DNA of 64,000 nucleotides from Spirochaetia bacterium (GCA_965203055.1 OZ241863.1:3936001-4000000); one strand, 5' to 3'; shown: positions 1 to 64,000, counted from the first letter of the stretch. Notes: a model not told the origin generated them from the sequence alone. A program made the numbers and translations.

Positions 1-1
1 G

Positions 2-109
2 GCCGCGGGCAGCGACTTCGAGGCGCTCTACCATCTGGCGCGCCTGGCGTACGGCGACCGGATCGACGAACCGAAGCAGCTCCGGCTATGGCAGGAGGAC
101 GCCGCCTGA
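2..109 (+). CDS. 3' end of a gene running in from the left edge (unknown; possibly the tail of a DUF1156-type DNA methylase)
   Basis: Open frame AAGSDFEALYHLARLAYGDRIDEPKQLRLWQEDAA* with GC3-rich codons, TGA at 107-109; family guess is from recollection only. Confidence 0.4.
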   Translation, partial: AAGSDFEALYHLARLAYGDRIDEPKQLRLWQEDAA

Positions 110-288
110 CCCTGCTCGCCGGAGACCGGTTCCTCCACGAAGAAGACCGCCGCACGCGGCGTCGGAGCCGGCCCTGCGGGCAGCTTGCCGACACGTTGGT
201 TGGTGCTCCCGACAGCCCGGCACAGCCCGGCAGGGCGGCGGTAGCGGACTTGCCGCGCCCGGAGTATGGTTGGCGTGGAGGATCACCG

Positions 289-1098
289 ATGGCTTACGCG
301 GCAGGTGCGCCAGGCACGGCACTCGCTCCGGTTGCTCCGGTCGAGATCGACTACCCCAGTTCGGACGGTAAGCCTTTGGCGGAAAGCTATTTTCAACTCA
401 TCCCTCTGGTCTACGCCTTCGACGCGCTGCGGCGCCACTACGCCCACCGCGACGACGTGTTCGTAGCGGCCGACCTGCTGATCTACTACCAGAGGAGAAC
501 CAAGAAGTCGGTTGCGCCGGACGTGTTCGTGGTGTTCGGCGCGGAGAATCGACCGCGCCACTCCTACCTGTTGTGGCAGGAACCGAAGGGGCCGGACTTC
601 GTGCTGGAGGTCACCTCGGCGAGCACCCAGGACAAGGACCTGGGGCCGAAGCGAGAGACGTACCGGCGGTTGGGAGTGCGGGAGTACTGGCAATACGACC
701 CGACGGGGGACTATCTGAAACCGCCGTTGCAGGGGCTGGAGCTGATCGGGGGAAGGTACCAGCGGCTGCCGGCGGAGGAGTTGGCGGACGGGACGCTGCG
801 GCTGGAGAGCGAGGTGCTGGGGCTGGAAGTGCGTCAGGAAGAGGAGAGGCTGCGGTTCTACGATCCGGCGACAGGGAGCTATCTGCTGTCGTCGGACGAA
901 GAACAACAGGGGCGGCTGCGGGAAGCCGCCGCCCGTCGCAAAGCGGAAGCCGCTCAGCGCCAGACGGAAGCGCGGCTCCACGACGAAGCCGCCGCCCGCC
1001 GCCAGGCGGAGGCCGCCCAGAGCCAAGCGGAAGCGCGCATCGCCGCGCTTGAGGCGCTGCTCCGCGAGCGGGGCGAGAGCGACACGCCAAGCAGATAA
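289..1098 (+). CDS. Uma2 family (PD-(D/E)xK) endonuclease with C-terminal coiled-coil repeat
   Basis: GGAGG at 277-281 then ATG 289; YPSSDGKPLAES, VAPDVFVVFG, PDFVLEVTSAST, LGVREYWQYDP. Confidence 0.9.
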   Translation: MAYAAGAPGTALAPVAPVEIDYPSSDGKPLAESYFQLIPLVYAFDALRRHYAHRDDVFVAADLLIYYQRRTKKSVAPDVFVVFGAENRPRHSYLLWQEPKGPDFVLEVTSASTQDKDLGPKRETYRRLGVREYWQYDPTGDYLKPPLQGLELIGGRYQRLPAEELADGTLRLESEVLGLEVRQEEERLRFYDPATGSYLLSSDEEQQGRLREAAARRKAEAAQRQTEARLHDEAAARRQAEAAQSQAEARIAALEALLRERGESDTPSR

Positions 1099-1180
1099 AC
1101 CGCCAACGAGGATGCGTTCGACCGGTGATAAAGAAGCTATTCGCGCGAGGCTGGGAAGCTGAGTAGACGTCGCAGGGTCG

Positions 1181-1939
1181 TCAGGGAGCGGCGCCGCCGC
1201 GTTTCCAGGGGGCGCGGCGCAGCACCGGGGCGTAGGCGTCATCTTCCAGGCTGATGCGCAGCGCCTGCAGCTCGGCGGCGCTCGGCTCGCGCGCCTGGAA
1301 TTCGAGGCGCCCGGCATCTTCCACCAGCGCCGCCGGCGTCTGTTCGGCTCCTTCCCCCATCTCCAGGACCGCGGCCGCGGCCAGTGACTGCACCAGGTTG
1401 GTCTTTTCCATGGTCAGGCGCCGGCCATACAGATCGGGCGCGCCGACGTAGTCGCGTAGCGCCAGAAAGCCGCAATGGGCGATGCCGCGGCCTACCACGC
1501 CCCAGTTCAGCGGAATACCGCCGCTGTCGGCGATTACCACGCCGAGCCGCGCGCGGCCCGCGGTGCGCTCCCGCAGCCGCCGCCACAGGTGGTTGGCGCT
1601 CCGCTGCGGGTCGCGCGGCCACAACGCCAGCCGGCCGGCGCCGTTGGACTGATCGATACCGGCGTTGACGAACATCCAGTTGCCCTTGATCGTAAGCATG
1701 ATGTCGTAACGCGAGGCGTGCGGCTCGAGGTACCACTCCGCTTCGGCGCGCACCAGCTCGTGCAGTTGCCGGCGGTCGCCGGCGCGCCCGGTCAGCCGGC
1801 CCTCGGCGATGCTGACCACCTTGGAAGCCACCACCACCACGCAACGGTCGGGCAACGGCAGCGGCAGGCTGGCGGCCAGCTCCTGCGCCAGGTCGCTGCC
1901 GGGCCGGATCAGCGGAGTGCGGATCGCGGTGACGGTCAC
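1181..1939 (-). CDS. CofE-family (F420-0:gamma-glutamyl ligase-like) gamma-glutamyl ligase
   Basis: IRTPLIRPGSDL, VASKVVSIAEG, NAGIDQSN, VVIADS, DLYGRRL, MGEGAEQTP. Confidence 0.85.
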   Translation of the reverse strand: MTVTAIRTPLIRPGSDLAQELAASLPLPLPDRCVVVVASKVVSIAEGRLTGRAGDRRQLHELVRAEAEWYLEPHASRYDIMLTIKGNWMFVNAGIDQSNGAGRLALWPRDPQRSANHLWRRLRERTAGRARLGVVIADSGGIPLNWGVVGRGIAHCGFLALRDYVGAPDLYGRRLTMEKTNLVQSLAAAAVLEMGEGAEQTPAALVEDAGRLEFQAREPSAAELQALRISLEDDAYAPVLRRAPWKRGGAAP

Positions 1940-1946
1940 CCGCAGG

Positions 1947-3425
1947 TCACGGGAGGCAGTGCTGGTAGCCGCGGGCGTTGGCCAGGGCGAGCCCGCCGGC
2001 GATGCTGCGATAGAAGTCGAAGCGCACGATGCGTCCCGGAAACAATTCCTCCAGCCGCGCCTGCACCGGCAGGAGTTGCGACGAGCCGCCGGTGCACACC
2101 ACCCGATCGACCTGCTCGGCCGCGACGCCGGTCCGGTGCAGCAACGCCGCCACTACCGCGTCGATCTCCGCCACTACCGGCTGCAGGATCTCCTCCAACC
2201 TGGCGCGGTCCAGCGTCACTTCCAGATCGATCTCCGGCAAACAGATCGCCGCCCGGTCGGCCTGCGACAGGCGCGCCTTGGCCCGTTCGGTGGCGTTCAG
2301 CAGAGCATACGCGTAGTTGCCGCGGATCAACCGCCACAGTCGGCCCAGCTTGCGCTGCTGGTCGGCGCCGGAACGCAGCGCGGCGAACAACGTTTCCATC
2401 AGGTCGGGTTGGTTCATCATGTAGGCCATCTGCCAGTTCAGCAGGTAGTCGGCGTAGCGATAGAACGGAAACACGGTGTCCGGCTGGCGCAGATGTTGGG
2501 CGCTCTTGATCGGGCTTCCCTCGCCCAGCTCCGGGAACACCAGCCGTTTGATGATGAGCTGATCGATATGGTTGCCGCCCAGCGGCAGCCCCTCGGTGCC
2601 CAGCACGTGGAACTGCGCGCCGCGGCACTCCAGCAGGCACAGATCCAGGGTGCCGCCGCCGAAGTCGAAGGTAAGCAGGACCTGCGCGCCGGCCTGCTGC
2701 GCCGCGCGCGCCGCGGCAAGCAGCCCGCGGCGCGCCGGCGCTGCCGCCGCCGGGGCGGCCTGGCCGCGGGCGTGCAGGTAGCTGAGGCTCGCCGCCACCG
2801 GCTCCGGGTAGAACGAGAAGTTGGTGAAGCCGGCATGGCGGCAGGCCTCGGTCAGACGCGCCATGGCGATGGTGTTGGCGTCGTCGTCGCCGACGAAGCG
2901 GACCGGGCGGCCGAGGTGCAGCGTGCGGCTGACGTCGCGGCCCGCGGCGGCAATGCGCTTGCGCAGCTCGGTAAGGATCAGGGTAACCAGCGCTACGGTG
3001 CGGAACTGGCGATGGAACACCTTGAATCGTTCCTGGGCGCGGATTCCGAGGTAGCTCTTGAGCCCGCGAAACAGCCGTCCGGGAAGTTCCGCGTCGTCGT
3101 CGCCGCGCACGCGCACCGCGACCTCGACCGCGTCGCCCTCGGCGTGGCCCGGCGCGCTGCCGCCGTCGGTGGCGTTTACCGTCATGGCGATGGTGCCCAG
3201 ATCTATCTTGCGCAGGCGCACTACCCGGCCGACGTTGTCGCCCAGGTAGCCGGCGATGGCGGCGCTGCCGACGGTGTGCTCCATGGAGCGCCGAATATAG
3301 AGAGCTGTCGGCATCACGGTGGCAGGCTCAGCGAGCGGATCAAGTTTGAGGTACGTGATCTGGTCGCCATCGGCCACTGCAACCGTGGTGTTGGTGGTGC
3401 CGAAATCGAGTCCGATGCCGATCAT
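1947..3425 (-). CDS. Hsp70-family protein (YegD-like)
   Basis: IGLDFGTTN, PEPVAA, FDFGGGTLD, TGGSS actin-fold motifs; start at MIGIG. Confidence 0.9.
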   Translation of the reverse strand: MIGIGLDFGTTNTTVAVADGDQITYLKLDPLAEPATVMPTALYIRRSMEHTVGSAAIAGYLGDNVGRVVRLRKIDLGTIAMTVNATDGGSAPGHAEGDAVEVAVRVRGDDDAELPGRLFRGLKSYLGIRAQERFKVFHRQFRTVALVTLILTELRKRIAAAGRDVSRTLHLGRPVRFVGDDDANTIAMARLTEACRHAGFTNFSFYPEPVAASLSYLHARGQAAPAAAAPARRGLLAAARAAQQAGAQVLLTFDFGGGTLDLCLLECRGAQFHVLGTEGLPLGGNHIDQLIIKRLVFPELGEGSPIKSAQHLRQPDTVFPFYRYADYLLNWQMAYMMNQPDLMETLFAALRSGADQQRKLGRLWRLIRGNYAYALLNATERAKARLSQADRAAICLPEIDLEVTLDRARLEEILQPVVAEIDAVVAALLHRTGVAAEQVDRVVCTGGSSQLLPVQARLEELFPGRIVRFDFYRSIAGGLALANARGYQHCLP

Positions 3426-3513
3426 GTTTGGGTGAACGAGACCAAGTATGTTAGGAGCCAGGCGCACGGTGCAAGAGTTTTCTTGAATGAGTCGGTTGGG
3501 GTATGCTGCGCAT

Positions 3514-4245
3514 ATGAATCCGCACAGCGGCGAGTGGGAAACTCTGAAGGTCGGCGGCGCCGCGATGCGCACGTTCGTGGCGCGCCCCGCGGCGGCGGCC
3601 GCGGCGGAGCGGGCGCCGGGGGTACTGGTGATCCAGCACGCGGGCGGCGTGGATCAGTTCGTACAGGGGATGGCGCGGCGTCTGGCGGCGGCCGGATACG
3701 TGGCCGCCGCCCCGGAGCTGTACCACCGCCAGGACCCGCCGCCGGAGGAGCCGCTGGAACGGATGGGGCAGCTCCGCGACGCGGAGATCATCGCCGACAG
3801 TGACGCGGCGCTCGACTGGCTCGGCGCGGCCGGGAGCGGCGGCGCGCGGCCGCTCGGGGTGGTCGGCTTCTGCATGGGGGGCCGCGCGGCCTACCTGTTG
3901 GCCGCGGCCAGCGATCGGCTGCAGGCGGCGGTGGCGTTCTACGGCGGCAACACCCGCGAGCCGTGGGGGAAGGGAGCCTCCCCCTTCGAGCGCCTCGGCG
4001 AGATCAGTTGTCCGGTGCTGGGGTTCTTCGGCGGCCGCGACGCCAATCCCTCGCCCGAGGACCGCGACGCGATCGCCGCCGAACTGACGCGCCACGGCGT
4101 GGAGCACCAGTTTCACCGCTATGCCGGCGCCGGTCACGGCTACATGGACTTCACCAACCCGACGCGCTACCACACCGAGGCCGCCAGCGATTCCTGGAGC
4201 CTGACGCTGGAGTTTCTGCAGCGCCATCTCTCCCGCGGAAGCTGA
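3514..4245 (+). CDS. dienelactone hydrolase family protein
   Basis: GFCMGG nucleophile elbow, AFYG, YAGAGHGY. Confidence 0.9.
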   Translation: MNPHSGEWETLKVGGAAMRTFVARPAAAAAAERAPGVLVIQHAGGVDQFVQGMARRLAAAGYVAAAPELYHRQDPPPEEPLERMGQLRDAEIIADSDAALDWLGAAGSGGARPLGVVGFCMGGRAAYLLAAASDRLQAAVAFYGGNTREPWGKGASPFERLGEISCPVLGFFGGRDANPSPEDRDAIAAELTRHGVEHQFHRYAGAGHGYMDFTNPTRYHTEAASDSWSLTLEFLQRHLSRGS

Positions 4246-4262
4246 CGGAACAGGGCGGCGAG

Positions 4263-5045
4263 TTGGCCGGCGCCGAATTCGAGAATCGGGCGGCGCTGGT
4301 GCCCGGCGGCGGCGGCGGCATCGGCCGCGCCGTGTGCCGGGCGCTGGCGCAGCGGGGCGCGCAGGTCACGGTTGCCGACCTGGACCCGGAGCGGGCGCAG
4401 GGGGTGGCCGCGGCCTTGCCGGGGGCCGCGGCGCATGCCGCCCTGGCGGTCGACGTCAGCGACCCCGCGGCGGTGGCGGCCGCGGTTGCGGGGTTGGCGC
4501 GGATCGACTTCCTGGTGTACTGCGCGGGCAACAACGTCAAGGCGCCCTCCCTGGAATTGAGCGCCGAACAGTGGCGCGCCGCCCTCGACAGCCACCTGAC
4601 CGGCGCCTTTCTGTTCAGCCAGGCGGTGGGCCGGCGGCTGGTCGCCGGCGGCCGGGGCGGGCGCATCGTCTATATCTCGTCGGTCGGCGCGTGGGCGCCG
4701 ATCCCGGAACGCGGCGCCTACAGTCCCTCCAAGGCCGCCCTCAACAGTCTCGCCGGAATGCTGGCCGTGGAGTGGGCGCGCTACGGCATCAACGTCAATG
4801 CCGTATGCCCCGGCGTGGCGGACACGCCGATGACGAAGCTGGTCTATGCCCGCGACCCGGCGCTGCAGGCGGCGCGGCGCAAGCGCATGCCGATCCCGCG
4901 CGAGGTGCGGCCGGAAGAAATCGCGGAACTGGTGGCGTTTCTCTGCGGGCGCGGCGGCAACTACGTCAACGGCGCGGCCATTCCGATCGACGGCGGCTTC
5001 CTGCAGTCCGGCTTCATGCCGGAACCGGCGCCCGGCAACCAGTAG
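4263..5045 (+). CDS. SDR family oxidoreductase
   Basis: PGGGGGIG, YSPSK (YxxxK), NAVCPG, IDGG; TTG start assumed. Confidence 0.85.
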   Translation: MAGAEFENRAALVPGGGGGIGRAVCRALAQRGAQVTVADLDPERAQGVAAALPGAAAHAALAVDVSDPAAVAAAVAGLARIDFLVYCAGNNVKAPSLELSAEQWRAALDSHLTGAFLFSQAVGRRLVAGGRGGRIVYISSVGAWAPIPERGAYSPSKAALNSLAGMLAVEWARYGINVNAVCPGVADTPMTKLVYARDPALQAARRKRMPIPREVRPEEIAELVAFLCGRGGNYVNGAAIPIDGGFLQSGFMPEPAPGNQ

Positions 5046-5046
5046 G

Positions 5047-5250
5047 TCACGGCCGCGGGCCGGGCGCTCGTTCGCGCAGCAGGGCCTCGACCTCGCGCCG
5101 CAAGGCGCCGGCGCCGACTCCGTTGCGGGCGCACGCATCGTAGACGTGGGCGATCAGGTCGTCGACCTCCACCGGCGCCGCGTAATCGCGCGGCAGCAGG
5201 CCGCGCGCGCGCAGCAGGTTGATGGTGGCGTTGACCTCCAGCCGATTCAC
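5047..5250 (-). CDS. small hypothetical protein
   Basis: 67-aa ORF filling the gap, host-like codon use, TAGACT just upstream. Confidence 0.55.
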   Translation of the reverse strand: MNRLEVNATINLLRARGLLPRDYAAPVEVDDLIAHVYDACARNGVGAGALRREVEALLRERAPGPRP

Positions 5251-5364
5251 CGCGCCGCCAGTCTATGGGTTGCGGGAGTGCCCGGCAACCGCCCGCTTGC
5301 CGGCCGTCCGCCGCAACGAACCGGTCGGTAGCGGGCGGGGCCTGCGGCGTGATAGGTTGCCGGC

Positions 5365-5886
5365 ATGACCAGCCAACCGGGGCGCCTGCTGGCAATCGCT
5401 ACTCGACACCGCTCGCGCGGCGCCATGCTGGAGTTGCCGCGCGCCGCCGTTACCGGCCGCGGCGGCGTGGCGGACGACTTCCGCGGGCGCCCGGGACGGC
5501 GCCAAGTGACGGTGTTGAGCCTGGAGGATTGGCAGGCGGCGTGCGCCCAGGCGGGCCGCCCGGAGCTGCCGTGGACCACGCGCCGCGCCAACCTCCTGGT
5601 GACCGGCATCGAGCTGGCGGCCGCCAACCAGGCCGCCGCGGCCAGCGCCGCGGGGGGCGTACTGCGCGTCGGCGCGGTAGAACTGGAAGTGACCGGCGAG
5701 ACCGCGCCCTGCGACCGGATGGAAGAGGCCTGCCCGGGGTTGCGCGCCGCGCTGGCGGTGGGCGGGCGCGGCGGGGTGACCTGCCGCGTGCTGCGCGGCG
5801 GCGAGCTGGCCGCCGGCGACCCGGTGCGGCAGGAGCCGGCGCGGGCCGCGGCCGGAGCCGCGCCGGCACGGAGCGGCTCCGGCTAA
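5365..5886 (+). CDS. MOSC domain protein
   Basis: RQVTVLS, RRANLLVTG, LEVTGETAPCDRM, GGVTCRVLRGG. Confidence 0.9.
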   Translation: MTSQPGRLLAIATRHRSRGAMLELPRAAVTGRGGVADDFRGRPGRRQVTVLSLEDWQAACAQAGRPELPWTTRRANLLVTGIELAAANQAAAASAAGGVLRVGAVELEVTGETAPCDRMEEACPGLRAALAVGGRGGVTCRVLRGGELAAGDPVRQEPARAAAGAAPARSGSG

Positions 5887-5895
5887 GCCAAGACG

Positions 5896-7437
5896 ATGCG
5901 GTTGGCGGAACTGGCGGCGACTTCGCAGGAGGTCGCGCAGACCCGCTCGCGCAGCGCCAAGGTAGCCGCCCTGGCCGCCTGCCTGCGGCGGCTGGAGGAG
6001 GGCGAGCGCACCGCCGCCGTCGCTTGGCTGGCGGGTGAGCTTCCGCAAGGCCGGCTGGGGGTGGGCTACGCCGCCCTGGCGCAACCCGCGGCGCCGGCCG
6101 CGGGCGCGGCCTCGCTCGAGCTGCGGGAGGTGGGCGGCCTGCTGGACGCGGTGGCCGCGGCGCGCGGGCCGGGGGCGCGGCAACGGCGGGCGGAGTTGCT
6201 CGGGCGCCTCATGGCCCGGGCTACCGCCGAGGAGCAGCGCTTCCTGCGCCGGCTGGTGCTGCAGGAGCTGCGCCAGGGCGCCCTGGAAGGCGTCATGGTG
6301 GAGGCCCTCGCCGCGGCCGCCGGGGTCGCCGCCGCGGCGGTCCGGCGGGCGCTGTTGGTCGGCGGCTCACTGCCGGCGGTGGGCAGCGCGCTGCTTGGCG
6401 GCGGCGAGGCTGCGCTCGCCCGGTTCCGGCTCACGCTGTTCCGCCCGTTGCTGCCGATGCTGGCCCAGACCGCGCCCGACGTCGCCGGCGCGCTGCGGCG
6501 CACCGGCCCGGCCTCGGTGGAGACCAAGTATGACGGCGCGCGGGTCCAGGTCCACCGCGCCGGCTCGCGGGTCGAGATCTACACGCGCAATCTGCGCGAG
6601 CTGTCCGCCAACCTGCCGGAAATCGCGGCCGCGGCGGCGCGGCTGCCGCTGGACCGCATGATTCTGGACGGCGAGGTGATCGCGTTGCGCCGCGACGGCC
6701 AACCGCATCCGTTCCAGGTCACCATGAGCCGCTTCGGCCGCCGGCAGGCGCCGGCGCGCGGCGCCGCGGCTCTGCCCCTCAGCGCCTTCTTCTTCGATTG
6801 CCTGCATCTGGACGGGGCCGACCTGCCGGACCGTCCCCTGAGCGAGCGGCTGGAAGCGCTGGATGCGGCCTGTCCCGCGGCGCTGCGCGTGCCTCGGCTG
6901 GCCACCTCCGATCCCGAGCAGGCCGAGCGCCAAGCCGCGCAGGCCCGGGCCGCCGGCCACGAGGGAGTGATGCTCAAGTCTCTCGCCAGCCCCTACGCCG
7001 CGGGGCGGCGGGGCGCGGGTTGGCTCAAGGTCAAGCCGGCCCATACCTTCGATCTGGTGGTGGTGGCGGTGGAATGGGGCTCGGGCCGCCGCCGCGGGCA
7101 CCTGAGCAACCTGCACCTGGCGGCGCGCGACGCCGAACGCGGCGGGTTCGCGCCGGTCGGCAAGACCTTCAAGGGCCTGAGCGACGAGCTGCTGCGCTGG
7201 CAGACGCAACGGTTCCTGGGCCTGGAGACCCACCGCCGGGGGCCGGTGGTATACGTGCGCCCGGAGCAGGTGGTGGAAATCGCCTGCGACGGCATCCAGA
7301 CCAGCTCCCGCTACGCATGCGGGATGGCGCTGCGCTTCGCGCGCGTCCGGGGCTACCGCGCGGACAAGCCGGCGGCGGCGGCCGACACCGTCGCCGCCCT
7401 GCGCGCCCTCCACCGCCAGGCTCTTGGCGCCGCGTGA
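5896..7437 (+). CDS. ATP-dependent DNA ligase
   Basis: ETKYDGARVQVH (KxDG), LDGEV, EGVMLK, WLKVK, ALRFARV. Confidence 0.93.
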   Translation: MRLAELAATSQEVAQTRSRSAKVAALAACLRRLEEGERTAAVAWLAGELPQGRLGVGYAALAQPAAPAAGAASLELREVGGLLDAVAAARGPGARQRRAELLGRLMARATAEEQRFLRRLVLQELRQGALEGVMVEALAAAAGVAAAAVRRALLVGGSLPAVGSALLGGGEAALARFRLTLFRPLLPMLAQTAPDVAGALRRTGPASVETKYDGARVQVHRAGSRVEIYTRNLRELSANLPEIAAAAARLPLDRMILDGEVIALRRDGQPHPFQVTMSRFGRRQAPARGAAALPLSAFFFDCLHLDGADLPDRPLSERLEALDAACPAALRVPRLATSDPEQAERQAAQARAAGHEGVMLKSLASPYAAGRRGAGWLKVKPAHTFDLVVVAVEWGSGRRRGHLSNLHLAARDAERGGFAPVGKTFKGLSDELLRWQTQRFLGLETHRRGPVVYVRPEQVVEIACDGIQTSSRYACGMALRFARVRGYRADKPAAAADTVAALRALHRQALGAA

Positions 7438-7470
7438 CCGGCGGCGCCTGCCCCGCTACCATGGGGCCAC

Positions 7471-7878
7471 GTGAACGCCGCAGCATCCAGTTCGAACGAC
7501 GACCCGCTGATCACCTGGTTGGTGGGCATCGACGGCGTGGTACCACCGAATTGCGTGGAGGTGGTGCTCGCCGACGGCAGCCGCTACGCGCTGCACTCGA
7601 TGGCCCACCACGACAAACGTACCGGCGCCGCCCTGATGCGCATCTGGGACTTTCGCGCGCTGTCCGACGACGACATGGATAACCTGCGCGAAAAGGTCCA
7701 GACCCTTACCGACGCTGCTTCCCTGGCGCAGCCCGCTACTCTGCACCCGCAGTTGTCCTGGGCCGTGGTACGCTTGCGCCTGGACGACGTGGCGCATTGC
7801 GTGGAGAGCTACGTGCCGCTGTGGCCGGAGCGGCAGGAGCCGCCGCCGGACCGGCCGCGCGGCATCGGCTTTCGGTAG
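7471..7878 (+). CDS. hypothetical protein
   Basis: 135-aa ORF with normal composition ending PRGIGFR; TACCAT 8 nt upstream. Confidence 0.7.
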   Translation: MNAAASSSNDDPLITWLVGIDGVVPPNCVEVVLADGSRYALHSMAHHDKRTGAALMRIWDFRALSDDDMDNLREKVQTLTDAASLAQPATLHPQLSWAVVRLRLDDVAHCVESYVPLWPERQEPPPDRPRGIGFR

Positions 7879-7948
7879 TGCCGCAGGGACAGGCCACGCC
7901 GGGCAGGTCGGCCAGGCGAACGAGGTGCGCGCGCCGCCGATCGCTCAT
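7874..7948 (-). pseudogene. N-terminal relic of a cupin-like gene
   Basis: ATGA-coupled to the PhyH stop; MSDRRRAHLVRLADLPGVACPCGTT, then runs into the convergent gene. Confidence 0.45.
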
Positions 7949-8715
7949 CGCGTGCCCCCGTCCACGTCGAGCAGGTAGCGCTGCGCCGGCGACAGCCGGG
8001 CCGCGGTCGGCGGGCGCAGAAAGGCGCGCTGGTCGGTCTGCTGCGCCTGGCCGCGCGGGTTAAAGTAGCAGTGCAGCGCCCGGCGTTGCGCGGCCCGGGT
8101 CCGGTTCAAGGTACCGCCGTGCCAAGTGTAGGAGTTGAACACGGCGACGCTGCCGGCGGGGCCGACCAGCAGTTCCTGCTGCGGGTGCGGCGCCGCGGGG
8201 TCGTCCAGCGCCTCCGCCGGCGGCGGGCGCCGCCAGGAGCCGGGCACTACGCGGGTGCAGCCGTTCTCCGCGCTGAAGTCGTCGAGCATCCACACCGAGT
8301 TGCAGCCGTAGCGCGGCGGGGCCGCGTCGCGCCGCCCGTCCTGATGCAGGGCCTGCAGCCCTTCGCCGGGCAGGGCGTCGCGCGCGTTCAGCGAACCGAG
8401 GTGGAACGGGGCGCCGATTACCTCATGGACCGCGGCCAGCAGCCGCGGATGCGACCACACGCCGTCGAACACGCTGCCCTTGTTCACCAGATCGGCCAGC
8501 CGCCGCGCGCCCGCCTCCTGATGCACCTCCAGGCCTGCCTTGGCCCCCTCCTCCGCCACCAGCTCCTCGAAGCGGGCGCGCAACGCCGCCAGCCACGCCT
8601 GATCGATCACCCCGCGCAGCAGGGTGTATCCTTTGTGCCGCAACTCGCGGCGCTGGCGGTCACTGAGCAACTCGGGCGCTGCCCCCAGCTCCCGGAGACA
8701 CTGATTCATCGTCAT
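7945..8715 (-). CDS. phytanoyl-CoA dioxygenase (PhyH) family
   Basis: LHQD, LDDFSAENGCTRVVPGS, TWHGG. Confidence 0.9.
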   Translation of the reverse strand: MTMNQCLRELGAAPELLSDRQRRELRHKGYTLLRGVIDQAWLAALRARFEELVAEEGAKAGLEVHQEAGARRLADLVNKGSVFDGVWSHPRLLAAVHEVIGAPFHLGSLNARDALPGEGLQALHQDGRRDAAPPRYGCNSVWMLDDFSAENGCTRVVPGSWRRPPPAEALDDPAAPHPQQELLVGPAGSVAVFNSYTWHGGTLNRTRAAQRRALHCYFNPRGQAQQTDQRAFLRPPTAARLSPAQRYLLDVDGGTR

Positions 8716-8870
8716 GGCAGTTTCGCAGGAACAGCATGGCGCGCAACGGGCAGACAAGGCAAACGGCGCCGCGCGGGCGTCCTGCGCCGGGTGGCGGCCA
8801 GCGCGGCGGGGCTGCTACCCTGCCGGCGGGCCGCTGCCGGCGCGCGCGGCCGGCATGAGGAGGAGACCGG

Positions 8871-9671
8871 ATGGACTTGGAACTGCAGGGACGCACCGCG
8901 GTGGTGACCGGAGGCAGCCGCGGCATCGGTCGCGCGGTGGCCGCGGAGCTGGCTGCGGCCGGGGTGGCGGTAGTCATCGCGGCGCGCCGGCGCGGGCCGC
9001 TGCAGGCCGCGGCCGAGCAACTGGGCGGCGGCGCGCGCCGGCGGGTGGTCGCGGTGCCGGCGGACACGACCGACGACGCCTCGGTACGCGCCTTGATGCA
9101 ACGCGCGGCCGCGGAGCTGGGCGGCGTCGACATTCTGGTCAACTGCGCGGCGCCGGTGGCGTGGCTGGCCCCCAACCCGCGGCTCGCCGATCTCACCGGC
9201 GATCAGTTCGAGCAGGCGCTGGACGTGAAGGTGATGGGCTACCTGCGCTGTGCGCGGGAGGCCGCCCCGCTCATGCGCCGGCGCGGCTGGGGCCGCATCA
9301 TCAACGTTGCCGGGCTGGCGGCGCGGCGCGCAGGCTCCATAATCGGCAGCATCCGCAACGCCGGGGTGGTGGCGCTCACCAGGAATCTCGCCGCCGAGCT
9401 GGGCGCGCACGGCATCAACGTGACCTGCGTCCATCCCGGGGCCACGCGCACCGAGCTCACCCCGGAGCTGGTCGCGCGGCGCGCCGCGGCGGAGCGCCGG
9501 CCGGCCGCGGCAATCGAACAGGAGCTGGCCGCCGACACGGCGATCGGGCGCATGGTCACGGCGCACGACGTCGCCTGCCTGGTGTGCTTCCTCGCCTCGC
9601 CGCGCTCCGCCGCCCTGCAGGGCGACGTGATAACAGCCGCCGGCGGCGCGAGCGGCGAAATCCGCTATTGA
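8871..9671 (+). CDS. SDR family oxidoreductase
   Basis: GAGGAG SD; TGGSRGIG, DILVNCA, VHPGAT; lacks canonical YxxxK (GSIRN). Confidence 0.88.
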   Translation: MDLELQGRTAVVTGGSRGIGRAVAAELAAAGVAVVIAARRRGPLQAAAEQLGGGARRRVVAVPADTTDDASVRALMQRAAAELGGVDILVNCAAPVAWLAPNPRLADLTGDQFEQALDVKVMGYLRCAREAAPLMRRRGWGRIINVAGLAARRAGSIIGSIRNAGVVALTRNLAAELGAHGINVTCVHPGATRTELTPELVARRAAAERRPAAAIEQELAADTAIGRMVTAHDVACLVCFLASPRSAALQGDVITAAGGASGEIRY

Positions 9672-9698
9672 GAGCGCTAGCGAGGAGGCGCGGGAGTC

Positions 9699-10721
9699 AT
9701 GCTGTTGAAATTGGGGGTTGCGGGGCTCGGCCACGGCGCCACGCTGCTGCAGGCCAACACGCCGGCCGGCCGGCACCTGCCGCTGCGGGTGACGGCGGTG
9801 TGCGACAGCGACGGCGCGCGGGCGCAGGCCGCGGCCGAGCGCTACGCGGTTCCGGTGGTCACCAGCGACTTTGCCGAGCTGGTGGCGCGCCCGGAGCTGG
9901 ACGTGATCGGCATCTACACTCCCGGCCCGCTGCACGGCGCCCAGATCCTGGCCGCGCTCGACGCCGGCAAGCACGTCATGGTGACCAAGTCGATGGTCTA
10001 CACCATGGCCGAGGCGGAACAGGTGGTGGCGGCGGTCGCGCGCAGCGGGCGGGTGCTGCTGGTGAGCCAGTCGCTGCGCGGGCGGCTCGACTTCCTGGAG
10101 GCCAAGCGCGCCTGCGACGCCGGCGAGATCGGCGAGTTGTTCCTGGCCGAGTCGCACTACGTCCACGACCTGCGCCCGGTGTACGACTACTCGCCGTGGC
10201 GGGTGGAGATGCCTCAGGACCTGCTCCTCGGCGGCGCTTGCCACCCGATCGACCTGCTGCGCTGGTTCATGGGCGACATCGACGAGGTGCACTGCTACGG
10301 ACTGCGCAGCGGCCTGGCGCCCGACTACCCGCAGGAGGACAACTTCGTGGTCAACGTGCGCTTTGCCAGCGGCAAGATCGGCCGCATCGCCGCGTTCCTG
10401 GGGGTGGTGGAACCGCCCGCCGCAGCGATGAACGAGCTCACCGTATACGGCACCCGCGGCACCCTGCGCAATGCCCGCAAGCGGATTGACGGCGCCGGCT
10501 ACCTGCCGGCGCGCTCCTCCGAGGTGACCTTCTCCGGCACCCTCCCATTGGGCCATCACCAGGAGATGCTGGTGCTGATGGAGCACTTGGCGGACTGCAT
10601 TCTGCACGGCCGCTCACCCTGGGTCGGGGCGCGCGAAGGCGCGCGGGTGGTAGCCACCGGCCTGGCGTGCTGGGAGTCGCTGCGCCGCGGGCGGCCGGCA
10701 CGGGTGCGCAATGAGTTCTGA
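9699..10721 (+). CDS. Gfo/Idh/MocA family oxidoreductase
   Basis: GVAGLGHG, AGKHVMVTKSM, CHPIDL. Confidence 0.88.
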   Translation: MLLKLGVAGLGHGATLLQANTPAGRHLPLRVTAVCDSDGARAQAAAERYAVPVVTSDFAELVARPELDVIGIYTPGPLHGAQILAALDAGKHVMVTKSMVYTMAEAEQVVAAVARSGRVLLVSQSLRGRLDFLEAKRACDAGEIGELFLAESHYVHDLRPVYDYSPWRVEMPQDLLLGGACHPIDLLRWFMGDIDEVHCYGLRSGLAPDYPQEDNFVVNVRFASGKIGRIAAFLGVVEPPAAAMNELTVYGTRGTLRNARKRIDGAGYLPARSSEVTFSGTLPLGHHQEMLVLMEHLADCILHGRSPWVGAREGARVVATGLACWESLRRGRPARVRNEF

Positions 10722-11325
10722 GCCGGGCGCCGGGCAGCCGCAGCTCAAGATGCGGTTTGGCGCCTTTGCCGGGTTGGCGCCGGTGCGGCTGGCGCCGGCC
10801 TGCGCATTGGCGACGCTGGCGCAGCGCGGCGCGGAGGAGTGGATCGCGGTGCTCAACGCCACCGGCCATCTCGGCGCCTGGGACGACCGCCGCGCCGAGG
10901 CGGCCCTGGCGGGCGAACGCCCGGTGCTGGCGGCCGGCACCTATCTGATCCTGGCCGCCGGCCGCGCGGTCGCCACCGCCTGCACCATACCGCCGACGCC
11001 GGCCGAGTCACGCTCCGAGCTGGGCTGGGTGGCGGTGGCGCCGAGCCATCAGGGACGCGGCCTGGGATTGCAGGTATGCCGCGCGGTGCTGTGGTACGCG
11101 CGCCGCCGCGGCTGGCCGGCCACCATGCTCTACACCGACGACTGGCGGCTGCCGGCCATCAAGACCTATCTGAAACTCGGCTTCGAGCCGGAGCTGACCC
11201 ACGCCAGCCACCGCGCCCGCTGGCAGGCGATCCGGCGCCGGCTCGACGCCGGGCCGGCCCGGCTCAGCGCCGGCGCGCCAGGTGAGCCGCGGCGCCGCGC
11301 ACCAGGGCCGCCAGCAACCAGATGA
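10711..11325 (+). CDS. GNAT family N-acetyltransferase
   Basis: VAVAPSHQGRGLG, PAIKTYLKLGF. Confidence 0.88.
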   Translation: MSSEPGAGQPQLKMRFGAFAGLAPVRLAPACALATLAQRGAEEWIAVLNATGHLGAWDDRRAEAALAGERPVLAAGTYLILAAGRAVATACTIPPTPAESRSELGWVAVAPSHQGRGLGLQVCRAVLWYARRRGWPATMLYTDDWRLPAIKTYLKLGFEPELTHASHRARWQAIRRRLDAGPARLSAGAPGEPRRRAPGPPATR

Positions 11326-11536
11326 AGAACAGGAGCAGCAGCAACGCCATGAAGCCCAGCCCGAGCGCCACCGCCACCCGGCCCGCGAGCGGGGTGGGCG
11401 CGCTGAGGAGGGCGCCCACCACCCGCGCCAAGCGCCCGCCGCCGGCCACCGCCACCGCCGCCATGATCGCCATGGCCAGCAGCCACACCACGAGATTGAC
11501 GACCGGATGGGCAGTCCTGCGGTCGCGCTCCGCCAT
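11264..11536 (-). CDS. small membrane protein
   Basis: Two hydrophobic helices; TATGCT 9 nt upstream of ATG. Confidence 0.55.
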   Translation of the reverse strand: MAERDRRTAHPVVNLVVWLLAMAIMAAVAVAGGGRLARVVGALLSAPTPLAGRVAVALGLGFMALLLLLFFIWLLAALVRGAAAHLARRR

Positions 11537-11565
11537 GCCGCCGGCAGCATACCCTGAAATCGGCC

Positions 11566-12879
11566 ATGCCTGATCGGCCTGAGCGGCCCAACCTGTTGCT
11601 GCTGCTTCCCGATCAGCACCGCGCCGACTGGCTGGCCGGCGGCGGCCTGCCGCTGCGCACGCCGACGCTGGCGCGGCTGGCGGAGCGGGGCGTTTCCTTT
11701 ACGCGCGCCTACTGCACCGCGCCGCTGTGCGCCCCGTCGCGCGCCAGTCTCGCGGCCGGGCGCCACTACGCCCACTGCGGCGTACCCGGCAACGGCCACG
11801 ACTACCCGCTGCGGCAGCCGACCTTCTACCAAGCGTTGCGCGCCGCCGGCTACCGCGTCGCCGGGGTCGGCAAGTTCGACCTGCACAAGGACATCAGCGA
11901 CCCGGCCAAGCTCTGGTGGGAGCTGGACGGCTCGCGGTTGCTGGCCGAATGGGGGTTCACCGACGGCATCGACAGCGAGGGCAAGCTGGATGGCAGCCGT
12001 TCCTACCGCGCCGCGGGCGCGCCGCGCGGCCCCTACCTGAAGATGCTCCACGAGCGCGACCTCGCGCAGCGCTACGTGCAGGAACACGCCGCCCGCCGCG
12101 AGCACCTGGGAGGCTACGTCACCGCGCTCCCGGACGACGCCTACGGCGACAACTGGGTGGCCGGCAACGCCCTGCGGGTGCTGCGGGAGCTGCCGCGCGC
12201 CGCGCCCTGGTTCCTGCAGGTGAACTTCCTCGGCCCGCACGATCCGTTCGACGTCACGGCTTCGATGCGCGCCCGCTGGGAACGGGTCCAGTTCCCGCTG
12301 CCGCACGCCAACGAGCACCCCGACCGCGCCGCGCTGCTGCGCGCCCGGCAGAACTACGCCGCGATGATCGAGAACATCGACGCTTGGTGCGGGCGGCTGC
12401 TGGACGCGGTGGCCGCGCGCGGCGAGCTGCGGAACACCATCGTGGTGTACGCCTCGGACCACGGCGAGATGCTCGGCGACCACGGCCGCTGGGGCAAGAG
12501 CACCTGGCGGGAGGCGGCGGTACGGGTACCGCTGCTGGCCGCCGGGCCCGGCTGCGCGCAGGGCGCGGTGTCGAACGCGCTGGTGAGTCTGCATGACCTG
12601 GCCGCCACTTTTCTGGACTACGCCGCGGCGGCGCCGTTGCCGGCCATGGACGCGGTGTCGCTGCGCCCGCTGCTGGAGGGGCGCCGCCGCCGCCATCGGC
12701 CGGTAGCCGTAGCCGGCCTGGCCGGGTGGCGCATGGCCACCGACGAACGCTACAAACTGGTGCTCGATCCGGCCCACCGGCCGCTTCTGTTCGACCGCAG
12801 CGCCGACCCGCTGGAGGAGCACGATCTCGCCGCCGCCCGGCCGGAGGTGGCGGACCACCTGCGGCTGCATCTGGTCTGA
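11566..12879 (+). CDS. sulfatase-like hydrolase
   Basis: PNLLLLLPDQHR, CAPSRASL (CxPxR), GPHDP, SDHGEMLGDH. Confidence 0.93.
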   Translation: MPDRPERPNLLLLLPDQHRADWLAGGGLPLRTPTLARLAERGVSFTRAYCTAPLCAPSRASLAAGRHYAHCGVPGNGHDYPLRQPTFYQALRAAGYRVAGVGKFDLHKDISDPAKLWWELDGSRLLAEWGFTDGIDSEGKLDGSRSYRAAGAPRGPYLKMLHERDLAQRYVQEHAARREHLGGYVTALPDDAYGDNWVAGNALRVLRELPRAAPWFLQVNFLGPHDPFDVTASMRARWERVQFPLPHANEHPDRAALLRARQNYAAMIENIDAWCGRLLDAVAARGELRNTIVVYASDHGEMLGDHGRWGKSTWREAAVRVPLLAAGPGCAQGAVSNALVSLHDLAATFLDYAAAAPLPAMDAVSLRPLLEGRRRRHRPVAVAGLAGWRMATDERYKLVLDPAHRPLLFDRSADPLEEHDLAAARPEVADHLRLHLV

Positions 12880-13041
12880 CCGTGGCCGGCCGCTTTCAGG
12901 GTCCGGTGGCCGGGGCGTCGAACACCGCGCCCACGTCCTTGCGCGCCCACCCGCGGGTGCGATAGCTCCACAGCGTCATCGCTTGTTCCTCGTACAGTTC
13001 CACCCGGCAAGCGGCATCTCGACGGCATAGCGCTCTGCTCG

Positions 13042-13575
13042 TTATCTGCGGGCCTCGCGGCGGGCGGCTACCGCAAACTCGAAGATCTCCGTGAGCCAGG
13101 CGGGCTTGGGCGGCGGCTCGGGGGCGTCGAGGCAGGTTTCGACCTCATGCCATGCGGCTGCCTGGTCGGGCGAGCGCAGCCAGCGGCGCCGGGCGGCGCG
13201 GGTTTCGGCGCCGGCGGTGAGCAGCGTATGCAGCAGGTCGATCTGCCGAGCGCGGCGGATGCGGCGCCGCATCACGGCGGCCTCGCGGTCGCGGTCCCAT
13301 TGGGGCGCGCCGGGGATGGTCCGCGGCCGGTGCTTGGTAAGATACTCGACCGCGTCGTCCTCCAGCATTCCCAGGAGCGAGCCGCGGCCGGGATAGTCCA
13401 GCGTCCGGTAGTAGCGCAGCAACCAACGCACGGCGTCTTCGTCGGACAGTTCCTTTGAGCTGATGATCTCATGGGTGATGCGCCAGGGGCTGGTTCCGCG
13501 CGGCAGCAGCATGAACCACACCAGCCCCATCAGTCCGATCATCGCCGCCGGCAACAATCCCAGAACCACGTCCAT
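13042..13575 (-). CDS. hypothetical protein with N-terminal TM helix
   Basis: 177-aa ORF downstream of cdd on the same strand. Confidence 0.65.
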   Translation of the reverse strand: MDVVLGLLPAAMIGLMGLVWFMLLPRGTSPWRITHEIISSKELSDEDAVRWLLRYYRTLDYPGRGSLLGMLEDDAVEYLTKHRPRTIPGAPQWDRDREAAVMRRRIRRARQIDLLHTLLTAGAETRAARRRWLRSPDQAAAWHEVETCLDAPEPPPKPAWLTEIFEFAVAARREARR

Positions 13576-13604
13576 GGCGCCAGTCAGCCGCTACCGCAGC
13601 GCGG

Positions 13605-14000
13605 TCACGCCAAGTTGTCCGGGCCGAACGAGGCGGGCAGCAGGTCGGCCAGGGTGAAGCGCCGGCGCAGGCCGTCCGGGCCGCACACCAGGATCGGGAC
13701 CGTGTCGGCGGCGAACTCGCGGATCTTCTGGCGGCAGCCGCCGCAGGGGGTGCACAGTTGGCCGCCGCCGCCGGCAACCGCGAGCGCGGTGATGCGGCGC
13801 TCGCCGGCCATGACCAGCGCCGCGATCGCCGCGGCCTCGGCGCAGATGCCCTCCGGGTAGGCGGCGTTCTCGACGTTGCAGCCCTGGTAGACGGCCCCGC
13901 TCTCCGCCTGCACCGCGGCGCCGACGTGGAATCCCGAATAGGGGGCGTAGGCCGCGGCCCGCGCGGCAATCGCGGCGGCGATAGTGGCGTCGGCGTCCAT
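13605..14000 (-). CDS. cdd: cytidine deaminase
   Basis: AYAPYSGFHVGAA, GCNVENAAYP, CAE, PCGGCRQ. Confidence 0.95.
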   Translation of the reverse strand: MDADATIAAAIAARAAAYAPYSGFHVGAAVQAESGAVYQGCNVENAAYPEGICAEAAAIAALVMAGERRITALAVAGGGGQLCTPCGGCRQKIREFAADTVPILVCGPDGLRRRFTLADLLPASFGPDNLA

Positions 14001-14004
14001 TCGC

Positions 14005-14997
14005 CTACCGGGCCGCCAGCTCCGAGAACTGGGCGCCGGCGTGGTAGGAGGAGCGCACCAAGGGGCCGGCCTCGCAGTGCATGAAGCCCATAGCGCGCGC
14101 CGCGGCCCGCAGCGCCGCGAACTCGTCGGGATGCCAGTAGCGCACCACGGTCTGCTGCTGCGCGGTGGGCTGCAGGTACTGGCCGAGGTTGACGATCTGC
14201 ACGCCGGCGGCGCGCAGGTCGCGCAGCGTAGCCAGCACCTCCTCGGTGGTCTCGCCGAGGCCCACCATCAGGCTGGACTTGATCAGCAGGTCCGGGGCCA
14301 GGCCGCGCGCCGTCTCCAGGAAGCCCAGCGAGCGCTCGTAGGTGGAGTGGGAGCGCACCAGTCGGGTCAGCCGCGGCACCGTCTCGACGTTGTGGGACAG
14401 TACTTCGGGCGCCGCCGCGGCCACGGTGGCAATCGCTTCCCGGTCGCCGCCCAGATCGGAGGTGAGCAGCTCCACGCTGCAGCGCGAGACCGCGCGCACC
14501 GCCGCTACCGTGGCGGCGCATACCTCGGCGCCGCCGTCCCGCAGATCGTCGCGCGCGACCATGGTAACGACCACGTGGCGCAGCTCCATCGCGGCGACGG
14601 CCGCGGCTACCCGCTCCGGTTCGGCCAAGTCCAGTTCGGTCGGCAGGCCGGTGGCCACGGAGCAGAAGCGGCAGCGCCGGGTGCACACGCTGCCCAGGAT
14701 CATGAAGGTGGCGGTGCGGTGCGCGCCCCAGCACTCGTGGATGTTCGGACAGCGCGCTTCCTCGCACACGGTTGCGAGCCGGTTGGCGCGCAGCAGGCGG
14801 CGTACTTCCCCGAAGGCGGCGCTGGCCCGCGGGCGGGTGCGCAGCCAGGCGGGTTTGCGCTGATACGCCGCGGCGGCCGGCGGGGCCGGCGCCGCGGGCG
14901 GAGGCGCTACGGTTGAGGTTGTCGTTTCCGGTGCGATGACGAACCGCCTGCAAGTCCCTTGAAATCCCTCCGGGTCTGGACCGGAGGACGCCAACAA
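14005..14997 (-). CDS. lipA: lipoyl synthase (start uncertain)
   Basis: CEEARCPNIHEC, CTRRCRFC, HNVETV, RSSYHA. Confidence 0.95.
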   Translation of the reverse strand: MLASSGPDPEGFQGTCRRFVIAPETTTSTVAPPPAAPAPPAAAAYQRKPAWLRTRPRASAAFGEVRRLLRANRLATVCEEARCPNIHECWGAHRTATFMILGSVCTRRCRFCSVATGLPTELDLAEPERVAAAVAAMELRHVVVTMVARDDLRDGGAEVCAATVAAVRAVSRCSVELLTSDLGGDREAIATVAAAAPEVLSHNVETVPRLTRLVRSHSTYERSLGFLETARGLAPDLLIKSSLMVGLGETTEEVLATLRDLRAAGVQIVNLGQYLQPTAQQQTVVRYWHPDEFAALRAAARAMGFMHCEAGPLVRSSYHAGAQFSELAAR

Positions 14998-15014
14998 ACG
15001 TAGGGTGAGGGGCC

Positions 15015-16028
15015 GTGCAAGTCAATTCGTTCTGGGACACCCTGCCGCGCCCGATGCTGCTGCTGGCGCCGATGGCCAACGTCACCGACACCGCGTTCCG
15101 GCAGATCATCGCGCGCTGCGGCCGGCCCGACCTGATGATGACCGAGTTCACCTCCTGCGAAGGGCTGTGTTCGCGCGGGCGCGAGCGGCTGCTGGCGGAG
15201 CTCGCCTTCCATCCCAGCGAGCGCCCGCTGGTGGTGCAGTTCTTCGGCCCGCGGCCGGAGACCTTCTACCAATGCGCCCAGCTCGCGCGCCGCCTCGGCT
15301 TCGACGGCATCGACATAAACACCGGCTGCCCGGACCGGCGCGTGCTGAGGCAGGGCGCCGGCGCCGCGCTGATCGCCGACCCCGGCCGCATGCGCGAGAT
15401 CTACGCTGCCGCGCGCGACGGCGCGGGCGGTCTGCCGGTGTCGATCAAGACCCGGCTCGGCATCGAGCGCGACATCCTCGACCAGTGGCTTGGGGTACTG
15501 CTGGAGTTGCGCCCCGCGGCCATCACCCTGCACGCGCGCACCGTGCGCGAGCTGTCGAACACCGCCGCCCACTGGGACGCGGTAGGGCGCGCCGTCCGCC
15601 AGGCGCGCGGCAGCGGCGTCCCGATCATCGGCAACGGCGACGCGCGCGACCCCGTCCATGCCCGCGAACTGGCCGCTGCGACCGGCGCCGACGGGGTGAT
15701 GTTGGGGCGCGCCATCTTCGGCAATCCGTGGCTGTTCCACCCGACCGTGACCAAGCAGCAACTCGGCCTCGACGCGGTACTGGAGGTGATGCTGGAGCAC
15801 GCCGGGTTGTTCGACCGGCTGCTAGGCGAGGTACGCCCGTTCGTCGAGATGCGGCGCCACTTCAAGGCCTACCTGAGCGGATTTCCCGGCACGAAGTCGT
15901 TGCGCGTCGCGCTGATGGAGACCGCCGATCTCGCCGCCGCGCAGGCGGTGGTGCAACAGTTCCGCGCCGGCTCGGCGCCGCGGCCCGCTCGCTCCGCTCG
16001 GGAGCTGGTTTCCGCCGCCGCTTCGTAG
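15015..16028 (+). CDS. tRNA-dihydrouridine synthase
   Basis: LAPMANVTD, DINTGCP, IGNGD, GRAIFGNPW. Confidence 0.92.
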   Translation: MQVNSFWDTLPRPMLLLAPMANVTDTAFRQIIARCGRPDLMMTEFTSCEGLCSRGRERLLAELAFHPSERPLVVQFFGPRPETFYQCAQLARRLGFDGIDINTGCPDRRVLRQGAGAALIADPGRMREIYAAARDGAGGLPVSIKTRLGIERDILDQWLGVLLELRPAAITLHARTVRELSNTAAHWDAVGRAVRQARGSGVPIIGNGDARDPVHARELAAATGADGVMLGRAIFGNPWLFHPTVTKQQLGLDAVLEVMLEHAGLFDRLLGEVRPFVEMRRHFKAYLSGFPGTKSLRVALMETADLAAAQAVVQQFRAGSAPRPARSARELVSAAAS

Positions 16029-16099
16029 AAGCCCGCCGCGCGCGGCGGAGACGCCGGCCGGCCAAGCGGGCTATAACGGGGGGAGCAGGGGGATGCGCG

Positions 16100-16807
16100 A
16101 TGTATGATCTGACGGGGAAGATTGCGCTGGTGACCGGCGCCAGCCGGGGCATCGGCCTGCACGTCGCCCGCGCGCTGGCCGCGGCGGGGGCGCGGGTGGT
16201 GGTGACCGGTCGTTCGCGCGCTCGCCTGGAGCCGGCGGCGGCGACCATCGCCGGAACGTGTCTGCCGCTGGTGTGCGATCAGTCGGACCCGAGCGCCATC
16301 GAAGCGCTCGCCGAAGCGGTGCAGGAGCGGTGGGGGGCGCCGGACATCCTGGTGAACAACGCCGGCGGCGGGGGCGGCGGTCCGGTCCCGCGGATGGCAT
16401 TGCAGGAGTGGCAGCGGGTGATTGCCACCAACCTGACCGGCGTGTTCTATACGACGCGCTGCTTCCTGCCGGGGATGCTGCGCAAGGAGCGGGGCGACAT
16501 CTTCATCATCAGCTCGATGAGCGGAAAGAAGGGTTCGCCCGGGGCCGCGGCGTACGCGGCCAGCAAGTTCGGTCTGCAGGGCTTCGCTCAGTCGCTGCTG
16601 TATGACGTGCGCCGCTCCAACATCCGGGTGATGGTGATCAATCCGAGCCGGACCGATACCGGTGAGGACACGAGCCCGCCGCACGGACCGGGCGTCCACC
16701 TGCACGCCGCGGACATCGCCGCCACCATCGTGCACCTCGCACGTCTGCCCGGCCGCACGCTGGTGCGCGACCTGGACGTTTGGGGCACCAATCCGTTTCG
16801 GCCGTGA
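16100..16807 (+). CDS. SDR family oxidoreductase
   Basis: TGASRGIG, LVNNAG, YAASK. Confidence 0.92.
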   Translation: MYDLTGKIALVTGASRGIGLHVARALAAAGARVVVTGRSRARLEPAAATIAGTCLPLVCDQSDPSAIEALAEAVQERWGAPDILVNNAGGGGGGPVPRMALQEWQRVIATNLTGVFYTTRCFLPGMLRKERGDIFIISSMSGKKGSPGAAAYAASKFGLQGFAQSLLYDVRRSNIRVMVINPSRTDTGEDTSPPHGPGVHLHAADIAATIVHLARLPGRTLVRDLDVWGTNPFRP

Positions 16808-16814
16808 CCGGCTT

Positions 16815-17321
16815 TCAGCGGCGCGCGATGCCGGCGGCGCGCAGGGCGGCGCACCACTCGGCAAGTGCCTGCGCGCGTGACTCCGGGGTGTTCCAGTGCC
16901 GCGGCCGCGGGCTGGTCGACGGCAGCGCCACCGCGCCGGCGTCCAGCTCTGCAAAGTGCCGCCGCCACTCGCGGGCGCGGCGTCCGTTGAGCAGGATCGG
17001 GAACGGACCGCGTTCCGCCAGCAGCGTTCCGATCGGGTTGGGCTCGGCATCCGTGATGCGGTCGTCGCCGGAGCCGGGCCGGCGTACCCGGGCATAGAGG
17101 TCCCAGACCGCCAACCCGCGGCGGCGCAGCGCCGCGATCCGTTCGGCGTAGGGCGCGGCGTGGTCGGCGATGACGCCGCAGTGGGCCAGTACGCGCCAGA
17201 ACCAGTTGTGCGGGTTGCCGTAGTACTGGCCCGCCTCGAGGGAGGCGACGCTCGGAAACGAGCCGAGCAGCAGCGCCCGGATCGGCCCGGCCGGCAGGAT
17301 CGGAGGCAGCCCGGCAAGCAG
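16815..17321 (-). CDS. uracil/hypoxanthine-DNA glycosylase superfamily protein (no canonical start; CTG assumed)
   Basis: Frame extends upstream of the ORF call: LLLGSFPSVASLEAGQYYGNPHNWFW ... LLNG ... LPSTSP. Confidence 0.8.
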   Translation of the reverse strand: MLAGLPPILPAGPIRALLLGSFPSVASLEAGQYYGNPHNWFWRVLAHCGVIADHAAPYAERIAALRRRGLAVWDLYARVRRPGSGDDRITDAEPNPIGTLLAERGPFPILLNGRRAREWRRHFAELDAGAVALPSTSPRPRHWNTPESRAQALAEWCAALRAAGIARR

Positions 17322-17370
17322 CGGCGCGGCAGGATCGGCAGGCTGCCCGGAATGGGCCGGCCGGCGGCGG

Positions 17371-18477
17371 TCAGATGCCCAGGTCGTAGCGATCGTAATC
17401 GGCCAACACTGCCGCGCGGGTGGCGGCGTTGCAGCGGTTGGCCTCGACTTCGCCGGCGAGCGGCTGATAGAGGAACCGCGGTTCGGCGGGATAGCGCTGC
17501 CGGCGGGCGTCGATGGCGAGCGCGATGACCCGCGCCCGGCGGTGGATGCGCTCGTCGTCGTACGGCTCCGGCGCCTCGCCGCGCACGCCGGCGATACTGG
17601 CGCGGCGGTGAAAGCCGAACGTCAGCGTCACGCGGCGGCGGTCGGAACGGTTGGCGAAGGCGCCGTGCAGGAGCTGGCGGTTGACGATCGCTACGTCGCC
17701 GGGAGCGCACACCAGCGGCACGGCGCCGGGCAGCCGGTCGGAGCCGCGGTTGGCGGCGACGCGCGCCTTGATGTCGATCTTGCCCTCGCGGTGCGAACCG
17801 GGAATCAGCCACAACCCGTTCTCCGGCGTGGTGGGATAGAGCTGGGCCATGAAGTTGAAGCCGTGGGTGCCGGCGTCCAGCTCCGGGTTGTCCCAGTGGG
17901 TGGTGCCGTCCTGATGCCACGCGGTCGACGGCCCCAACCCGGCCTCCTTGATCCACAGCGCCTCGCGGAAGGGAACGAAGTCGGGGCCGTTGATCTGCGC
18001 GGCGACGGCCAGAAGCCGCGGATGGCCGTACAGACACAGGAAGCTGTCCATGAACTGCAGGGGGCCGACGACGTTGACCAGCACCTCGGCGGGGGCGCCG
18101 GCCGGAGCGGCGTACTCGGTCATCCGCGCCTGGTACCGGCCGCGCGCCGCGCCGGTGCCGCCGAACGGATCGCTCAGCGGGCGGCCGAACTTGAAGCGGG
18201 CCATCCCCGGCGGGCCGGAACCGAGGGCCGGGCGTCCCGCCGCGTCGGTGGCCGCGGCGCTCGAAGTCGGCGCGCGTTCCAGCAACCGTTCGAAGTCGGC
18301 CGCCAGAGCGGCGACCTCGTCCGCGCCGAGCACCCCTTCGAAGAGATAGAACCCGGTGCGCCAGTACGCCGCGGTAATCCGCTGCCGCAGCCTGCCGTCG
18401 GCTTCGAACTCCAGCGGTCCGCGGTTCCCCAACTCGGCCGCGCGCCGGCTTCCTGCCGCCAGGTACTCATCTTCCAT
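17371..18477 (-). CDS. phytanoyl-CoA dioxygenase (PhyH) family
   Basis: AWHQDG, ENGLWLIPGSH, LLHGA. Confidence 0.9.
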   Translation of the reverse strand: MEDEYLAAGSRRAAELGNRGPLEFEADGRLRQRITAAYWRTGFYLFEGVLGADEVAALAADFERLLERAPTSSAAATDAAGRPALGSGPPGMARFKFGRPLSDPFGGTGAARGRYQARMTEYAAPAGAPAEVLVNVVGPLQFMDSFLCLYGHPRLLAVAAQINGPDFVPFREALWIKEAGLGPSTAWHQDGTTHWDNPELDAGTHGFNFMAQLYPTTPENGLWLIPGSHREGKIDIKARVAANRGSDRLPGAVPLVCAPGDVAIVNRQLLHGAFANRSDRRRVTLTFGFHRRASIAGVRGEAPEPYDDERIHRRARVIALAIDARRQRYPAEPRFLYQPLAGEVEANRCNAATRAAVLADYDRYDLGI

Positions 18478-18527
18478 AACGCCACATGATAGCACGCCGC
18501 GGCGGCGCTGCGGCGCCACGCCCGCGG

Positions 18528-20342
18528 CTACGGGCCGCCGGCGTGGGGGGCGCGCAGCGCGGCGATTTCTTCCAGCAACGCGGCGCCGAGTTGGTCCGTC
18601 GGGACGACTCGGCGTTCCGCCGCGCCGCGCCGCGACAGTTCCGCGCCGCCCGCCGCCAGCGAGCGTTCGCCCACTACCACCCGCAACGGCAGGCCGCGCA
18701 GATCGGCGTCGGTCAGCTTGACCCCGGCGCTCAGCCCGCGGCGGTCGTCGTAGAGCACCTCGATGCCGGCGGCCGTCAACTCCGCGAACAGGCGCTCGGC
18801 GGCCTGCCAGGTCTCCGGCTTGCGGGCCAGCGCGACCAGGGAAACCTGATACGGGGCGACCGACACCGGCAGCGCCAGACCGCGCGCGTCGTGATGCTCC
18901 TCGGCCACGCACGCCAGCAGCCGCTCCAAGCCGATGCCGTACGACCCCATCACGATGGGGTGGGCGGCGCCCGCCGCGTCGGTGAAGCGCGCCTCCTGGG
19001 CCTCCGAGTAACGGGTGCCGAGTTGGCGCAGGGCGCCCACCGCGACCCCGCGGGCGAGGCGCAACGGGGCGCCGCAGGAAGCGCACGGCGCGCCGTCGAA
19101 GGCGGCGGCAACCAAGCCCACTACCGTCGGCTGGTAGTCTCGCCCGCAGCACACGTTGCGCAGGTGGTAGCCGGCCCGGTTGGCGCCCATCACCAGGTTG
19201 GCGCTCTCCGCCACCCAGCGATCGACCACGAAGACCGCCTTCCCCGGTTCGACGCCTACCGGCGAGGCGAAGCCCGGCACCATGCCGGCAGCGGCGATCT
19301 CATCCGCGTGCGCCGGCCGCAGCTCCCCCACTCCGGCCAGTTCCTGCACCTCGACCGGATTCGCCTCCAGGTCGCCGCGCACGACCGCGGCTACCACGGT
19401 GACGTTCGCCGCGCCCGCACCGGCCCCCTCCCCGGCACCGTCCCCAGCGCCCGCCGCGGCGGCGTCTGCCGGGGCGTAGAACACCATCTTCGCCGCTTGC
19501 TGCGGGGCGATTCCCAGGAACGCCGCCAACTCGTCGATGGTGGCGGCGCCCGGCGTGGGCACCTCCTCCAGCGCCGCGGGCTCTCCAGCCGCCGGCTCCA
19601 GCGCGAAGCGGGCGGCCTCGCGCCGGGCGGCGTAGCCGCACTGCGCGCACCGCGCGATACCGTCCTCGCCGCCGGCGGTCAGGTACATGAACTGATGGGC
19701 CGCGGCGCCGCCGATCGGGCCGCGGTCGCTGCGCGCCGCCGTCAACGGCACTCCGACGCGCCGCCCGATGCGCTGGAACGCCTCGTAGTGAGCGAGGTAC
19801 TGGCGCTCCAGCCCCGCCTGATCGCGGTCCAGGGAGTAGGAGTCCTGCCGGCGGAACTCGCGCAGCCGAAGCAGGCCGCCGCGCGGGCGCAGCTCGTCCC
19901 GGAAGCTGGTCCGCACCTGGAACACCAGCGCGGGGAGTTGCCGGTAGGAGGAGATTTCCGCGGCGGCGTGGAACGCCAGCGCCGCCTCGTGAGCCGTCGC
20001 CAGCACCAGGTCGCGCTCGCGGCGGTCGCGAAAACGCGCCGGACCGGCGTCGAGTTCAGGCCGGCGGCCCGCGGCCTGCCACAGCTCCGCCGGCTGGACC
20101 AGCGGCAGAGACAGCTCCTGGCCGCCGATCCGCTCCAGCTCCTCGCGCACGATCTGCTCGAGCTTGCGCAGCGCCCGCCAGCCGAGCGGCAACAGGGAAA
20201 CAATGCCGGGCGCCACCGGGCGCACGTAGCCGGCGCGCAGCAGCAGGGCATGCGATTCCCCCTCCGCCTCGGGGGGCGCATGCCGCAACGTGCTCCCGAA
20301 CAAGTTGGAAACCCGCTGCCCGATTCGTTCACCGCCCTGCAT
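18528..20342 (-). CDS. proS: proline--tRNA ligase, bacterial type with editing domain (divergent)
   Basis: SHALLLRAGYVR, FRDELRPRGGLLRLREF, GSYGIGLERL, YDDR..G.KL.DADL.GLP. Confidence 0.85.
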   Translation of the reverse strand: MQGGERIGQRVSNLFGSTLRHAPPEAEGESHALLLRAGYVRPVAPGIVSLLPLGWRALRKLEQIVREELERIGGQELSLPLVQPAELWQAAGRRPELDAGPARFRDRRERDLVLATAHEAALAFHAAAEISSYRQLPALVFQVRTSFRDELRPRGGLLRLREFRRQDSYSLDRDQAGLERQYLAHYEAFQRIGRRVGVPLTAARSDRGPIGGAAAHQFMYLTAGGEDGIARCAQCGYAARREAARFALEPAAGEPAALEEVPTPGAATIDELAAFLGIAPQQAAKMVFYAPADAAAAGAGDGAGEGAGAGAANVTVVAAVVRGDLEANPVEVQELAGVGELRPAHADEIAAAGMVPGFASPVGVEPGKAVFVVDRWVAESANLVMGANRAGYHLRNVCCGRDYQPTVVGLVAAAFDGAPCASCGAPLRLARGVAVGALRQLGTRYSEAQEARFTDAAGAAHPIVMGSYGIGLERLLACVAEEHHDARGLALPVSVAPYQVSLVALARKPETWQAAERLFAELTAAGIEVLYDDRRGLSAGVKLTDADLRGLPLRVVVGERSLAAGGAELSRRGAAERRVVPTDQLGAALLEEIAALRAPHAGGP

Positions 20343-20378
20343 CGCTATAGTCCTGCCGGCCGCGTCGTAATCTCTTAC

Positions 20379-20861
20379 TCAGAGTGGATACTGGAGGCCC
20401 TCAGGTTTCAGCCGCTTCATTTCTATGGCCTTGATCAAAATGTTCTTGACCTTCTTCTTCGATAACACTCGGTACTGATCCTTCGCTAGTGCTGCGACGA
20501 TACACTTGGCGGTCGCGCCTAGCCGTTCATAGTCGAGACCGTGTAGATCGACATGCTGATTAACCAAATCGGCGACCGGTGTCCTTCCGTTCGTGGACTT
20601 CAGCCGCTGATCGGCGGCATCCCGTAGTACCTTGTCTGCAACCCACACTACCTCGATCTTGTCCAAACGTTGTCCAGCCGATGCCATCGCCAGCACGACG
20701 TCTTCGACCTCGTGCTTCTTACCGTCACCGCATCTCCAGAATGACAGCGTTTTCCCATGTGTACGCAGGTCTGCAGTAACAGCGTCGGCTGAAATTTCGT
20801 CATCTCCTATATCTTGCCGATCTTCCCATTTCGACCGTGTGATCTTGCGAGCAAGGAACAT
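20379..20861 (-). CDS. hypothetical protein (possible ADP-ribosyltransferase/RES-like toxin)
   Basis: Lower-GC ORF, third gene of operon; LARK, TLSFW, HVDL. Confidence 0.7.
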   Translation of the reverse strand: MFLARKITRSKWEDRQDIGDDEISADAVTADLRTHGKTLSFWRCGDGKKHEVEDVVLAMASAGQRLDKIEVVWVADKVLRDAADQRLKSTNGRTPVADLVNQHVDLHGLDYERLGATAKCIVAALAKDQYRVLSKKKVKNILIKAIEMKRLKPEGLQYPL

Positions 20862-20865
20862 CTAG

Positions 20866-21600
20866 CTACGATGTCTTGAGATCGTTGACGACCATATCAA
20901 TATACTGTGCAAGCCACTGTTCTGACTCGTCGTGGCCCTCAAGAACCGAAATCAAGTCCGAATCTGCCCAGTGTTCAGCGGCTTGTACCGCCGCGTCTCT
21001 GATCTGAACGTTTTTCACAACCAACGCTTTGCACACGAGATCAGCCCGCCATACGGCTGTTCCAGGATCAGTTCGACGCCCCAAACAGCGCAGTAGCGAG
21101 GCCGCGAAAGACGGCCGTCCGGCGTCCAAAGAAACCTCACTCAACCACGCAAGAAGCGGCTGATCATCCCCGAGGCTCAACGCATTCTCCAGGACATCGT
21201 CGGCTGGATGGGCCATACCGTCTTCAAGTACTTCGGAATCGAACGCAGCGTACAGGGTACGCTCGAGGCGTGCTATTGCCTCGTCAGTCCACTCAGTAGA
21301 AACGCGTTGCGGTTCTCGTGTGTGGTCCCTCATCGCACTCTTGGCTACCATATGCGTAGCCGCAGCGACGACCAGCGGGGGCTTGGCTGACACGATTAGT
21401 GGCGGTATAAGTACCGCTTGGTTCGATACAGCAAGAGAACTTCTCGCAAGTATAAATACCTCTTCCTTCGGTACTACAAGTAAACCCTCTTCTTCAATCC
21501 AGACCTGTTGGTAAGTGGATTGTGCAGAGTCTCCGATTCGACGATAATCGACTATCGGAAGACCATACTCTCGAATCAGCGTCGTCTGCTCAGTCTGCAT
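20866..21600 (-). CDS. hypothetical protein with helical C-terminal domain
   Basis: ATG 21600 overlaps the upstream gene end; EDGMAHPA, IRDAAVQAAEHW. Confidence 0.7.
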   Translation of the reverse strand: MQTEQTTLIREYGLPIVDYRRIGDSAQSTYQQVWIEEEGLLVVPKEEVFILARSSLAVSNQAVLIPPLIVSAKPPLVVAAATHMVAKSAMRDHTREPQRVSTEWTDEAIARLERTLYAAFDSEVLEDGMAHPADDVLENALSLGDDQPLLAWLSEVSLDAGRPSFAASLLRCLGRRTDPGTAVWRADLVCKALVVKNVQIRDAAVQAAEHWADSDLISVLEGHDESEQWLAQYIDMVVNDLKTS

Positions 21601-22357
21601 CGAAAAGCTCTCTGGACTTGTCCGTGATGACGGCCTCGAACGCAGACCGCTCTCGATCACGTAGATCTTGTGCCTTTTCCATAGCTATATCCTTTCCTAC
21701 AGCAGCTTCCGTTTCCCAAATAACATCGAGATCGAGAACTATCTGGGCGTCATCCGTTGAACTCGAAATTCTTGCTTGCGATAGAATGAGGCGCACGCCG
21801 TCTTCATAGGAAAGCTCCGTACGACTTACATACTCACTCATCCGCGGCGGTAATTCCGGGACAACCGGCAACGCGCACCTCAGATATTCTCCGATATTTG
21901 CCGGCCCTTGCGGAATGCCGATCCGGTTGAGGTACCGAACTCCAATTCTCTTGACACCATTCGGCTTGGCTACCATCCAGTATGCATCGAGAGTCTGCTG
22001 GATTCGACTCCGAAATTCTTCCCAGCCACCGCTCCGGTCGGCAGTACGATGATAGGGCCGAAGCATATGTACGCTAACCACATCGGGACCGACGCCAACA
22101 ATTCTCTTGCCGTCATCCGTTATTAACTGGACTCTTACCAGTCTTTCGCCATGTTGTAACGCGGAAGGTTGTCCATTCCGCACTGCTAGCCCGACCCGTA
22201 CCACGTTCTGCTGCCGCGGCTTACCTGAATATTCGTCACCCAGTTTACTGTGGAGCTTGCCTGGAATGGTAAGGTCCCACTCTTCGCTTGGATCAAAATG
22301 AAATTCGCATAGCGCTTCCTCAATCGGCGGATTCCTGTATCGACGACGGGTGTCCAT
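21590..22357 (-). CDS. TIGR04255 family protein
   Basis: GAGGAG SD; YRNPPIEEALCEFHF, WEEF, RIGVRYLNRI, LDLD, FEAVITD. Confidence 0.85.
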   Translation of the reverse strand: MDTRRRYRNPPIEEALCEFHFDPSEEWDLTIPGKLHSKLGDEYSGKPRQQNVVRVGLAVRNGQPSALQHGERLVRVQLITDDGKRIVGVGPDVVSVHMLRPYHRTADRSGGWEEFRSRIQQTLDAYWMVAKPNGVKRIGVRYLNRIGIPQGPANIGEYLRCALPVVPELPPRMSEYVSRTELSYEDGVRLILSQARISSSTDDAQIVLDLDVIWETEAAVGKDIAMEKAQDLRDRERSAFEAVITDKSRELFDAD

Positions 22358-22482
22358 CAGTCTCCTCTCTGAGCGTGCGATGTCTCCCACTGTCGCGGCA
22401 CGCGCAACGCTTCCTTCGCAAGGTCCCTAAGGAAGTATACCGTGACCGCACCGTGTGAGGCCGCGGGCCAGGGCAAGGGCGG

Positions 22483-24216
22483 TCAGCCGCCGCCGACGGT
22501 GACTGCCAGCTCCGGCGCCCGCCGGCGCTTGCCGAGGCGGTCCGCGCGGCGCCGTTCGAGGCGCTTCAGGTGCTGCTGCTCGCTGATCGGCGCATGCGGA
22601 AACCAGCGCTGGCCGCGCAGGTAGGGCACCAGGGCCGCGTACGCGTCCGGCGTGCCGGTGCGGAAGAGCTGTTCGGCGGCGTAGGCTCCGACGTAGCCGT
22701 CGGCATCGTCCAGCGCCGCGGCCAGCGCCGCGATACCCGCGCCGCCGGTGGGGCCGATGCGGAACAGCGCCTGCAGCACGTACTGGCGCAGTTCGCTCTC
22801 CGGCTCACGCTGCAGGCGCTCCAGCAGCGCCTCTTCGATCCCGTCCGCGGGCGCGGCGATGATGCCGATGGCCGACAAGGCGTGCCGGCGCACGTTGGGC
22901 GCCGGGTCGCCGGCCGCGGCCAGCAGGCGCGGCAGCGCGACCGCCGCCGGGCGGCCGATCTCGCCGAGGGCGTAGGCGGCCCAGGCGCGGGTGTGCTCGC
23001 CGGCGGCCGTGAGGCGCTCCGCCAACGGCGCGACCGCCGCCGCTCCCATGGCGCCCAGGGCGTGGGCGGCGATGGAGACGTGGGTCACCGGATCGAACTC
23101 GTAGAACGCCGCGTCCGCGGCCAACAGCTCCAGGAGCGGCGCCTGTGCAGGGGCTCCCGCCGCGCCGAGCGCATAGGCGGCGTTGAGCCGCACCGGTTCG
23201 TAGTCATCGCGCAACGCGCGCACCAGCGCCGCGACCACCGCCTCGACGTCTCCGCCGGCGCCGCGCAGGAAGCCCAGCTCGTTGGCCGCCTGCAACCGGT
23301 GCTCCGCTACCGGTGCCTGCAGCCGGTCGATCAGCGCGCCGGCGGTGAGGCGCTGCCCCCGCTCGCCGGGGCCGCGCTGAAAGCGGTCGGCGGCGCCGCG
23401 CATCCAGTTCCAGACGTAGGTCCAGAGAATCTCATGGTCGGGAATCGCCCGCACGTCGGGCTGCTCCCAATCCGCCGTCCGATTGTCCCAGGTCGGCGCC
23501 GCCGGCTCCTCGGTGCGCATGAACACGAACTTCTGCCCGTAGCGGTGCTGTTGCGCGAGATTTTCGATCACCGAGTGGCCGACGTCGAAGTGCATGATCG
23601 AGACCGCGCCGAGACCGCCGGTCAGCGGCACCATGGTGCGGTGGATGTAGTGCTCGGGGAGTCCATAGGTACCGCTGTCGTGCGGCGTCAGGGTCAGCAG
23701 CGGGTCGGGGTCGCCGCGCCGCGCGAGATTGTGCTGATAGTGGGAGCGCGGCACGATCACCGTGGGCCCCTGCTCGTCGGGACACTCCTGCGGGTAGTAG
23801 AACAGGATCGCCCAGCGCGGCACCCGGTGGCGCGGCTTCTGGCCGCCGGCGTGCCCATCCTTGTGAATCCCCATGATCAGCCGGCGCCCGTTCGCGCCGG
23901 CGGCGGCCGGCCTGGCGAAGTTGGGATGGCAGTGGCGGTGCGGCAGCATCACGTAATTGCGGCCCAGCAGGCTGGTCAGGGCGCCGCGCACCTGCGGCGC
24001 GTCCATGATCCGCTGCAGCTCCGGCACCACCGGCAGCACGTTGTTCAGCGGATTGTACGCCCATTCCACCTCCGGGCTTCTGATCTTGGAGAAGATGGCG
24101 TCAGTCTTTTCGAAGATGGCGCGGTGCACCGCTTCCGGCAGCTCGGCCTGCACCTGCACGTAGCCGTCGACGATGAACCGGCGGACCGCGGCGTCCGACA
24201 ACAGATGGGTACTCAT
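22483..24216 (-). CDS. PhyH-type dioxygenase fused to HEAT repeats
   Basis: IHKDG, GPTVIVPRSH, DVGHS; C-terminal VRLNAAYALG, RAWAAYALGEIG, VRRHALSAIG. Confidence 0.88.
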   Translation of the reverse strand: MSTHLLSDAAVRRFIVDGYVQVQAELPEAVHRAIFEKTDAIFSKIRSPEVEWAYNPLNNVLPVVPELQRIMDAPQVRGALTSLLGRNYVMLPHRHCHPNFARPAAAGANGRRLIMGIHKDGHAGGQKPRHRVPRWAILFYYPQECPDEQGPTVIVPRSHYQHNLARRGDPDPLLTLTPHDSGTYGLPEHYIHRTMVPLTGGLGAVSIMHFDVGHSVIENLAQQHRYGQKFVFMRTEEPAAPTWDNRTADWEQPDVRAIPDHEILWTYVWNWMRGAADRFQRGPGERGQRLTAGALIDRLQAPVAEHRLQAANELGFLRGAGGDVEAVVAALVRALRDDYEPVRLNAAYALGAAGAPAQAPLLELLAADAAFYEFDPVTHVSIAAHALGAMGAAAVAPLAERLTAAGEHTRAWAAYALGEIGRPAAVALPRLLAAAGDPAPNVRRHALSAIGIIAAPADGIEEALLERLQREPESELRQYVLQALFRIGPTGGAGIAALAAALDDADGYVGAYAAEQLFRTGTPDAYAALVPYLRGQRWFPHAPISEQQHLKRLERRRADRLGKRRRAPELAVTVGGG

Positions 24217-24291
24217 GACCGGATCAGCATACGGAAATCGCGCCCGCCCGCCCACCGCTGCGCAACCGCCGCGCGGGGTGCCGATTACCGG

Positions 24292-25077
24292 TTACGCGGC
24301 GCCGGCAGCCGCCCGACTCCGATCGCGGTAGTGAACCCGCCGCGTTCCGTCGAACGAGATGCGCGGCCAATCGCGGTCCCAGTTCTCGGAGCCGCGGGGG
24401 ATGTAGTGGCACGCCAGCGCGTGGCGGGGCGTCCCGGGGCGCAGCACCGCGGCGCCGCCGTGGATCAGCCGGCCGTGGAACAGCACCACGTCTCCCCGAT
24501 CCACCAGCACCTGCGCCTCGTCCTTCCCGTTCTGCCGAAAGACCTCCCGTACCAGGGGGAAGTAGCGTTCGCGCTGTTGCTGCCGGTAGGTCTCTCCCGC
24601 CCGCAGCGTATGCCGCGCGTCCTGCTTGGTGACGAGCCGGCCCCGGTGGGAACCGGGCTGGACCACCAGCGGGCCATTGCTCGCGTCGACGTCGACCATG
24701 GCGATCCACGCCGACATGCAATCGGGCAGGTAGTACTGGTCCTGGTGGAACGGATGCTCGGAACCCTCGAAGAAGTGCATCGTCTGAATCGCCTCCGGTT
24801 CGTCGCCGAAGCAATCCGCAAGCGGCTGACGCAGACGCGGATCGACCAGGAACTGCAGCGCGTGCGGATCATACCGATGCTGATTGAAGGTGCGGCTCCC
24901 GTAATCTTCCTGCTGAGAAAATCCGCTGATCCGCTTTCGTCCGCGGCGCAGATCATCCACGTGTTCGACGAATCTCCGGCACTCGTCCACCGAGAACACT
25001 CGCCGCAGTACGACGTAGCCGTCGTCCCGGTACTGCGCCCGCTGTTCCGGCGTCAAACCACCTCGCTCAGACCCCAT
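24292..25077 (-). CDS. phytanoyl-CoA dioxygenase (PhyH) family
   Basis: GGAGG SD; FHQD, NGPLVVQPGSH, LIHGG. Confidence 0.9.
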   Translation of the reverse strand: MGSERGGLTPEQRAQYRDDGYVVLRRVFSVDECRRFVEHVDDLRRGRKRISGFSQQEDYGSRTFNQHRYDPHALQFLVDPRLRQPLADCFGDEPEAIQTMHFFEGSEHPFHQDQYYLPDCMSAWIAMVDVDASNGPLVVQPGSHRGRLVTKQDARHTLRAGETYRQQQRERYFPLVREVFRQNGKDEAQVLVDRGDVVLFHGRLIHGGAAVLRPGTPRHALACHYIPRGSENWDRDWPRISFDGTRRVHYRDRSRAAAGAA

Positions 25078-26618
25078 AGCTCCTCCCTTCGCGCCATCAG
25101 CATGTCGTCCCTGTCAGCGACTCGTTTCTTTACCACCGGGACAGCCTGAGCCGCTGGCACAACCGGATTCAGGTATGCCAGGAGATCGCCGCGCGCTGCG
25201 TGTTCGCTCTCTGTTGCTCGCCACGTCTCCGACAGACACAGAAACCGGGCTCGTTTGAAGCGGCGTCCTGTCTTGTCCATATCTTCGGTTTCCTTGACGA
25301 ACAAGACGCTTTCGTCGGCGACCTGCTGAAACACCGCCGGCGAATGGGTGTTGACGATCACCTGACGGAGCGGGTTGTCGTCGCCAACGGACTCCTGAGT
25401 GTCGACCGCTATGTCAGACAACAGATCCAGAACCGCGGGGATTCGTGCAGGATGAATTCCATTCTCAGGTTCTTCCAGGCAGAGAACCCCTTGCATGGTC
25501 GGATCGCTTTCCATTATGGACAGTGCGAGGAACCGCAGCGTGCCGTCGGATAGTGCTCGGGCAGGATGCGGCGTACCGTCTCTGTCCTTTACGTAGAGCG
25601 TCATGAGCTCTCGCTTTTCGTCGAGATCGACGGAGATGTCATGTACGTCGTCGATCAATTCACGTAAACGGTTGGTAATCTGACTATAGGCTTGCTCCGT
25701 TCGCACTCCCGTGACGGAGGCCATACGGTTGCCGCCGCGCCGCTGCGGTCCGGAATTGCGCGCCAAGTGGTAGAGCGTCGCGGCCAGATGACGCCCGTCG
25801 GCTCCCAGATGGGTAGGAGAAACAAACGCGTCCGGCTGCCGCATGGCTGACGGTTCCAGTTGCACCAACCGCCATGACTCCATCTCCCGGCGCGCAACCA
25901 ATACCGTGGGGCTCTCGGCTGCATTGGCTACCGACAATACGGTGCGCGGCAGATTGGCGGCCGGCCGCCGCAACGGACGTCCGCTGCTGCCGCCATCCTG
26001 ATGCAGCTTTATGACTCTGCCTTCACCTTCTCCTTCTGTTGAAATAAAGTATTGCGCAGTTCGCCGTCCCGTCACTACGGACTTACGCCAATCTTTTGCG
26101 CTATGGGGAAACAGAAGATGTCGGGGCGCGTCCCGCTGCGCGACGTGGACCAACTCCTCTTTGACGATCTCAAGCGCACCTCGCTCCAGGTGATCATTCG
26201 ATTCCCGGTACGCGAGCTCAAGGGAGTAGCGCAAGAAGGTGATGCTCGCCCTGGCCTCCTGCCCCAGGTCATCGACCGCCTTCCCCGGCACGACCATCTC
26301 CGCCTCGAAGGCAATACGATCGGCATAGTGAGAACCGGTATGATGAAAGAGGTCCCTCACTTGCGTCGTGCGGCCGTGCTGGTCGCGCACCGAGATGGCG
26401 GCCTCCATGAGCGTGCGATTGGCCAGTGCGCTCAGAAACCGAATCGCGTCGAACAGATTCGACTTCCCGGCCCCATTCGGCCCGACTACGCAGGTAAACG
26501 AACCAAGGCGCAGATCAACGTCGACCAGATTCTTGAAACCGGAAACTTGCAGCCGAGTCAACACGAGCGGGGTTGTTCCTTCGCCGCGGATACTGTCGCC
26601 CTCGCGCGGCTCTGTCAA
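25053..26618 (-). CDS. ABC-type AAA ATPase (AAA_21-like); start possibly 26564
   Basis: GFKNL, GPNGAGKSN, LSDGTLRFL, LEEPENGIHP, NTHSP; lower GC. Confidence 0.88.
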   Translation of the reverse strand: MTEPREGDSIRGEGTTPLVLTRLQVSGFKNLVDVDLRLGSFTCVVGPNGAGKSNLFDAIRFLSALANRTLMEAAISVRDQHGRTTQVRDLFHHTGSHYADRIAFEAEMVVPGKAVDDLGQEARASITFLRYSLELAYRESNDHLERGALEIVKEELVHVAQRDAPRHLLFPHSAKDWRKSVVTGRRTAQYFISTEGEGEGRVIKLHQDGGSSGRPLRRPAANLPRTVLSVANAAESPTVLVARREMESWRLVQLEPSAMRQPDAFVSPTHLGADGRHLAATLYHLARNSGPQRRGGNRMASVTGVRTEQAYSQITNRLRELIDDVHDISVDLDEKRELMTLYVKDRDGTPHPARALSDGTLRFLALSIMESDPTMQGVLCLEEPENGIHPARIPAVLDLLSDIAVDTQESVGDDNPLRQVIVNTHSPAVFQQVADESVLFVKETEDMDKTGRRFKRARFLCLSETWRATESEHAARGDLLAYLNPVVPAAQAVPVVKKRVADRDDMLMARREELWGLSEVV

Positions 26619-26704
26619 CTGGCGTCTGGCTCAGCGCCGGCGTCCCTTGATTCGCGGGCGCATGGTACGCGATACTACGCGGCCATTACCGCGGGAGAAA
26701 TGCC

Positions 26705-27700
26705 ATGAGCAAGCAAGAGCCGCAGCCCACGCCTGCGGGCCAGTGGGTGTCCTACCGCCCGGAGATCAAGGTGCTGGACTGTACCATCCGGGACGGCGGC
26801 CTGATGAACGATCACCAATTCGCCGACGAGACCGTGCGCGCCGTGTACCAGGCGTGCGTCGCCGGCGGCGTCGACTACATGGAGATCGGCTACCTCAACT
26901 CCCGCGCGCAGTTTCCGCCAGGCCCGCACGGGCCGTGGAAGCACTGCCGTGAGGAGGACCTTCGCCGCATCGTGGGCGACAACGACACGCCGTTGAAGCT
27001 GTCCGCCATGGCCGACGCCGAAAAGAGCGACTACCGCGAGGACATCCTGCCCCGAGCGGAGAGTGTGCTGGACCTGATCCGCGTCGCCGCCTACATCCAC
27101 CAGATCCCCCTGGCCCTGGACATGATCAAGGACGCCCACGACAAGGGCTACGAGACGTCTCTCAATCTGATGGCCCTCTCCACGGTGCCCGAGCGCGAGT
27201 TGAACGAGGCGCTGTACCTGGCGGCCCGCTCCGAGGTGGAGGTCATCTGCATCGTCGACAGCTTCGGCGCGCTCTACAGCGAGCAGATCGACGACTACAT
27301 GGACAAGTTCCTGAGCTACGCGGCCGCGGCCGGCAAGGAGGTGGGCATGCATGCCCACAACAACCGGCAGCTTGCCTTCGCCAACACCATCCAGGCCACC
27401 ATCCGGGGCGCCAACCGGTTGGACGCCAGCATGGCCGGGCTGGGCCGCGGCGCGGGCAACTGTCCGATGGAGCTGCTGCTCAGCTTTCTGCACAACCCCA
27501 AGTTCCGGCTGCGCCCGGTGCTGCACTGCATCCAGCACGCCATCGAACCGCTGCGGCAGGACCTGAAGTGGGGTTTCGACTACCCCTACATGATCACCGG
27601 GGTGCTCAACCAGCATCCGCGCGCCGGGATGCGGTTCAACGAATCGGAGCACCGCGGGGACATCATCAGATTCTACGACTCCCTCGAACACGAAGATTGA
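26705..27700 (+). CDS. HMGL-like (DRE-TIM) aldolase-domain protein
   Basis: LDCTIRDGG, VDSFG, HAHNN, GRGAGNCPME. Confidence 0.9.
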   Translation: MSKQEPQPTPAGQWVSYRPEIKVLDCTIRDGGLMNDHQFADETVRAVYQACVAGGVDYMEIGYLNSRAQFPPGPHGPWKHCREEDLRRIVGDNDTPLKLSAMADAEKSDYREDILPRAESVLDLIRVAAYIHQIPLALDMIKDAHDKGYETSLNLMALSTVPERELNEALYLAARSEVEVICIVDSFGALYSEQIDDYMDKFLSYAAAAGKEVGMHAHNNRQLAFANTIQATIRGANRLDASMAGLGRGAGNCPMELLLSFLHNPKFRLRPVLHCIQHAIEPLRQDLKWGFDYPYMITGVLNQHPRAGMRFNESEHRGDIIRFYDSLEHED

Positions 27701-27828
27701 TCCGCCGGCACTGGCACGGGAGCAACCCAATCGCGCCCATCCTCGGCGTCGCGCAGATCACCGCGCACACCGCTGATAACGGTCCGCGCCGGCAGCCCGG
27801 TCAGCCGGGATCAGCCGGGTGTCCTACC

Positions 27829-27858
27829 TTGACGGCCGCCCGGCCGAACGTCTACCAT
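27829..27858 (+). promoter_or_regulatory. sigma70-type promoter
   Basis: TTGACG-18 nt-TACCAT. Confidence 0.6.
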
Positions 27859-27864
27859 GACAAC

Positions 27865-27997
27865 GATAGCACCCTCGGACCGCCCTATGTCGGGCTGCCC
27901 GCGGAATACAACAACCGCATACCACCCGGAACTAGCTACTTCGGGCGCCGGTGAATACGCGGGAACAACCCTGCCTTTGGTCTGTGGTGGTGCTATC
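27865..27997 (+). ncRNA. candidate structured ncRNA (rod-like, 6S-RNA-like)
   Basis: Starts 7 nt after the -10 box; nested pairings GATAGCACC/GGTGCTATC, GGACC/GGTCT, CCCGCG/CGCGGG, CCCGGA/TTCGGG; A/C-rich internal bubble. Confidence 0.5.
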
Positions 27998-28041
27998 AAG
28001 ACGGCCCGGCACCTATGCGGGAGTCGGCAAGAGTAACTTCG

Positions 28042-29037
28042 ATGATCACAGATAAAGCGCGCGCCCTGCGACGAACAATCGCCTCCGCCCTACTCAGTTG
28101 CGTGGCCATCACCGTGCTATTGGCCTGCGAAGAACCGGTAAGGCGGAGCGCGTCGGCACCCACGAAGCCAACCACGCCGACAACAACTCCGCCGGCGCAG
28201 AGTAACAATTGTGTGCCAAACGTGGCGATTCACAGCACGGCAACCGGAGGAGCAATCCAAGGAGCAATCAAAGACCAGGTTCTATACTGGGCAGGAACCC
28301 GATCAAACGTTGAATGCTTACCGGAAGCACAACAGAACCAGAAGCAATTGAATCGTGTCGGCAGCACGCACGAAGGAACGCCGACCTACCGAGTGATACG
28401 AGTACATCGAACCATCGGTACCCGGTATTACATGTTGAAGTATCTCAACGACATACCGGTATGCATCATCGACGTAACCGGCGCCTGCGACCGAATGTTA
28501 TCAGCATTAGGCAATTACGACATAGATGACCTACCGGATGAAGCACCGGCGCTTGATGGTTCAACAACGACGTCTGTACCGAGAGACTACTTGTTTACGC
28601 TGCGCTCCGACGACTTCACGGTCGTAGGAACCACACCGACGGCGGCAGCGATCGTCGACTACAAGATCGACGTTACGGCTGCCGACGTGAGGGACGGTGT
28701 GATAACGGCACAATTGCAGCGTTCAGCATCGGAAGGGACTTGGGAACCCTTCCCTTACACGATCAACGGCTTTGTTCCTCATACCGAGCCAAAACGTGCT
28801 GCTTCATTGACGTTGACCTACCAAGTATCGGCGGGATACGTGCGGCTCATAGCAACAGCTCACCTGACAGGAGCCGAAATGAGCCGCGCCCTTATCCTTT
28901 TCAACGACTTCAAGATTCGTATTCGGATCGTGCACTACCCCTGGACGATCCTTTGCCGGCACCCGTGGTTTCCTTGCAGCCGGCACGGTGGTACTTCGCC
29001 ACTGGGCGATCACGCCGGCGCCGCACCCGACCCGTAA
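28042..29037 (+). CDS. hypothetical lipoprotein
   Basis: Signal peptide with lipobox LLAC, T/P linker, lower GC. Confidence 0.7.
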   Translation: MITDKARALRRTIASALLSCVAITVLLACEEPVRRSASAPTKPTTPTTTPPAQSNNCVPNVAIHSTATGGAIQGAIKDQVLYWAGTRSNVECLPEAQQNQKQLNRVGSTHEGTPTYRVIRVHRTIGTRYYMLKYLNDIPVCIIDVTGACDRMLSALGNYDIDDLPDEAPALDGSTTTSVPRDYLFTLRSDDFTVVGTTPTAAAIVDYKIDVTAADVRDGVITAQLQRSASEGTWEPFPYTINGFVPHTEPKRAASLTLTYQVSAGYVRLIATAHLTGAEMSRALILFNDFKIRIRIVHYPWTILCRHPWFPCSRHGGTSPLGDHAGAAPDP

Positions 29038-29041
29038 CGAT

Positions 29042-29064
29042 CACTTACGGCGGCGCCGTAGGTG
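29042..29064 (+). terminator. stem-loop after the lipoprotein gene
   Basis: CACTTACGGC-ggc-GCCGTAGGTG; no U-tract. Confidence 0.3.
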
Positions 29065-29242
29065 GTGTAAAGAAGACCGTCAACGGTACCGACTACAACG
29101 TCCATAATAGCCGATCCTTCCGGGCCGCGTTGTCCTTTCAGCCGGCCAAGCCGACCAAACGGCACGTCCGGCCCGGGCGCTCGGCTTGGTTACCGGCTGC
29201 ATCCACGGACCGTCGCTTGCCTGCGGGTAGAACTCTTAGGGC

Positions 29243-29935
29243 TTATTCAACCGCCCCGTCGGCCATGTCGAAGCGGCGGCGCAGGCCCTCCAGCGAGAAC
29301 TCGCCGCCGCGTACGAAGTCGATCATCTCCTGCTCGCGGGCGGCGATCTCCGCGGCTGCCTGCGGCACCCGGGCGGCGATCTCCAACGGGATCTTCACCA
29401 CGCCGTTGCGGTCGCCGTGAATCAGGTCGCCGGGCAGTACCTCCACTTCGCTGACCACCACCGGCAGGTTCACGTCGACCACTTGGTGGCGGCCGTGCGC
29501 CGGCGTCATCCCCGGCGCGAAGTACTGGAACCCCAAAGGGGCGACCCCTTCCAGGTCGCGGACGCCGCCGTCGGTGACCAGCCCGATGGCGCCGAGGGCG
29601 TGGGCGGTGTTCGCCATCACGTCGCCGCAGTGGCAGGAGTGGGAGTTGCGCGGCGAGATGTCCTTGAACACCAGCACCACCGGCTTGGAGGCCGCGGCAA
29701 CCGCCTCCCACAGGCGCATCATCGGCACCCGGCTCTGCTGCCGCGACGGCGTCATGGAGTCCACGGTGGCGGTCACGGCGTAGCCGAGCATCACCCCCAA
29801 CTCCGGGAACTGACAGCGGATCTCCCAGCCCATGAATCCTTCCGAATCGCGCCGCACCCGGAACGGCTCGATGGCGTTGCAGATGGTGGGCGTGTCGATC
29901 TTCCTGAGGGCCTCGAACTGCTGCGAAGTAAGCAT
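29243..29935 (-). CDS. RraA/HMG aldolase family protein
   Basis: DTPTICNAIE, GYAVT, CGDVMA, TDGGVRD, PGDLIHGDRNGVV. Confidence 0.9.
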   Translation of the reverse strand: MLTSQQFEALRKIDTPTICNAIEPFRVRRDSEGFMGWEIRCQFPELGVMLGYAVTATVDSMTPSRQQSRVPMMRLWEAVAAASKPVVLVFKDISPRNSHSCHCGDVMANTAHALGAIGLVTDGGVRDLEGVAPLGFQYFAPGMTPAHGRHQVVDVNLPVVVSEVEVLPGDLIHGDRNGVVKIPLEIAARVPQAAAEIAAREQEMIDFVRGGEFSLEGLRRRFDMADGAVE

Positions 29936-30142
29936 GGCCGCAGCATGACCTACCGGCGCACGACGGCCAAGCCCCCTGCCCGCTGCCTCGGGCATGGTCC
30001 CGACGGACGGGAACTCACTCATTCGACCGTCCCGTCGGCCATACGGTAGCGGCACCGGGCACCGGGCAGCGATCGCCAACGGGATCGTCACCAGCAGCAC
30101 CCCACTTCGCTTGCATCACCCCCAACTGCTGCGGAGTGACCA

Positions 30143-30399
30143 TGGCCGCGCATAACCTACCGGCGGTACCGGCGGGAGGGGCTGCCGATCGGCAGTGGCA
30201 CGGTGGAGAGCACGTGCAAGAACATGGTGGCGGGGGATGATCTGGTCGTTGGGAGGGGCGCGGGGGATGCCGCAGATCTGCACCTCCGGTGAAGAGCGGG
30301 CGGTTCTAAAAGGGACTACGCGAACCTGCTGTCCGCCTCGGTGCCGCAGGAGGCCAGCCACAGGCCGCCTGACGCTACCTACGTTTTGGAAGTGCGCCC
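30143..30399 (+). mobile_element. degraded ISKra4/ISLre2-type transposase 3' remnant with probable right end
   Basis: TYRRYRREGLPIGSGTVESTCKNMVAG, then shifted GMIWSLGGARGM; ends CCTACGTTTTGGAAGTGCGCCC. Confidence 0.7.
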
Positions 30400-30418
30400 G
30401 CCCACCCACGCGGGCCTA

Positions 30419-30447
30419 TTGACAACACCTCAACCAAGAGATACCCT
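30419..30447 (+). promoter_or_regulatory. sigma70-type promoter for the helicase operon
   Basis: TTGACA-17 nt-TACCCT; GGAGG SD at 30484-30488. Confidence 0.6.
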
Positions 30448-30494
30448 ATCATACCAATCGTCCGCCCTCATATCTCAAGCAACGGAGGACACTC

Positions 30495-33400
30495 TTGGCC
30501 AATATGCAAGAAGTTTTTAGTCGAATGATAGTCGCCAACGATTTGACCTGTGTCGATCGAATAGACCTGCCAGAGCGCCCTCAACGACTCGCTACGATAC
30601 CCCAGCAATTCCGCTCTGGGGCTCCAGGTCGATGGCTGACAAATGACCAGAATATCAAAGGAACCCTGTGGTTACACCAAGCCAACGCAATGAGAGCCGC
30701 AGCTCACGGAAAAAATGTGATAATTTCAACTGGAACCGCATCCGGGAAATCGCTAATCTTTCAATCTGTAGCGCTACGTATCCTGGATACCGACGATGAT
30801 GCCGTGGTGCTCGTCTTCTACCCACTCAAGGCGCTCACAAATGACCAATTCATTTCATGGTGTACAGCTATCGAAATGGCAGGATTAGACCGCTCGTTAG
30901 TCGACAAAATAGACGGCACAGTACCTCGTAAAGAACGGACACCAAAGCTACGTAATGCGCGAGTGATACTAATGACTCCAGACGTCTGCCATGCATGGTT
31001 AATGCAGGAAATATCAAATCCTGACCATCAAGACTTCATTTCCAAACTTGCGTTGATTGTTATCGACGAATCACATGTTCTAGAGGGTGTGTTCGGCAGT
31101 AATTTTGCATATCTATTTCGACGTCTATGTGCGATTCGGTATCGTATTCTACACCATTTTAAGAAAAGACGTTCCTCTTTGCAAGTTATTGCCGCCAGTG
31201 CTACAATACGAGACCCTGAAAAACATCTTCATAACCTCACCGGAGTACAGTACGTTACGGTCGACGATTCCGATGACGGGTCACCACGTAAGGAACAAGC
31301 TATCGTCCATATTCAAGCGACAGAGCCATACAGCGAGTACGGTACTATATTGAGGAGATTGGTAACTGAGTCGGACTCCGGAAGTTGTATTATGTTTATT
31401 GACTCGCGCCAGGGCGCCGAACGTGTCGCCGTGCAAGCAGATCTTCCTAAACAAATACTGCCATACAGAAGTGGTTTTGAACGGGATGACCGTACCGCTA
31501 TCGAAAACGCGCTTCGGCAAGGTTCCCTTAGGGGAGTTGTCTCTACACCCGCACTAGAACTTGGAATTGATATCCGTCATTTTTCAGTAGGACTGAACGT
31601 CGGAGTACCGCGTTCACGTAAGTCGTTTCGTCAACGTCTAGGACGCGTCGGGCGTGTAGGACCAGGTGTATTTGGCATAATCGCCCCGACCTACGCGTTC
31701 AATCGTTTTGGCATGACCTTGATGGACTACTATCAAGAATCAGTTGAGCCTTCGTACCTGTATTTGCATAATCGGTTCATGCAGTACGCGCACGCGCGAT
31801 GTCTTGCAGAAGAGATGGAGATGCTCGGTATCGGTGGTCGTAAGAAGGTCCCCGCCCGAGTGTCATGGCCAGATGGTTTCAGTGAGAAGTTCGATTTCGC
31901 GTATGCCAGAAGTCCTGCGGCTCGGCCTCGGGTGTACGATCAGATGTTCAATATCGGCGGTGATCAACCACATTTCAACTATCCGTTGCGGAACATAGCC
32001 GAAGAAACTTTCACATTGGGGAGGGGTGGACCTGCGGGCAGCATTGTCCGTATTGAGCAGCTTTCGATACGACAAGCCGTCCGAGAGGCTTTTCCGGGGG
32101 CGATTTTTCTGAGTAAGGCTCATGGATGGCGTGTCCAGGAATGGAGAAATACCGCGTTTGAGCGTACGATTCGCGTGACTAAGACTTCACCTTTTCGGGT
32201 TCCAGAGCCTTACTTACGGACCTTTGTTAACTTCAGCTTGAATCGTGACAGTATTGTTGACGGTCACCTTCTATCGAGCGACAAGGGATTTCTTTCTGAG
32301 TGTAACTTACAGATCACGGAGCGAGTCGAAGGATATAAGGAGGGTAACAAATGGTTCCTTTATAAGGATCTCCGCCAAAGTAAGCACGGGATGACTCCAA
32401 AGACCCGTGATTTTCGTACTACTGGTGTTGTACTACGGGTGAACGAATCGTGGTTTAAGAAGGAAGTCAAGAGCTCGGTTGCAGACGCGCTTTTGGGCCT
32501 CCTTCAGCGCGAGTACAGCATATCACCCGATGACGCAGCCTGTGTTGCGACGGACGTTTCAGAGATACGGCAAGGACGACGTCATTCGCTGACCGACGCG
32601 ATCGTAATCTTCGACTCCACTCATGGAAGCTTGCGGTTGACCGAGTTAGTGTATGCCAAGTTCGAACATTTGTTGTATCTTCTCGCCCGGTCGACCGAAA
32701 TGACAGCGCCTAACGAGCATCTTCTTTCGCCGGACATGGTCCGACGTATGAGAAATTGGTTCGATCGACTCAAGAAGATAGCAGATTCAGAACTGGCCGA
32801 TCTCGGAACCACAGATGAGGCGGTACCGGAAGGCTGGCTGCACGTGTTTGAGGTAGGTAGCGTCGTAGCCTACAGGGATTCCAAGGACGTAGCAAGAGAC
32901 ATCACGATCACCGGCCGTCAATTGATGCAGATGGATGATCGATTGCATTTAGTGTACACCTATCAGGGTAACGGGTTTATTGCTTCCATTCCTGCGGAGC
33001 GGATCGACGCTGTCGGTGACGACTGGAACATGGTCTATTGGAATCCCCAGACGGACGAATCCCGTGATTCGTTCGACGAATCTCCTTCACCTGCCGTTCA
33101 CGACAACCTCGGCCCGAGCCCTTACATCGTCGGAAATCCGATTGATCAGGAGAGGATGTTCTTTGGCCGCGCCTCAATCATGGACAATATCAAGCGACAG
33201 CTTGGAAGCAGTGACCACGCCAATGTAGTCCTTCTTGAAGGGAACCGGCGTACTGGTAAGACGTCGATCCTCCGGCAGTTAAGCAAGAAGGACGTACTTC
33301 CCGGTTGGGTGCCAGTATACTGTTCGCTTCAGAATGTCGATAGCATCGCCACTCGCGACGTATTCAGATTGCTGGTATTACGAATCGGTTGGACCCTCGC

Positions 33401-34334
33401 TGAAATCGGCATTGAAACCTGGATGCCCGACCTACCGCAGCGTCGCTCCGGTCAACCGTTCAAGTTGGCCTTCCGCTCCGCGGTCAGCCGCGCTATTGCA
33501 GGAGGTCATCCCTTCGAAACGTTGGAGCTTTATCTTTCGACTGCGATAGAGCAAGCTAAACCACGCCGACTCTTGCTGATGCTCGACGAATTCGACAAGC
33601 TACAGGAGGGTATTGACAGTGGGATCACGAGCCAACAGGTTCCCGAAAACATCCGCCACCTCTTGCAACACCAGCCAGGTCTTGGTGCAATCCTAACCGG
33701 GTCCCGCCGTCTGAAGAGGCTGCGTGAAGAATACTGGTCGGCGCTATTCGGTTTCGGTTATCGGATTGGTGTCAGCGCACTACCACGAGTGGAAGCCCAA
33801 CGACTTGTCACTGATCCGGTAGTCGGGAAGCTCAAGTATGACCCACGAGCCCGTGACCGCTTAGTAGAGCTATGCGCGTGTCACCCATTTCTCGTCCAGT
33901 CGCTCTGCAGCCGGGTGTTTGACCAAGCGGCGACCGGAGGAACCCGAGCGATCACCCTCGACATGGTCGAACATGCGGCAGTGGAGATGGTGCAGGACAA
34001 CGAACACTTCCACACGTTATGGGGCTACGCCGGGACCGAACGGCGCCGGCTCATCCTCTCGTTATGTGCATCGATGACGAATGGAACCTACGCCGTAAGC
34101 TTACACCAACTCAAGACCAAATTTCACGAGAATGGAATATCAAATTTTGGGGACGACGATCTTACCGACGACATTACCGAGCTCCGCGAACTGGAGATGC
34201 TCGACTTTGACGAATCTTCCAACGGAGGCACGTATCGATTGTCCGTACCTTTGATGGCTATGTGGATGGAAGCGAACGTCGGCTTCCACGACTTGCTGAC
34301 ACGAGTCTTACGGGGAAATGGTCCAAGTGAATAA
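30495..34334 (+). CDS. DEAH-box helicase (MrfA/DUF1998-like) fused to a C-terminal STAND-like ATPase
   Basis: LWLHQ, TGTASGKS, YPLKALTNDQ, DESH, SAT, ALELGID, QRLGRVGR; then PYIVGNPI, FFGR, GNRRTGKTS, LMLDEFD, CHPFLVQ. Confidence 0.88.
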   Translation: MANMQEVFSRMIVANDLTCVDRIDLPERPQRLATIPQQFRSGAPGRWLTNDQNIKGTLWLHQANAMRAAAHGKNVIISTGTASGKSLIFQSVALRILDTDDDAVVLVFYPLKALTNDQFISWCTAIEMAGLDRSLVDKIDGTVPRKERTPKLRNARVILMTPDVCHAWLMQEISNPDHQDFISKLALIVIDESHVLEGVFGSNFAYLFRRLCAIRYRILHHFKKRRSSLQVIAASATIRDPEKHLHNLTGVQYVTVDDSDDGSPRKEQAIVHIQATEPYSEYGTILRRLVTESDSGSCIMFIDSRQGAERVAVQADLPKQILPYRSGFERDDRTAIENALRQGSLRGVVSTPALELGIDIRHFSVGLNVGVPRSRKSFRQRLGRVGRVGPGVFGIIAPTYAFNRFGMTLMDYYQESVEPSYLYLHNRFMQYAHARCLAEEMEMLGIGGRKKVPARVSWPDGFSEKFDFAYARSPAARPRVYDQMFNIGGDQPHFNYPLRNIAEETFTLGRGGPAGSIVRIEQLSIRQAVREAFPGAIFLSKAHGWRVQEWRNTAFERTIRVTKTSPFRVPEPYLRTFVNFSLNRDSIVDGHLLSSDKGFLSECNLQITERVEGYKEGNKWFLYKDLRQSKHGMTPKTRDFRTTGVVLRVNESWFKKEVKSSVADALLGLLQREYSISPDDAACVATDVSEIRQGRRHSLTDAIVIFDSTHGSLRLTELVYAKFEHLLYLLARSTEMTAPNEHLLSPDMVRRMRNWFDRLKKIADSELADLGTTDEAVPEGWLHVFEVGSVVAYRDSKDVARDITITGRQLMQMDDRLHLVYTYQGNGFIASIPAERIDAVGDDWNMVYWNPQTDESRDSFDESPSPAVHDNLGPSPYIVGNPIDQERMFFGRASIMDNIKRQLGSSDHANVVLLEGNRRTGKTSILRQLSKKDVLPGWVPVYCSLQNVDSIATRDVFRLLVLRIGWTLAEIGIETWMPDLPQRRSGQPFKLAFRSAVSRAIAGGHPFETLELYLSTAIEQAKPRRLLLMLDEFDKLQEGIDSGITSQQVPENIRHLLQHQPGLGAILTGSRRLKRLREEYWSALFGFGYRIGVSALPRVEAQRLVTDPVVGKLKYDPRARDRLVELCACHPFLVQSLCSRVFDQAATGGTRAITLDMVEHAAVEMVQDNEHFHTLWGYAGTERRRLILSLCASMTNGTYAVSLHQLKTKFHENGISNFGDDDLTDDITELRELEMLDFDESSNGGTYRLSVPLMAMWMEANVGFHDLLTRVLRGNGPSE

Positions 34335-35928
34335 AACCAATCCATATCGAGTCATGGGACCTTCAATCCCGCTCATGCTGGGACGACGGCACCTCATGCG
34401 AGTAATCGATAAGCATTTGCAGAAGTCGGAACCGGATCACGTGTCGGTTGTGGGACCCGCGCATTTCGGGAAATCCGTCCTGTTGAGGCACGTGGCCACC
34501 TCCTATCGCGCGAAGCCAAGCGGCTATCTGACGACCGTGCACATCGATCTGCGGCACGGTATACCTACTTCGGACAAGGATTTCATGCGACGATTGGCAG
34601 ATGAAATCAAGACTCAGTTGCAGGAGTTCTATCCACAGATTGCGGAGCTGATAGATCTCGAAGATGAAGCCATACACGAAATTTTGGGGCTTGTGTTCGA
34701 AGATCTTGAAAGAAAAGGCCAGCGGCTACTTGTCGTGCTCGACGGTTTCGACTACGCACTTGCCGGTAGTGATTTGACACGCAATCTCTGGGACCAGCTC
34801 CGTACGTTGGCGCAAAGTGTCAGTCTTCGATTAGTCGCGGGAAGTCGCCTCCCGTTGCGGGAACTGTGCAAGAATGAGGATTCCAAGACCTCCGATTTCT
34901 GGGAAATATTCTATGATACACCACTCCGAGTAGCCGCTCTTGATGACGATGACATGGCGGCCTTTTTGCTGCCGTTATTCAACGAAGGCTGCGAATTCGA
35001 TACTTCGGCACGCAAGGAAATCATCAACTGGACGGGAGGTGCTCCGCTACTAGTCTGTGCTTTGCTGCAGACGCTGTGGGAGGACCACCGGGGTAGTCGG
35101 CTTTCCAAGCTGGAGATTGACCAGGCCGCGAAGTCTCAGTTGATCGAGCGGCGCCATCTTCTGGGCGCACTCTGGGATGATTGCGATGATAAGATAAAGG
35201 CTGACCTGAGCATACTGTGCGACCGTGACATACCCTTGACCGATCTGCCTGAGTGGCGACGCCGATCTGTGGAAGAACGAGGGTTCGGCCGCGTGTCGGG
35301 TAACCGTCTACGAAGTTCTTGCCGTCTCATGGAGCGCTATGCTCAAGCGCAGGCTCCGGCCATCGCCGACCTGACCCGTCTTCTGGGAACGGCTGTCGGC
35401 TTCGAGACTCACATTCGATCTCTGCTGGATCTCCGGCTTGCGCAGGTACCGATTGGAGCGGATGATGAACTCTGCGAATGTGTCAGAAACGCCATTCACG
35501 CCCTCGCGCCATGGCCGGGAGGCGCGCTTGTTTGGGTCAGAAGTATCGCCAACCGGGCGCTGAGGCTTGTCTGGGACGCTGAACTTCCACCTGACAGAAC
35601 GGTACCTTCAAGGTGGCGTAACGAGGCGCGTAACGCAGGTGTGAATTTTCCCGACCAGGATAAGCTGCCGCGCGAGTACGGCGCGCAGCTCAGCATCCTG
35701 CGGTTCGCGACAGGAACGCGACGTACGTCGCGTCAAGTCAGGTACATCACTAAGACGACTTTTTTGCTGCTGGATTACTTGCTTTCGGTTGGCGATTTCG
35801 GCCAACACCGAGACGGCTTCCCCGAGACAAAGGTCACCATCGGTTTCGCGACGGCCGTCGTACTTGCCGCCATTTCGCTTGTAGAGTGTTTAACCGATGA
35901 TCTCCAACGACCTGTGGGTAACGAATGA
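34318..35928 (+). CDS. STAND-like ATP-binding protein with degenerate Walker B
   Basis: NPY..MLGR, GPAHFGKS, VVLDGFD, TGGAPLLV; overlaps the helicase stop. Confidence 0.82.
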   Translation: MVQVNKTNPYRVMGPSIPLMLGRRHLMRVIDKHLQKSEPDHVSVVGPAHFGKSVLLRHVATSYRAKPSGYLTTVHIDLRHGIPTSDKDFMRRLADEIKTQLQEFYPQIAELIDLEDEAIHEILGLVFEDLERKGQRLLVVLDGFDYALAGSDLTRNLWDQLRTLAQSVSLRLVAGSRLPLRELCKNEDSKTSDFWEIFYDTPLRVAALDDDDMAAFLLPLFNEGCEFDTSARKEIINWTGGAPLLVCALLQTLWEDHRGSRLSKLEIDQAAKSQLIERRHLLGALWDDCDDKIKADLSILCDRDIPLTDLPEWRRRSVEERGFGRVSGNRLRSSCRLMERYAQAQAPAIADLTRLLGTAVGFETHIRSLLDLRLAQVPIGADDELCECVRNAIHALAPWPGGALVWVRSIANRALRLVWDAELPPDRTVPSRWRNEARNAGVNFPDQDKLPREYGAQLSILRFATGTRRTSRQVRYITKTTFLLLDYLLSVGDFGQHRDGFPETKVTIGFATAVVLAAISLVECLTDDLQRPVGNE

Positions 35929-36791
35929 CGAAGCCGGCGCCGGACGGGTTGTGGATTGACGGGGCTGCCGCGGCCTATCCCGAGGGTCTGTACCGCTTCG
36001 CCGGCGTGGCGGACGGGGTGACCGGGTTCGCTGCCGCGAGCGCGGGCGCCGTGGCTCACTTTCGGCGCCATGGCTACTTGGTGATTCACCGCGCCTTTAC
36101 CGGGCAGGAAACGGCGCGCGCCCTGGACGAGATGCTGGAGCTGCTCGCCCGCCCGCAGCCGGCGTTCAGCGGCGTGCAGTTCGAGCACTCGGCGCCGCAG
36201 GGGAAGCTGGCGGCGCTGGCGCCGGAGCTGCGCCAGGACTACGTCCGCAAGTTCTTCAACTTCCTCGAGTTCGCGCCGCGCTTGAAGGCGCTGTCCGAGC
36301 ATCCCGAGTTGCTGGCCGTCGTCAGCCGCCTCATCGGCGCGGCGCCGGCGCTGTTTCAGGACATGGCCCTGCTCAAGCCGCCCCGCATCGGGCGCGAGAA
36401 GCCGTGGCATCAGGATCACGCCTACTTCGACCTGCCGCTGGATACGCCGGTGGTGGGGGTGTGGATCGCCCTCGACCGCGCCACCACCGACAACGGCTGC
36501 ATGACCATCATCCCCGGCTCCCACCGCCGCGGCCCGGTGGTCCACTTCCAGCGCCGCGACTGGCAGATCTGCGACCGTCACGTGGACAACCGCGGCGCCC
36601 TGGCGGTGCCGCTGGAGCCGGGCGGCTGCCTGCTGTTCTCCAGCCTGCTGCACCACGGCACGCCCACCAACACCGCCGCCCGGCGCCGCCGCGCCCTGCA
36701 GTTCCATTACGCGCCCGCGGGCGCGGCGCGCATCGGCAAGGAACAGCGCATGGCCGTCTTCGGCGCCGAAGGCAAGTCGGTCACCTGCTGA
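35925..36791 (+). CDS. phytanoyl-CoA dioxygenase (PhyH) family
   Basis: PWHQDHAY, NGCMTIIPGSH, LHHGT. Confidence 0.9.
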   Translation: MTKPAPDGLWIDGAAAAYPEGLYRFAGVADGVTGFAAASAGAVAHFRRHGYLVIHRAFTGQETARALDEMLELLARPQPAFSGVQFEHSAPQGKLAALAPELRQDYVRKFFNFLEFAPRLKALSEHPELLAVVSRLIGAAPALFQDMALLKPPRIGREKPWHQDHAYFDLPLDTPVVGVWIALDRATTDNGCMTIIPGSHRRGPVVHFQRRDWQICDRHVDNRGALAVPLEPGGCLLFSSLLHHGTPTNTAARRRRALQFHYAPAGAARIGKEQRMAVFGAEGKSVTC

Positions 36792-36932
36792 CTGCTCGCC
36801 GGCGCGGTCCGGGCGCCGGCGGTCCGGGGCGGGGGCGCGCGGGGCCGCAGTCGTGCCATACTCAGGACCCGCGGCGCGCGGCCGGCACGCCGCATTACGC
36901 ACCATAAGGCCGTTTGAGGAGGAACCAGCGCC

Positions 36933-38309
36933 ATGCTGCCGCACATCGACGATCTGAAAGTGGTACTGCTGCACGTCATCGACGACCGCGCCGCGCGCGG
37001 CTACGACGTAACCGGACTGCGCGAACGGGTGCAGGCAGTGACCTTCAGCTACGACGAGCTGGCCGCCCTGCACCGGGAGCTGGACGCGGCGCCGCGCCGC
37101 GCGGACTGGCCCTACGTGGAGCCGGAGGACCTGGAGGCGATCTGGGCCGAGTGTCCTGAGCTGCCGGAAGATCCGCTGCAGCAGGTCGACCCGGAGGCGG
37201 CCGGCGAGCGCGCGCAAGCCGGATTCCTGGGGTCGGTGTGCGGTTGCGTGTTGGGCAAGCCGGTGGAGGTGCGCACCACCATGGCGGCGCTGCGGCGCGC
37301 CGCCGAGGCCGCCGGCGAGTGGCCGCTGCAGGACTATCTGAGCGAGGGGCTGCTCGACGCCCTGGGCGACCGCCACCGGAGCTGGCGGGAGGCGGCGCGC
37401 GGCCGCATCCGCTTCGTCGCCCGCGACGACGACATCAACTACACCGTGCTGGGGATGCTGATCCTGGAGCAGTACGGCATCGGCTTCAGCCGCGCGGACG
37501 TGATGCGGATGTGGCTGGCCAACCTGCCGCTCGGCTACACGTTCGGCCCGGAACGGATGCTGCTGACGCGCACTTCGGCGGCGGGAATCGCCGCCCGGCT
37601 GCGCCGCGGCCGCGGGCTGGCGGGGATCGGGGATGACCCGGAGCCGGTACTGGCGAAGCTGGTGGCGAGCTGGAACCCGGGCGACGAACTGTGCGGCGCG
37701 CAGATCCGCGCCGACGCCTACGGGTACGCCTGCGCCGGGCGCCCGCGGCTGGCCGCGGCGCTCGCCTGGCGTGACGCCGGCTGGACTCACCGCGCCACCG
37801 GCGTCTACGCCGCCATGTTCACGGCCGCGGCCATCGCCGGGGCCTACGTCATCGACGATCCGCTGGAGCTGTGCCGCATGGCGCTGCGCTGCGTGCCGCG
37901 GCGCAGCCGCTTCCATGAGCGGGTCAGCGACTGCCTCGACCAGGTCGCGCAGGCCGCGGACTGGCACGACGGCTACCGCCGCATCCACGACCGCTACGGG
38001 TGTTACGGCCACTGTCAGGTCTATCAGGAGACCGGCACCCTCATCAACACGCTGCGCTTCGCCGACGGGGTGGAAGAGGGCATCTGCCTGCAGGTGAGCC
38101 AGGGCAACGACACCGACAGCTACGGCGCCACCGCCGGTTCCCTGTTGGGCGTATTGTACGGCCGCCCCCCGGAGCAGCGCTGGCTGGCGCCCTTCAACGA
38201 CGAGCTGCGCACCACCGTGGCCGGCCTCTACGAAGCCTCCCTGACCAAGGTGGCGCAACGGATGGGGCGGCTGCCGCGGCTGGCGGCCGCGCAACTCGCC
38301 GGGCGCTGA
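36933..38309 (+). CDS. ADP-ribosylglycohydrolase family protein
   Basis: GAGGAGG SD; DDDINYT, GAQIRAD, GNDTDSYGATAGS. Confidence 0.9.
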   Translation: MLPHIDDLKVVLLHVIDDRAARGYDVTGLRERVQAVTFSYDELAALHRELDAAPRRADWPYVEPEDLEAIWAECPELPEDPLQQVDPEAAGERAQAGFLGSVCGCVLGKPVEVRTTMAALRRAAEAAGEWPLQDYLSEGLLDALGDRHRSWREAARGRIRFVARDDDINYTVLGMLILEQYGIGFSRADVMRMWLANLPLGYTFGPERMLLTRTSAAGIAARLRRGRGLAGIGDDPEPVLAKLVASWNPGDELCGAQIRADAYGYACAGRPRLAAALAWRDAGWTHRATGVYAAMFTAAAIAGAYVIDDPLELCRMALRCVPRRSRFHERVSDCLDQVAQAADWHDGYRRIHDRYGCYGHCQVYQETGTLINTLRFADGVEEGICLQVSQGNDTDSYGATAGSLLGVLYGRPPEQRWLAPFNDELRTTVAGLYEASLTKVAQRMGRLPRLAAAQLAGR

Positions 38310-38361
38310 AACGGCGCGACGGGGCGCGGCGGGCGCCTGCCGCGCCCACGCGGTAACGGAA

Positions 38362-39954
38362 ATGCGTTTCTTCAACACCGCCGGGCCGATGCAACCGGAC
38401 GCCCACTACTGCATCCCGCCGTTGAGCCGGCTGGACGAGGACGAGGTGCGCACCCTGATCCGGCAGCAGCGCTACTTCGTGCTGCACGCGCCGCGCCAGA
38501 CCGGCAAGACCTCCGCCCTGCTGGCGCTCACCGACGAACTGAACGTCGGCGGCGCCTACCGCTGCCTCTACGTCAACGTCGAGAGCGGCCAGTCCGCGCG
38601 CGAAGACGTCGGCGCCGCCATGCGCGCCATCCTCAACGAACTGGCCGGCGAGGCGCGCATCGTCCTGGACGACCCGTTCCCGGCGCAGATCTGGCCGGAG
38701 ACGCTGGAACGCGCCGGGCCGCACAACTGCCTGCGCGAAGTGCTGAGCCGCTGGGCGGCGGCCGACCGCAAACCGCTGGTGCTGCTGATCGACGAGATCG
38801 ACGCGCTGGTCGGCGACACCCTGATCGCGGCGCTGCGCCAACTGCACACCGGCTACGCGCGGCGCCCGCGGCACTTTCCGCAGAGCGTGATCCTGTGCGG
38901 GGTGCGCGACGTGCGCGACTACCGCATCCGTTCGAGCAGCGAAAACGCCGTGATCACCGGCGGCAGCGCCTTCAACGTCAAGGCCGAGTCGCTGCGGTTG
39001 GGGGATTTTTCAGCAACCGAGGTGCGCGCCTTGCTCGCCCAGTACACTGCGGAAGCCGGCCAGCCGTGGACCGACACCGCCCTGGAGACGGTGTGGGAGC
39101 TGACCGCCGGCCAGCCGTGGCTGGTGAACGCCCTGGCCCACGAGGCGTGCGACCGCGACGCGGCCGGCCGCGACCGCAGCCGCCCGCTCACCGCGGACGC
39201 CATCCACGCCGCCCGCGAGCAGCTCATCCTGCGCCGCGACACCCACCTGGACCAGCTTGCCGACAAGCTGCAGGAAGAGCGCGTGCACCGGGTGATCGCC
39301 CCGCTGCTGAGCGGACAGGCGACCACCGAGATGCGCCCGGACGACCTGCAGTACGTACGCGACCTGGGCCTCGCGGCCCGTGACGATCCGGTCCGCATCG
39401 CCAACCCGATCTACCGCGAGGTGATCCCGCGCGACCTGACCTGGACCACTCAGGCGGCCTTCACGCACGACCCGGCGTGGTACGTGGACGCCGCCGGCAA
39501 CCTGCGGCTCAGCGAGCTGCTGGCCGCGTTCCGGGAGTTCTTTCGCGAACACTCCGAGCACTGGATCGAGCGGTTTCAGTACCGCGAAGCCGGCCCGCAG
39601 TTGCTGTTGCAGGCGTTCCTGCAGCGCATCGTCAACAGCGGCGGGCGCATCGAACGCGAGTACGGCCTGGGCCGGATGCGCACCGACCTGCTGATCGTCT
39701 GGCCGGCCGCAGCGCCGCCCGGGCGCACCCGCCGGATGGTGATCGAGTGCAAGCTGCTGCACCGCAGCCTGGAGCGGACCATCCGCGAAGGGCTCGCCCA
39801 GACCCGCGCCTACCTGGACCGCTGCGGCGCCGGCGAGGGGCACCTGGTGATCTTCGACCGCAGCGCGGACAAGCCGTGGGAGCAGAACCTGTTCCGCCGC
39901 ACAGCACCCGCATCCGCCGCCGCCGGCCCGCCGATCACCGTGTGGGGTATGTAG
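38362..39954 (+). CDS. AAA-like ATPase with C-terminal PD-(D/E)xK nuclease-like domain
   Basis: FFNTAGP, APRQTGKTS, LIDEID; EREY..GRMRTDL..VIECK. Confidence 0.88.
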   Translation: MRFFNTAGPMQPDAHYCIPPLSRLDEDEVRTLIRQQRYFVLHAPRQTGKTSALLALTDELNVGGAYRCLYVNVESGQSAREDVGAAMRAILNELAGEARIVLDDPFPAQIWPETLERAGPHNCLREVLSRWAAADRKPLVLLIDEIDALVGDTLIAALRQLHTGYARRPRHFPQSVILCGVRDVRDYRIRSSSENAVITGGSAFNVKAESLRLGDFSATEVRALLAQYTAEAGQPWTDTALETVWELTAGQPWLVNALAHEACDRDAAGRDRSRPLTADAIHAAREQLILRRDTHLDQLADKLQEERVHRVIAPLLSGQATTEMRPDDLQYVRDLGLAARDDPVRIANPIYREVIPRDLTWTTQAAFTHDPAWYVDAAGNLRLSELLAAFREFFREHSEHWIERFQYREAGPQLLLQAFLQRIVNSGGRIEREYGLGRMRTDLLIVWPAAAPPGRTRRMVIECKLLHRSLERTIREGLAQTRAYLDRCGAGEGHLVIFDRSADKPWEQNLFRRTAPASAAAGPPITVWGM

Positions 39955-40006
39955 GAGGGCGTTTGCTTGCCAACCCGGATTGCGGCAACTAAGGTGCAGT
40001 ACCGCG

Positions 40007-40963
40007 GTGCATGCTTACATAATCCGGCGCGTCCTGCTGCTCATTCCGACCTTCATCATCCTCACCATGCTGGTGTTCCTGTCGGTGCGGTTGATTCCCG
40101 GCAACGTGGTGGACGCCGTCATGGCGCGGCTGGAGTTCGACGTGCAGGACATCGACCGCGAGCAGGTGGAACGCATGCTCGGCCTGGACCGGCCGATCTA
40201 CGTGCAGTACGTGGACTGGATCGGCGGCATCGCGCTGCAAGGCACCTTGGGCGATTCGTTCATCGGCGCGTTCACGGTGGAGGAGCGGATCGCCGGCCGG
40301 CTGCAGGTGACGTTGGAGCTGGGCTTGGTGTCGATCATCATCGCGCTGCTGATTGCGCTGCCGGTTGGCATCTACTCGGCGGTGCGGCAGGACAGCATCG
40401 GCGATTACCTCGGCCGCTCGGTGGCGGTCCTGGGGCTGGCCACCCCCAACTTCTGGCTGGCGACCATCGTCCTGATCTACCCGGCGATCTGGTGGGCGTG
40501 GGCGCCGCCGACCACCATGGTGCCGTTCCTCGAGCATCCGTTGCGGAACATCTGGGTGTTCGTCATCCCCGGCCTGATTCTAGGGACCGCCATGTCCGCG
40601 TCGACCATGCGCATGACCCGTACCATGATGCTGGAGGTGCTGCGCCAGGACTACATCCGCACCGCCTGGTCGAAGGGGTTGCGCGAGCGCACCATCATCC
40701 TGCGCCACGTGATCCGCAACGCCCTCATTCCCGTGCTCACGCTGATCGGTCTGCAACTCCCGATCCTGATCAGCGGCGCGGTGATCATCGAGAATCTGTT
40801 CGCGCTGCCCGGACTGGGGCGGCTGGCGGTCAACGCCCTGATCGACCGTGATTATCCGGTCGTGTCCGGGGTCAACCTGATCTTCTCCACGGTGGTGATG
40901 GGGCTCAATCTGATGGTGGACGTGCTCTACTCGGTGCTCGATCCGCGGGTGCAGCACCGGTAG
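40007..40963 (+). CDS. peptide/nickel ABC transporter permease (DppB-like)
   Basis: YIIRR, QDYIRTAWSKGL, RDYPVV; TTGCCA-17-TAAGGT promoter at 39967-39995. Confidence 0.92.
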   Translation: MHAYIIRRVLLLIPTFIILTMLVFLSVRLIPGNVVDAVMARLEFDVQDIDREQVERMLGLDRPIYVQYVDWIGGIALQGTLGDSFIGAFTVEERIAGRLQVTLELGLVSIIIALLIALPVGIYSAVRQDSIGDYLGRSVAVLGLATPNFWLATIVLIYPAIWWAWAPPTTMVPFLEHPLRNIWVFVIPGLILGTAMSASTMRMTRTMMLEVLRQDYIRTAWSKGLRERTIILRHVIRNALIPVLTLIGLQLPILISGAVIIENLFALPGLGRLAVNALIDRDYPVVSGVNLIFSTVVMGLNLMVDVLYSVLDPRVQHR

Positions 40964-40978
40964 CCGGGGAGCCGGGAT

Positions 40979-41962
40979 TTGGCGGCAGCGCGGCCTCAGT
41001 ACGGCAACGGCAGGCGCAGCTTCACGCGCGACCTGCTCCGGCGCCTGTTTCGCGAGCGCCCGCTGGGCGCGTGGTGCGGCGTGGTGGTGCTCCTGCTGTG
41101 CTTCACCGCCGCGTTCGCGGGCCGGCTGGCGCCGTTTCCGTTCAGCGAGATCCACCTGATCGACCGGTTGTCGGGCTCGACTTCCACCTACCTGTTCGGT
41201 ACCGACCAGCTCGGCCGCGACCTGCTCAGCCGGCTCATGTACGGCGCCCGTCTGTCGCTCGGCGTGGGCATCTCGGCCACCGCGCTCAGTCTGGTGGTAT
41301 CGCTGCTGGTCGGCGGCGTCAGCGGCTTCGTGGGCGGCAAGCTGGACCTTGCGATCCAGCGCTTGGTCGACGCTTGGCTGTCGTTCCCCTCGCTCCTGCT
41401 GCTGCTGACCGTGCTGTCGATCCTGGGCCGCGGCGTCCCGCAGATCATCCTGGTCCTCGGCGTCTCGGCCGGCATCGGCAACTCGCGGGTAGTGCGCAGC
41501 GCCGTCATCGCCATCAAGGGCCACCCCTACTTCGAGGCGGCGCGGGCCATCGGCAGCTCGCAGGCGCGTACCCTGCTGCGCCACGTGTGGCCCAACATCA
41601 CCGCGCCCATCATCGTGATCTTCTCCATTACCGTCGGCGGCGTCATCATCTCGGAGGCATCGCTCAGCTTCCTCGGCTTCGGCCTGCCCCCGGACGTACC
41701 GAGCTGGGGCGCCATGTTGAGTCACGAGGGGCGCAAGTACATGGAGGTGTCGCCGCGCTTGGCGATGCTGCCGGGGTTGGCGCTGACCGTCGTCGTCTAC
41801 TGCCTCAACATGCTCGGCGACGCGCTGCGCGATCTGCTCGATCCGCGGCTGCGCGGCGCCGGCGGGGCGGCCAGCGGCGCCGGCAGCTACGGCGCGCGCG
41901 CCGCCCGCGACGTCACTCGCGCCCTGCAGCGCGCGGAGACGCGCGCCGGGAAGGCGGGTTAG
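40979..41962 (+). CDS. peptide/nickel ABC transporter permease (DppC-like)
   Basis: FGTDQLGRD, EASLSFLGFG, GDALRDLLDPR. Confidence 0.92.
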   Translation: MAAARPQYGNGRRSFTRDLLRRLFRERPLGAWCGVVVLLLCFTAAFAGRLAPFPFSEIHLIDRLSGSTSTYLFGTDQLGRDLLSRLMYGARLSLGVGISATALSLVVSLLVGGVSGFVGGKLDLAIQRLVDAWLSFPSLLLLLTVLSILGRGVPQIILVLGVSAGIGNSRVVRSAVIAIKGHPYFEAARAIGSSQARTLLRHVWPNITAPIIVIFSITVGGVIISEASLSFLGFGLPPDVPSWGAMLSHEGRKYMEVSPRLAMLPGLALTVVVYCLNMLGDALRDLLDPRLRGAGGAASGAGSYGARAARDVTRALQRAETRAGKAG

Positions 41963-43704
41963 CTTGGCGCTGCCGGGCGGCGCACCACGATCAGGGTGCC
42001 GGCGCGCAGGCCGGCCACCCGGCTCACGGCTCCGTCCGGCCACGTCACCGCCAGCTCCAGCGGCCGTTCGGCCGCGGGAAAGCCGAAGTGGGCGCGCGGC
42101 GGATCGCTCGACAGGTAGCCGCTGCTGACCCGCACGGCGCGCCAGTAGGCCGCCCGGTCGGTGGTGAGCCGGAGCCGCGCCCCGACCGCGAAGCGGTTGG
42201 CCGACCCGGCCCAGTCGAGGTCCACCTGCAAGCTGGCGCCGCCGCACACCTGATTCTCGAACAGCGCCGCCGGCGCCCGGAAGTTGTTGACCACCACGTC
42301 CAGGTCGCCGTCCAGATCCAGATCCGCCAGCGCCATGCCGCGCCCGCTCTCGGTGGCGCCCAGCTCCCACTCCGGCGCGGGCGTAAAGTTGCCGGCGCCG
42401 TCATTGCGTAGCGCCTGATTCTCCTCCACCAGTTCCGCGCCCGGCAGGTGGCCGAACGCCTCTCCGATCATGCCGTTCACGGTGTAGAGGTCAAGGTCGC
42501 CGTCGTTGTCGAGGTCGCCGAACTGCGCCGACCAGCTCCATCCGGTGGCCTCGACGCCGGCGCGCGCGGCGTGGTTCTCGAATGCTCCTCCCGCGCCCCG
42601 CACCTGCAGGGTGTTGGCGTAGATCTGGCCGCGGTCGGCGGCGGCGGCGTCCGGCGGCAGCACCGGCGCCCAGGCGGCGTCGACGTCAGGTCCTGACCGG
42701 TACGGCTTCATGTCGGCCGCGAACAGTTCGAAGCGGCCGTCGTTGTCGATGTCTCCCTCCGCGAACGCCATCGTGTTGTAGGTGGTCTGGCGGAACGGCG
42801 CGGCCGCCACCCAGCGGCGCGGCGTGTTGAGGTAGACGTAGTCCGGCACCTCGTAGTCGTTGCCGATCACGATGTCGCGGCGCCCGTCGCCGTCAAGGTC
42901 GGGCAGGGCTATGGCCAACGCCATCGCCCTGCCAGCCATGCGCACGTGCTCGAAGTAGAGGGTGGAAAACGGAAACCGGCTGCGCTCTCCGCCGGCCCCG
43001 AGATTGGCGTAGTAGAACACGCCGCGCAGCCGGGTCCTGGTGTTCGGGTCGGCGCCGGCGGCGCGGCTCAGGAACAGCTCGCGGCGCTCGATCTCATCCA
43101 GCTCCTCGTCGTAGGTGGCGCCCACCAGGTCCAGGTCGCCGTCGCCGTCCAGGTCCGCCCAGGCCATGGCGTGAATCGGAAAGCGGGCGGTGAAGCGGCC
43201 ATCCTCTACCCGGGTGAAGGTCCGGGCCGCGCCGCTCCCGCGCAGCCACCGCGGCTGCCCGTCGCGGCGGGTCACCGCCAGGTCCAGGTGGCCGTCGCCG
43301 TCCACGTCCACCGCGTTGATCGCGCGGGTCTGCTCCTCGGCCAGCGCCAACGGCGCGAACTCAAGGTCCCGGCCGCGGTTCCAGAGCACGGTCACCGGCG
43401 CGCGCAGCCCGGCCAGCGCGATGTCGATCCGGCCGTCGCCGTCAAGGTCGGCCAGCGCCACCCCGGCGCCGTTGCTGTCGAACGGCTTGGGCGGCCAGTT
43501 GCCGGTGGTGGTGTGGGGGAGCAGACGGCGCACGAAGCGTCCGGAACAGGCGCCGGCGTCGAGCTGGCGCAGTACGCGGGCGGCGGCGGGGACCGGCGCG
43601 GCCTCCGCCGCCTCGGCGCCAAGGCTGCCGCCGCCGGCCAGCAGCAACCCGCAGACCGCAAGCCCAAGCCGCCGCCGGCCCCGCGGGAGGTCACCCGGCC
43701 GCAA
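41959..43704 (-). CDS. CRTAC1-like FG-GAP repeat / ASPIC-UnbV protein (start uncertain)
   Basis: Multiple DLDGDGxxD repeats, GWSWS, GYLSS..HFG. Confidence 0.88.
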   Translation of the reverse strand: MRPGDLPRGRRRLGLAVCGLLLAGGGSLGAEAAEAAPVPAAARVLRQLDAGACSGRFVRRLLPHTTTGNWPPKPFDSNGAGVALADLDGDGRIDIALAGLRAPVTVLWNRGRDLEFAPLALAEEQTRAINAVDVDGDGHLDLAVTRRDGQPRWLRGSGAARTFTRVEDGRFTARFPIHAMAWADLDGDGDLDLVGATYDEELDEIERRELFLSRAAGADPNTRTRLRGVFYYANLGAGGERSRFPFSTLYFEHVRMAGRAMALAIALPDLDGDGRRDIVIGNDYEVPDYVYLNTPRRWVAAAPFRQTTYNTMAFAEGDIDNDGRFELFAADMKPYRSGPDVDAAWAPVLPPDAAAADRGQIYANTLQVRGAGGAFENHAARAGVEATGWSWSAQFGDLDNDGDLDLYTVNGMIGEAFGHLPGAELVEENQALRNDGAGNFTPAPEWELGATESGRGMALADLDLDGDLDVVVNNFRAPAALFENQVCGGASLQVDLDWAGSANRFAVGARLRLTTDRAAYWRAVRVSSGYLSSDPPRAHFGFPAAERPLELAVTWPDGAVSRVAGLRAGTLIVVRRPAAPS

Positions 43705-43724
43705 GCCGCCGGGTGACCTCCCGC
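43683..43724 (-). terminator. 17-bp perfect inverted repeat downstream of the solute-binding protein gene
   Basis: GCGGGAGGTCACCCGGC-8 nt-GCCGGGTGACCTCCCGC. Confidence 0.6.
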
Positions 43725-43761
43725 CGGATCAGGCCGCCGTCTGCAGTCTGAGCGGCGCGCT

Positions 43762-45600
43762 TCAGAATCCCATCTCCGCCTTCATGGCCTGGTCGATCCA
43801 GAGGCGGGCGAAGACCTGATTCTTCTGCCACACCCCCATGTAGAAGTCGCCGTTGAAGCCCCGGACCCACGGCTGGCTGAAGTTGAACGCCGGCGAGATC
43901 GGCCCCCAGGTGTACCAGTGCTGCCGGATCAGGTAGTAGTCGGCCTCCTTCGCCGCGGCCTTGAGGTCATCGAGCGTGCCCGCCTCCCGCGCCCGCTTGA
44001 CCAGATCGTTGTACGTCGGATCGTTGAACTGGCCGCGGTTCCACTTGGCTCCCGGCTCCTGCCACTGCAGCGAGTCGAGCGGGAAGTAGGGCGTGCCGGC
44101 GATGGCCGGCGACAAGCCGAAGAGCTGGCCGTTGTCGAGCCGGCTGACGAACTCGGCGCCGTCCACCGCATCGACCTCGACCTCGACCCCGATCGCCTTC
44201 CAGTACTCGATGGCAATCTGCTGGTAGTCGCCCAGCGGCGACGCGTTGGACCACTGCAGCGGAACCTTGAACCGGACGCCGTCGGCGCCGCGCGGGTAGC
44301 CGGCCTCGTCCAGCAATGCCTCCGCCGCGGCGGGGTCGTAGCCGTAGGCCTGCCGCAGGTCTTGCGGCCACTCTTCGTACGGCACCACGAACCCGGTCAA
44401 CGCCCGCCCGATCACTCCCTGCGGGGTGGTTTCCGCCTGTCCCTTGTACACGGTGGCGGCAATGGTTTCGTTGTCCAGGGCCATCTGCATGGCGCGGCGC
44501 ACGCGGACGTCATCGAACGGCTTGTCCTGCACGTACATGGCAAAGACCTGATTGGAACGGAAGTAGTACGAATTCGCCCGCAGCTCCGGATTGGTGCGCA
44601 ACAGGCTGTCGGCCTCGTCGATGGTGTCCAGCGAGGTGGACATGTTGTGCCCGATGTAGTCGACCCGGCCGGCGCGCAACGCCGCAATGTAGGTGGCCGT
44701 CTCCGGCATGATCAGAACCTTGAGTTCGTCGACGTAGGGGAGCTGATTGTCGGGATACTTCTCGTCGCGCCCCCAGTAGTCGGGGTTCTTGTGGAAGGTG
44801 AGCGACTCCGCCTCCACCCAGTCCACCAGCATGAACGGCCCGGTGCCGACCAACGTCCGCCAGTCGGTCACGTCGCCTTTCTCCCGGATCACCTCCGGCG
44901 GCAGGATGAAGCCGAAGTTGTCGTCGATGAGCACCTTCAACGCATCCAGCGGCGGGGTATCGATCTCGACGTAGACCTGATTGCCGCGCGCTTCCAGGAC
45001 CGTGAAGTCGAGCTGCGGGAACCGGCTCGAGTTGGGCGGCGGCTGCTCGAACGGGCCGGTGCCGCTCAACCGCTGGAAGTTGAACACGATGTCCTCGGCG
45101 GTCAGCGGGCGCCCGTTCATCGGCGCCTTGTCATGCCAGCGGGCGTTTTCGCGGACGGTGAAGATGAACGTGTTGGGGTTCGGCACCTCCCAGCTCTGCG
45201 CCAGCGCGCCGGCGTAGTGGCTGATGTCGAGATACTCGGTGGCCAGCGCGTTGACGCTGCGGTCGATGCCCCAGTTGCCGATGCCCAGCTTTTCGACGAC
45301 GCCCGAGTTGGCAAAGCCGGCGGACAGTCCGCCGATCGACTGGTCGGTGTTGGCGATTTCGCGGTCGTTGGCCGCGGTCAAGGTGCCGCCGTACTGCGGC
45401 GCCGGGACCTCCATGCCGGTGGTCGGGTCGGTCACCATCTCCCGCTCCATGGTATCCATGGCCGCGGCGCTGTCGTCTTCGCCGGTAGGCGCCGCCCACG
45501 CCGCGCCCGCGGCAAGCGCGAGGCCGGACAGCACCGCCAGCGCCGGCCGCCACCGGCGCGCGTACGACGACAGATAGCGAAGCGCAAGCGATTTTCTCAC
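43762..45600 (-). CDS. ABC transporter substrate-binding protein, family 5
   Basis: AAGGAG SD; PQYGG, LAQSWE, VGTGPF, NPDYW, DVRVRRAM. Confidence 0.92.
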   Translation of the reverse strand: MRKSLALRYLSSYARRWRPALAVLSGLALAAGAAWAAPTGEDDSAAAMDTMEREMVTDPTTGMEVPAPQYGGTLTAANDREIANTDQSIGGLSAGFANSGVVEKLGIGNWGIDRSVNALATEYLDISHYAGALAQSWEVPNPNTFIFTVRENARWHDKAPMNGRPLTAEDIVFNFQRLSGTGPFEQPPPNSSRFPQLDFTVLEARGNQVYVEIDTPPLDALKVLIDDNFGFILPPEVIREKGDVTDWRTLVGTGPFMLVDWVEAESLTFHKNPDYWGRDEKYPDNQLPYVDELKVLIMPETATYIAALRAGRVDYIGHNMSTSLDTIDEADSLLRTNPELRANSYYFRSNQVFAMYVQDKPFDDVRVRRAMQMALDNETIAATVYKGQAETTPQGVIGRALTGFVVPYEEWPQDLRQAYGYDPAAAEALLDEAGYPRGADGVRFKVPLQWSNASPLGDYQQIAIEYWKAIGVEVEVDAVDGAEFVSRLDNGQLFGLSPAIAGTPYFPLDSLQWQEPGAKWNRGQFNDPTYNDLVKRAREAGTLDDLKAAAKEADYYLIRQHWYTWGPISPAFNFSQPWVRGFNGDFYMGVWQKNQVFARLWIDQAMKAEMGF

Positions 45601-45648
45601 GATATTACTCCTTCGCTGCTCAGGCGCAGCATCCAGGTTCGAAATATG

Positions 45649-45677
45649 ACTGTAGAGGCAGGAGTGCCGGCTGTCAA
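45649..45677 (-). promoter_or_regulatory. sigma70-type promoter
   Basis: TTGACA-17 nt-TACAGT. Confidence 0.65.
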
Positions 45678-45760
45678 AACGCGCCGCCCACGCCGCGGCG
45701 AACCTTGGGACGGACGACCGCGGCGGCGACCGCAGGCACGGCCGCCGGCGCAGCGGGCGG

Positions 45761-46099
45761 CTACTCCTTCAGCGCGAGGTGCACCATCAGCCGGACCCGC
45801 GGGCGGTCGCCGGCCAAGCGGCAGCGCAGCCGCAGCCAGCCGCCGAAGTCGCGCAGCGCGCGGCCGCGCAGGCAGGGCGCCGTCAACTGCAGCGGGGCCG
45901 CGCCCTCCAGGTCGCACCAGTGCAGGCCGTCGGGCGACCACTGCGGCACGGCAATCAGCGCCGTGCCCTCCGCCAGCTCGATGACGCGCACGAACCACGC
46001 GGCCTCGCTCGCCCACCCGCATTCGTAGGGTTCGGTGTCGAAACTGCCGGTGTAGGTTTCGTTCAGTTCCAGGGTTGCGGTGTGGGAACGGCGCAGCAT
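45761..46099 (-). CDS. hypothetical protein (DUF6385-like)
   Basis: TEPYECGWASEA, SPDGLHW, FGGWLRL; DUF name from recollection. Confidence 0.75.
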   Translation of the reverse strand: MLRRSHTATLELNETYTGSFDTEPYECGWASEAAWFVRVIELAEGTALIAVPQWSPDGLHWCDLEGAAPLQLTAPCLRGRALRDFGGWLRLRCRLAGDRPRVRLMVHLALKE

Positions 46100-46100
46100 G

Positions 46101-47045
46101 CTACCAGTCCGCCGAGATCAGCACCGAGTCGAGAAACAGGAAGTTGCGCACCGGCAGGTGGGTGCGCACGTCAAAGTAGACGTTCAGCAGCCGGTCGAGG
46201 CCAACGTAGGGCTCCGGGTAGACCGGCACCGGAATCTGCCGCAGGTCCAGCACCCGGTCGTTGACTTGCAGCTCGACGTTGCGCCGCGCCTGCAGGTCGA
46301 ACCGCCACCTGAGGTAATGCCAGTTGATCTTGGTCGGGATCTCGTTGCTGCACAGCGCGAAGCCGCCGCCGGGCACGTCTTCCCAGTCATCCCGCCGCAG
46401 CGTGTGTATGTCCTCCGGCACCGGCGCGCCGGCCACCTGCATCCTGGTGGTCGCGTGCAGCGAGGTCTTGTAGCGCCACCGGCGCACGAAGCGGCCGTCG
46501 AAGTCGGTGTTCTGGTAGCGTAGCGCGCACAGATAGCGCTTGCCGTCCGCGCCGTCGCAGACGTCGTTGCCGAGCGTGAAGTCGCCGAACATCGACTCGC
46601 TTGGATGGTAGTTGCCGTCGAACTGCTGCGGCCCCTTCAGCGCCGGATCGAAGTTGGCCTCCGCCTTGTAAGTGAAGTAGCACTCCACCTGCACCTCGGC
46701 GCGCGCCGCGTAGGTGAGCCGCTTGATCAGATAGCAGGAGGCGCCGGCGCGCGGCCGGGTGGCCAGCTTGAGGGCGTAGACGCCGTCCATGCTGCCGTGG
46801 GAGCCGACGTCGAAGAAGGTGCAGGTGGAGATCTGCGCCGGGCGCAGGTCGCGCACCAGCGGCTTGACCTGCCCGAGATCGTCGTCGTAGTTGCCGATCA
46901 GTTGCGTCCAGCCGTTGATGCCGTCGTCGAAGTCGTCGAAGCACAGCAGCCGCGGCAACGGGTTGAACTTGCTCAGCCGAGGGTCGGCGCGCCGCCGCAG
47001 CGCCACCCGGTTCGCGTCCTCCCACCCGAGCCGATACTCGTTCAC
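46101..47045 (-). CDS. hypothetical protein (DUF6772-like)
   Basis: GTGA overlap with the upstream stop; MNEYRLGW, FDDFDDGINGW; DUF name from recollection. Confidence 0.78.
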   Translation of the reverse strand: MNEYRLGWEDANRVALRRRADPRLSKFNPLPRLLCFDDFDDGINGWTQLIGNYDDDLGQVKPLVRDLRPAQISTCTFFDVGSHGSMDGVYALKLATRPRAGASCYLIKRLTYAARAEVQVECYFTYKAEANFDPALKGPQQFDGNYHPSESMFGDFTLGNDVCDGADGKRYLCALRYQNTDFDGRFVRRWRYKTSLHATTRMQVAGAPVPEDIHTLRRDDWEDVPGGGFALCSNEIPTKINWHYLRWRFDLQARRNVELQVNDRVLDLRQIPVPVYPEPYVGLDRLLNVYFDVRTHLPVRNFLFLDSVLISADW

Positions 47046-48721
47046 GCAAGCTCCTCTTCGCGCACCCGATATGCCTTCAGGATCGGCTGCGGGCCGCCGG
47101 CGTTGATGTTCTCGAAGTGATCGCTGGTGTAGTCGGCGATCACGATGGTGCCGTCGGCGAGCTGGGTCCAGGCGCTGTAGCCGGAGTCGGAAGTGTAGTC
47201 CAGCACCACCGTCCGGTCGCGCTGAAACTGGTCGGGGAAGCCCTCCGCGGCGCGCCAGCGCCAGTCGATCGAGTAATCGCCGGGGTTGTAGACCCGGCCG
47301 CGGCCGGAGCGCCAGCGCGTCTCCACCTCGCCGGCGGCGCCGAAGCGCACCTCCCGCTGCCGCAGCCGTGCGTCGGCGCTGGCCAGCATCTGCCGGCCGT
47401 CCACCACTACCCGGCAGCCGCCGGGGCGCCGCTCCAGGCGGTAGGTGTGCCACTGCGCGGTATCGAGGCAGACGAACCCGGGCCGGCCCTGCCCGCCGGC
47501 CTCGCCGGCGCCGGCCTCGAAACCCTCGTCCGCAGGCCGGGCGAACTGCAGCCGGCCGGCGCCGATGCTCACGCCGAACCCGGCGCCGAGCAGCACGTTG
47601 CCGGGGCCGGGAGCGCGGCGCAGCTTCAGTTCCAGGTCGACCTCGGCGGCGCCGGTCAGGGCGGGGTAGAGCGAAAACTCCACCTCGGCGGCGCGCCCGG
47701 CGCCGGTGGCGGTGAGCATCTCGCCTCCCGCGCGCCGGCAGCGGTGTTCTTCCCAGATGAAGGAGGCCGGCTCGAAGCCCAGCTCCTCGTCGGGGTGGAA
47801 CAGGAACGCGCGGCTGCCGGGCGTGCCCCAGCGGTTGCGGTAGGTCACCAGCAGCTTGCCGGACTGCAGCCGGTGCAGCATGGTGCGCTGGCCGTACACC
47901 GGCGTGAGCGTGGGCTCGCTCCAGGTGCGGCCGGAATCGTAGCTGCGCAGCAGCCGGCTCGGCTGGCCGAACTTGCCGCCGCCGAAGCCGATCCGGGTCA
48001 TGGCCAGCAGGCGGCCCGGTTCCAGCTCCGCCATGCCCACTTCGCAGTCGCCGTGGTAGGGCGCGTCGGTGACCGTCCCAAACGGCTGCCAAGTCTTGCC
48101 GCCGTCGGTCGAGCCGACCGCAACGTTGCGGTAGTAGACGGTGCCCCACGGCGCCGGCGGATCGTCGAGCGCCGGGCAGGAGGCCGACTCGGTGCGCGTA
48201 TACAGCAGGGTCCCGTCGGCAAGCTCGATCAGGTAGCCCGGCTCGCCGCCCACCGCGTCCACCGGTTGCGGCTCGCTCCAGGTGCGCCCGTGGTCGCCGC
48301 TCCACAACAGGTAGTTGGCCATGCCGCGCGCCGGCCGCTGCTGCCAGCGGGTCAACAGCGGCCAGTCCTGACCGCTGCCGCGCCGGCCCTCGTCCACCAG
48401 CACCACCAGGCGGCCGTCGCGCAGCCGGCTGAGCTGCGGCGCCACCCAGCACGCCTGATGTTCCCACACGTTGCGATGGGCGATGGAGCGGTGCCCCTCC
48501 CAGGCGCGGCCCCCGTCCGCGGAGCGGGCGGTCATGACGTGGGTGAACAGCGCGGTATGCGAGTCGGACAGGCGGTAGGTCGCCACCAGCCCCTCCGGCG
48601 TGTCGCGGATGCCGGCCACCGAGTGATACCAGCCGCGCGGGTTCGGGCACGGTCCGGGCGCCGGATCGCGCCCGTTGTGGTCGGCGATGACGAACTTGCT
48701 CGACTCCGGAACGACGCGCAT
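47042..48721 (-). CDS. BNR-repeat sialidase-like glycoside hydrolase
   Basis: Asp boxes SADGGRAW, SGDHGRTW, STDGGKTW, SYDSGRTW; DSGYS. Confidence 0.85.
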   Translation of the reverse strand: MRVVPESSKFVIADHNGRDPAPGPCPNPRGWYHSVAGIRDTPEGLVATYRLSDSHTALFTHVMTARSADGGRAWEGHRSIAHRNVWEHQACWVAPQLSRLRDGRLVVLVDEGRRGSGQDWPLLTRWQQRPARGMANYLLWSGDHGRTWSEPQPVDAVGGEPGYLIELADGTLLYTRTESASCPALDDPPAPWGTVYYRNVAVGSTDGGKTWQPFGTVTDAPYHGDCEVGMAELEPGRLLAMTRIGFGGGKFGQPSRLLRSYDSGRTWSEPTLTPVYGQRTMLHRLQSGKLLVTYRNRWGTPGSRAFLFHPDEELGFEPASFIWEEHRCRRAGGEMLTATGAGRAAEVEFSLYPALTGAAEVDLELKLRRAPGPGNVLLGAGFGVSIGAGRLQFARPADEGFEAGAGEAGGQGRPGFVCLDTAQWHTYRLERRPGGCRVVVDGRQMLASADARLRQREVRFGAAGEVETRWRSGRGRVYNPGDYSIDWRWRAAEGFPDQFQRDRTVVLDYTSDSGYSAWTQLADGTIVIADYTSDHFENINAGGPQPILKAYRVREEELA

Positions 48722-48737
48722 CGCCTCTCGTTGCGTC

Positions 48738-50300
48738 CTACCGGCCCTGGTCGGCTACGGTCATCAGCAGGCGGTCGAGGCCGGCGTCCATCATGGCGCG
48801 CACGTAGCCGTCCCAGGCCTGGTCGACGTCCACCTGGCCGGTGAGCGCCTTCCAGGCGAACTCCTGCTCGACGGTGCCGATGTTGGCGAGCAGCGCGCGT
48901 TCGTCTTCGTTCCAGGTCGGGCGGAACCCGTAGCCCGGGAACCCCACCTGGTTGTCCTCGATGTACTTCTGCAGCGCGTGGCGACCCGGCGCGATGTACA
49001 CCTTGTCGATCGGCGGCACGATGTGGGCGACGTGCCCGCTGAACATGCGCGCGCCGCGCTGCGCCAGCTCCGACGGCTCCATCAGGTTGCCGATCGCGTA
49101 GCCGCGGTCGTCGATCTCCCAGGCCTCGCCCCGGGCGCCGCCGTGGTGGCCGAAGGCGTACTCGTCGAAGTCGGTGTAGATCGCCTCGGCCATCTGCAGC
49201 AGCGTCACCGCCACCTCATCGCTGGCGTTCACCCCCACGCACCAGGGCCCCCAGTTGGGGTCGCGGTACCAAGTGCCGCGCCGGCCGTCAGGTCCGGCCG
49301 GGGTGACCGAGTAGGCGATCGGGCCGTCCGGGTTGACCTCGCGGTAGGCGCCCCAGGGTCCGGCGCCGGTGTTCGACATCCAGGCGTCCAGCTCCGACCA
49401 GGCGCCGAACTCGTCGTTGGCCATCGCCTGCAACACGTCCTGGCGCACCATGGTGGGCATGTTGGGGTGGATGATCTCCTTCTCCCACCACGTGTTGACG
49501 TACTTCAGCGCGTCCCGGTAGTTGGGATCGACCATCGAGTAGTAGCCGTTGCCGCCGCGCACCTCCCACACGTTCAACTGCACGCCGAACGCGCCGAACA
49601 CGCTCGGCAGGATCGTCCTCTGAAAGGCGTCGTTGTTCTTCCACACCGCATAGCCGTAGGAGTCCTTGCGCCCGTTGCCGTCCGGGTCCTCATTGCGGAA
49701 CGCCAGCAGCAGGCGCTCGATCGCTTCGAGGCTGTCGGGGCCGGCGTAGAAGTCGGTGCCCGGCACCGGCTCCAGCTCGTAGCCCAGATTCCGCATCCAG
49801 TCGCCGCGGAAGCCGATCACCTGCCCGGTCGACGCCATCGACAACGCCGTCGGCACCGCGTAGTTGACGCCGTCCACCATGGTGCGCCGCCACACCTCCT
49901 CGCCGAGATAGTGGTCGGCCCAGCGCATGTACCCCGGCATGTGGGCGCGGATCAGCTCCTGCGGCAGCTCGCGCACGATGCCCAGATCGACGTAGGCCGG
50001 ATTGAACCCGCCGAGATAATCGGGAATGTCCCCGGTCGCCAGGCGCACCTGTCTCGATTCGGCGTCGTACGAGTCGATGTCGTACCAGGGCCGCAGGTCG
50101 ACGTTGAACCGCTCCTCCAGGTGTCGTTCCACGGCGCTGTCCGGCGCCAGGGTGGTGCCGCGCGTGGTCCACGGAATCATGGTGATGACCAGCCGGCCGT
50201 CGCCGGTCGTTGCCTCCTCCCCCTCGGCGGCGGCGAACAGGTGGCCGGCGGTGACCGCCGCCAGCACGGCGGTCAGCAGCGCAGTGCGGATTCTCATCAT
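48738..50300 (-). CDS. extracellular solute-binding protein (carbohydrate, LplA-like)
   Basis: AAGGAG SD; signal peptide, RLATGDIPD, FRNEDPDGNG. Confidence 0.85.
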   Translation of the reverse strand: MMRIRTALLTAVLAAVTAGHLFAAAEGEEATTGDGRLVITMIPWTTRGTTLAPDSAVERHLEERFNVDLRPWYDIDSYDAESRQVRLATGDIPDYLGGFNPAYVDLGIVRELPQELIRAHMPGYMRWADHYLGEEVWRRTMVDGVNYAVPTALSMASTGQVIGFRGDWMRNLGYELEPVPGTDFYAGPDSLEAIERLLLAFRNEDPDGNGRKDSYGYAVWKNNDAFQRTILPSVFGAFGVQLNVWEVRGGNGYYSMVDPNYRDALKYVNTWWEKEIIHPNMPTMVRQDVLQAMANDEFGAWSELDAWMSNTGAGPWGAYREVNPDGPIAYSVTPAGPDGRRGTWYRDPNWGPWCVGVNASDEVAVTLLQMAEAIYTDFDEYAFGHHGGARGEAWEIDDRGYAIGNLMEPSELAQRGARMFSGHVAHIVPPIDKVYIAPGRHALQKYIEDNQVGFPGYGFRPTWNEDERALLANIGTVEQEFAWKALTGQVDVDQAWDGYVRAMMDAGLDRLLMTVADQGR

Positions 50301-50331
50301 GGTTGCTCCTTGCGACAGTATCATCCGCCGA

Positions 50332-50366
50332 ATTGTCCCCCCCCCCCCCCCCCCCCCGGCTGTCAA
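50332..50366 (-). promoter_or_regulatory. promoter with a G21 homopolymer in the -35/-10 spacer
   Basis: TTGACA-GCC-G21-ACAAT on the minus strand (C run 50337-50357). Confidence 0.55.
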
Positions 50367-50512
50367 GGATCCGCCCGCGGCGGGTCGGCCTGACTACTAC
50401 GCTAACCGGCGCTACGAGATTTTTTCGCGTATAAGATTGACGAACGGACCTTATGGTCGGCAATGATACCTGCGAAACGTGATGAATTCACGCTTCGCGT
50501 TGAGGTAGTCTG

Positions 50513-51826
50513 ATGCTAATCAGTTTTTCGGTCACGAACTGGATGTCCTTCCGGGACCGGGTTACCCTGTCGATGGTCGCGAGCCGCGAGCGCCAGCACG
50601 GCCGGCGGGTGGCGCGTCTTGGCCGGTACCAGATGAGGGTGCTGCCCATCATGGCGCTCTACGGTGGCAACGCGTCGGGCAAGACCAATCTCGTCAAGGC
50701 GCTGTCCTTCGCCAAGACCCGGATCGTCGAAGGTTCGGCGCCGGGCGGCCGCATCCCGGTAATTCCCTTTCTGCTGGACAATGACTGCGCGCAACAGCCA
50801 TCGCGCTTCGAATTCGAGATTCTGATAGCGGGGTGCGTCTACGCGCTCAGCTTCTCGGTAACCGGAGAGAAGGTGATCGAGGAACGGTTGGTGAGAGTCG
50901 GCAGCACCAGCGAGCGAACACTCTACGCCCGCCGGCACGGGGACTACATTTTCGATAGAACCTTGAGAGAGAATCTGTTTCTCGAGTACCTCCGGCGCGG
51001 TACCCGCGACAATCAGCTCTTTTTGACCAACTCAGTATCACAGAACGTAGAGAACTTCAAGGACATCTACAATTGGTTCAATGACAACTTGCAGATAATT
51101 ACTCCCGAAACTCGGTACGGACTGCCGTCGTTCTATGAAAATAGCAGCGTCGCCGACAAGATGAACGAGATGTTGCTCAACTTCGATACCGGGATTTCCC
51201 GGATGGACAGCGAGCGGCTACCGGCTGAATACCTCAAACTTCCGGCGCCGGTCAATAAAAGATTACAGGATGAGATTAGCGAAGGGAAAAGCGTACATTT
51301 GGCAGGTCCATCCAATCAGTACCTGAAGATGACTCGCGAGAACGGTGACCTCGTAGCCAGCAAATGCGTGACCGTGCACCGGATGACCGATGGCACGGAA
51401 ACCCACTTCGAAGTAGCGCAGGAGTCGGACGGATCACAGCGGTTCATCGATCTCCTGCCCGCGTTTATCGATCTTTCGTCCGGTCATTCAGAGCGGGTCT
51501 ACGTCATCGACGAGATGGACCGCAGCCTGCATACCTTGCTCACTCGAAGGCTGCTTGAACACTATCTGGCGGCCTGTACCCCCAGAATCCGAGCACAACT
51601 GCTGTTCACGACCCATGACGTGCTGCTGATGGACCAACGCTGGTTGCGCCGCGACGAAATGTGGGTAACGGAGCGGGACACTTCCGGCGCTTCGAGCCTG
51701 CTGTCGTTCAGCGAATACCGCGATGTCCGCTACGACAAAGATATACGCAAGAGCTATCTGCAAGGCCGGCTGGGCGGTATTCCCCGTATCAACCCGACGG
51801 AGTCGGTTCACGTTGGCGCGGAATAG
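50513..51826 (+). CDS. RloA/AbiLi-like ABC-type ATPase (AAA_21)
   Basis: NWMSFRD, GGNASGKTN, ESDGSQR, IDEMDRSLH, FTTHD, YLQGRLGG. Confidence 0.9.
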   Translation: MLISFSVTNWMSFRDRVTLSMVASRERQHGRRVARLGRYQMRVLPIMALYGGNASGKTNLVKALSFAKTRIVEGSAPGGRIPVIPFLLDNDCAQQPSRFEFEILIAGCVYALSFSVTGEKVIEERLVRVGSTSERTLYARRHGDYIFDRTLRENLFLEYLRRGTRDNQLFLTNSVSQNVENFKDIYNWFNDNLQIITPETRYGLPSFYENSSVADKMNEMLLNFDTGISRMDSERLPAEYLKLPAPVNKRLQDEISEGKSVHLAGPSNQYLKMTRENGDLVASKCVTVHRMTDGTETHFEVAQESDGSQRFIDLLPAFIDLSSGHSERVYVIDEMDRSLHTLLTRRLLEHYLAACTPRIRAQLLFTTHDVLLMDQRWLRRDEMWVTERDTSGASSLLSFSEYRDVRYDKDIRKSYLQGRLGGIPRINPTESVHVGAE

Positions 51827-52427
51827 ACGCCGTTTCGTGAGACCGACCGGCCAGCGCCGCTACCGCAAGATATTTGTCATAGCCGCTGAGGGAATCAAGA
51901 CCGAACCGAGTTACTTCGCCCTATTCAACGATCACTCGGTAATTCACGTGACCTGTCTGAAAGGCAACCAGGGGAGCGCCCCGGCGCAAGTATTGCAGCG
52001 CATGCAGCGATACCTGGAACGTGACGAAATCACGAAGCCTGACGAGGCGTGGATAGTTGTGGACAAGGACCAATGGACCGACAGGCAGTTGGCCGAGCTT
52101 CAACGGTGGTCCCAGGGAGCGGACAACCGCAATCTTGCCCTCAGCAATCCCAAATTCGAGTACTGGCTGCTGCTGCACTTCGAAGACGGCGCCGGAATTT
52201 CGTCATCACGAGAATGTTCTCGCCGACTGCGCCGGCATCTCCCAGACTATGACAAAGGTGTCGATCGCCGAAAGTTCACCCGAGACAAGATCGACAGTGC
52301 CATTGAGCGCGCGCAGGGGAGAGATTCCCCGCCGTGTAGAGACTGGCCGCGGGAGCCGTGGCGCACGACCGTCTACCGGCTGGTCCGCAACATCCTCAAG
52401 GCGCAAGCGGTATCGCAGCCGGCGTAA
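51813..52427 (+). CDS. RloB family protein
   Basis: AEGIKTEPSYF, WIVVDKD, SNPKFEYWLLLHF, YDK. Confidence 0.9.
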   Translation: MARNRRRFVRPTGQRRYRKIFVIAAEGIKTEPSYFALFNDHSVIHVTCLKGNQGSAPAQVLQRMQRYLERDEITKPDEAWIVVDKDQWTDRQLAELQRWSQGADNRNLALSNPKFEYWLLLHFEDGAGISSSRECSRRLRRHLPDYDKGVDRRKFTRDKIDSAIERAQGRDSPPCRDWPREPWRTTVYRLVRNILKAQAVSQPA

Positions 52428-52478
52428 CAAGAGGCGAGCCGGGCAGTGATGTGCAATGCCGGACGGACCGCGGCTGCT

Positions 52479-53738
52479 TTAAGGGGACTTCGGCGGGTCG
52501 GCGGCTAGCCGGTAGAGGGCGAAGTTGCCCCAGCCGGGGCCGTGCTCGTCGGAGTCGGCGAACACCGCGAAGCCGCCGCCGCGCGCCGGCAGCACGAACT
52601 CGGCGGCGTTGTTGGCGTGCGGTGACCCGTAGCTCGCCTGCCATTGCACCGCCCCGGCCTCGGTCACCCGCACCACGTAGGCCCGCCAGGTGTTGAGCGG
52701 GTCGCCGGGCCGCGCCTCGTTGCCCGGCTCGACCCCGCTGCCGCAGGCGGTGATGAAGCCGCCGCCCGGCACCGACCGCACGCCGTAGCACTCCTCGAAC
52801 ATCCGCTCCGGCGCGCCGCCGTTCGGCTCGCCGAACGACACGTTCCAGAGTTCACGGCCCGCGGCGTCGACGCGCACCAGCCAGCCGTCCCAGCAGCCGC
52901 CGGGGCAGGCCGCCAGATGCCCGGCGAGGATGAAGCCGCCGTCCGGCGCGGCGTCGAAGTCGAAGGGGTGCGAAGTGCCGGCGCCGTAGGAAATCGGCGC
53001 GGCCATGTTGCCGTGCTCGTCGCTGAAGCCGAGGCAGAACGCCGTCTGCCCGGCGCGCCCGCGGCAGGCGCCGAACACGGCGTAGCCGGGCGCGTCGCTG
53101 CGCGGCAGCACCCGGAACGGCTGGAAGAACCGGGCGGCGGCGGCGCGCTCCCAGATCACGTTCAAGTCGGCGTCCAGCTTCATGATGAACCCGCGCCCGG
53201 TGTCGACCAGGAACGTGGCCAGCTCATCCTGCGCGGCGCCGCGGTAGCCGACCGCGACGATGGTGCCGTCAGGGTTCAGCGTGATGCCCTCGATGGCGCC
53301 GCGCCCCGCGGCGGGGTAGGTGCGCCGCGCCATGACCTCGCCGTCGGGGGCGAGGCGCAGCAGCACGCGCTCCTCCCGCACGGCGCCGGTTCCGGCGTCC
53401 CAGGAGCCGGCGACCAGAATGCCGCCGCCCGCTTCCTGCAGCACGAAGTTGCCCAGGTTGAAGCGCCCCGCTCCGTAGGAGCGCGCGAACCGGAGGGCGC
53501 CGCGCTCGTCGGTGCGCACCACGAAGATGCGGGCGCGCGCCTCATCGGAGGACTCGCCGACGATCACGTAGCCGCCGTCGGCGGTCTGCACTGCGGCGTG
53601 CGGATGCTCCTCGCTCTCCGCCCCGCCGTAGCCGTGCACCCACAGCACCTGCGGCCCGCCGCCGGGAGCGGCGGCGCCCCGGCCGGCCGTCAGCAGCAGC
53701 GCCAGCACCAGCGCGGCACGGCGCGCGGCGTTACCCAT
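52479..53738 (-). CDS. secreted repeat protein (probable beta-propeller)
   Basis: Signal peptide; repeated xxDGGY/FxxxG and W..xYG units. Confidence 0.75.
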   Translation of the reverse strand: MGNAARRAALVLALLLTAGRGAAAPGGGPQVLWVHGYGGAESEEHPHAAVQTADGGYVIVGESSDEARARIFVVRTDERGALRFARSYGAGRFNLGNFVLQEAGGGILVAGSWDAGTGAVREERVLLRLAPDGEVMARRTYPAAGRGAIEGITLNPDGTIVAVGYRGAAQDELATFLVDTGRGFIMKLDADLNVIWERAAAARFFQPFRVLPRSDAPGYAVFGACRGRAGQTAFCLGFSDEHGNMAAPISYGAGTSHPFDFDAAPDGGFILAGHLAACPGGCWDGWLVRVDAAGRELWNVSFGEPNGGAPERMFEECYGVRSVPGGGFITACGSGVEPGNEARPGDPLNTWRAYVVRVTEAGAVQWQASYGSPHANNAAEFVLPARGGGFAVFADSDEHGPGWGNFALYRLAADPPKSP

Positions 53739-53740
53739 CG

Positions 53741-54646
53741 TCAGCCCTTCACCGAGCCGAGCATGATGCCCTTGACGAAGTAGCGCTGCAGGAACGGGTA
53801 CACCGCCACGATCGGGCCCATCGACACGAACAACAGCGCCGCCTTCAGCGGCTCGGGCGTGATCATCCATATCTCATCCTCCGGCAGAATCTCCATCTGC
53901 GTCGTGACCTGATTCTCCAGCAGCACGCGCCGCAGCAGGACCTGGAGCACCGTGAGCCGCTTCTCCGGCGTGAAGATCAGCGGAAAGAACCAGTCGTTCC
54001 AGTGCGCCACCGCGGCCCACAGCGCCACGGTCGCCACTACCGGCGCGGACAGCGGCACGATGATGCGGAACAGCACCTGCAGCAGGCTGGCGCCGTCGAT
54101 GGTAGCGCTCTCGGTCATCTCCGCGGGGATCTCGCGGAAGAAGTTGCGCATGATGATGACGTAGTAGGCGTTGGCGGCCAGGTGCAGCAGCCACGCCAGG
54201 CGCGTATCGAGCAGGCCGAGCTGCTTGTACCACAGGAAGGTAGGGATCAGCCCGCCGGAGAAGAACATCGTGAACACCATGAGGAAGGTGAGCGTCCTGA
54301 TGCCGGGCAGGGTGCGGTCGGCGAGCCCGAACGCCGCGGTGAAGCTGACCAGCAGGATCAGTGCGGTACCGAGCGTGCTCTTGAAGATGGAGTTGAAGTA
54401 GGCGGTGCCGAGCGCCGCGCCGGCGAATACCTTGGCGTAGTTGTCCAGGGTGAATTCGCGCGGCCACAGCTTGATCCGATCCTGCACCGAGGCAGGCGGC
54501 GTATTGAACGAGTCCACCAGCAGATACCAGAAGGGGTAGAGGATCGAGGCAGTGAACAGGATCATCGCCGCGCCGGTGAACAGGCGCAGGGCGGCGGCCT
54601 CGAAGCTCATCGGCCGCCCGGGCAGCGCGCGCGCCGGGATGCTCAC
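53741..54646 (-). CDS. carbohydrate ABC transporter permease
   Basis: MFFSGGLIP, ESATIDGAS, HWNDWF, YPFLQRYFVKGIMLGSVKG. Confidence 0.92.
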   Translation of the reverse strand: MSIPARALPGRPMSFEAAALRLFTGAAMILFTASILYPFWYLLVDSFNTPPASVQDRIKLWPREFTLDNYAKVFAGAALGTAYFNSIFKSTLGTALILLVSFTAAFGLADRTLPGIRTLTFLMVFTMFFSGGLIPTFLWYKQLGLLDTRLAWLLHLAANAYYVIIMRNFFREIPAEMTESATIDGASLLQVLFRIIVPLSAPVVATVALWAAVAHWNDWFFPLIFTPEKRLTVLQVLLRRVLLENQVTTQMEILPEDEIWMITPEPLKAALLFVSMGPIVAVYPFLQRYFVKGIMLGSVKG

Positions 54647-55650
54647 GTCAGCGTGTAGGCGCCGGCCTGGCCGAGGCGCTTGATGAACCAGTTGGCGCCC
54701 ACCAGGGCGGCCAGCCCGATCACGTTCTGGAACAGGCCGACCGCGGTGGCGAAGCTGTAGCGGAAGTCCTGCAGTCCGACGCGGTACACGTAGGTGCCGA
54801 TGATGTCGCCGACATCGTACACCAGGGGATGGTAGAGGTTGAAGATCTGGTCGAACCCCAGCTCCAGGATGTTGCCGAGTTGCAGCAGGAACATGATCAC
54901 GATCACGAAGGTGATCGCGGGCAGGGTGATGAAGCGCATCTGCTGGAGGCGGCCGGCGCCGTCGATCTGCGCCGACTCGTACAGCGCCGGATCGATGCCG
55001 CTGATGGCGGCCAGGTAGATGATCGACCCCCAGCCCACCCCCTTCCAGACGTCGCTGACCAGCACGATGGCCAGGAAGGTGCCGGGCCGCTGCAGGAACA
55101 GGATCGGCGTCTCCAGCCCGGCTGCCGCGGCCAGCAGGTTGAGCGGGCCGGTGCTGGCCGCCAGCGGACGGATCAGGCTGGCCACCACCACCCAGGAGAG
55201 GAAGTGCGGCAGGTAGCTGACGGTCTGCACCACGCGCTTGAAGCGCAGGTTGGCTACCTCGTTGAGCAGCAGGGCGAAGACGATGGGCATGAAGAAGGCG
55301 ATGCCCATGCGCAGCACGCCGTTGATGAACAGGGTGTTGCGCAGCACGCGGAAGAAGTCGGGCGACTGGAACAGGCGCTCGAAGAACTTCCAGCCGGCCC
55401 ACGGGCTGCCGAACAGGCCGCCGGTCACGGTGAACTGCTTCCAGGCCAGCACGATGCCCGCCATCGGCACGTAGCGGAACACCAGGAACAGCGCCAGCGC
55501 CGGGATCAGCAGCAGGTAGCGTTCCTTGTACTTGAGCAGGTTGGCCGCCCGCGGGCCGCAGGCCCGCGGGCGGCCCGCGGGCGCGGGCCGCCGCGGCGCC
55601 GCCTCGGGTACCGCCTGTCCGTGCCGCAACACCGCCGCCGAGTGTCGCAT
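54643..55650 (-). CDS. carbohydrate ABC transporter permease (LplB-like)
   Basis: YLPHFLSWVV, YESAQIDGA, FDQIFNL. Confidence 0.92.
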   Translation of the reverse strand: MRHSAAVLRHGQAVPEAAPRRPAPAGRPRACGPRAANLLKYKERYLLLIPALALFLVFRYVPMAGIVLAWKQFTVTGGLFGSPWAGWKFFERLFQSPDFFRVLRNTLFINGVLRMGIAFFMPIVFALLLNEVANLRFKRVVQTVSYLPHFLSWVVVASLIRPLAASTGPLNLLAAAAGLETPILFLQRPGTFLAIVLVSDVWKGVGWGSIIYLAAISGIDPALYESAQIDGAGRLQQMRFITLPAITFVIVIMFLLQLGNILELGFDQIFNLYHPLVYDVGDIIGTYVYRVGLQDFRYSFATAVGLFQNVIGLAALVGANWFIKRLGQAGAYTLT

Positions 55651-55674
55651 GCCGCCCCTGCCGCCGCAACACCG

Positions 55675-55923
55675 GAGCCGCAGGATGGCGTCGTCCTCGC
55701 CGGCGGGAAAGTCGGGCCGCTTGCGCAGCTCCGGCAGCAGTTCCCGCAGGCGCTCCATGAAGTACGCGCGCCGCGCGGCGTCGGACGCGAACGTCATTCC
55801 CAGGCACTCGACCGGTTCGGGCGTCATCGGCTGTTCGTCGAACAGGCGTCCGCTGCCGGCCGTGCCGGGGACGACCTCGGTACGGAAGATCCGGTCCTGC
55901 GCGCCGGCGTGCCGCTCAGCCAT
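55675..55923 (-). pseudogene. N-terminal relic of a DNA methyltransferase (BREX type 3 PglXI-like)
   Basis: VECLGMTFASDAARRAYFMERLRE..PDFPAGEDDAILRL, then abrupt loss of similarity; family from recollection. Confidence 0.55.
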
Positions 55924-55971
55924 ACCGACCGCTGGAGAACTGCGGGGTGACCGAGATCCTCGGGCGTGTCG

Positions 55972-56976
55972 TCAGGTCCCGTCGCCGCCTGCCGCGGCCG
56001 CGCCGTTGGGTTGGCTCTTGAGCTTCTGATACTCCTGCTCGTCGATCCCGGTCGCCCGCTCGATCATCGACCAGTCGACGCCGGCCCGCAGGAAACCGTC
56101 GATCGTCTCCAGACGGCCTTCGCGTTGGCCTTCGCTCCGGCCTTCGCGATGTCGCTGTTCGGCAACCGCTCGCATCTCGTCACGCATCTGGTCGCGCCCT
56201 TCCTGGCGCAGCCGCTCGCCGCTCGTCATCAACTCTCCTCCTGCCGCCGTGTGGCTCAGTATATCGCCCATCGCCTCGGACGTGTCTTCAGGTCCCGTCT
56301 CCGCGATATAGTGCATGAACATCTTCATGTCGTCCTGCCCGCCGCTCCCTTCCCGCTCCAAGTCGTCGAACAGCGGCCGCATCCGCGCCCGCGCCTCCCG
56401 CACGGCGCGGTTGAAGGCGTGCATCATCGTCAGTTGCAGCAACCGCGCCCGGACGCTGCCGGCCGCCTGCGCCGGCGACATCTGAGTCTGGTCGAACAGC
56501 AGGTGCTCGAACCGGGGCAGCCACGGCCAGTCCCGCGTTGCGGCCGGAAACAGGTCAGCGAACTGCGGGGAATGCTGCCAGCCGGTGGGACCCTGGTAGA
56601 ACACCAGCGGCAGGATCGGGCGCAGGTAGCCGGCATCCTTGTGGACTTGGCGGTCGTGCTCCCAGATGCCGCAGCAGTAGCCGAGGAGGCGCAGGCGCAG
56701 CCAGTAGTCCGGGGTGGACTGATGCTCGAACAGCAGGTAGAGCCAGAGCGGAGCCTGCGCGGCGCCGGGTGCGGCGTAACCGATCTCGAACAGCAGGTCG
56801 GAAGCGGTGCCGCGGAGGTCCGGGGCAACGAAGGAAGCAGGGAGCCGCTTGAGCGTGGGCCAGTGCAGGGAGTGGCTGAGCGACGCGGGCAGCCGGGCTT
56901 GCAGGAATGACGCGGCTTCTGCCGGGGCGCCGAACACGCGCTTGAACAGACGGTCGTGGGGCTGATGGATGGCCAT
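55972..56976 (-). CDS. Rpn (YhgA-like) recombination-promoting nuclease / putative transposase
   Basis: HDRLFK, SDLLF, LFEHQS, PLVFYQG, C-terminal REGR repeats and ATG(I)D. Confidence 0.9.
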   Translation of the reverse strand: MAIHQPHDRLFKRVFGAPAEAASFLQARLPASLSHSLHWPTLKRLPASFVAPDLRGTASDLLFEIGYAAPGAAQAPLWLYLLFEHQSTPDYWLRLRLLGYCCGIWEHDRQVHKDAGYLRPILPLVFYQGPTGWQHSPQFADLFPAATRDWPWLPRFEHLLFDQTQMSPAQAAGSVRARLLQLTMMHAFNRAVREARARMRPLFDDLEREGSGGQDDMKMFMHYIAETGPEDTSEAMGDILSHTAAGGELMTSGERLRQEGRDQMRDEMRAVAEQRHREGRSEGQREGRLETIDGFLRAGVDWSMIERATGIDEQEYQKLKSQPNGAAAAGGDGT

Positions 56977-57067
56977 GTCCCATACAACGGGCCGGACGTC
57001 CGTGGCGCTTCAACGCACGGTCACGGAAACTTGCCGGCATCCTCTACGCCCAGGAACTGGCCGGGCG

Positions 57068-57092
57068 GCTAAGCTAAGCTAAGCTAAGCCAA
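57068..57092. repeat. pentanucleotide tandem repeat (GCTAA)4-GCCAA
   Basis: Direct reading of the intergenic sequence. Confidence 0.8.
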
Positions 57093-57099
57093 GGTCGCG

Positions 57100-58215
57100 C
57101 TATTGCTTGTACGGGTCGGCGGCGTCGCGCAGCCCGTCGCCGAGGAAGTTGAAGGCCAGCACTACCACCACCACGAACAGGCCGGGCATCAGCAGCCACG
57201 GGTTCTGCACCACGGTGCGCACGTTCTGGGCTTCCTTCAGCAGTGACCCCCAACTTACCGCCGGAGGCCGGATCCCCAGGCCCAGAAAGCTCAGCGAGGT
57301 TTCCGCCAGGATCATGCCGGGAATCGACAGGGTCAGGCTCACGATCAGGTAGCTCATGAAGGAGGGCAGCAGGTGGCGGCCGATGATGTGCGCCTCGCCG
57401 GTGCCGCTGATCTTGGCCGCCATGACGAACTCCTCCTCGCGCAGCTCCAGCAGCCGGCCGCGCACCACGCGCGCCAGCCCGGTCCAGCCGACGATCGAGA
57501 GGATGATCGTGATGCCGAAGTAGACGCGAATGGGCGGCCACAATGGCGGCAGCGCCGCGCTCAGCGCCATCCACAACGGGATCGTCGGGATGGCAATGAG
57601 AAACTCGACGAGGCGCTGGATCAGCGCGTCGGCCGTGCCGCCGTAGTAACCGGAGATGCCGCCCAGAATGCAGCCGAGGACGAAGCTGATCGCCACCCCC
57701 ACCAGACCGATGGTGAGCGAAATGCGGGCCGCGTACACTACCCGCGAGAACACGTCCCGGCCCAGCTTGTCGGTGCCGAACAGGAACAGGACGCCGCCCT
57801 CGACGCCGAACAGATGGAGGTCGGAGGGGAACGTGTTCCACAGCTTGTACTCGACGCCGCGCACGAAGAACCGGAGCGGATGGAGAACCGTCTCGTCGTC
57901 CTGATAGCGCCAGCGCAGCGTGACCGGATCGCGTTCCGGCTTCAACCCGTAGACGAACGGGCGGAAGTGAAACCTGCCGCCGGCATCCAGGAAGCGAAGC
58001 AACTGCGGGCGGGCGAACGTGTAGTCGGGATGGCGCGTCGCGGTGTCGTACGGCGCGACGAACTCGCAGAACAGCGCGCCCAGGTAGAACACCAGCAGGA
58101 AGCCGCCGCCGAACAGGGCCAGCTTGTGGCGCTTGAGCTTGCGCCACATGAGCTGCCACTGCGACGCGATGTACTCGCGTTCCTTGAGATCGATTTCCTG
58201 CTCGCGGGCGCGCAT
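57100..58215 (-). CDS. peptide ABC transporter permease (DppC-like)
   Basis: FGTDKLGRD, ETSLSFLGLG, GDGLRDAADPY. Confidence 0.93.
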   Translation of the reverse strand: MRAREQEIDLKEREYIASQWQLMWRKLKRHKLALFGGGFLLVFYLGALFCEFVAPYDTATRHPDYTFARPQLLRFLDAGGRFHFRPFVYGLKPERDPVTLRWRYQDDETVLHPLRFFVRGVEYKLWNTFPSDLHLFGVEGGVLFLFGTDKLGRDVFSRVVYAARISLTIGLVGVAISFVLGCILGGISGYYGGTADALIQRLVEFLIAIPTIPLWMALSAALPPLWPPIRVYFGITIILSIVGWTGLARVVRGRLLELREEEFVMAAKISGTGEAHIIGRHLLPSFMSYLIVSLTLSIPGMILAETSLSFLGLGIRPPAVSWGSLLKEAQNVRTVVQNPWLLMPGLFVVVVVLAFNFLGDGLRDAADPYKQ

Positions 58216-58217
58216 CG

Positions 58218-59213
58218 TCAGGCCGCTTTGCTCTCATAGCGGATGCGCGGGTCGATCCACACCAGCATGAGGTCGGACAGCAGCGTGCCGATCACGGTCA
58301 GGAAGGTGAGAAACATCACCGTGCTGCCGGCCAGATAGGTGTCCTGCGAGATGAGCGCGCGGAACAGCAGCGGCCCGGTGGTGGGCAGGCTCAGCACGAT
58401 GGCGGTAATCGTCTCGCCGGACACGATGCCCGGCAGGATCCAGCCGATGGTGCTGATGATCGGATTGACCGCGATTCTGACCGGATACTTGAACAGCAGC
58501 GTGGGCTCGGCGACGCCCTTGGCGCGGGCGGTAATGACGTACTGCTTGCTCAGTTCGTCGAGCAGGCCGCCGCGCATGACGCGGATCAGCCCGGCCGTCC
58601 CCGCGGTGCCGATCACCACGATCGGCACCGGCAGATGCTTGAGCATGTCCCATACCTTGGCCACGCTCCACGGCGCCAACTGGTACTCCAGCGAGAACAG
58701 GCCGCCCGGACTGATGCCGAAGAACCGCGACAGGATCAGCATCAGGATCAGCGCGAGGAGAAAGTTGGGCGTCGCCAGGCCGGCGAATCCGACCACCGTA
58801 AAGGCGTAGTCGCCGAGCGAATACTGGTGGGTGGCGGAATAGATGCCGATCGGGATCGACACCACGTACACGAACACCAGCGTGACCATCGAGATGGCGA
58901 CGGTGAGCGGCAGCCGCTCGGCGAGCAGCGCGCTGACCGGCTGATTCATCTCGAACGAGCGGCCCAGGTCGCCTTGCAGCATGTTCCACACCCACTTGAG
59001 GTATTGCAGGTGCGGCGGCAGGTCGAGCCCGTACTGCCGCTCCAGGGACCGGATCCGTTCCTCGTCGACATTGATGCCGCGCGCTCTGAGGTTCTCCAGC
59101 ATGGTGGTCAGATAGTCGCCCGGCGGGAGCTGAATGATGATGAACGCGACCACCGACACGGCGATCATCACCACGACCATGACCGCCAGGCGGCGCCCGA
59201 GGTAGGACAGCAC
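58218..59213 (-). CDS. peptide ABC transporter permease (DppB-like)
   Basis: IIQLPPGD, YVITARAKG, DPRIR. Confidence 0.93.
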   Translation of the reverse strand: MLSYLGRRLAVMVVVMIAVSVVAFIIIQLPPGDYLTTMLENLRARGINVDEERIRSLERQYGLDLPPHLQYLKWVWNMLQGDLGRSFEMNQPVSALLAERLPLTVAISMVTLVFVYVVSIPIGIYSATHQYSLGDYAFTVVGFAGLATPNFLLALILMLILSRFFGISPGGLFSLEYQLAPWSVAKVWDMLKHLPVPIVVIGTAGTAGLIRVMRGGLLDELSKQYVITARAKGVAEPTLLFKYPVRIAVNPIISTIGWILPGIVSGETITAIVLSLPTTGPLLFRALISQDTYLAGSTVMFLTFLTVIGTLLSDLMLVWIDPRIRYESKAA

Positions 59214-59284
59214 GACCGGGGCCGCGCTAGCGGAGGGGGCGGGTCAGGCGCCCGGCCGCCGGCGGCGCCGGCGGGGCGCGAAGC

Positions 59285-59326
59285 GAGCGGCAGCGGGGGG
59301 CGCTGCGGTCACCCCCCGTCCGCTCA
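59285..59326 (-). terminator. imperfect stem-loop between the solute-binding protein and permease genes
   Basis: GAGCGG..CGGGGGG / CCCCCCG.CCGCTC. Confidence 0.4.
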
Positions 59327-59348
59327 TCCAGATGTTGCGGCGTCCCCG

Positions 59349-61334
59349 TTACTTCTTCCAGAAGAACTGCTGCGCCTCGTAGTACAGCTCCAGGCCGTGC
59401 TCGGCGTCGGCGCCGAAGCGGTCGGGAATGTTGCGCAGGTCGTTGTCCACGATATGCAGCTTGGGGGCCAAGCCGATGGTGCCCAGGTGATAGAGATACT
59501 CGGCGTTGTAGTCGTAGATCTCCTGCATCAGCACCTTGTACTCCTCCGAACCCAACGGGAACGAGGTCGCCTCCTCCACCCGGTAGTACTGCTCCTTGAC
59601 GTGCTCCGGCGGTTCCTCGCCCGGGAACATGCCATCCTCGAAGTCGGCCATCGTCTTGGTGCCCCGGTAGTTCACGTCGCGGTCGGCGTTCATCCAGGTC
59701 GCCCAGGCGGGCGCTTCCTTGACGCCGTGCACGCGCGGCCGGAACGGCTCGACCAGGAACGCGATCTCGCCCACCGTCTGGTAGGGGTGCACCATCAGCA
59801 TGTGGTCGAGCGCCCGGGTGCGCTCGCCGAACAGCGCCCATGCCAGCTCGCCCTTGATCAGGATCTTGAGGCCCACGTCCTCCCAGTACTCCTTCATCAG
59901 CTCGAACATGGTGGGGTCGGGGAACGACTCCGGGTACTCCAGCAGCAGCACCAGCGTCTCGCCGTCGGGGCCGAGCCGGAAGCCGTCCGCATCGCGCGCC
60001 GTCAGACCGATGGCGTCGAGCAGCTCGCTCGCCGTGTCGGGGTCGTACGCCAGGAACGGGTGCGCTTCGCCCCACTCCGGCTTGTAGAAGCTGGCGTTGG
60101 GCAGCGTGGTCGCCTGCCGCGGGGTGCCGAGGCCGAAGTAGACGGTCTCGTTGATCTCCTCGCGGTCGATGGCCGCGGACAGGGCGCGCCGGAAGCGCAC
60201 GTCGTTGAAGATCTCGCTCAGCGCCGGATCGGGGTAGTTCTGGTTGATGCTGAACGCCGCCTCGGAGGCGTTGACCCCCGGCACTGCGATCACCCGGTAC
60301 CCGCCGGACTGCTCGTTCTCCTTGTACAGCGAGTAGTTCTCCATGCTGGTCAAGGCCACGGCGATGTCCGACTCGCCGGACATGATCTTCGCCTGGTACA
60401 CCTCCTTGTTGACCGCGGTCACCACCACGTCGTCGACGTAGGGCAGCTGGTTGCCCGCCGGGTCCACCTGATAGAAGTAGGGGTTGCGCTGGAAGTACTT
60501 CACCGTCGCCGTCTGATTCTCGAACTTCCACGGCATCGTGGTCGGCTGATCGGTGTCGGTGGTGGGATAGAAGATCTGGTGGCTGTTGAACGCCTCCCAC
60601 CAGGAGTCGAAGCCTTCCTCCTTGGCGAGCTGTCCGGCGTCGTCGTTGTACTTGATGTGCCACTTCTTCAGGTAGTGCTTGGGCGCGTAGGAGGCGATCT
60701 CGCCACCCGGCCAGGTGACCATCACCACCGGCAGCACCGGATAGGGATTGTCCATCTCGAACTGCACGGTGTAATCGTCGATCTTGCGGATGCGGTTCAC
60801 CCGTCCGTACAGGTTCCAGGTGCTGACCTCGTCGTTCCAGTGCATGTCCTCGAACATGAAGAGGATGTCGTCGGCGGTGAAGGGATGGCCGTCCGACCAC
60901 TTCGCGCCCGGCCTGAGCTGCAGCGTCATGCTCTTGCCGTCGGCGGCCAGCTCGTAGCCCATGGCGAGATCGGGCACGATCTCGTTGTCCGCGGTGATGT
61001 CGAGCAGGAACGAACTGCCGCCGATCACCTCGCCCATGTCGTTCCAGGAATCCATGTTGATGGCGAAGGCGTTGATGGTGCCGCCGTACTGGCCGATCTC
61101 CTCGACCACATCCTTCACCTTGGGGTCGTCCGGCAGCCGTTCGTCCACCGGCGGCAACTCGCCGGCGGCGACCAGCGCGGCGAGCATCGGCGCCTCGTTA
61201 TACCCCCCCCCTCCAACGCTCATCATCTCGGTCTCGGCGGCCGCGGAGGTCGATCCCTCCTCGGTGCCGCCGGCCACCGCGAACGCCGCGGCGATCAGCG
61301 AAAATGCCAAGCCCATAGCCAGCGATTTTCTCAT
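59349..61334 (-). CDS. ABC transporter substrate-binding protein, family 5
   Basis: AAGGAG SD; EAPML..LPPVDERLP, KWSDGHPFTADD, RNPYFYQVD.AGNQLPY. Confidence 0.93.
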   Translation of the reverse strand: MRKSLAMGLAFSLIAAAFAVAGGTEEGSTSAAAETEMMSVGGGGYNEAPMLAALVAAGELPPVDERLPDDPKVKDVVEEIGQYGGTINAFAINMDSWNDMGEVIGGSSFLLDITADNEIVPDLAMGYELAADGKSMTLQLRPGAKWSDGHPFTADDILFMFEDMHWNDEVSTWNLYGRVNRIRKIDDYTVQFEMDNPYPVLPVVMVTWPGGEIASYAPKHYLKKWHIKYNDDAGQLAKEEGFDSWWEAFNSHQIFYPTTDTDQPTTMPWKFENQTATVKYFQRNPYFYQVDPAGNQLPYVDDVVVTAVNKEVYQAKIMSGESDIAVALTSMENYSLYKENEQSGGYRVIAVPGVNASEAAFSINQNYPDPALSEIFNDVRFRRALSAAIDREEINETVYFGLGTPRQATTLPNASFYKPEWGEAHPFLAYDPDTASELLDAIGLTARDADGFRLGPDGETLVLLLEYPESFPDPTMFELMKEYWEDVGLKILIKGELAWALFGERTRALDHMLMVHPYQTVGEIAFLVEPFRPRVHGVKEAPAWATWMNADRDVNYRGTKTMADFEDGMFPGEEPPEHVKEQYYRVEEATSFPLGSEEYKVLMQEIYDYNAEYLYHLGTIGLAPKLHIVDNDLRNIPDRFGADAEHGLELYYEAQQFFWKK

Positions 61335-61388
61335 CACGATCACTCCTTCTTGTTGCTGCTCATGCGCAACGCTGCAATCTGGCTTTGC

Positions 61389-61418
61389 ATGGTAGAGCCG
61401 CCCCCGGCCGGCTGTCAA
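61389..61418 (-). promoter_or_regulatory. sigma70-type promoter overlapping the upstream stop codon
   Basis: TTGACA-18 nt-TACCAT. Confidence 0.6.
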
Positions 61419-62470
61419 AGGCCGCCGTAGCGCACCCCCGTGGGGACCACGTCGGTCTCGCGTCCGGCGCGGATGGCCAGCGCCGCGTCCAGCGTGCTCC
61501 GGAAGTCGTGATCCGGGGTGTAGCCGAGCAGCTCGCGCACCTTGGTATGGTCGAACTCGAAGTAGTTGGGAGAGGGCATGCGCACGTCGGCATAGCCGGC
61601 GCCGAGGCGCTCGGCCAGGGCCGGAACCAGCTCCTCCCACACGGTGAGCAAGCCGCCCAGGGTGAACGACTCGCCCACCGCGCCCTCGGCGTCCAGCGCC
61701 AGCGCCAGGCCCTTGGCTACGTCGCGCACGTCGGCCCACTCCTGCTTGTAGGTGCGCCCGTCGGGGCAGCGGCTGAGCAGCAGGCGCTTGCCCTCCTGCC
61801 AGGCCGCGTCGAGCTGGCGCAGCGCCTCCCGCGCGGCCGGCGGCGGCGCGGACAGCGCCTGCAGCCGCCCGCGCGCTTCGGCCACGCTCCAGTGCCGCGG
61901 AATCCCCTCGTCGTCGAGCAGCTCGCTCGGCTCCAGCACCGTGGCAAAGCGGCAGGTGACGCTCGGCACTCCGTACTGGCAGTGGTAGTTCATGCACAGT
62001 TCCTCGCCGATCCACTTGGTCAGGTAGTAGGGCATCAGCTTGCTGTGGCTCACTTCGTGCTCGCGGATCGGGCGCTCGAACAGGCGCCCGTCATCTTCCG
62101 TGCGCCAGTACACCGCCTCGGTGCAGGCGTACACCAGGCGCCGCAGGTCGGGCGCGTGGGCGCGGATCGCCTCCAACAGGTGCAGGGTGCCGAGCCCGTT
62201 GATCTGCAGGTACTCGATGTTGTCGTGCGGCGAAGCGAACGCGGCCGCGACGTGGTACACCGCGTCGACGCCCCGCACCGCCCGCTCCACCGCGGCGTAG
62301 TCGCGCAGATCGCCGGTGACCAGCTCGACGTTGGCCAGACCGTCCAGCTTGCGCGCCCGGCTGGCGTCGCCGGGAAACACGAAGCCGCGCACCGCGTGGC
62401 CCTGGCGCAGCAGCCGGCGCACCAGGTTGGCGCCGATGCGCCCGTTGGAACCGGTAACCAGAATCTTCAC
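61415..62470 (-). CDS. NAD-dependent epimerase/dehydratase
   Basis: VTGSNGRIG, YYLTK, DVRDVA. Confidence 0.9.
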   Translation of the reverse strand: MKILVTGSNGRIGANLVRRLLRQGHAVRGFVFPGDASRARKLDGLANVELVTGDLRDYAAVERAVRGVDAVYHVAAAFASPHDNIEYLQINGLGTLHLLEAIRAHAPDLRRLVYACTEAVYWRTEDDGRLFERPIREHEVSHSKLMPYYLTKWIGEELCMNYHCQYGVPSVTCRFATVLEPSELLDDEGIPRHWSVAEARGRLQALSAPPPAAREALRQLDAAWQEGKRLLLSRCPDGRTYKQEWADVRDVAKGLALALDAEGAVGESFTLGGLLTVWEELVPALAERLGAGYADVRMPSPNYFEFDHTKVRELLGYTPDHDFRSTLDAALAIRAGRETDVVPTGVRYGGL

Positions 62471-63607
62471 TCAGGAGACCTCCACTCGATAGCCGTCGGC
62501 GGCGCGCACGCCGCGCTCGATCAGCTCCGGCTCCAGATCGAAGCCGGTGCCGGGCGTGTCCGGCACCAGCAGCTTGCCGGCGCGCAACTCCCAGCCGTCC
62601 AGCACCACGCCCTCGGTGTCGGCCGGCGCCGCCTCCAGCAGGGCGAAGTTGGGAACCGAGGCGGCGAAGTGGGCGTGCGCGTAGCGCTCGATGATCGAGC
62701 CCCAGCAGTGCGGGGCGCAACGCGCGCCCCACGGCTCGATGCGCGCCGCGGTCGCCTTCCACCAGCTCAGGCCCCGGGCGCGGAAGTCATGCTGCACCAC
62801 GTCGATGTCCCCGGCCTCCACCATGGCGAAGAAGGTGGGCGGCGGGGGGCCCGACTCGCCGTCCGCCACCAGCGTCGAATGGCCGCGCTCGCGGATGAAC
62901 CGGCGCAAGTCGGCGTTGAGCGTCGGATCCTCGGCGAACGGTTCCTCGAACCAGTAGATGCCGGCGCCGGCGCACGCGGTGAGGGTGTCCTTGGTGCTGT
63001 TGAGGGTGCCGCCGTTGTTGGCGTCCACCATGATCTTGGCCTCCGGCCCGGCCGCCTCGCGCACGGTATGGATCACCAGCACGTCGCGCTCCAGGCCGGC
63101 GGCGGTGGGCATCCAGCGGGCGCCGCGCCCGATCTTGATCTTGAAGTTGCGGTAGCCGTAGCGCTGGCCGGTGCGCACCTCTTCCCGAAAGATGTCCTGC
63201 GCTTGCGCGTCGCCGGCCCCCAGGTCGTCGATGTAGATCGAGCCGTCGTAGAGCTCCACGGAGCGGTCGCCGCGCGCGCCGAGCAGCCGATACAGCGGCA
63301 CCCCGTGCCATCTGGCGGCGAGGTCCCACAACGGCAGGTCGAGCGCCGCGCCCGGCTCCAGGGCGCCCTCCGGCAGGCGGAACAGCTCGCCGAGCCGGCG
63401 CCCTGCCAGCGACTCGGCGCGCGCCCGCTCCAGGCGCGACCAGCCCACGCCGACCGCGCCGCCGGAGGCATGCACGCGCACCACCGAATCGTGCACCACG
63501 GTGCCATGCGCGCCAATGCGGGCGTTGCAGCCGATGTCGCGCGGGCGCGGGCTGCGCACCACGATCTTCTCGATCCGGGTAATTCGCTCCTGCGAGAAAT
63601 CGCTCAT
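62471..63607 (-). CDS. mandelate racemase/enolase superfamily protein
   Basis: FKIKIG, MVDAN, WFEEPF, ADGE, PHCWG, PGTG. Confidence 0.9.
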   Translation of the reverse strand: MSDFSQERITRIEKIVVRSPRPRDIGCNARIGAHGTVVHDSVVRVHASGGAVGVGWSRLERARAESLAGRRLGELFRLPEGALEPGAALDLPLWDLAARWHGVPLYRLLGARGDRSVELYDGSIYIDDLGAGDAQAQDIFREEVRTGQRYGYRNFKIKIGRGARWMPTAAGLERDVLVIHTVREAAGPEAKIMVDANNGGTLNSTKDTLTACAGAGIYWFEEPFAEDPTLNADLRRFIRERGHSTLVADGESGPPPPTFFAMVEAGDIDVVQHDFRARGLSWWKATAARIEPWGARCAPHCWGSIIERYAHAHFAASVPNFALLEAAPADTEGVVLDGWELRAGKLLVPDTPGTGFDLEPELIERGVRAADGYRVEVS

Positions 63608-63679
63608 TCCTGGAATCTCCTCTTGGCGCCGGCGGCGCGCGGTGCCGTTACCGGATCGGGTCGCCGGCGACCGCACCGG

Positions 63680-64000
63680 TTACCCGACCGGTTGGCCGCG
63701 GTTGCGCACCCAGTCGACGAACTTCCGCCGCATGGCGGGAGAAAAGGCGTGCCCGGCTTCCTGATCCACGAACTGCTCGGCGCGGCCGCCGGCGGCGTTG
63801 ATCAGCCGCACCGTCTCCGCGTTGGTGGCCGCCGGACAGTCGGTGTCTAGACCGCCGTCGATGAACAGCAGCGGCCGACCGGTAAACCGGTCCGGGTGCG
63901 ATTGCGTCGCGTGTTCGGCGCACCAAGCGTCGCACCAGGTGCCGTGTTGGGCCTGCCGGCACCAGGCATCGGCCTGGAAGAAGCTGGAGCGTCCGACAAC
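63680..64000 (-). CDS. alpha/beta hydrolase, C-terminal part (truncated by the window edge)
   Basis: RPLLFIDGGLDTDCP..AGHAFS, TAA at 63680-63682. Confidence 0.7.
   Translation of the reverse strand, partial: VVGRSSFFQADAWCRQAQHGTWCDAWCAEHATQSHPDRFTGRPLLFIDGGLDTDCPAATNAETVRLINAAGGRAEQFVDQEAGHAFSPAMRRKFVDWVRNRGQPVG

Follow-up and report, generated by a model that had tools for sequence, protein, structure and literature searches.

A rare helicase-headed variant of a widespread candidate anti-phage module built on two paralogous STAND/ORC-type ATPases

Results

A low-GC cassette of two overlapping genes

The window, a 64-kb stretch of Spirochaetia DNA analyzed as a whole, contains a low-GC cassette of two + strand genes (30495-34334 and 34318-35928) that overlap by 17 nt; all features given below lie on the + strand. 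Gene 1 (30495..34334) encodes, from a TTG start, a YprA/MrfA-like helicase of 1279 aa fused to an ATPase domain, referred to as ATPase A. Gene 2 (34318..35928) encodes a second ATPase of 536 aa, referred to as ATPase B. The GC content is 0.47-0.56 over 30.5-35.5 kb, compared with 0.65-0.73 on either side, in agreement with an earlier reading of the sequence alone (the sequence-only reading), which had described a lower-GC two-gene cassette. The same reading gave the cassette its own promoter and Shine-Dalgarno sequence. The latter is present as GGAGG (30484..30488), 6 nt 5' of the gene 1 start codon, but the promoter was not borne out: the TTGACA hexamer proposed as a -35 box (30419..30424) is followed 17 nt downstream by TACCCT, and a consensus scan called no sigma-70 promoter at 30419. 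An IS relic had also been placed upstream. In tblastn, a 50-aa frame (30140..30289) shows weak similarity (E 0.01-0.5) to transposases annotated as ISKra4, resembling their C-terminal end; it has no Pfam match and is best described as a possible relic.

The genes next to the cassette are metabolic (RraA-like, PhyH and ADP-ribosylglycohydrolase). Genes of defence type come no closer than 4 kb upstream (a HEC-01A-like gene, 7.3e-102) and 15 kb downstream (an AbiLi/AbiLii pair). We found no genes of a mobile element, such as an integrase or partition gene, near the cassette, and nothing within it is recognisable as a nuclease or as another effector that kills or blocks.

Gene 1 begins with a YprA/MrfA-like helicase

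Residues 57-441 of gene 1 (30663..31817) form an SF2 DExH motor with RecA1 and RecA2 domains, matching the MrfA-type motor read from the sequence. Pfam detected DEAD at residues 61-239 (2.8e-23) and Helicase_C at 285-389 (1.9e-13), and the top PDB sequence match was MrfA/YprA (6znp, 6.6e-32, residues 57-441). TIGR03817 also matched (4.5e-59), with 200 bits, far under its cut-off of 874 bits. In an alignment of 27 helicase sequences, the DExH residues D191, E192 and H194 and the motif VI residues Q380, R381, G383, R384, G386 and R387 are invariant in all 27, and the Walker A residues G80-S86 are almost invariant. Because of this conservation, the helicase head looks active.

The motor is followed by a helical domain and a beta-rich, putatively MrfA-like "canopy" (OB/connector/DUF1998-like; residues ~442-780, 31818..32834), proposed from an AF2 model of residues 400-1279 (pLDDT 81.4) and its Foldseek match to MrfA 6znp_A (E 4e-10, 302 columns, rmsd 6.0, TM 0.25). 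Pfam did not detect the DUF1998-like tail, and its MZB profile matched only one of 27 helicase family members (E 0.0078). Residues 700-860 contain one Cys, and none in this region is invariant among the 27 sequences; gene 1 therefore has no 4-Cys site, as the sequence-only reading had noted of the usual four-Cys Zn site. In the model, a small all-beta domain (residues ~782-857, 32838..33065) ends the helicase module. This region is also covered by stand-alone helicase homologues of ~865 aa, which number in the hundreds (40-71% identity); one distant, cultured example that we inspected had no conserved partners.

ATPases A and B are paralogues predicted to form a complex

Homology to methylase-fused relatives, described below, begins at residue 871 (33105), close to the position (about 33110) from which a second P-loop domain had been proposed. 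ATPase A (residues 871-1279, 33105..34331; alignment A2) is an NTPase of ORC/Cdc6-STAND type that also has a helical and a winged-helix domain; ORC/Cdc6 and STAND proteins are not separable by fold. Its motifs are Walker A GNRRTGKTS and Walker B LMLDEFD, in which D171-E172 is invariant in all 26 aligned A sequences. Pfam AAA_22 scored 27.3 bits (cut-off 27) and AAA_16 28.9 bits (cut-off 32.6). Foldseek matched ORC2, ORC1, Cdc6, PABY2304, SSO1545, 2qen, 2fna and CED-4; the best structural matches were ORC/Cdc6 proteins with a winged helix (1w5t, 9e-13) and the archaeal PF01637-type ATPases 2qen (2.3e-11, TM 0.72) and 2fna. The protein ends after the winged helix.

ATPase B consists of a STAND-type NTPase module (residues 1-334, 34318..35319) and an all-alpha C-terminal domain (residues 335-536, 35320..35925; alignment A6). 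The former carries Walker A GPAHFGKS, Walker B VVLDGFD and GGAP, and matched Pfam AAA_16 above the cut-off (37.4 bits). An AF2 model of B (pLDDT 85.7) matched 2qen, Cdc6, Avs3 (8dgc), NRC2/3, CED-4 and Apaf-1 in Foldseek. B has 547 homologues, with identities of 56-97% for the best 120. D142-G143-x-D145 is invariant in 39/39 aligned sequences, and G51-K52 of Walker A is intact. Gene 2 is thus the related D-G ATPase that had been read from the sequence, and at most a candidate "pseudo-ATPase"; its Walker A motif is intact. The C-terminal domain of ~200 aa contains an invariant G-x-x-G-Q-H motif (G492, G495, Q496, H497) and, as anticipated, matches no recognised family: there was no PDB sequence match at E<=10, no significant Pfam match and no Atlas match. 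Pfam nSTAND3/5/6, NACHT and NB-ARC all stayed under their cut-offs. Both have the STAND core (P-loop NBD, helical domain and winged helix) in Foldseek comparisons, and both lack a C-terminal repeat sensor (TPR/LRR/WD40).

Profile comparison by hhalign computed A and B to be paralogues (probability 97.4%, E 1.3e-11, 277 columns). Prediction of the A:B complex gave an ipSAE of 0.82, compared with 0.00 for the best of three controls, although likeness to solved ORC/Cdc6/RFC-type assemblies may account for part of this high score. A value of 0.82 was reached by 116/157 solved complexes and 2/215 mismatched pairs, benchmarks that apply only roughly here because our own alignments were used. The runs shared at least 83% of contacts, with partner pLDDT of at least 82. 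The predicted contact runs via the nucleotide site of A: the computed interface comprises, on A, the Walker A/B face (58-63, 172, 175) and an invariant DNEH motif (308-311), and on B, an invariant helix (156-166) and the segment 193-204.

The helicase replaces a methylase head

The ATPase pair recurs far beyond the window. In 45 of the 51 related genome loci, B is immediately preceded by an A domain, the co-occurrence that the sequence-only reading had suggested looking for, and the window shows the same arrangement (alignments A2, A3). Family motifs are GNRRTGKTS, LDEFDKLQEGID and DNEHF for A, and GPAHYGKS, LDGFD, TSDFWE and GxFGQH for B. The alignments support A and B as paralogous STAND/ORC-type ATPases that form a conserved and coupled pair, with D-E and D-G Walker B motifs, respectively.

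Another enzyme is commonly fused to the same pair. An N-terminal type-I-like N6 methylase (N6_Mtase) was present in 32/32 A-bearing proteins scanned, with Methylase_S also matched in 9 of them. Among the best 150 representatives, 131 are methylase-type and one is helicase-type; in our own count, 106 of 120 matches had a methylase head. The helicase occurs in one of the 51 loci. In the window and six relatives it stands in place of the N6 methylase and specificity head, and in a quick-search tree the A domains fused to a helicase, seven in all, group together (SH-aLRT 100) inside a 24-row methylase-fused clade (99). Since the helicase forms are a single clade nested among methylase forms, the computed history is one head swap. 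The helicase is a rare replacement for the type-I-like methylase and specificity head that is the norm of this ATPase pair.

Computation also places relatives in restriction-modification and CARF/sigma-54 contexts. An hsdR-hsdM(-hsdS) set lies directly upstream in 12 (plus two partial) of the 51 loci. An RtcR-like CARF/sigma-54 activator (PADLOC match 4.9e-201) is full-length in 17 loci and present as fragments in four more, and in 10 the methylase-A gene is closely preceded by an exact TGGCAC-N5-TTGC, a sigma-54 promoter motif. In the passages of Makarova et al. 2014 (PMC4012209) on RtcR-like CARF/NtrC proteins, these are "often associated with R-M systems", and the ATPase pair is not described. 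There was no match in 50,697 phage records, and only three plasmid records matched, all of the hsdR/methylase type. One plasmid operon has the order hsdR, methylase-A, B. One MAG carries two different methylase-type loci (L025 and L026). The window itself contains no RtcR-like gene, no methylase or second A/B copy, no tblastn match to HsdR/M/S from a related locus (L019), and no sigma-54 motif in 30000-30495 with up to 2 mismatches allowed. The regulation and partners of the relatives therefore do not transfer to the cassette.

The helicase fusion recurs in unrelated surroundings

Full-length fused homologues were found in five other protein clusters (P0003-P0007, 73-94% identity to gene 1), and one MAG locus (L001) carries the same two genes (72-74% identity). 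Because it recurs in this way, as the sequence-only reading had required of it, the helicase-ATPase fusion is no assembly artefact. Similarity between the window and L001 in tblastx is confined to 30495-35928, ending exactly at the cassette ends, and the flanks are unrelated in the two genomes. The cassette is horizontally acquired. The 17.6 kb of L001 contain neither a methylase nor an hsd gene, and no further A/B copy, and PADLOC matched none of the five flanking ORFs tested. With metabolic neighbours, defence genes 4 and 15 kb away and no PADLOC matches in the L001 flanks, the helicase form itself has little defence-island support. It is the relatives that lie near restriction-modification genes and CARF regulators.

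Discussion

The head-A and B pair is, on the comparisons above, a widespread and unnamed candidate anti-phage module, of which the helicase cassette is a rare variant; a role in defence is likely. For the cassette, we put the chances about even that it is a two-protein nucleic-acid surveillance module, probably directed against phage, with a STAND/ORC NTPase core and an exchangeable head. The core would be a heterodimer or hetero-oligomer of the two paralogous NTPases. ATPase A, with its D-E Walker B, would hold the catalytic site, and ATPase B, with D-G and an intact P-loop, would dock on it as a regulatory partner that hydrolyses slowly or not at all. If one part receives the input or binds a partner, the C-terminal helical domain of B is the leading candidate; we infer such a sensing role, as we do the asymmetric hydrolysis. 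The N-terminus of A would be an exchangeable DNA-handling head, in the helicase clade a YprA/MrfA-type ssDNA translocase. Nucleotide-dependent assembly of A and B, on DNA or upon a trigger seen by B, would license the helicase head for foreign DNA. There it might unwind intermediates of replication or recombination or strip them, and perhaps supply substrate to a nuclease whose gene lies elsewhere.

The sequence-only reading had pictured a STAND pair driving a helicase effector. The coupled D-E/D-G pair survives from this picture, but a stand-alone, helicase-centred architecture does not, the methylase head being the norm. The methylase of the parent family is no obvious effector, and the logic of sensor to effector may be wrong; a methylase head sits poorly with a pair that drives an effector, and would fit a DNA-reading, BREX-like or type-I-like complex at least as well. 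An unlikely but substantial alternative follows these lines: A/B would be an ORC/BrxC-like, ATP-dependent DNA-binding scaffold of a type I/BREX-like restriction-modification machine and not a sensor switch, and helicase-A its motor subunit, like HsdR or BrxH, with a methylase-type A/B or other modification system elsewhere. The best matches of ATPase A to ORC2, Cdc6 and ORC1 with a winged helix agree with this, as do the methylase and specificity heads of most relatives, behind hsdR-hsdM-hsdS or hsdR alone. The component set of BREX-type systems, as described in PMC12839542, is comparable, and L025 and L026 in one MAG indicate that paralogous modules can mix within a genome. However, neither the 64-kb window nor the 17.6 kb of L001 supplies the modification partner, the two share only the two genes, as expected of a self-contained unit, and neither A nor B gave BrxC/BrxB-type matches in PADLOC.

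It is improbable that gene 1 is an MrfA-like DNA-repair or replication-restart helicase with a dedicated ATPase loader or regulator, unrelated to immunity. ORC/Cdc6-type ATPases load helicases in replication, which would suit such an arrangement. The nearest solved relative is the repair helicase MrfA. One main YprA branch is described in PMC12458937 as repair-related helicases without conserved genomic context, and hundreds of stand-alone homologues exist, with no conserved partners in the one inspected. Against this, the family of the ATPase pair is otherwise tied to CARF regulators and to methylases of restriction type, fusion to a helicase is rare (one of the best 150 representatives), and the cassette has low GC, a possible IS fragment adjoining and unrelated flanks in two genomes. 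The low-GC segment beside a transposase-like fragment, and an ORC/Cdc6-like fold joined to a helicase, could also recall a module by which a mobile element replicates or maintains itself, the ATPases being an ORC-like initiator pair. We consider this very improbable, given that no element genes were found around the cassette, that similarity to L001 stops at the two genes, that the relatives carry methylases and not helicases, and that the phage records gave no match and the plasmid records only the hsdR/methylase type.

A broader version of the surveillance module can be put forward as a speculation that is rather unlikely. A/B would then be a hitherto unrecognised, general immune "licensing" module, a two-subunit STAND switch, one subunit catalytic and one regulatory, that takes various DNA enzymes. 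In most lineages this would be a methylase that reads sequence and whose transcription is turned on via a CARF-sensed infection signal and sigma-54, and in the helicase clade a modification-independent YprA helicase acting on invading DNA without a nuclease. If true, this would be a new defence family of more than 1000 clusters at 50% identity, with a logic unlike that of classical restriction-modification and Avs.

Comparison with known systems

With MrfA/YprA of B. subtilis (6znp), gene 1 shares the DExH SF2 motor; its post-RecA2 region aligns structurally over 302 columns, but with rmsd 6.0 and TM 0.25. Gene 1 differs in lacking the 4-Cys zinc cluster, with Pfam MZB undetected, and in adding the small beta domain and the C-terminal STAND/ORC-type ATPase; the main text of the YprA family paper (PMC12458937) makes no mention of AAA, P-loop, ORC or STAND. 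The same helicase superfamily is at the core of the defence systems DISARM (DrmA/DrmB), Druantia (DruE), Dpd (DpdF/DpdJ) and ARMADA, and Dpd is also reported to have lost the 4-Cys cluster (PMC12458937). Unlike these, the cassette gave PADLOC matches to the motor only (SngC 3.9e-30, BrxHI, DpdF, DruE, DrmA), and PADLOC and Pfam found none of DrmB/C/MI, DruA-D, the dpd cluster or BrxHII-like and PglX-like partners among the window ORFs. Neither ATPase is covered by a PADLOC 2.0 model, consistent with the earlier impression that the locus resembles no described system. MADS membership was rejected: the authors' model makes MAD6, MAD7 and MAD8 mandatory, and the sole match among mad1-8 was mad8 (E 0.0051), on the P-loop of B.

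As one active and one degenerate partner, A and B would resemble sensor/helper NLR pairs such as NAIP/NLRC4. Avs proteins share the NBD, helical and winged-helix core, and both Avs and paired NLRs compare with the cassette in having an enzyme head N-terminal (on A) and a non-ATPase domain C-terminal (on B). Unlike them, the cassette has no TPR, LRR or WD repeats, and its head and tail are on two proteins. Curated PADLOC Avs/STAND models gave no match to A (which had no PADLOC match at all) and solely STAND_TPR for B (E 0.0011).

According to PMC12839542, the components brought together in BREX and related systems include an ORC/Cdc6-type ATPase (BrxC in BREX), an inactive STAND protein (BrxB), an N6 methylase (PglX) and, with or without it, a helicase (BrxH). 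The likeness to BREX/DUF499 systems lies in the ORC/Cdc6-type ATPase, the degenerate STAND-like protein and the SF2 helicase, with the N6 methylase in the relatives. A and B gave no PADLOC match to BrxC/BrxB-type, DUF499, PglX or PglZ models, the window ORFs none to BrxC/DUF499, PglX or PglZ, and there is no BrxA. B retains Walker A, whereas BrxB is described in the same source as having no Walker motifs, and in the A/B family the ATPase and the enzyme head are parts of one polypeptide. Type I restriction-modification differs in its HsdR, HsdM and HsdS, which the window does not have. From the methylase-headed A/B family, the cassette differs in its helicase head, and the window lacks the CARF activator, the sigma-54 promoter and the hsd genes; the two share gene order and overlap, and are 52-74% identical in ATPase A and 43-68% identical in ATPase B.

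Organization of the cassette

The sequence-only reading had described a low-GC cassette of two overlapping genes with its own Shine-Dalgarno sequence, and all of these features were borne out. Positions 30495–35928 are filled by two forward-strand ORFs. Gene 1 (30495–34334, +) encodes 1279 aa from a TTG start, with GGAGG lying 6 nt ahead of it, and gene 2 (34318–35928, +) encodes 536 aa from an ATG start located 17 nt inside gene 1. The GC content of the cassette is 0.47–0.56, compared with 0.65–0.73 in both flanks, and it climbs back directly past the gene 2 stop. The two upstream elements in the same description stood only in part. For the proposed promoter, TTGACA is present at 30419–30424, but the hexamer 17 nt further down is TACCCT, and a consensus scan called no sigma-70 promoter at 30419. 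No sigma-54-like motif was found in 30000–30495 with up to 2 mismatches allowed. The proposed IS relic corresponds to a 50-aa frame at 30140–30289, whose tblastn matches, to ISKra4 transposases, are weak (E 0.01–0.5) and which has no Pfam match.

The helicase module of gene 1

Gene 1 contains the Pfam domains DEAD (residues 61–239) and Helicase_C (residues 285–389), and by sequence its closest solved structure is MrfA/YprA (6znp, 6.6e-32, residues 57–441). Across 27 aligned family members, the DExH residues D191, E192 and H194 and the motif VI residues Q380, R381, G383, R384, G386 and R387 are invariant, and the Walker A segment G80–S86 is nearly so, in agreement with the complete SF2 motor of MrfA type that had been proposed. 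NCBIfam TIGR03817 covers the motor alone, with a score far under its cut-off, and Pfam detects DUF1998/MZB in 1 of the 27 members (E 0.0078).

An AF2 model of residues 400–1279 (52-row alignment, pLDDT 81.4) was aligned by Foldseek to MrfA over 302 columns (E 4e-10, rmsd 6.0), and the helical and beta-rich "canopy" following RecA2 may therefore be MrfA-like. In the model, a small all-beta domain (residues ~782–857) closes the helicase module. Residues 700–860 contain a single cysteine; the zinc cluster is therefore absent, as the missing four-Cys site noted earlier had implied. The zinc cluster is described as likewise lost in Dpd helicases (PMC12458937). Hundreds of stand-alone helicase relatives of ~865 aa exist, with 40–71% identity. 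A tblastn search of plasmids with the helicase gave distant matches only (≤32%), and the neighbors of a stand-alone homolog in Thermomicrobium roseum were uninformative.

ATPases A and B

The C-terminal domain of gene 1 (ATPase A, residues 871–1279) contains Walker A (GNRRTGKTS), Walker B (LMLDEFD), GSRR and DNEHF motifs and closes with a winged helix; across 26 sequences these features are invariant or almost invariant. Foldseek matched its fold to ORC2 (1w5t, 9e-13) and PABY2304 (2qen, 2.3e-11, TM 0.72), and further to SSO1545 (2fna) and Cdc6/ORC1, with CED-4 and plant NLRs ranked lower. The model of the gene 2 product (ATPase B, pLDDT 85.7) matched 2qen, Cdc6, Avs3, NRC3, ORC2 and CED-4. 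Comparison of A and B by hhalign (probability 97.4%, E 1.3e-11, 277 columns) shows that the two are paralogs. Where A has D-E-F-D, B has D142-G143-x-D145, invariant in 39/39 sequences, which upholds the observation that the gene 2 Walker B lacks the catalytic Glu. B may thus be a pseudo-ATPase; its Walker A retains G51-K52 intact.

The last 200 residues of B are all-alpha and carry an invariant G-x-x-G-Q-H motif. This helical domain had been described as unknown, and our searches agree: a feature-based Atlas search with residues 335–536 gave no usable match, a 23-sequence profile gave 0 matches to PDB sequences at E ≤ 10, Pfam gave nothing significant for the 23 members at E ≤ 5, and Foldseek with the whole B model returned matches to the ATPase domain only. 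A DUF4145/HEPN-like identity was considered and dropped, being seen in 1 of 23 members at E 0.06.

Complex prediction with our own alignments (26 rows for A, 39 for B) gave a median score of 0.82 over three runs, whereas the highest of three controls scored 0.00; resemblance to solved ORC/Cdc6/RFC assemblies may account for part of the 0.82. The 0.82 mark is attained by 116/157 solved complexes and 2/215 mismatched pairs, counts that are approximate for own alignments. The runs share at least 83% of contacts, with partner pLDDT of at least 82. The confident interface comprises, on the A side, the N-terminal SPYIVGNP segment, the Walker A/B face (58–63, 172, 175) and DNEH (308–311), and on the B side the 156–166 helix and the 193–204 segment, both invariant or nearly so. 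The prediction supports an A:B heterodimer with B seated on the catalytic site of A.

Recurrence and origin of the fusion

Sequence comparisons indicate that the helicase–A fusion is real and, contrary to a concern raised in the sequence-only reading, not unique to this assembly. Five other clusters of fused gene 1 homologs (P0003–P0007, 1259–1282 aa) are 73–94% identical to it across 98–100% of its length, and at locus L001 of a Spirochaetia MAG the fused gene recurs with B after it. By tblastx, the window resembles L001 from 30495 to ~35928, where the similarity ends, so the two genes are the transferred unit. The sole other match above 50 bits, at window positions 41444–41722, is weak (33% identity, E 5e-24).

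An exhaustive profile search with the A domain returned 9954 representatives (50%-identity clusters) at E ≤ 1e-3 and 1136 at E ≤ 1e-30. Gene 2 homologs number 547 at E ≤ 1e-3, the best 120 being 449–579 aa long with 56–97% identity, and B is ~60% identical over at least 10 phyla. Scanning species-representative genomes with a 25-sequence gene 2 alignment gave 51 loci, every one in a MAG, from Spirochaetia, Gammaproteobacteria, Acidobacteriota, Planctomycetota, Latescibacterota, Binatia, Gemmatimonadota, Chloroflexota, Myxococcota and Desulfobacteraceae. One MAG has two different copies (L025 and L026). An A homolog (51–74% identity) lies immediately upstream of B in 45 of the 51 loci. The six loci without it are three short contigs (L027, L031, L038), a degraded copy (L048) and L033/L034. 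The last two (7980–10240) carry distant B homologs (43% identity) with no A upstream, and a gene for an Rce1-like CAAX (CPBP/Abi-type) membrane protease overlaps the B stop; this protease may be an alternative partner for a B-type ATPase.

The helicase part occurs in one of the 51 loci, L001. In 39 of the 45 loci with A, the A domain forms the C-terminal ~410 aa of a 1236–1486-aa ORF. Of the 38 such ORFs without the helicase, 32 were scanned for domains in the head (the part N-terminal to A): all 32 have N6_Mtase, and 9 have Methylase_S too. PADLOC assigns the heads of relatives to the type I methylase and type I specificity subunit. Among the best 120 proteins of 703–2239 aa matched by A, N6_Mtase is present in 106, helicase domains in 6 and AAA domains only in 8. 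BLASTP classified the best 150 A representatives at E ≤ 1e-30 as methylase-type (131), helicase-type (1, P0005) or neither (18, of which 16 are shorter than 700 aa). The unfamiliar architecture is thus real, yet it represents a rare side branch of a far larger family that has no name and carries mostly methylase heads. Homologs keeping both genes together, and other enzymes on the same ATPase pair, had been proposed as things to look for, and both are found in this family.

In a quick IQ-TREE analysis of 47 A domains, the seven helicase-fused domains formed one clade (SH-aLRT 100) within a 24-row clade (99) of methylase-fused A from Spirochaetia, Chloroflexota and Bryobacterales. Helicase-type and methylase-type proteins are homologous from window position 33105 onward, consistent with the second P-loop domain that had been placed from about 33110. 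The simplest reading would be that a methylase-specificity head was replaced once by a YprA-like helicase. This head swap is a natural experiment, and it suggests that the A/B pair is a portable control unit and not a methylase accessory. It also leaves a minimal two-gene cassette with which the function of the pair can be probed.

Genomic context of the relatives and of the window

In 12 of the 51 loci, and partially in 2 more, the genes immediately upstream, in the same orientation, are hsdR (with an EcoEI-type C-terminus), hsdM and often hsdS. The only example found in a cultured organism, on an Acinetobacter ursingii plasmid (L053, NZ_MH220285.1, 726–11548), carries genes that overlap one another and encode a canonical HsdR (HSDR_N, ResIII, EcoEI_R_C), a 1323-aa methylase-A protein and B; identity is 45% for the A domain (5e-113) and 31.6% for B (6e-69). 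A WYL-domain gene precedes hsdR in this plasmid, and an IS5 transposase lies just downstream.

An RtcR-like CARF/NtrC/HTH activator (PADLOC RtcR_PspF2, 4.9e-201) is present at full length in 17 of the 51 loci, 16 upstream (one with an intervening IS) and one, L041, downstream, and as fragments in 4 further loci. In 10 loci (L002, L008, L012, L016, L018, L024, L025, L047, L048 and L049; e.g. L018, 4173–4187), the short interval ahead of the methylase-A gene contains an exact sigma-54 −24/−12 motif, TGGCAC-N5-TTGC, in coding-strand orientation. Over the 53 loci scanned, 14 matches were observed vs ~2 expected, an expectation that ignores base composition. RtcR-like proteins are described as often associated with restriction-modification, with sigma-54-dependent activation predicted (Makarova et al. 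2014, PMC4012209). The motifs between the RtcR-like and methylase-A genes suggest a restriction-like operon whose expression is induced by a signal; if confirmed, the link to CARF/sigma-54 activators and their matching promoters would be an instance of such induction.

Other defence-like genes were seen adjoining methylase-type modules: a 1791-aa nSTAND1/NACHT protein and RhuM in L043 (9639–16097), a 1516-aa GHKL-ATPase/ResIII helicase fusion in L008 (10764–15314), and, in L019 (10232–14068), a GHKL ATPase and after it a protein that combines an RNA polymerase alpha-CTD domain with sigma-70 region 4.

The window contains no RtcR-like, hsd or methylase match. The cassette neighbors are RraA-like, PhyH and ADP-ribosylglycohydrolase genes. 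The PhyH dioxygenase gene (+) directly follows the cassette, within the 35925–39954 stretch, and its ATG overlaps the gene 2 TGA; the ADP-ribosylglycohydrolase gene (36933–38309, +) and a gene for a 530-aa AAA_22/AAA_35 ATPase without a PADLOC match (38362–39954, +) lie beyond it. That ATPase was considered as a gene 2 paralog and rejected (BLASTP E 0.2). Upstream, a 340-aa ORF (28015–29037, +) in a second GC dip (0.56) has no Pfam or PADLOC match. A 521-aa ABC-type ATPase (25056–26618, −; AAA_21/AAA_15) matches the HEC-01A candidate-system model of PADLOC (7.3e-102); its HEC-01B partner was not found, and the adjacent ORF (24295–25077, −) has no PADLOC match. Another defence-type locus of the window is an AbiLi/AbiLii-like pair (50513–52427, +; 3.3e-78 and 2.5e-24). 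The remaining window ORFs scanned had no PADLOC match save weak HEAT-repeat matches in one, the five ORFs flanking L001 had none, and gene 2 matched no phage record. Defence-island support for the helicase form is thus modest, and most support comes from the relatives.

Function of the cassette

Our preferred reading, to which we give about even chances, is a defence-type module in which an A:B switch of STAND/ORC type governs the YprA-like helicase head. The cassette shows no recognizable nuclease or other toxic domain. The chief alternative, with a clearly lower likelihood, casts A and B as a BrxC/ORC-like scaffold that sits on DNA within a restriction-modification-like machine; the helicase fusion would then supply the motor subunit and need partners encoded elsewhere.

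A role in repair is unlikely, and one in the replication of a mobile element very improbable, because the family has methylase heads and restriction and CARF contexts. Were the cassette a repair helicase with its loader, the result would be ordinary.

Comparison with known systems

PADLOC matches in gene 1 (SngC, BrxHI, PsyrT, DpdF, Cas3, DruE, DrmA) are all confined to the helicase motor, so that the likeness to DISARM, Druantia, Dpd, Shango and BREX is limited to that part; MADS gave a weak P-loop match only. None of the genes that accompany DISARM, Druantia, Dpd, BREX or MADS as partners is present. The sequence-only reading had recognized no named system here, and PADLOC 2.0 likewise has no model for either ATPase, B giving only a weak STAND_TPR match (E 0.0011). 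A literature search found no description of the A/B pair, and the main text of a YprA survey mentions no helicase/ATPase fusion of this sort (PMC12458937). An abundant and strongly conserved ATPase pair is thus without a PADLOC 2.0 model.

The helicase resembles YprA/MrfA but lacks its zinc cluster, and A and B share the STAND/ORC core but neither has a repeat sensor. STAND/ORC ATPases joined to restriction-type enzymes are a known kind, and the cassette is not categorically new.
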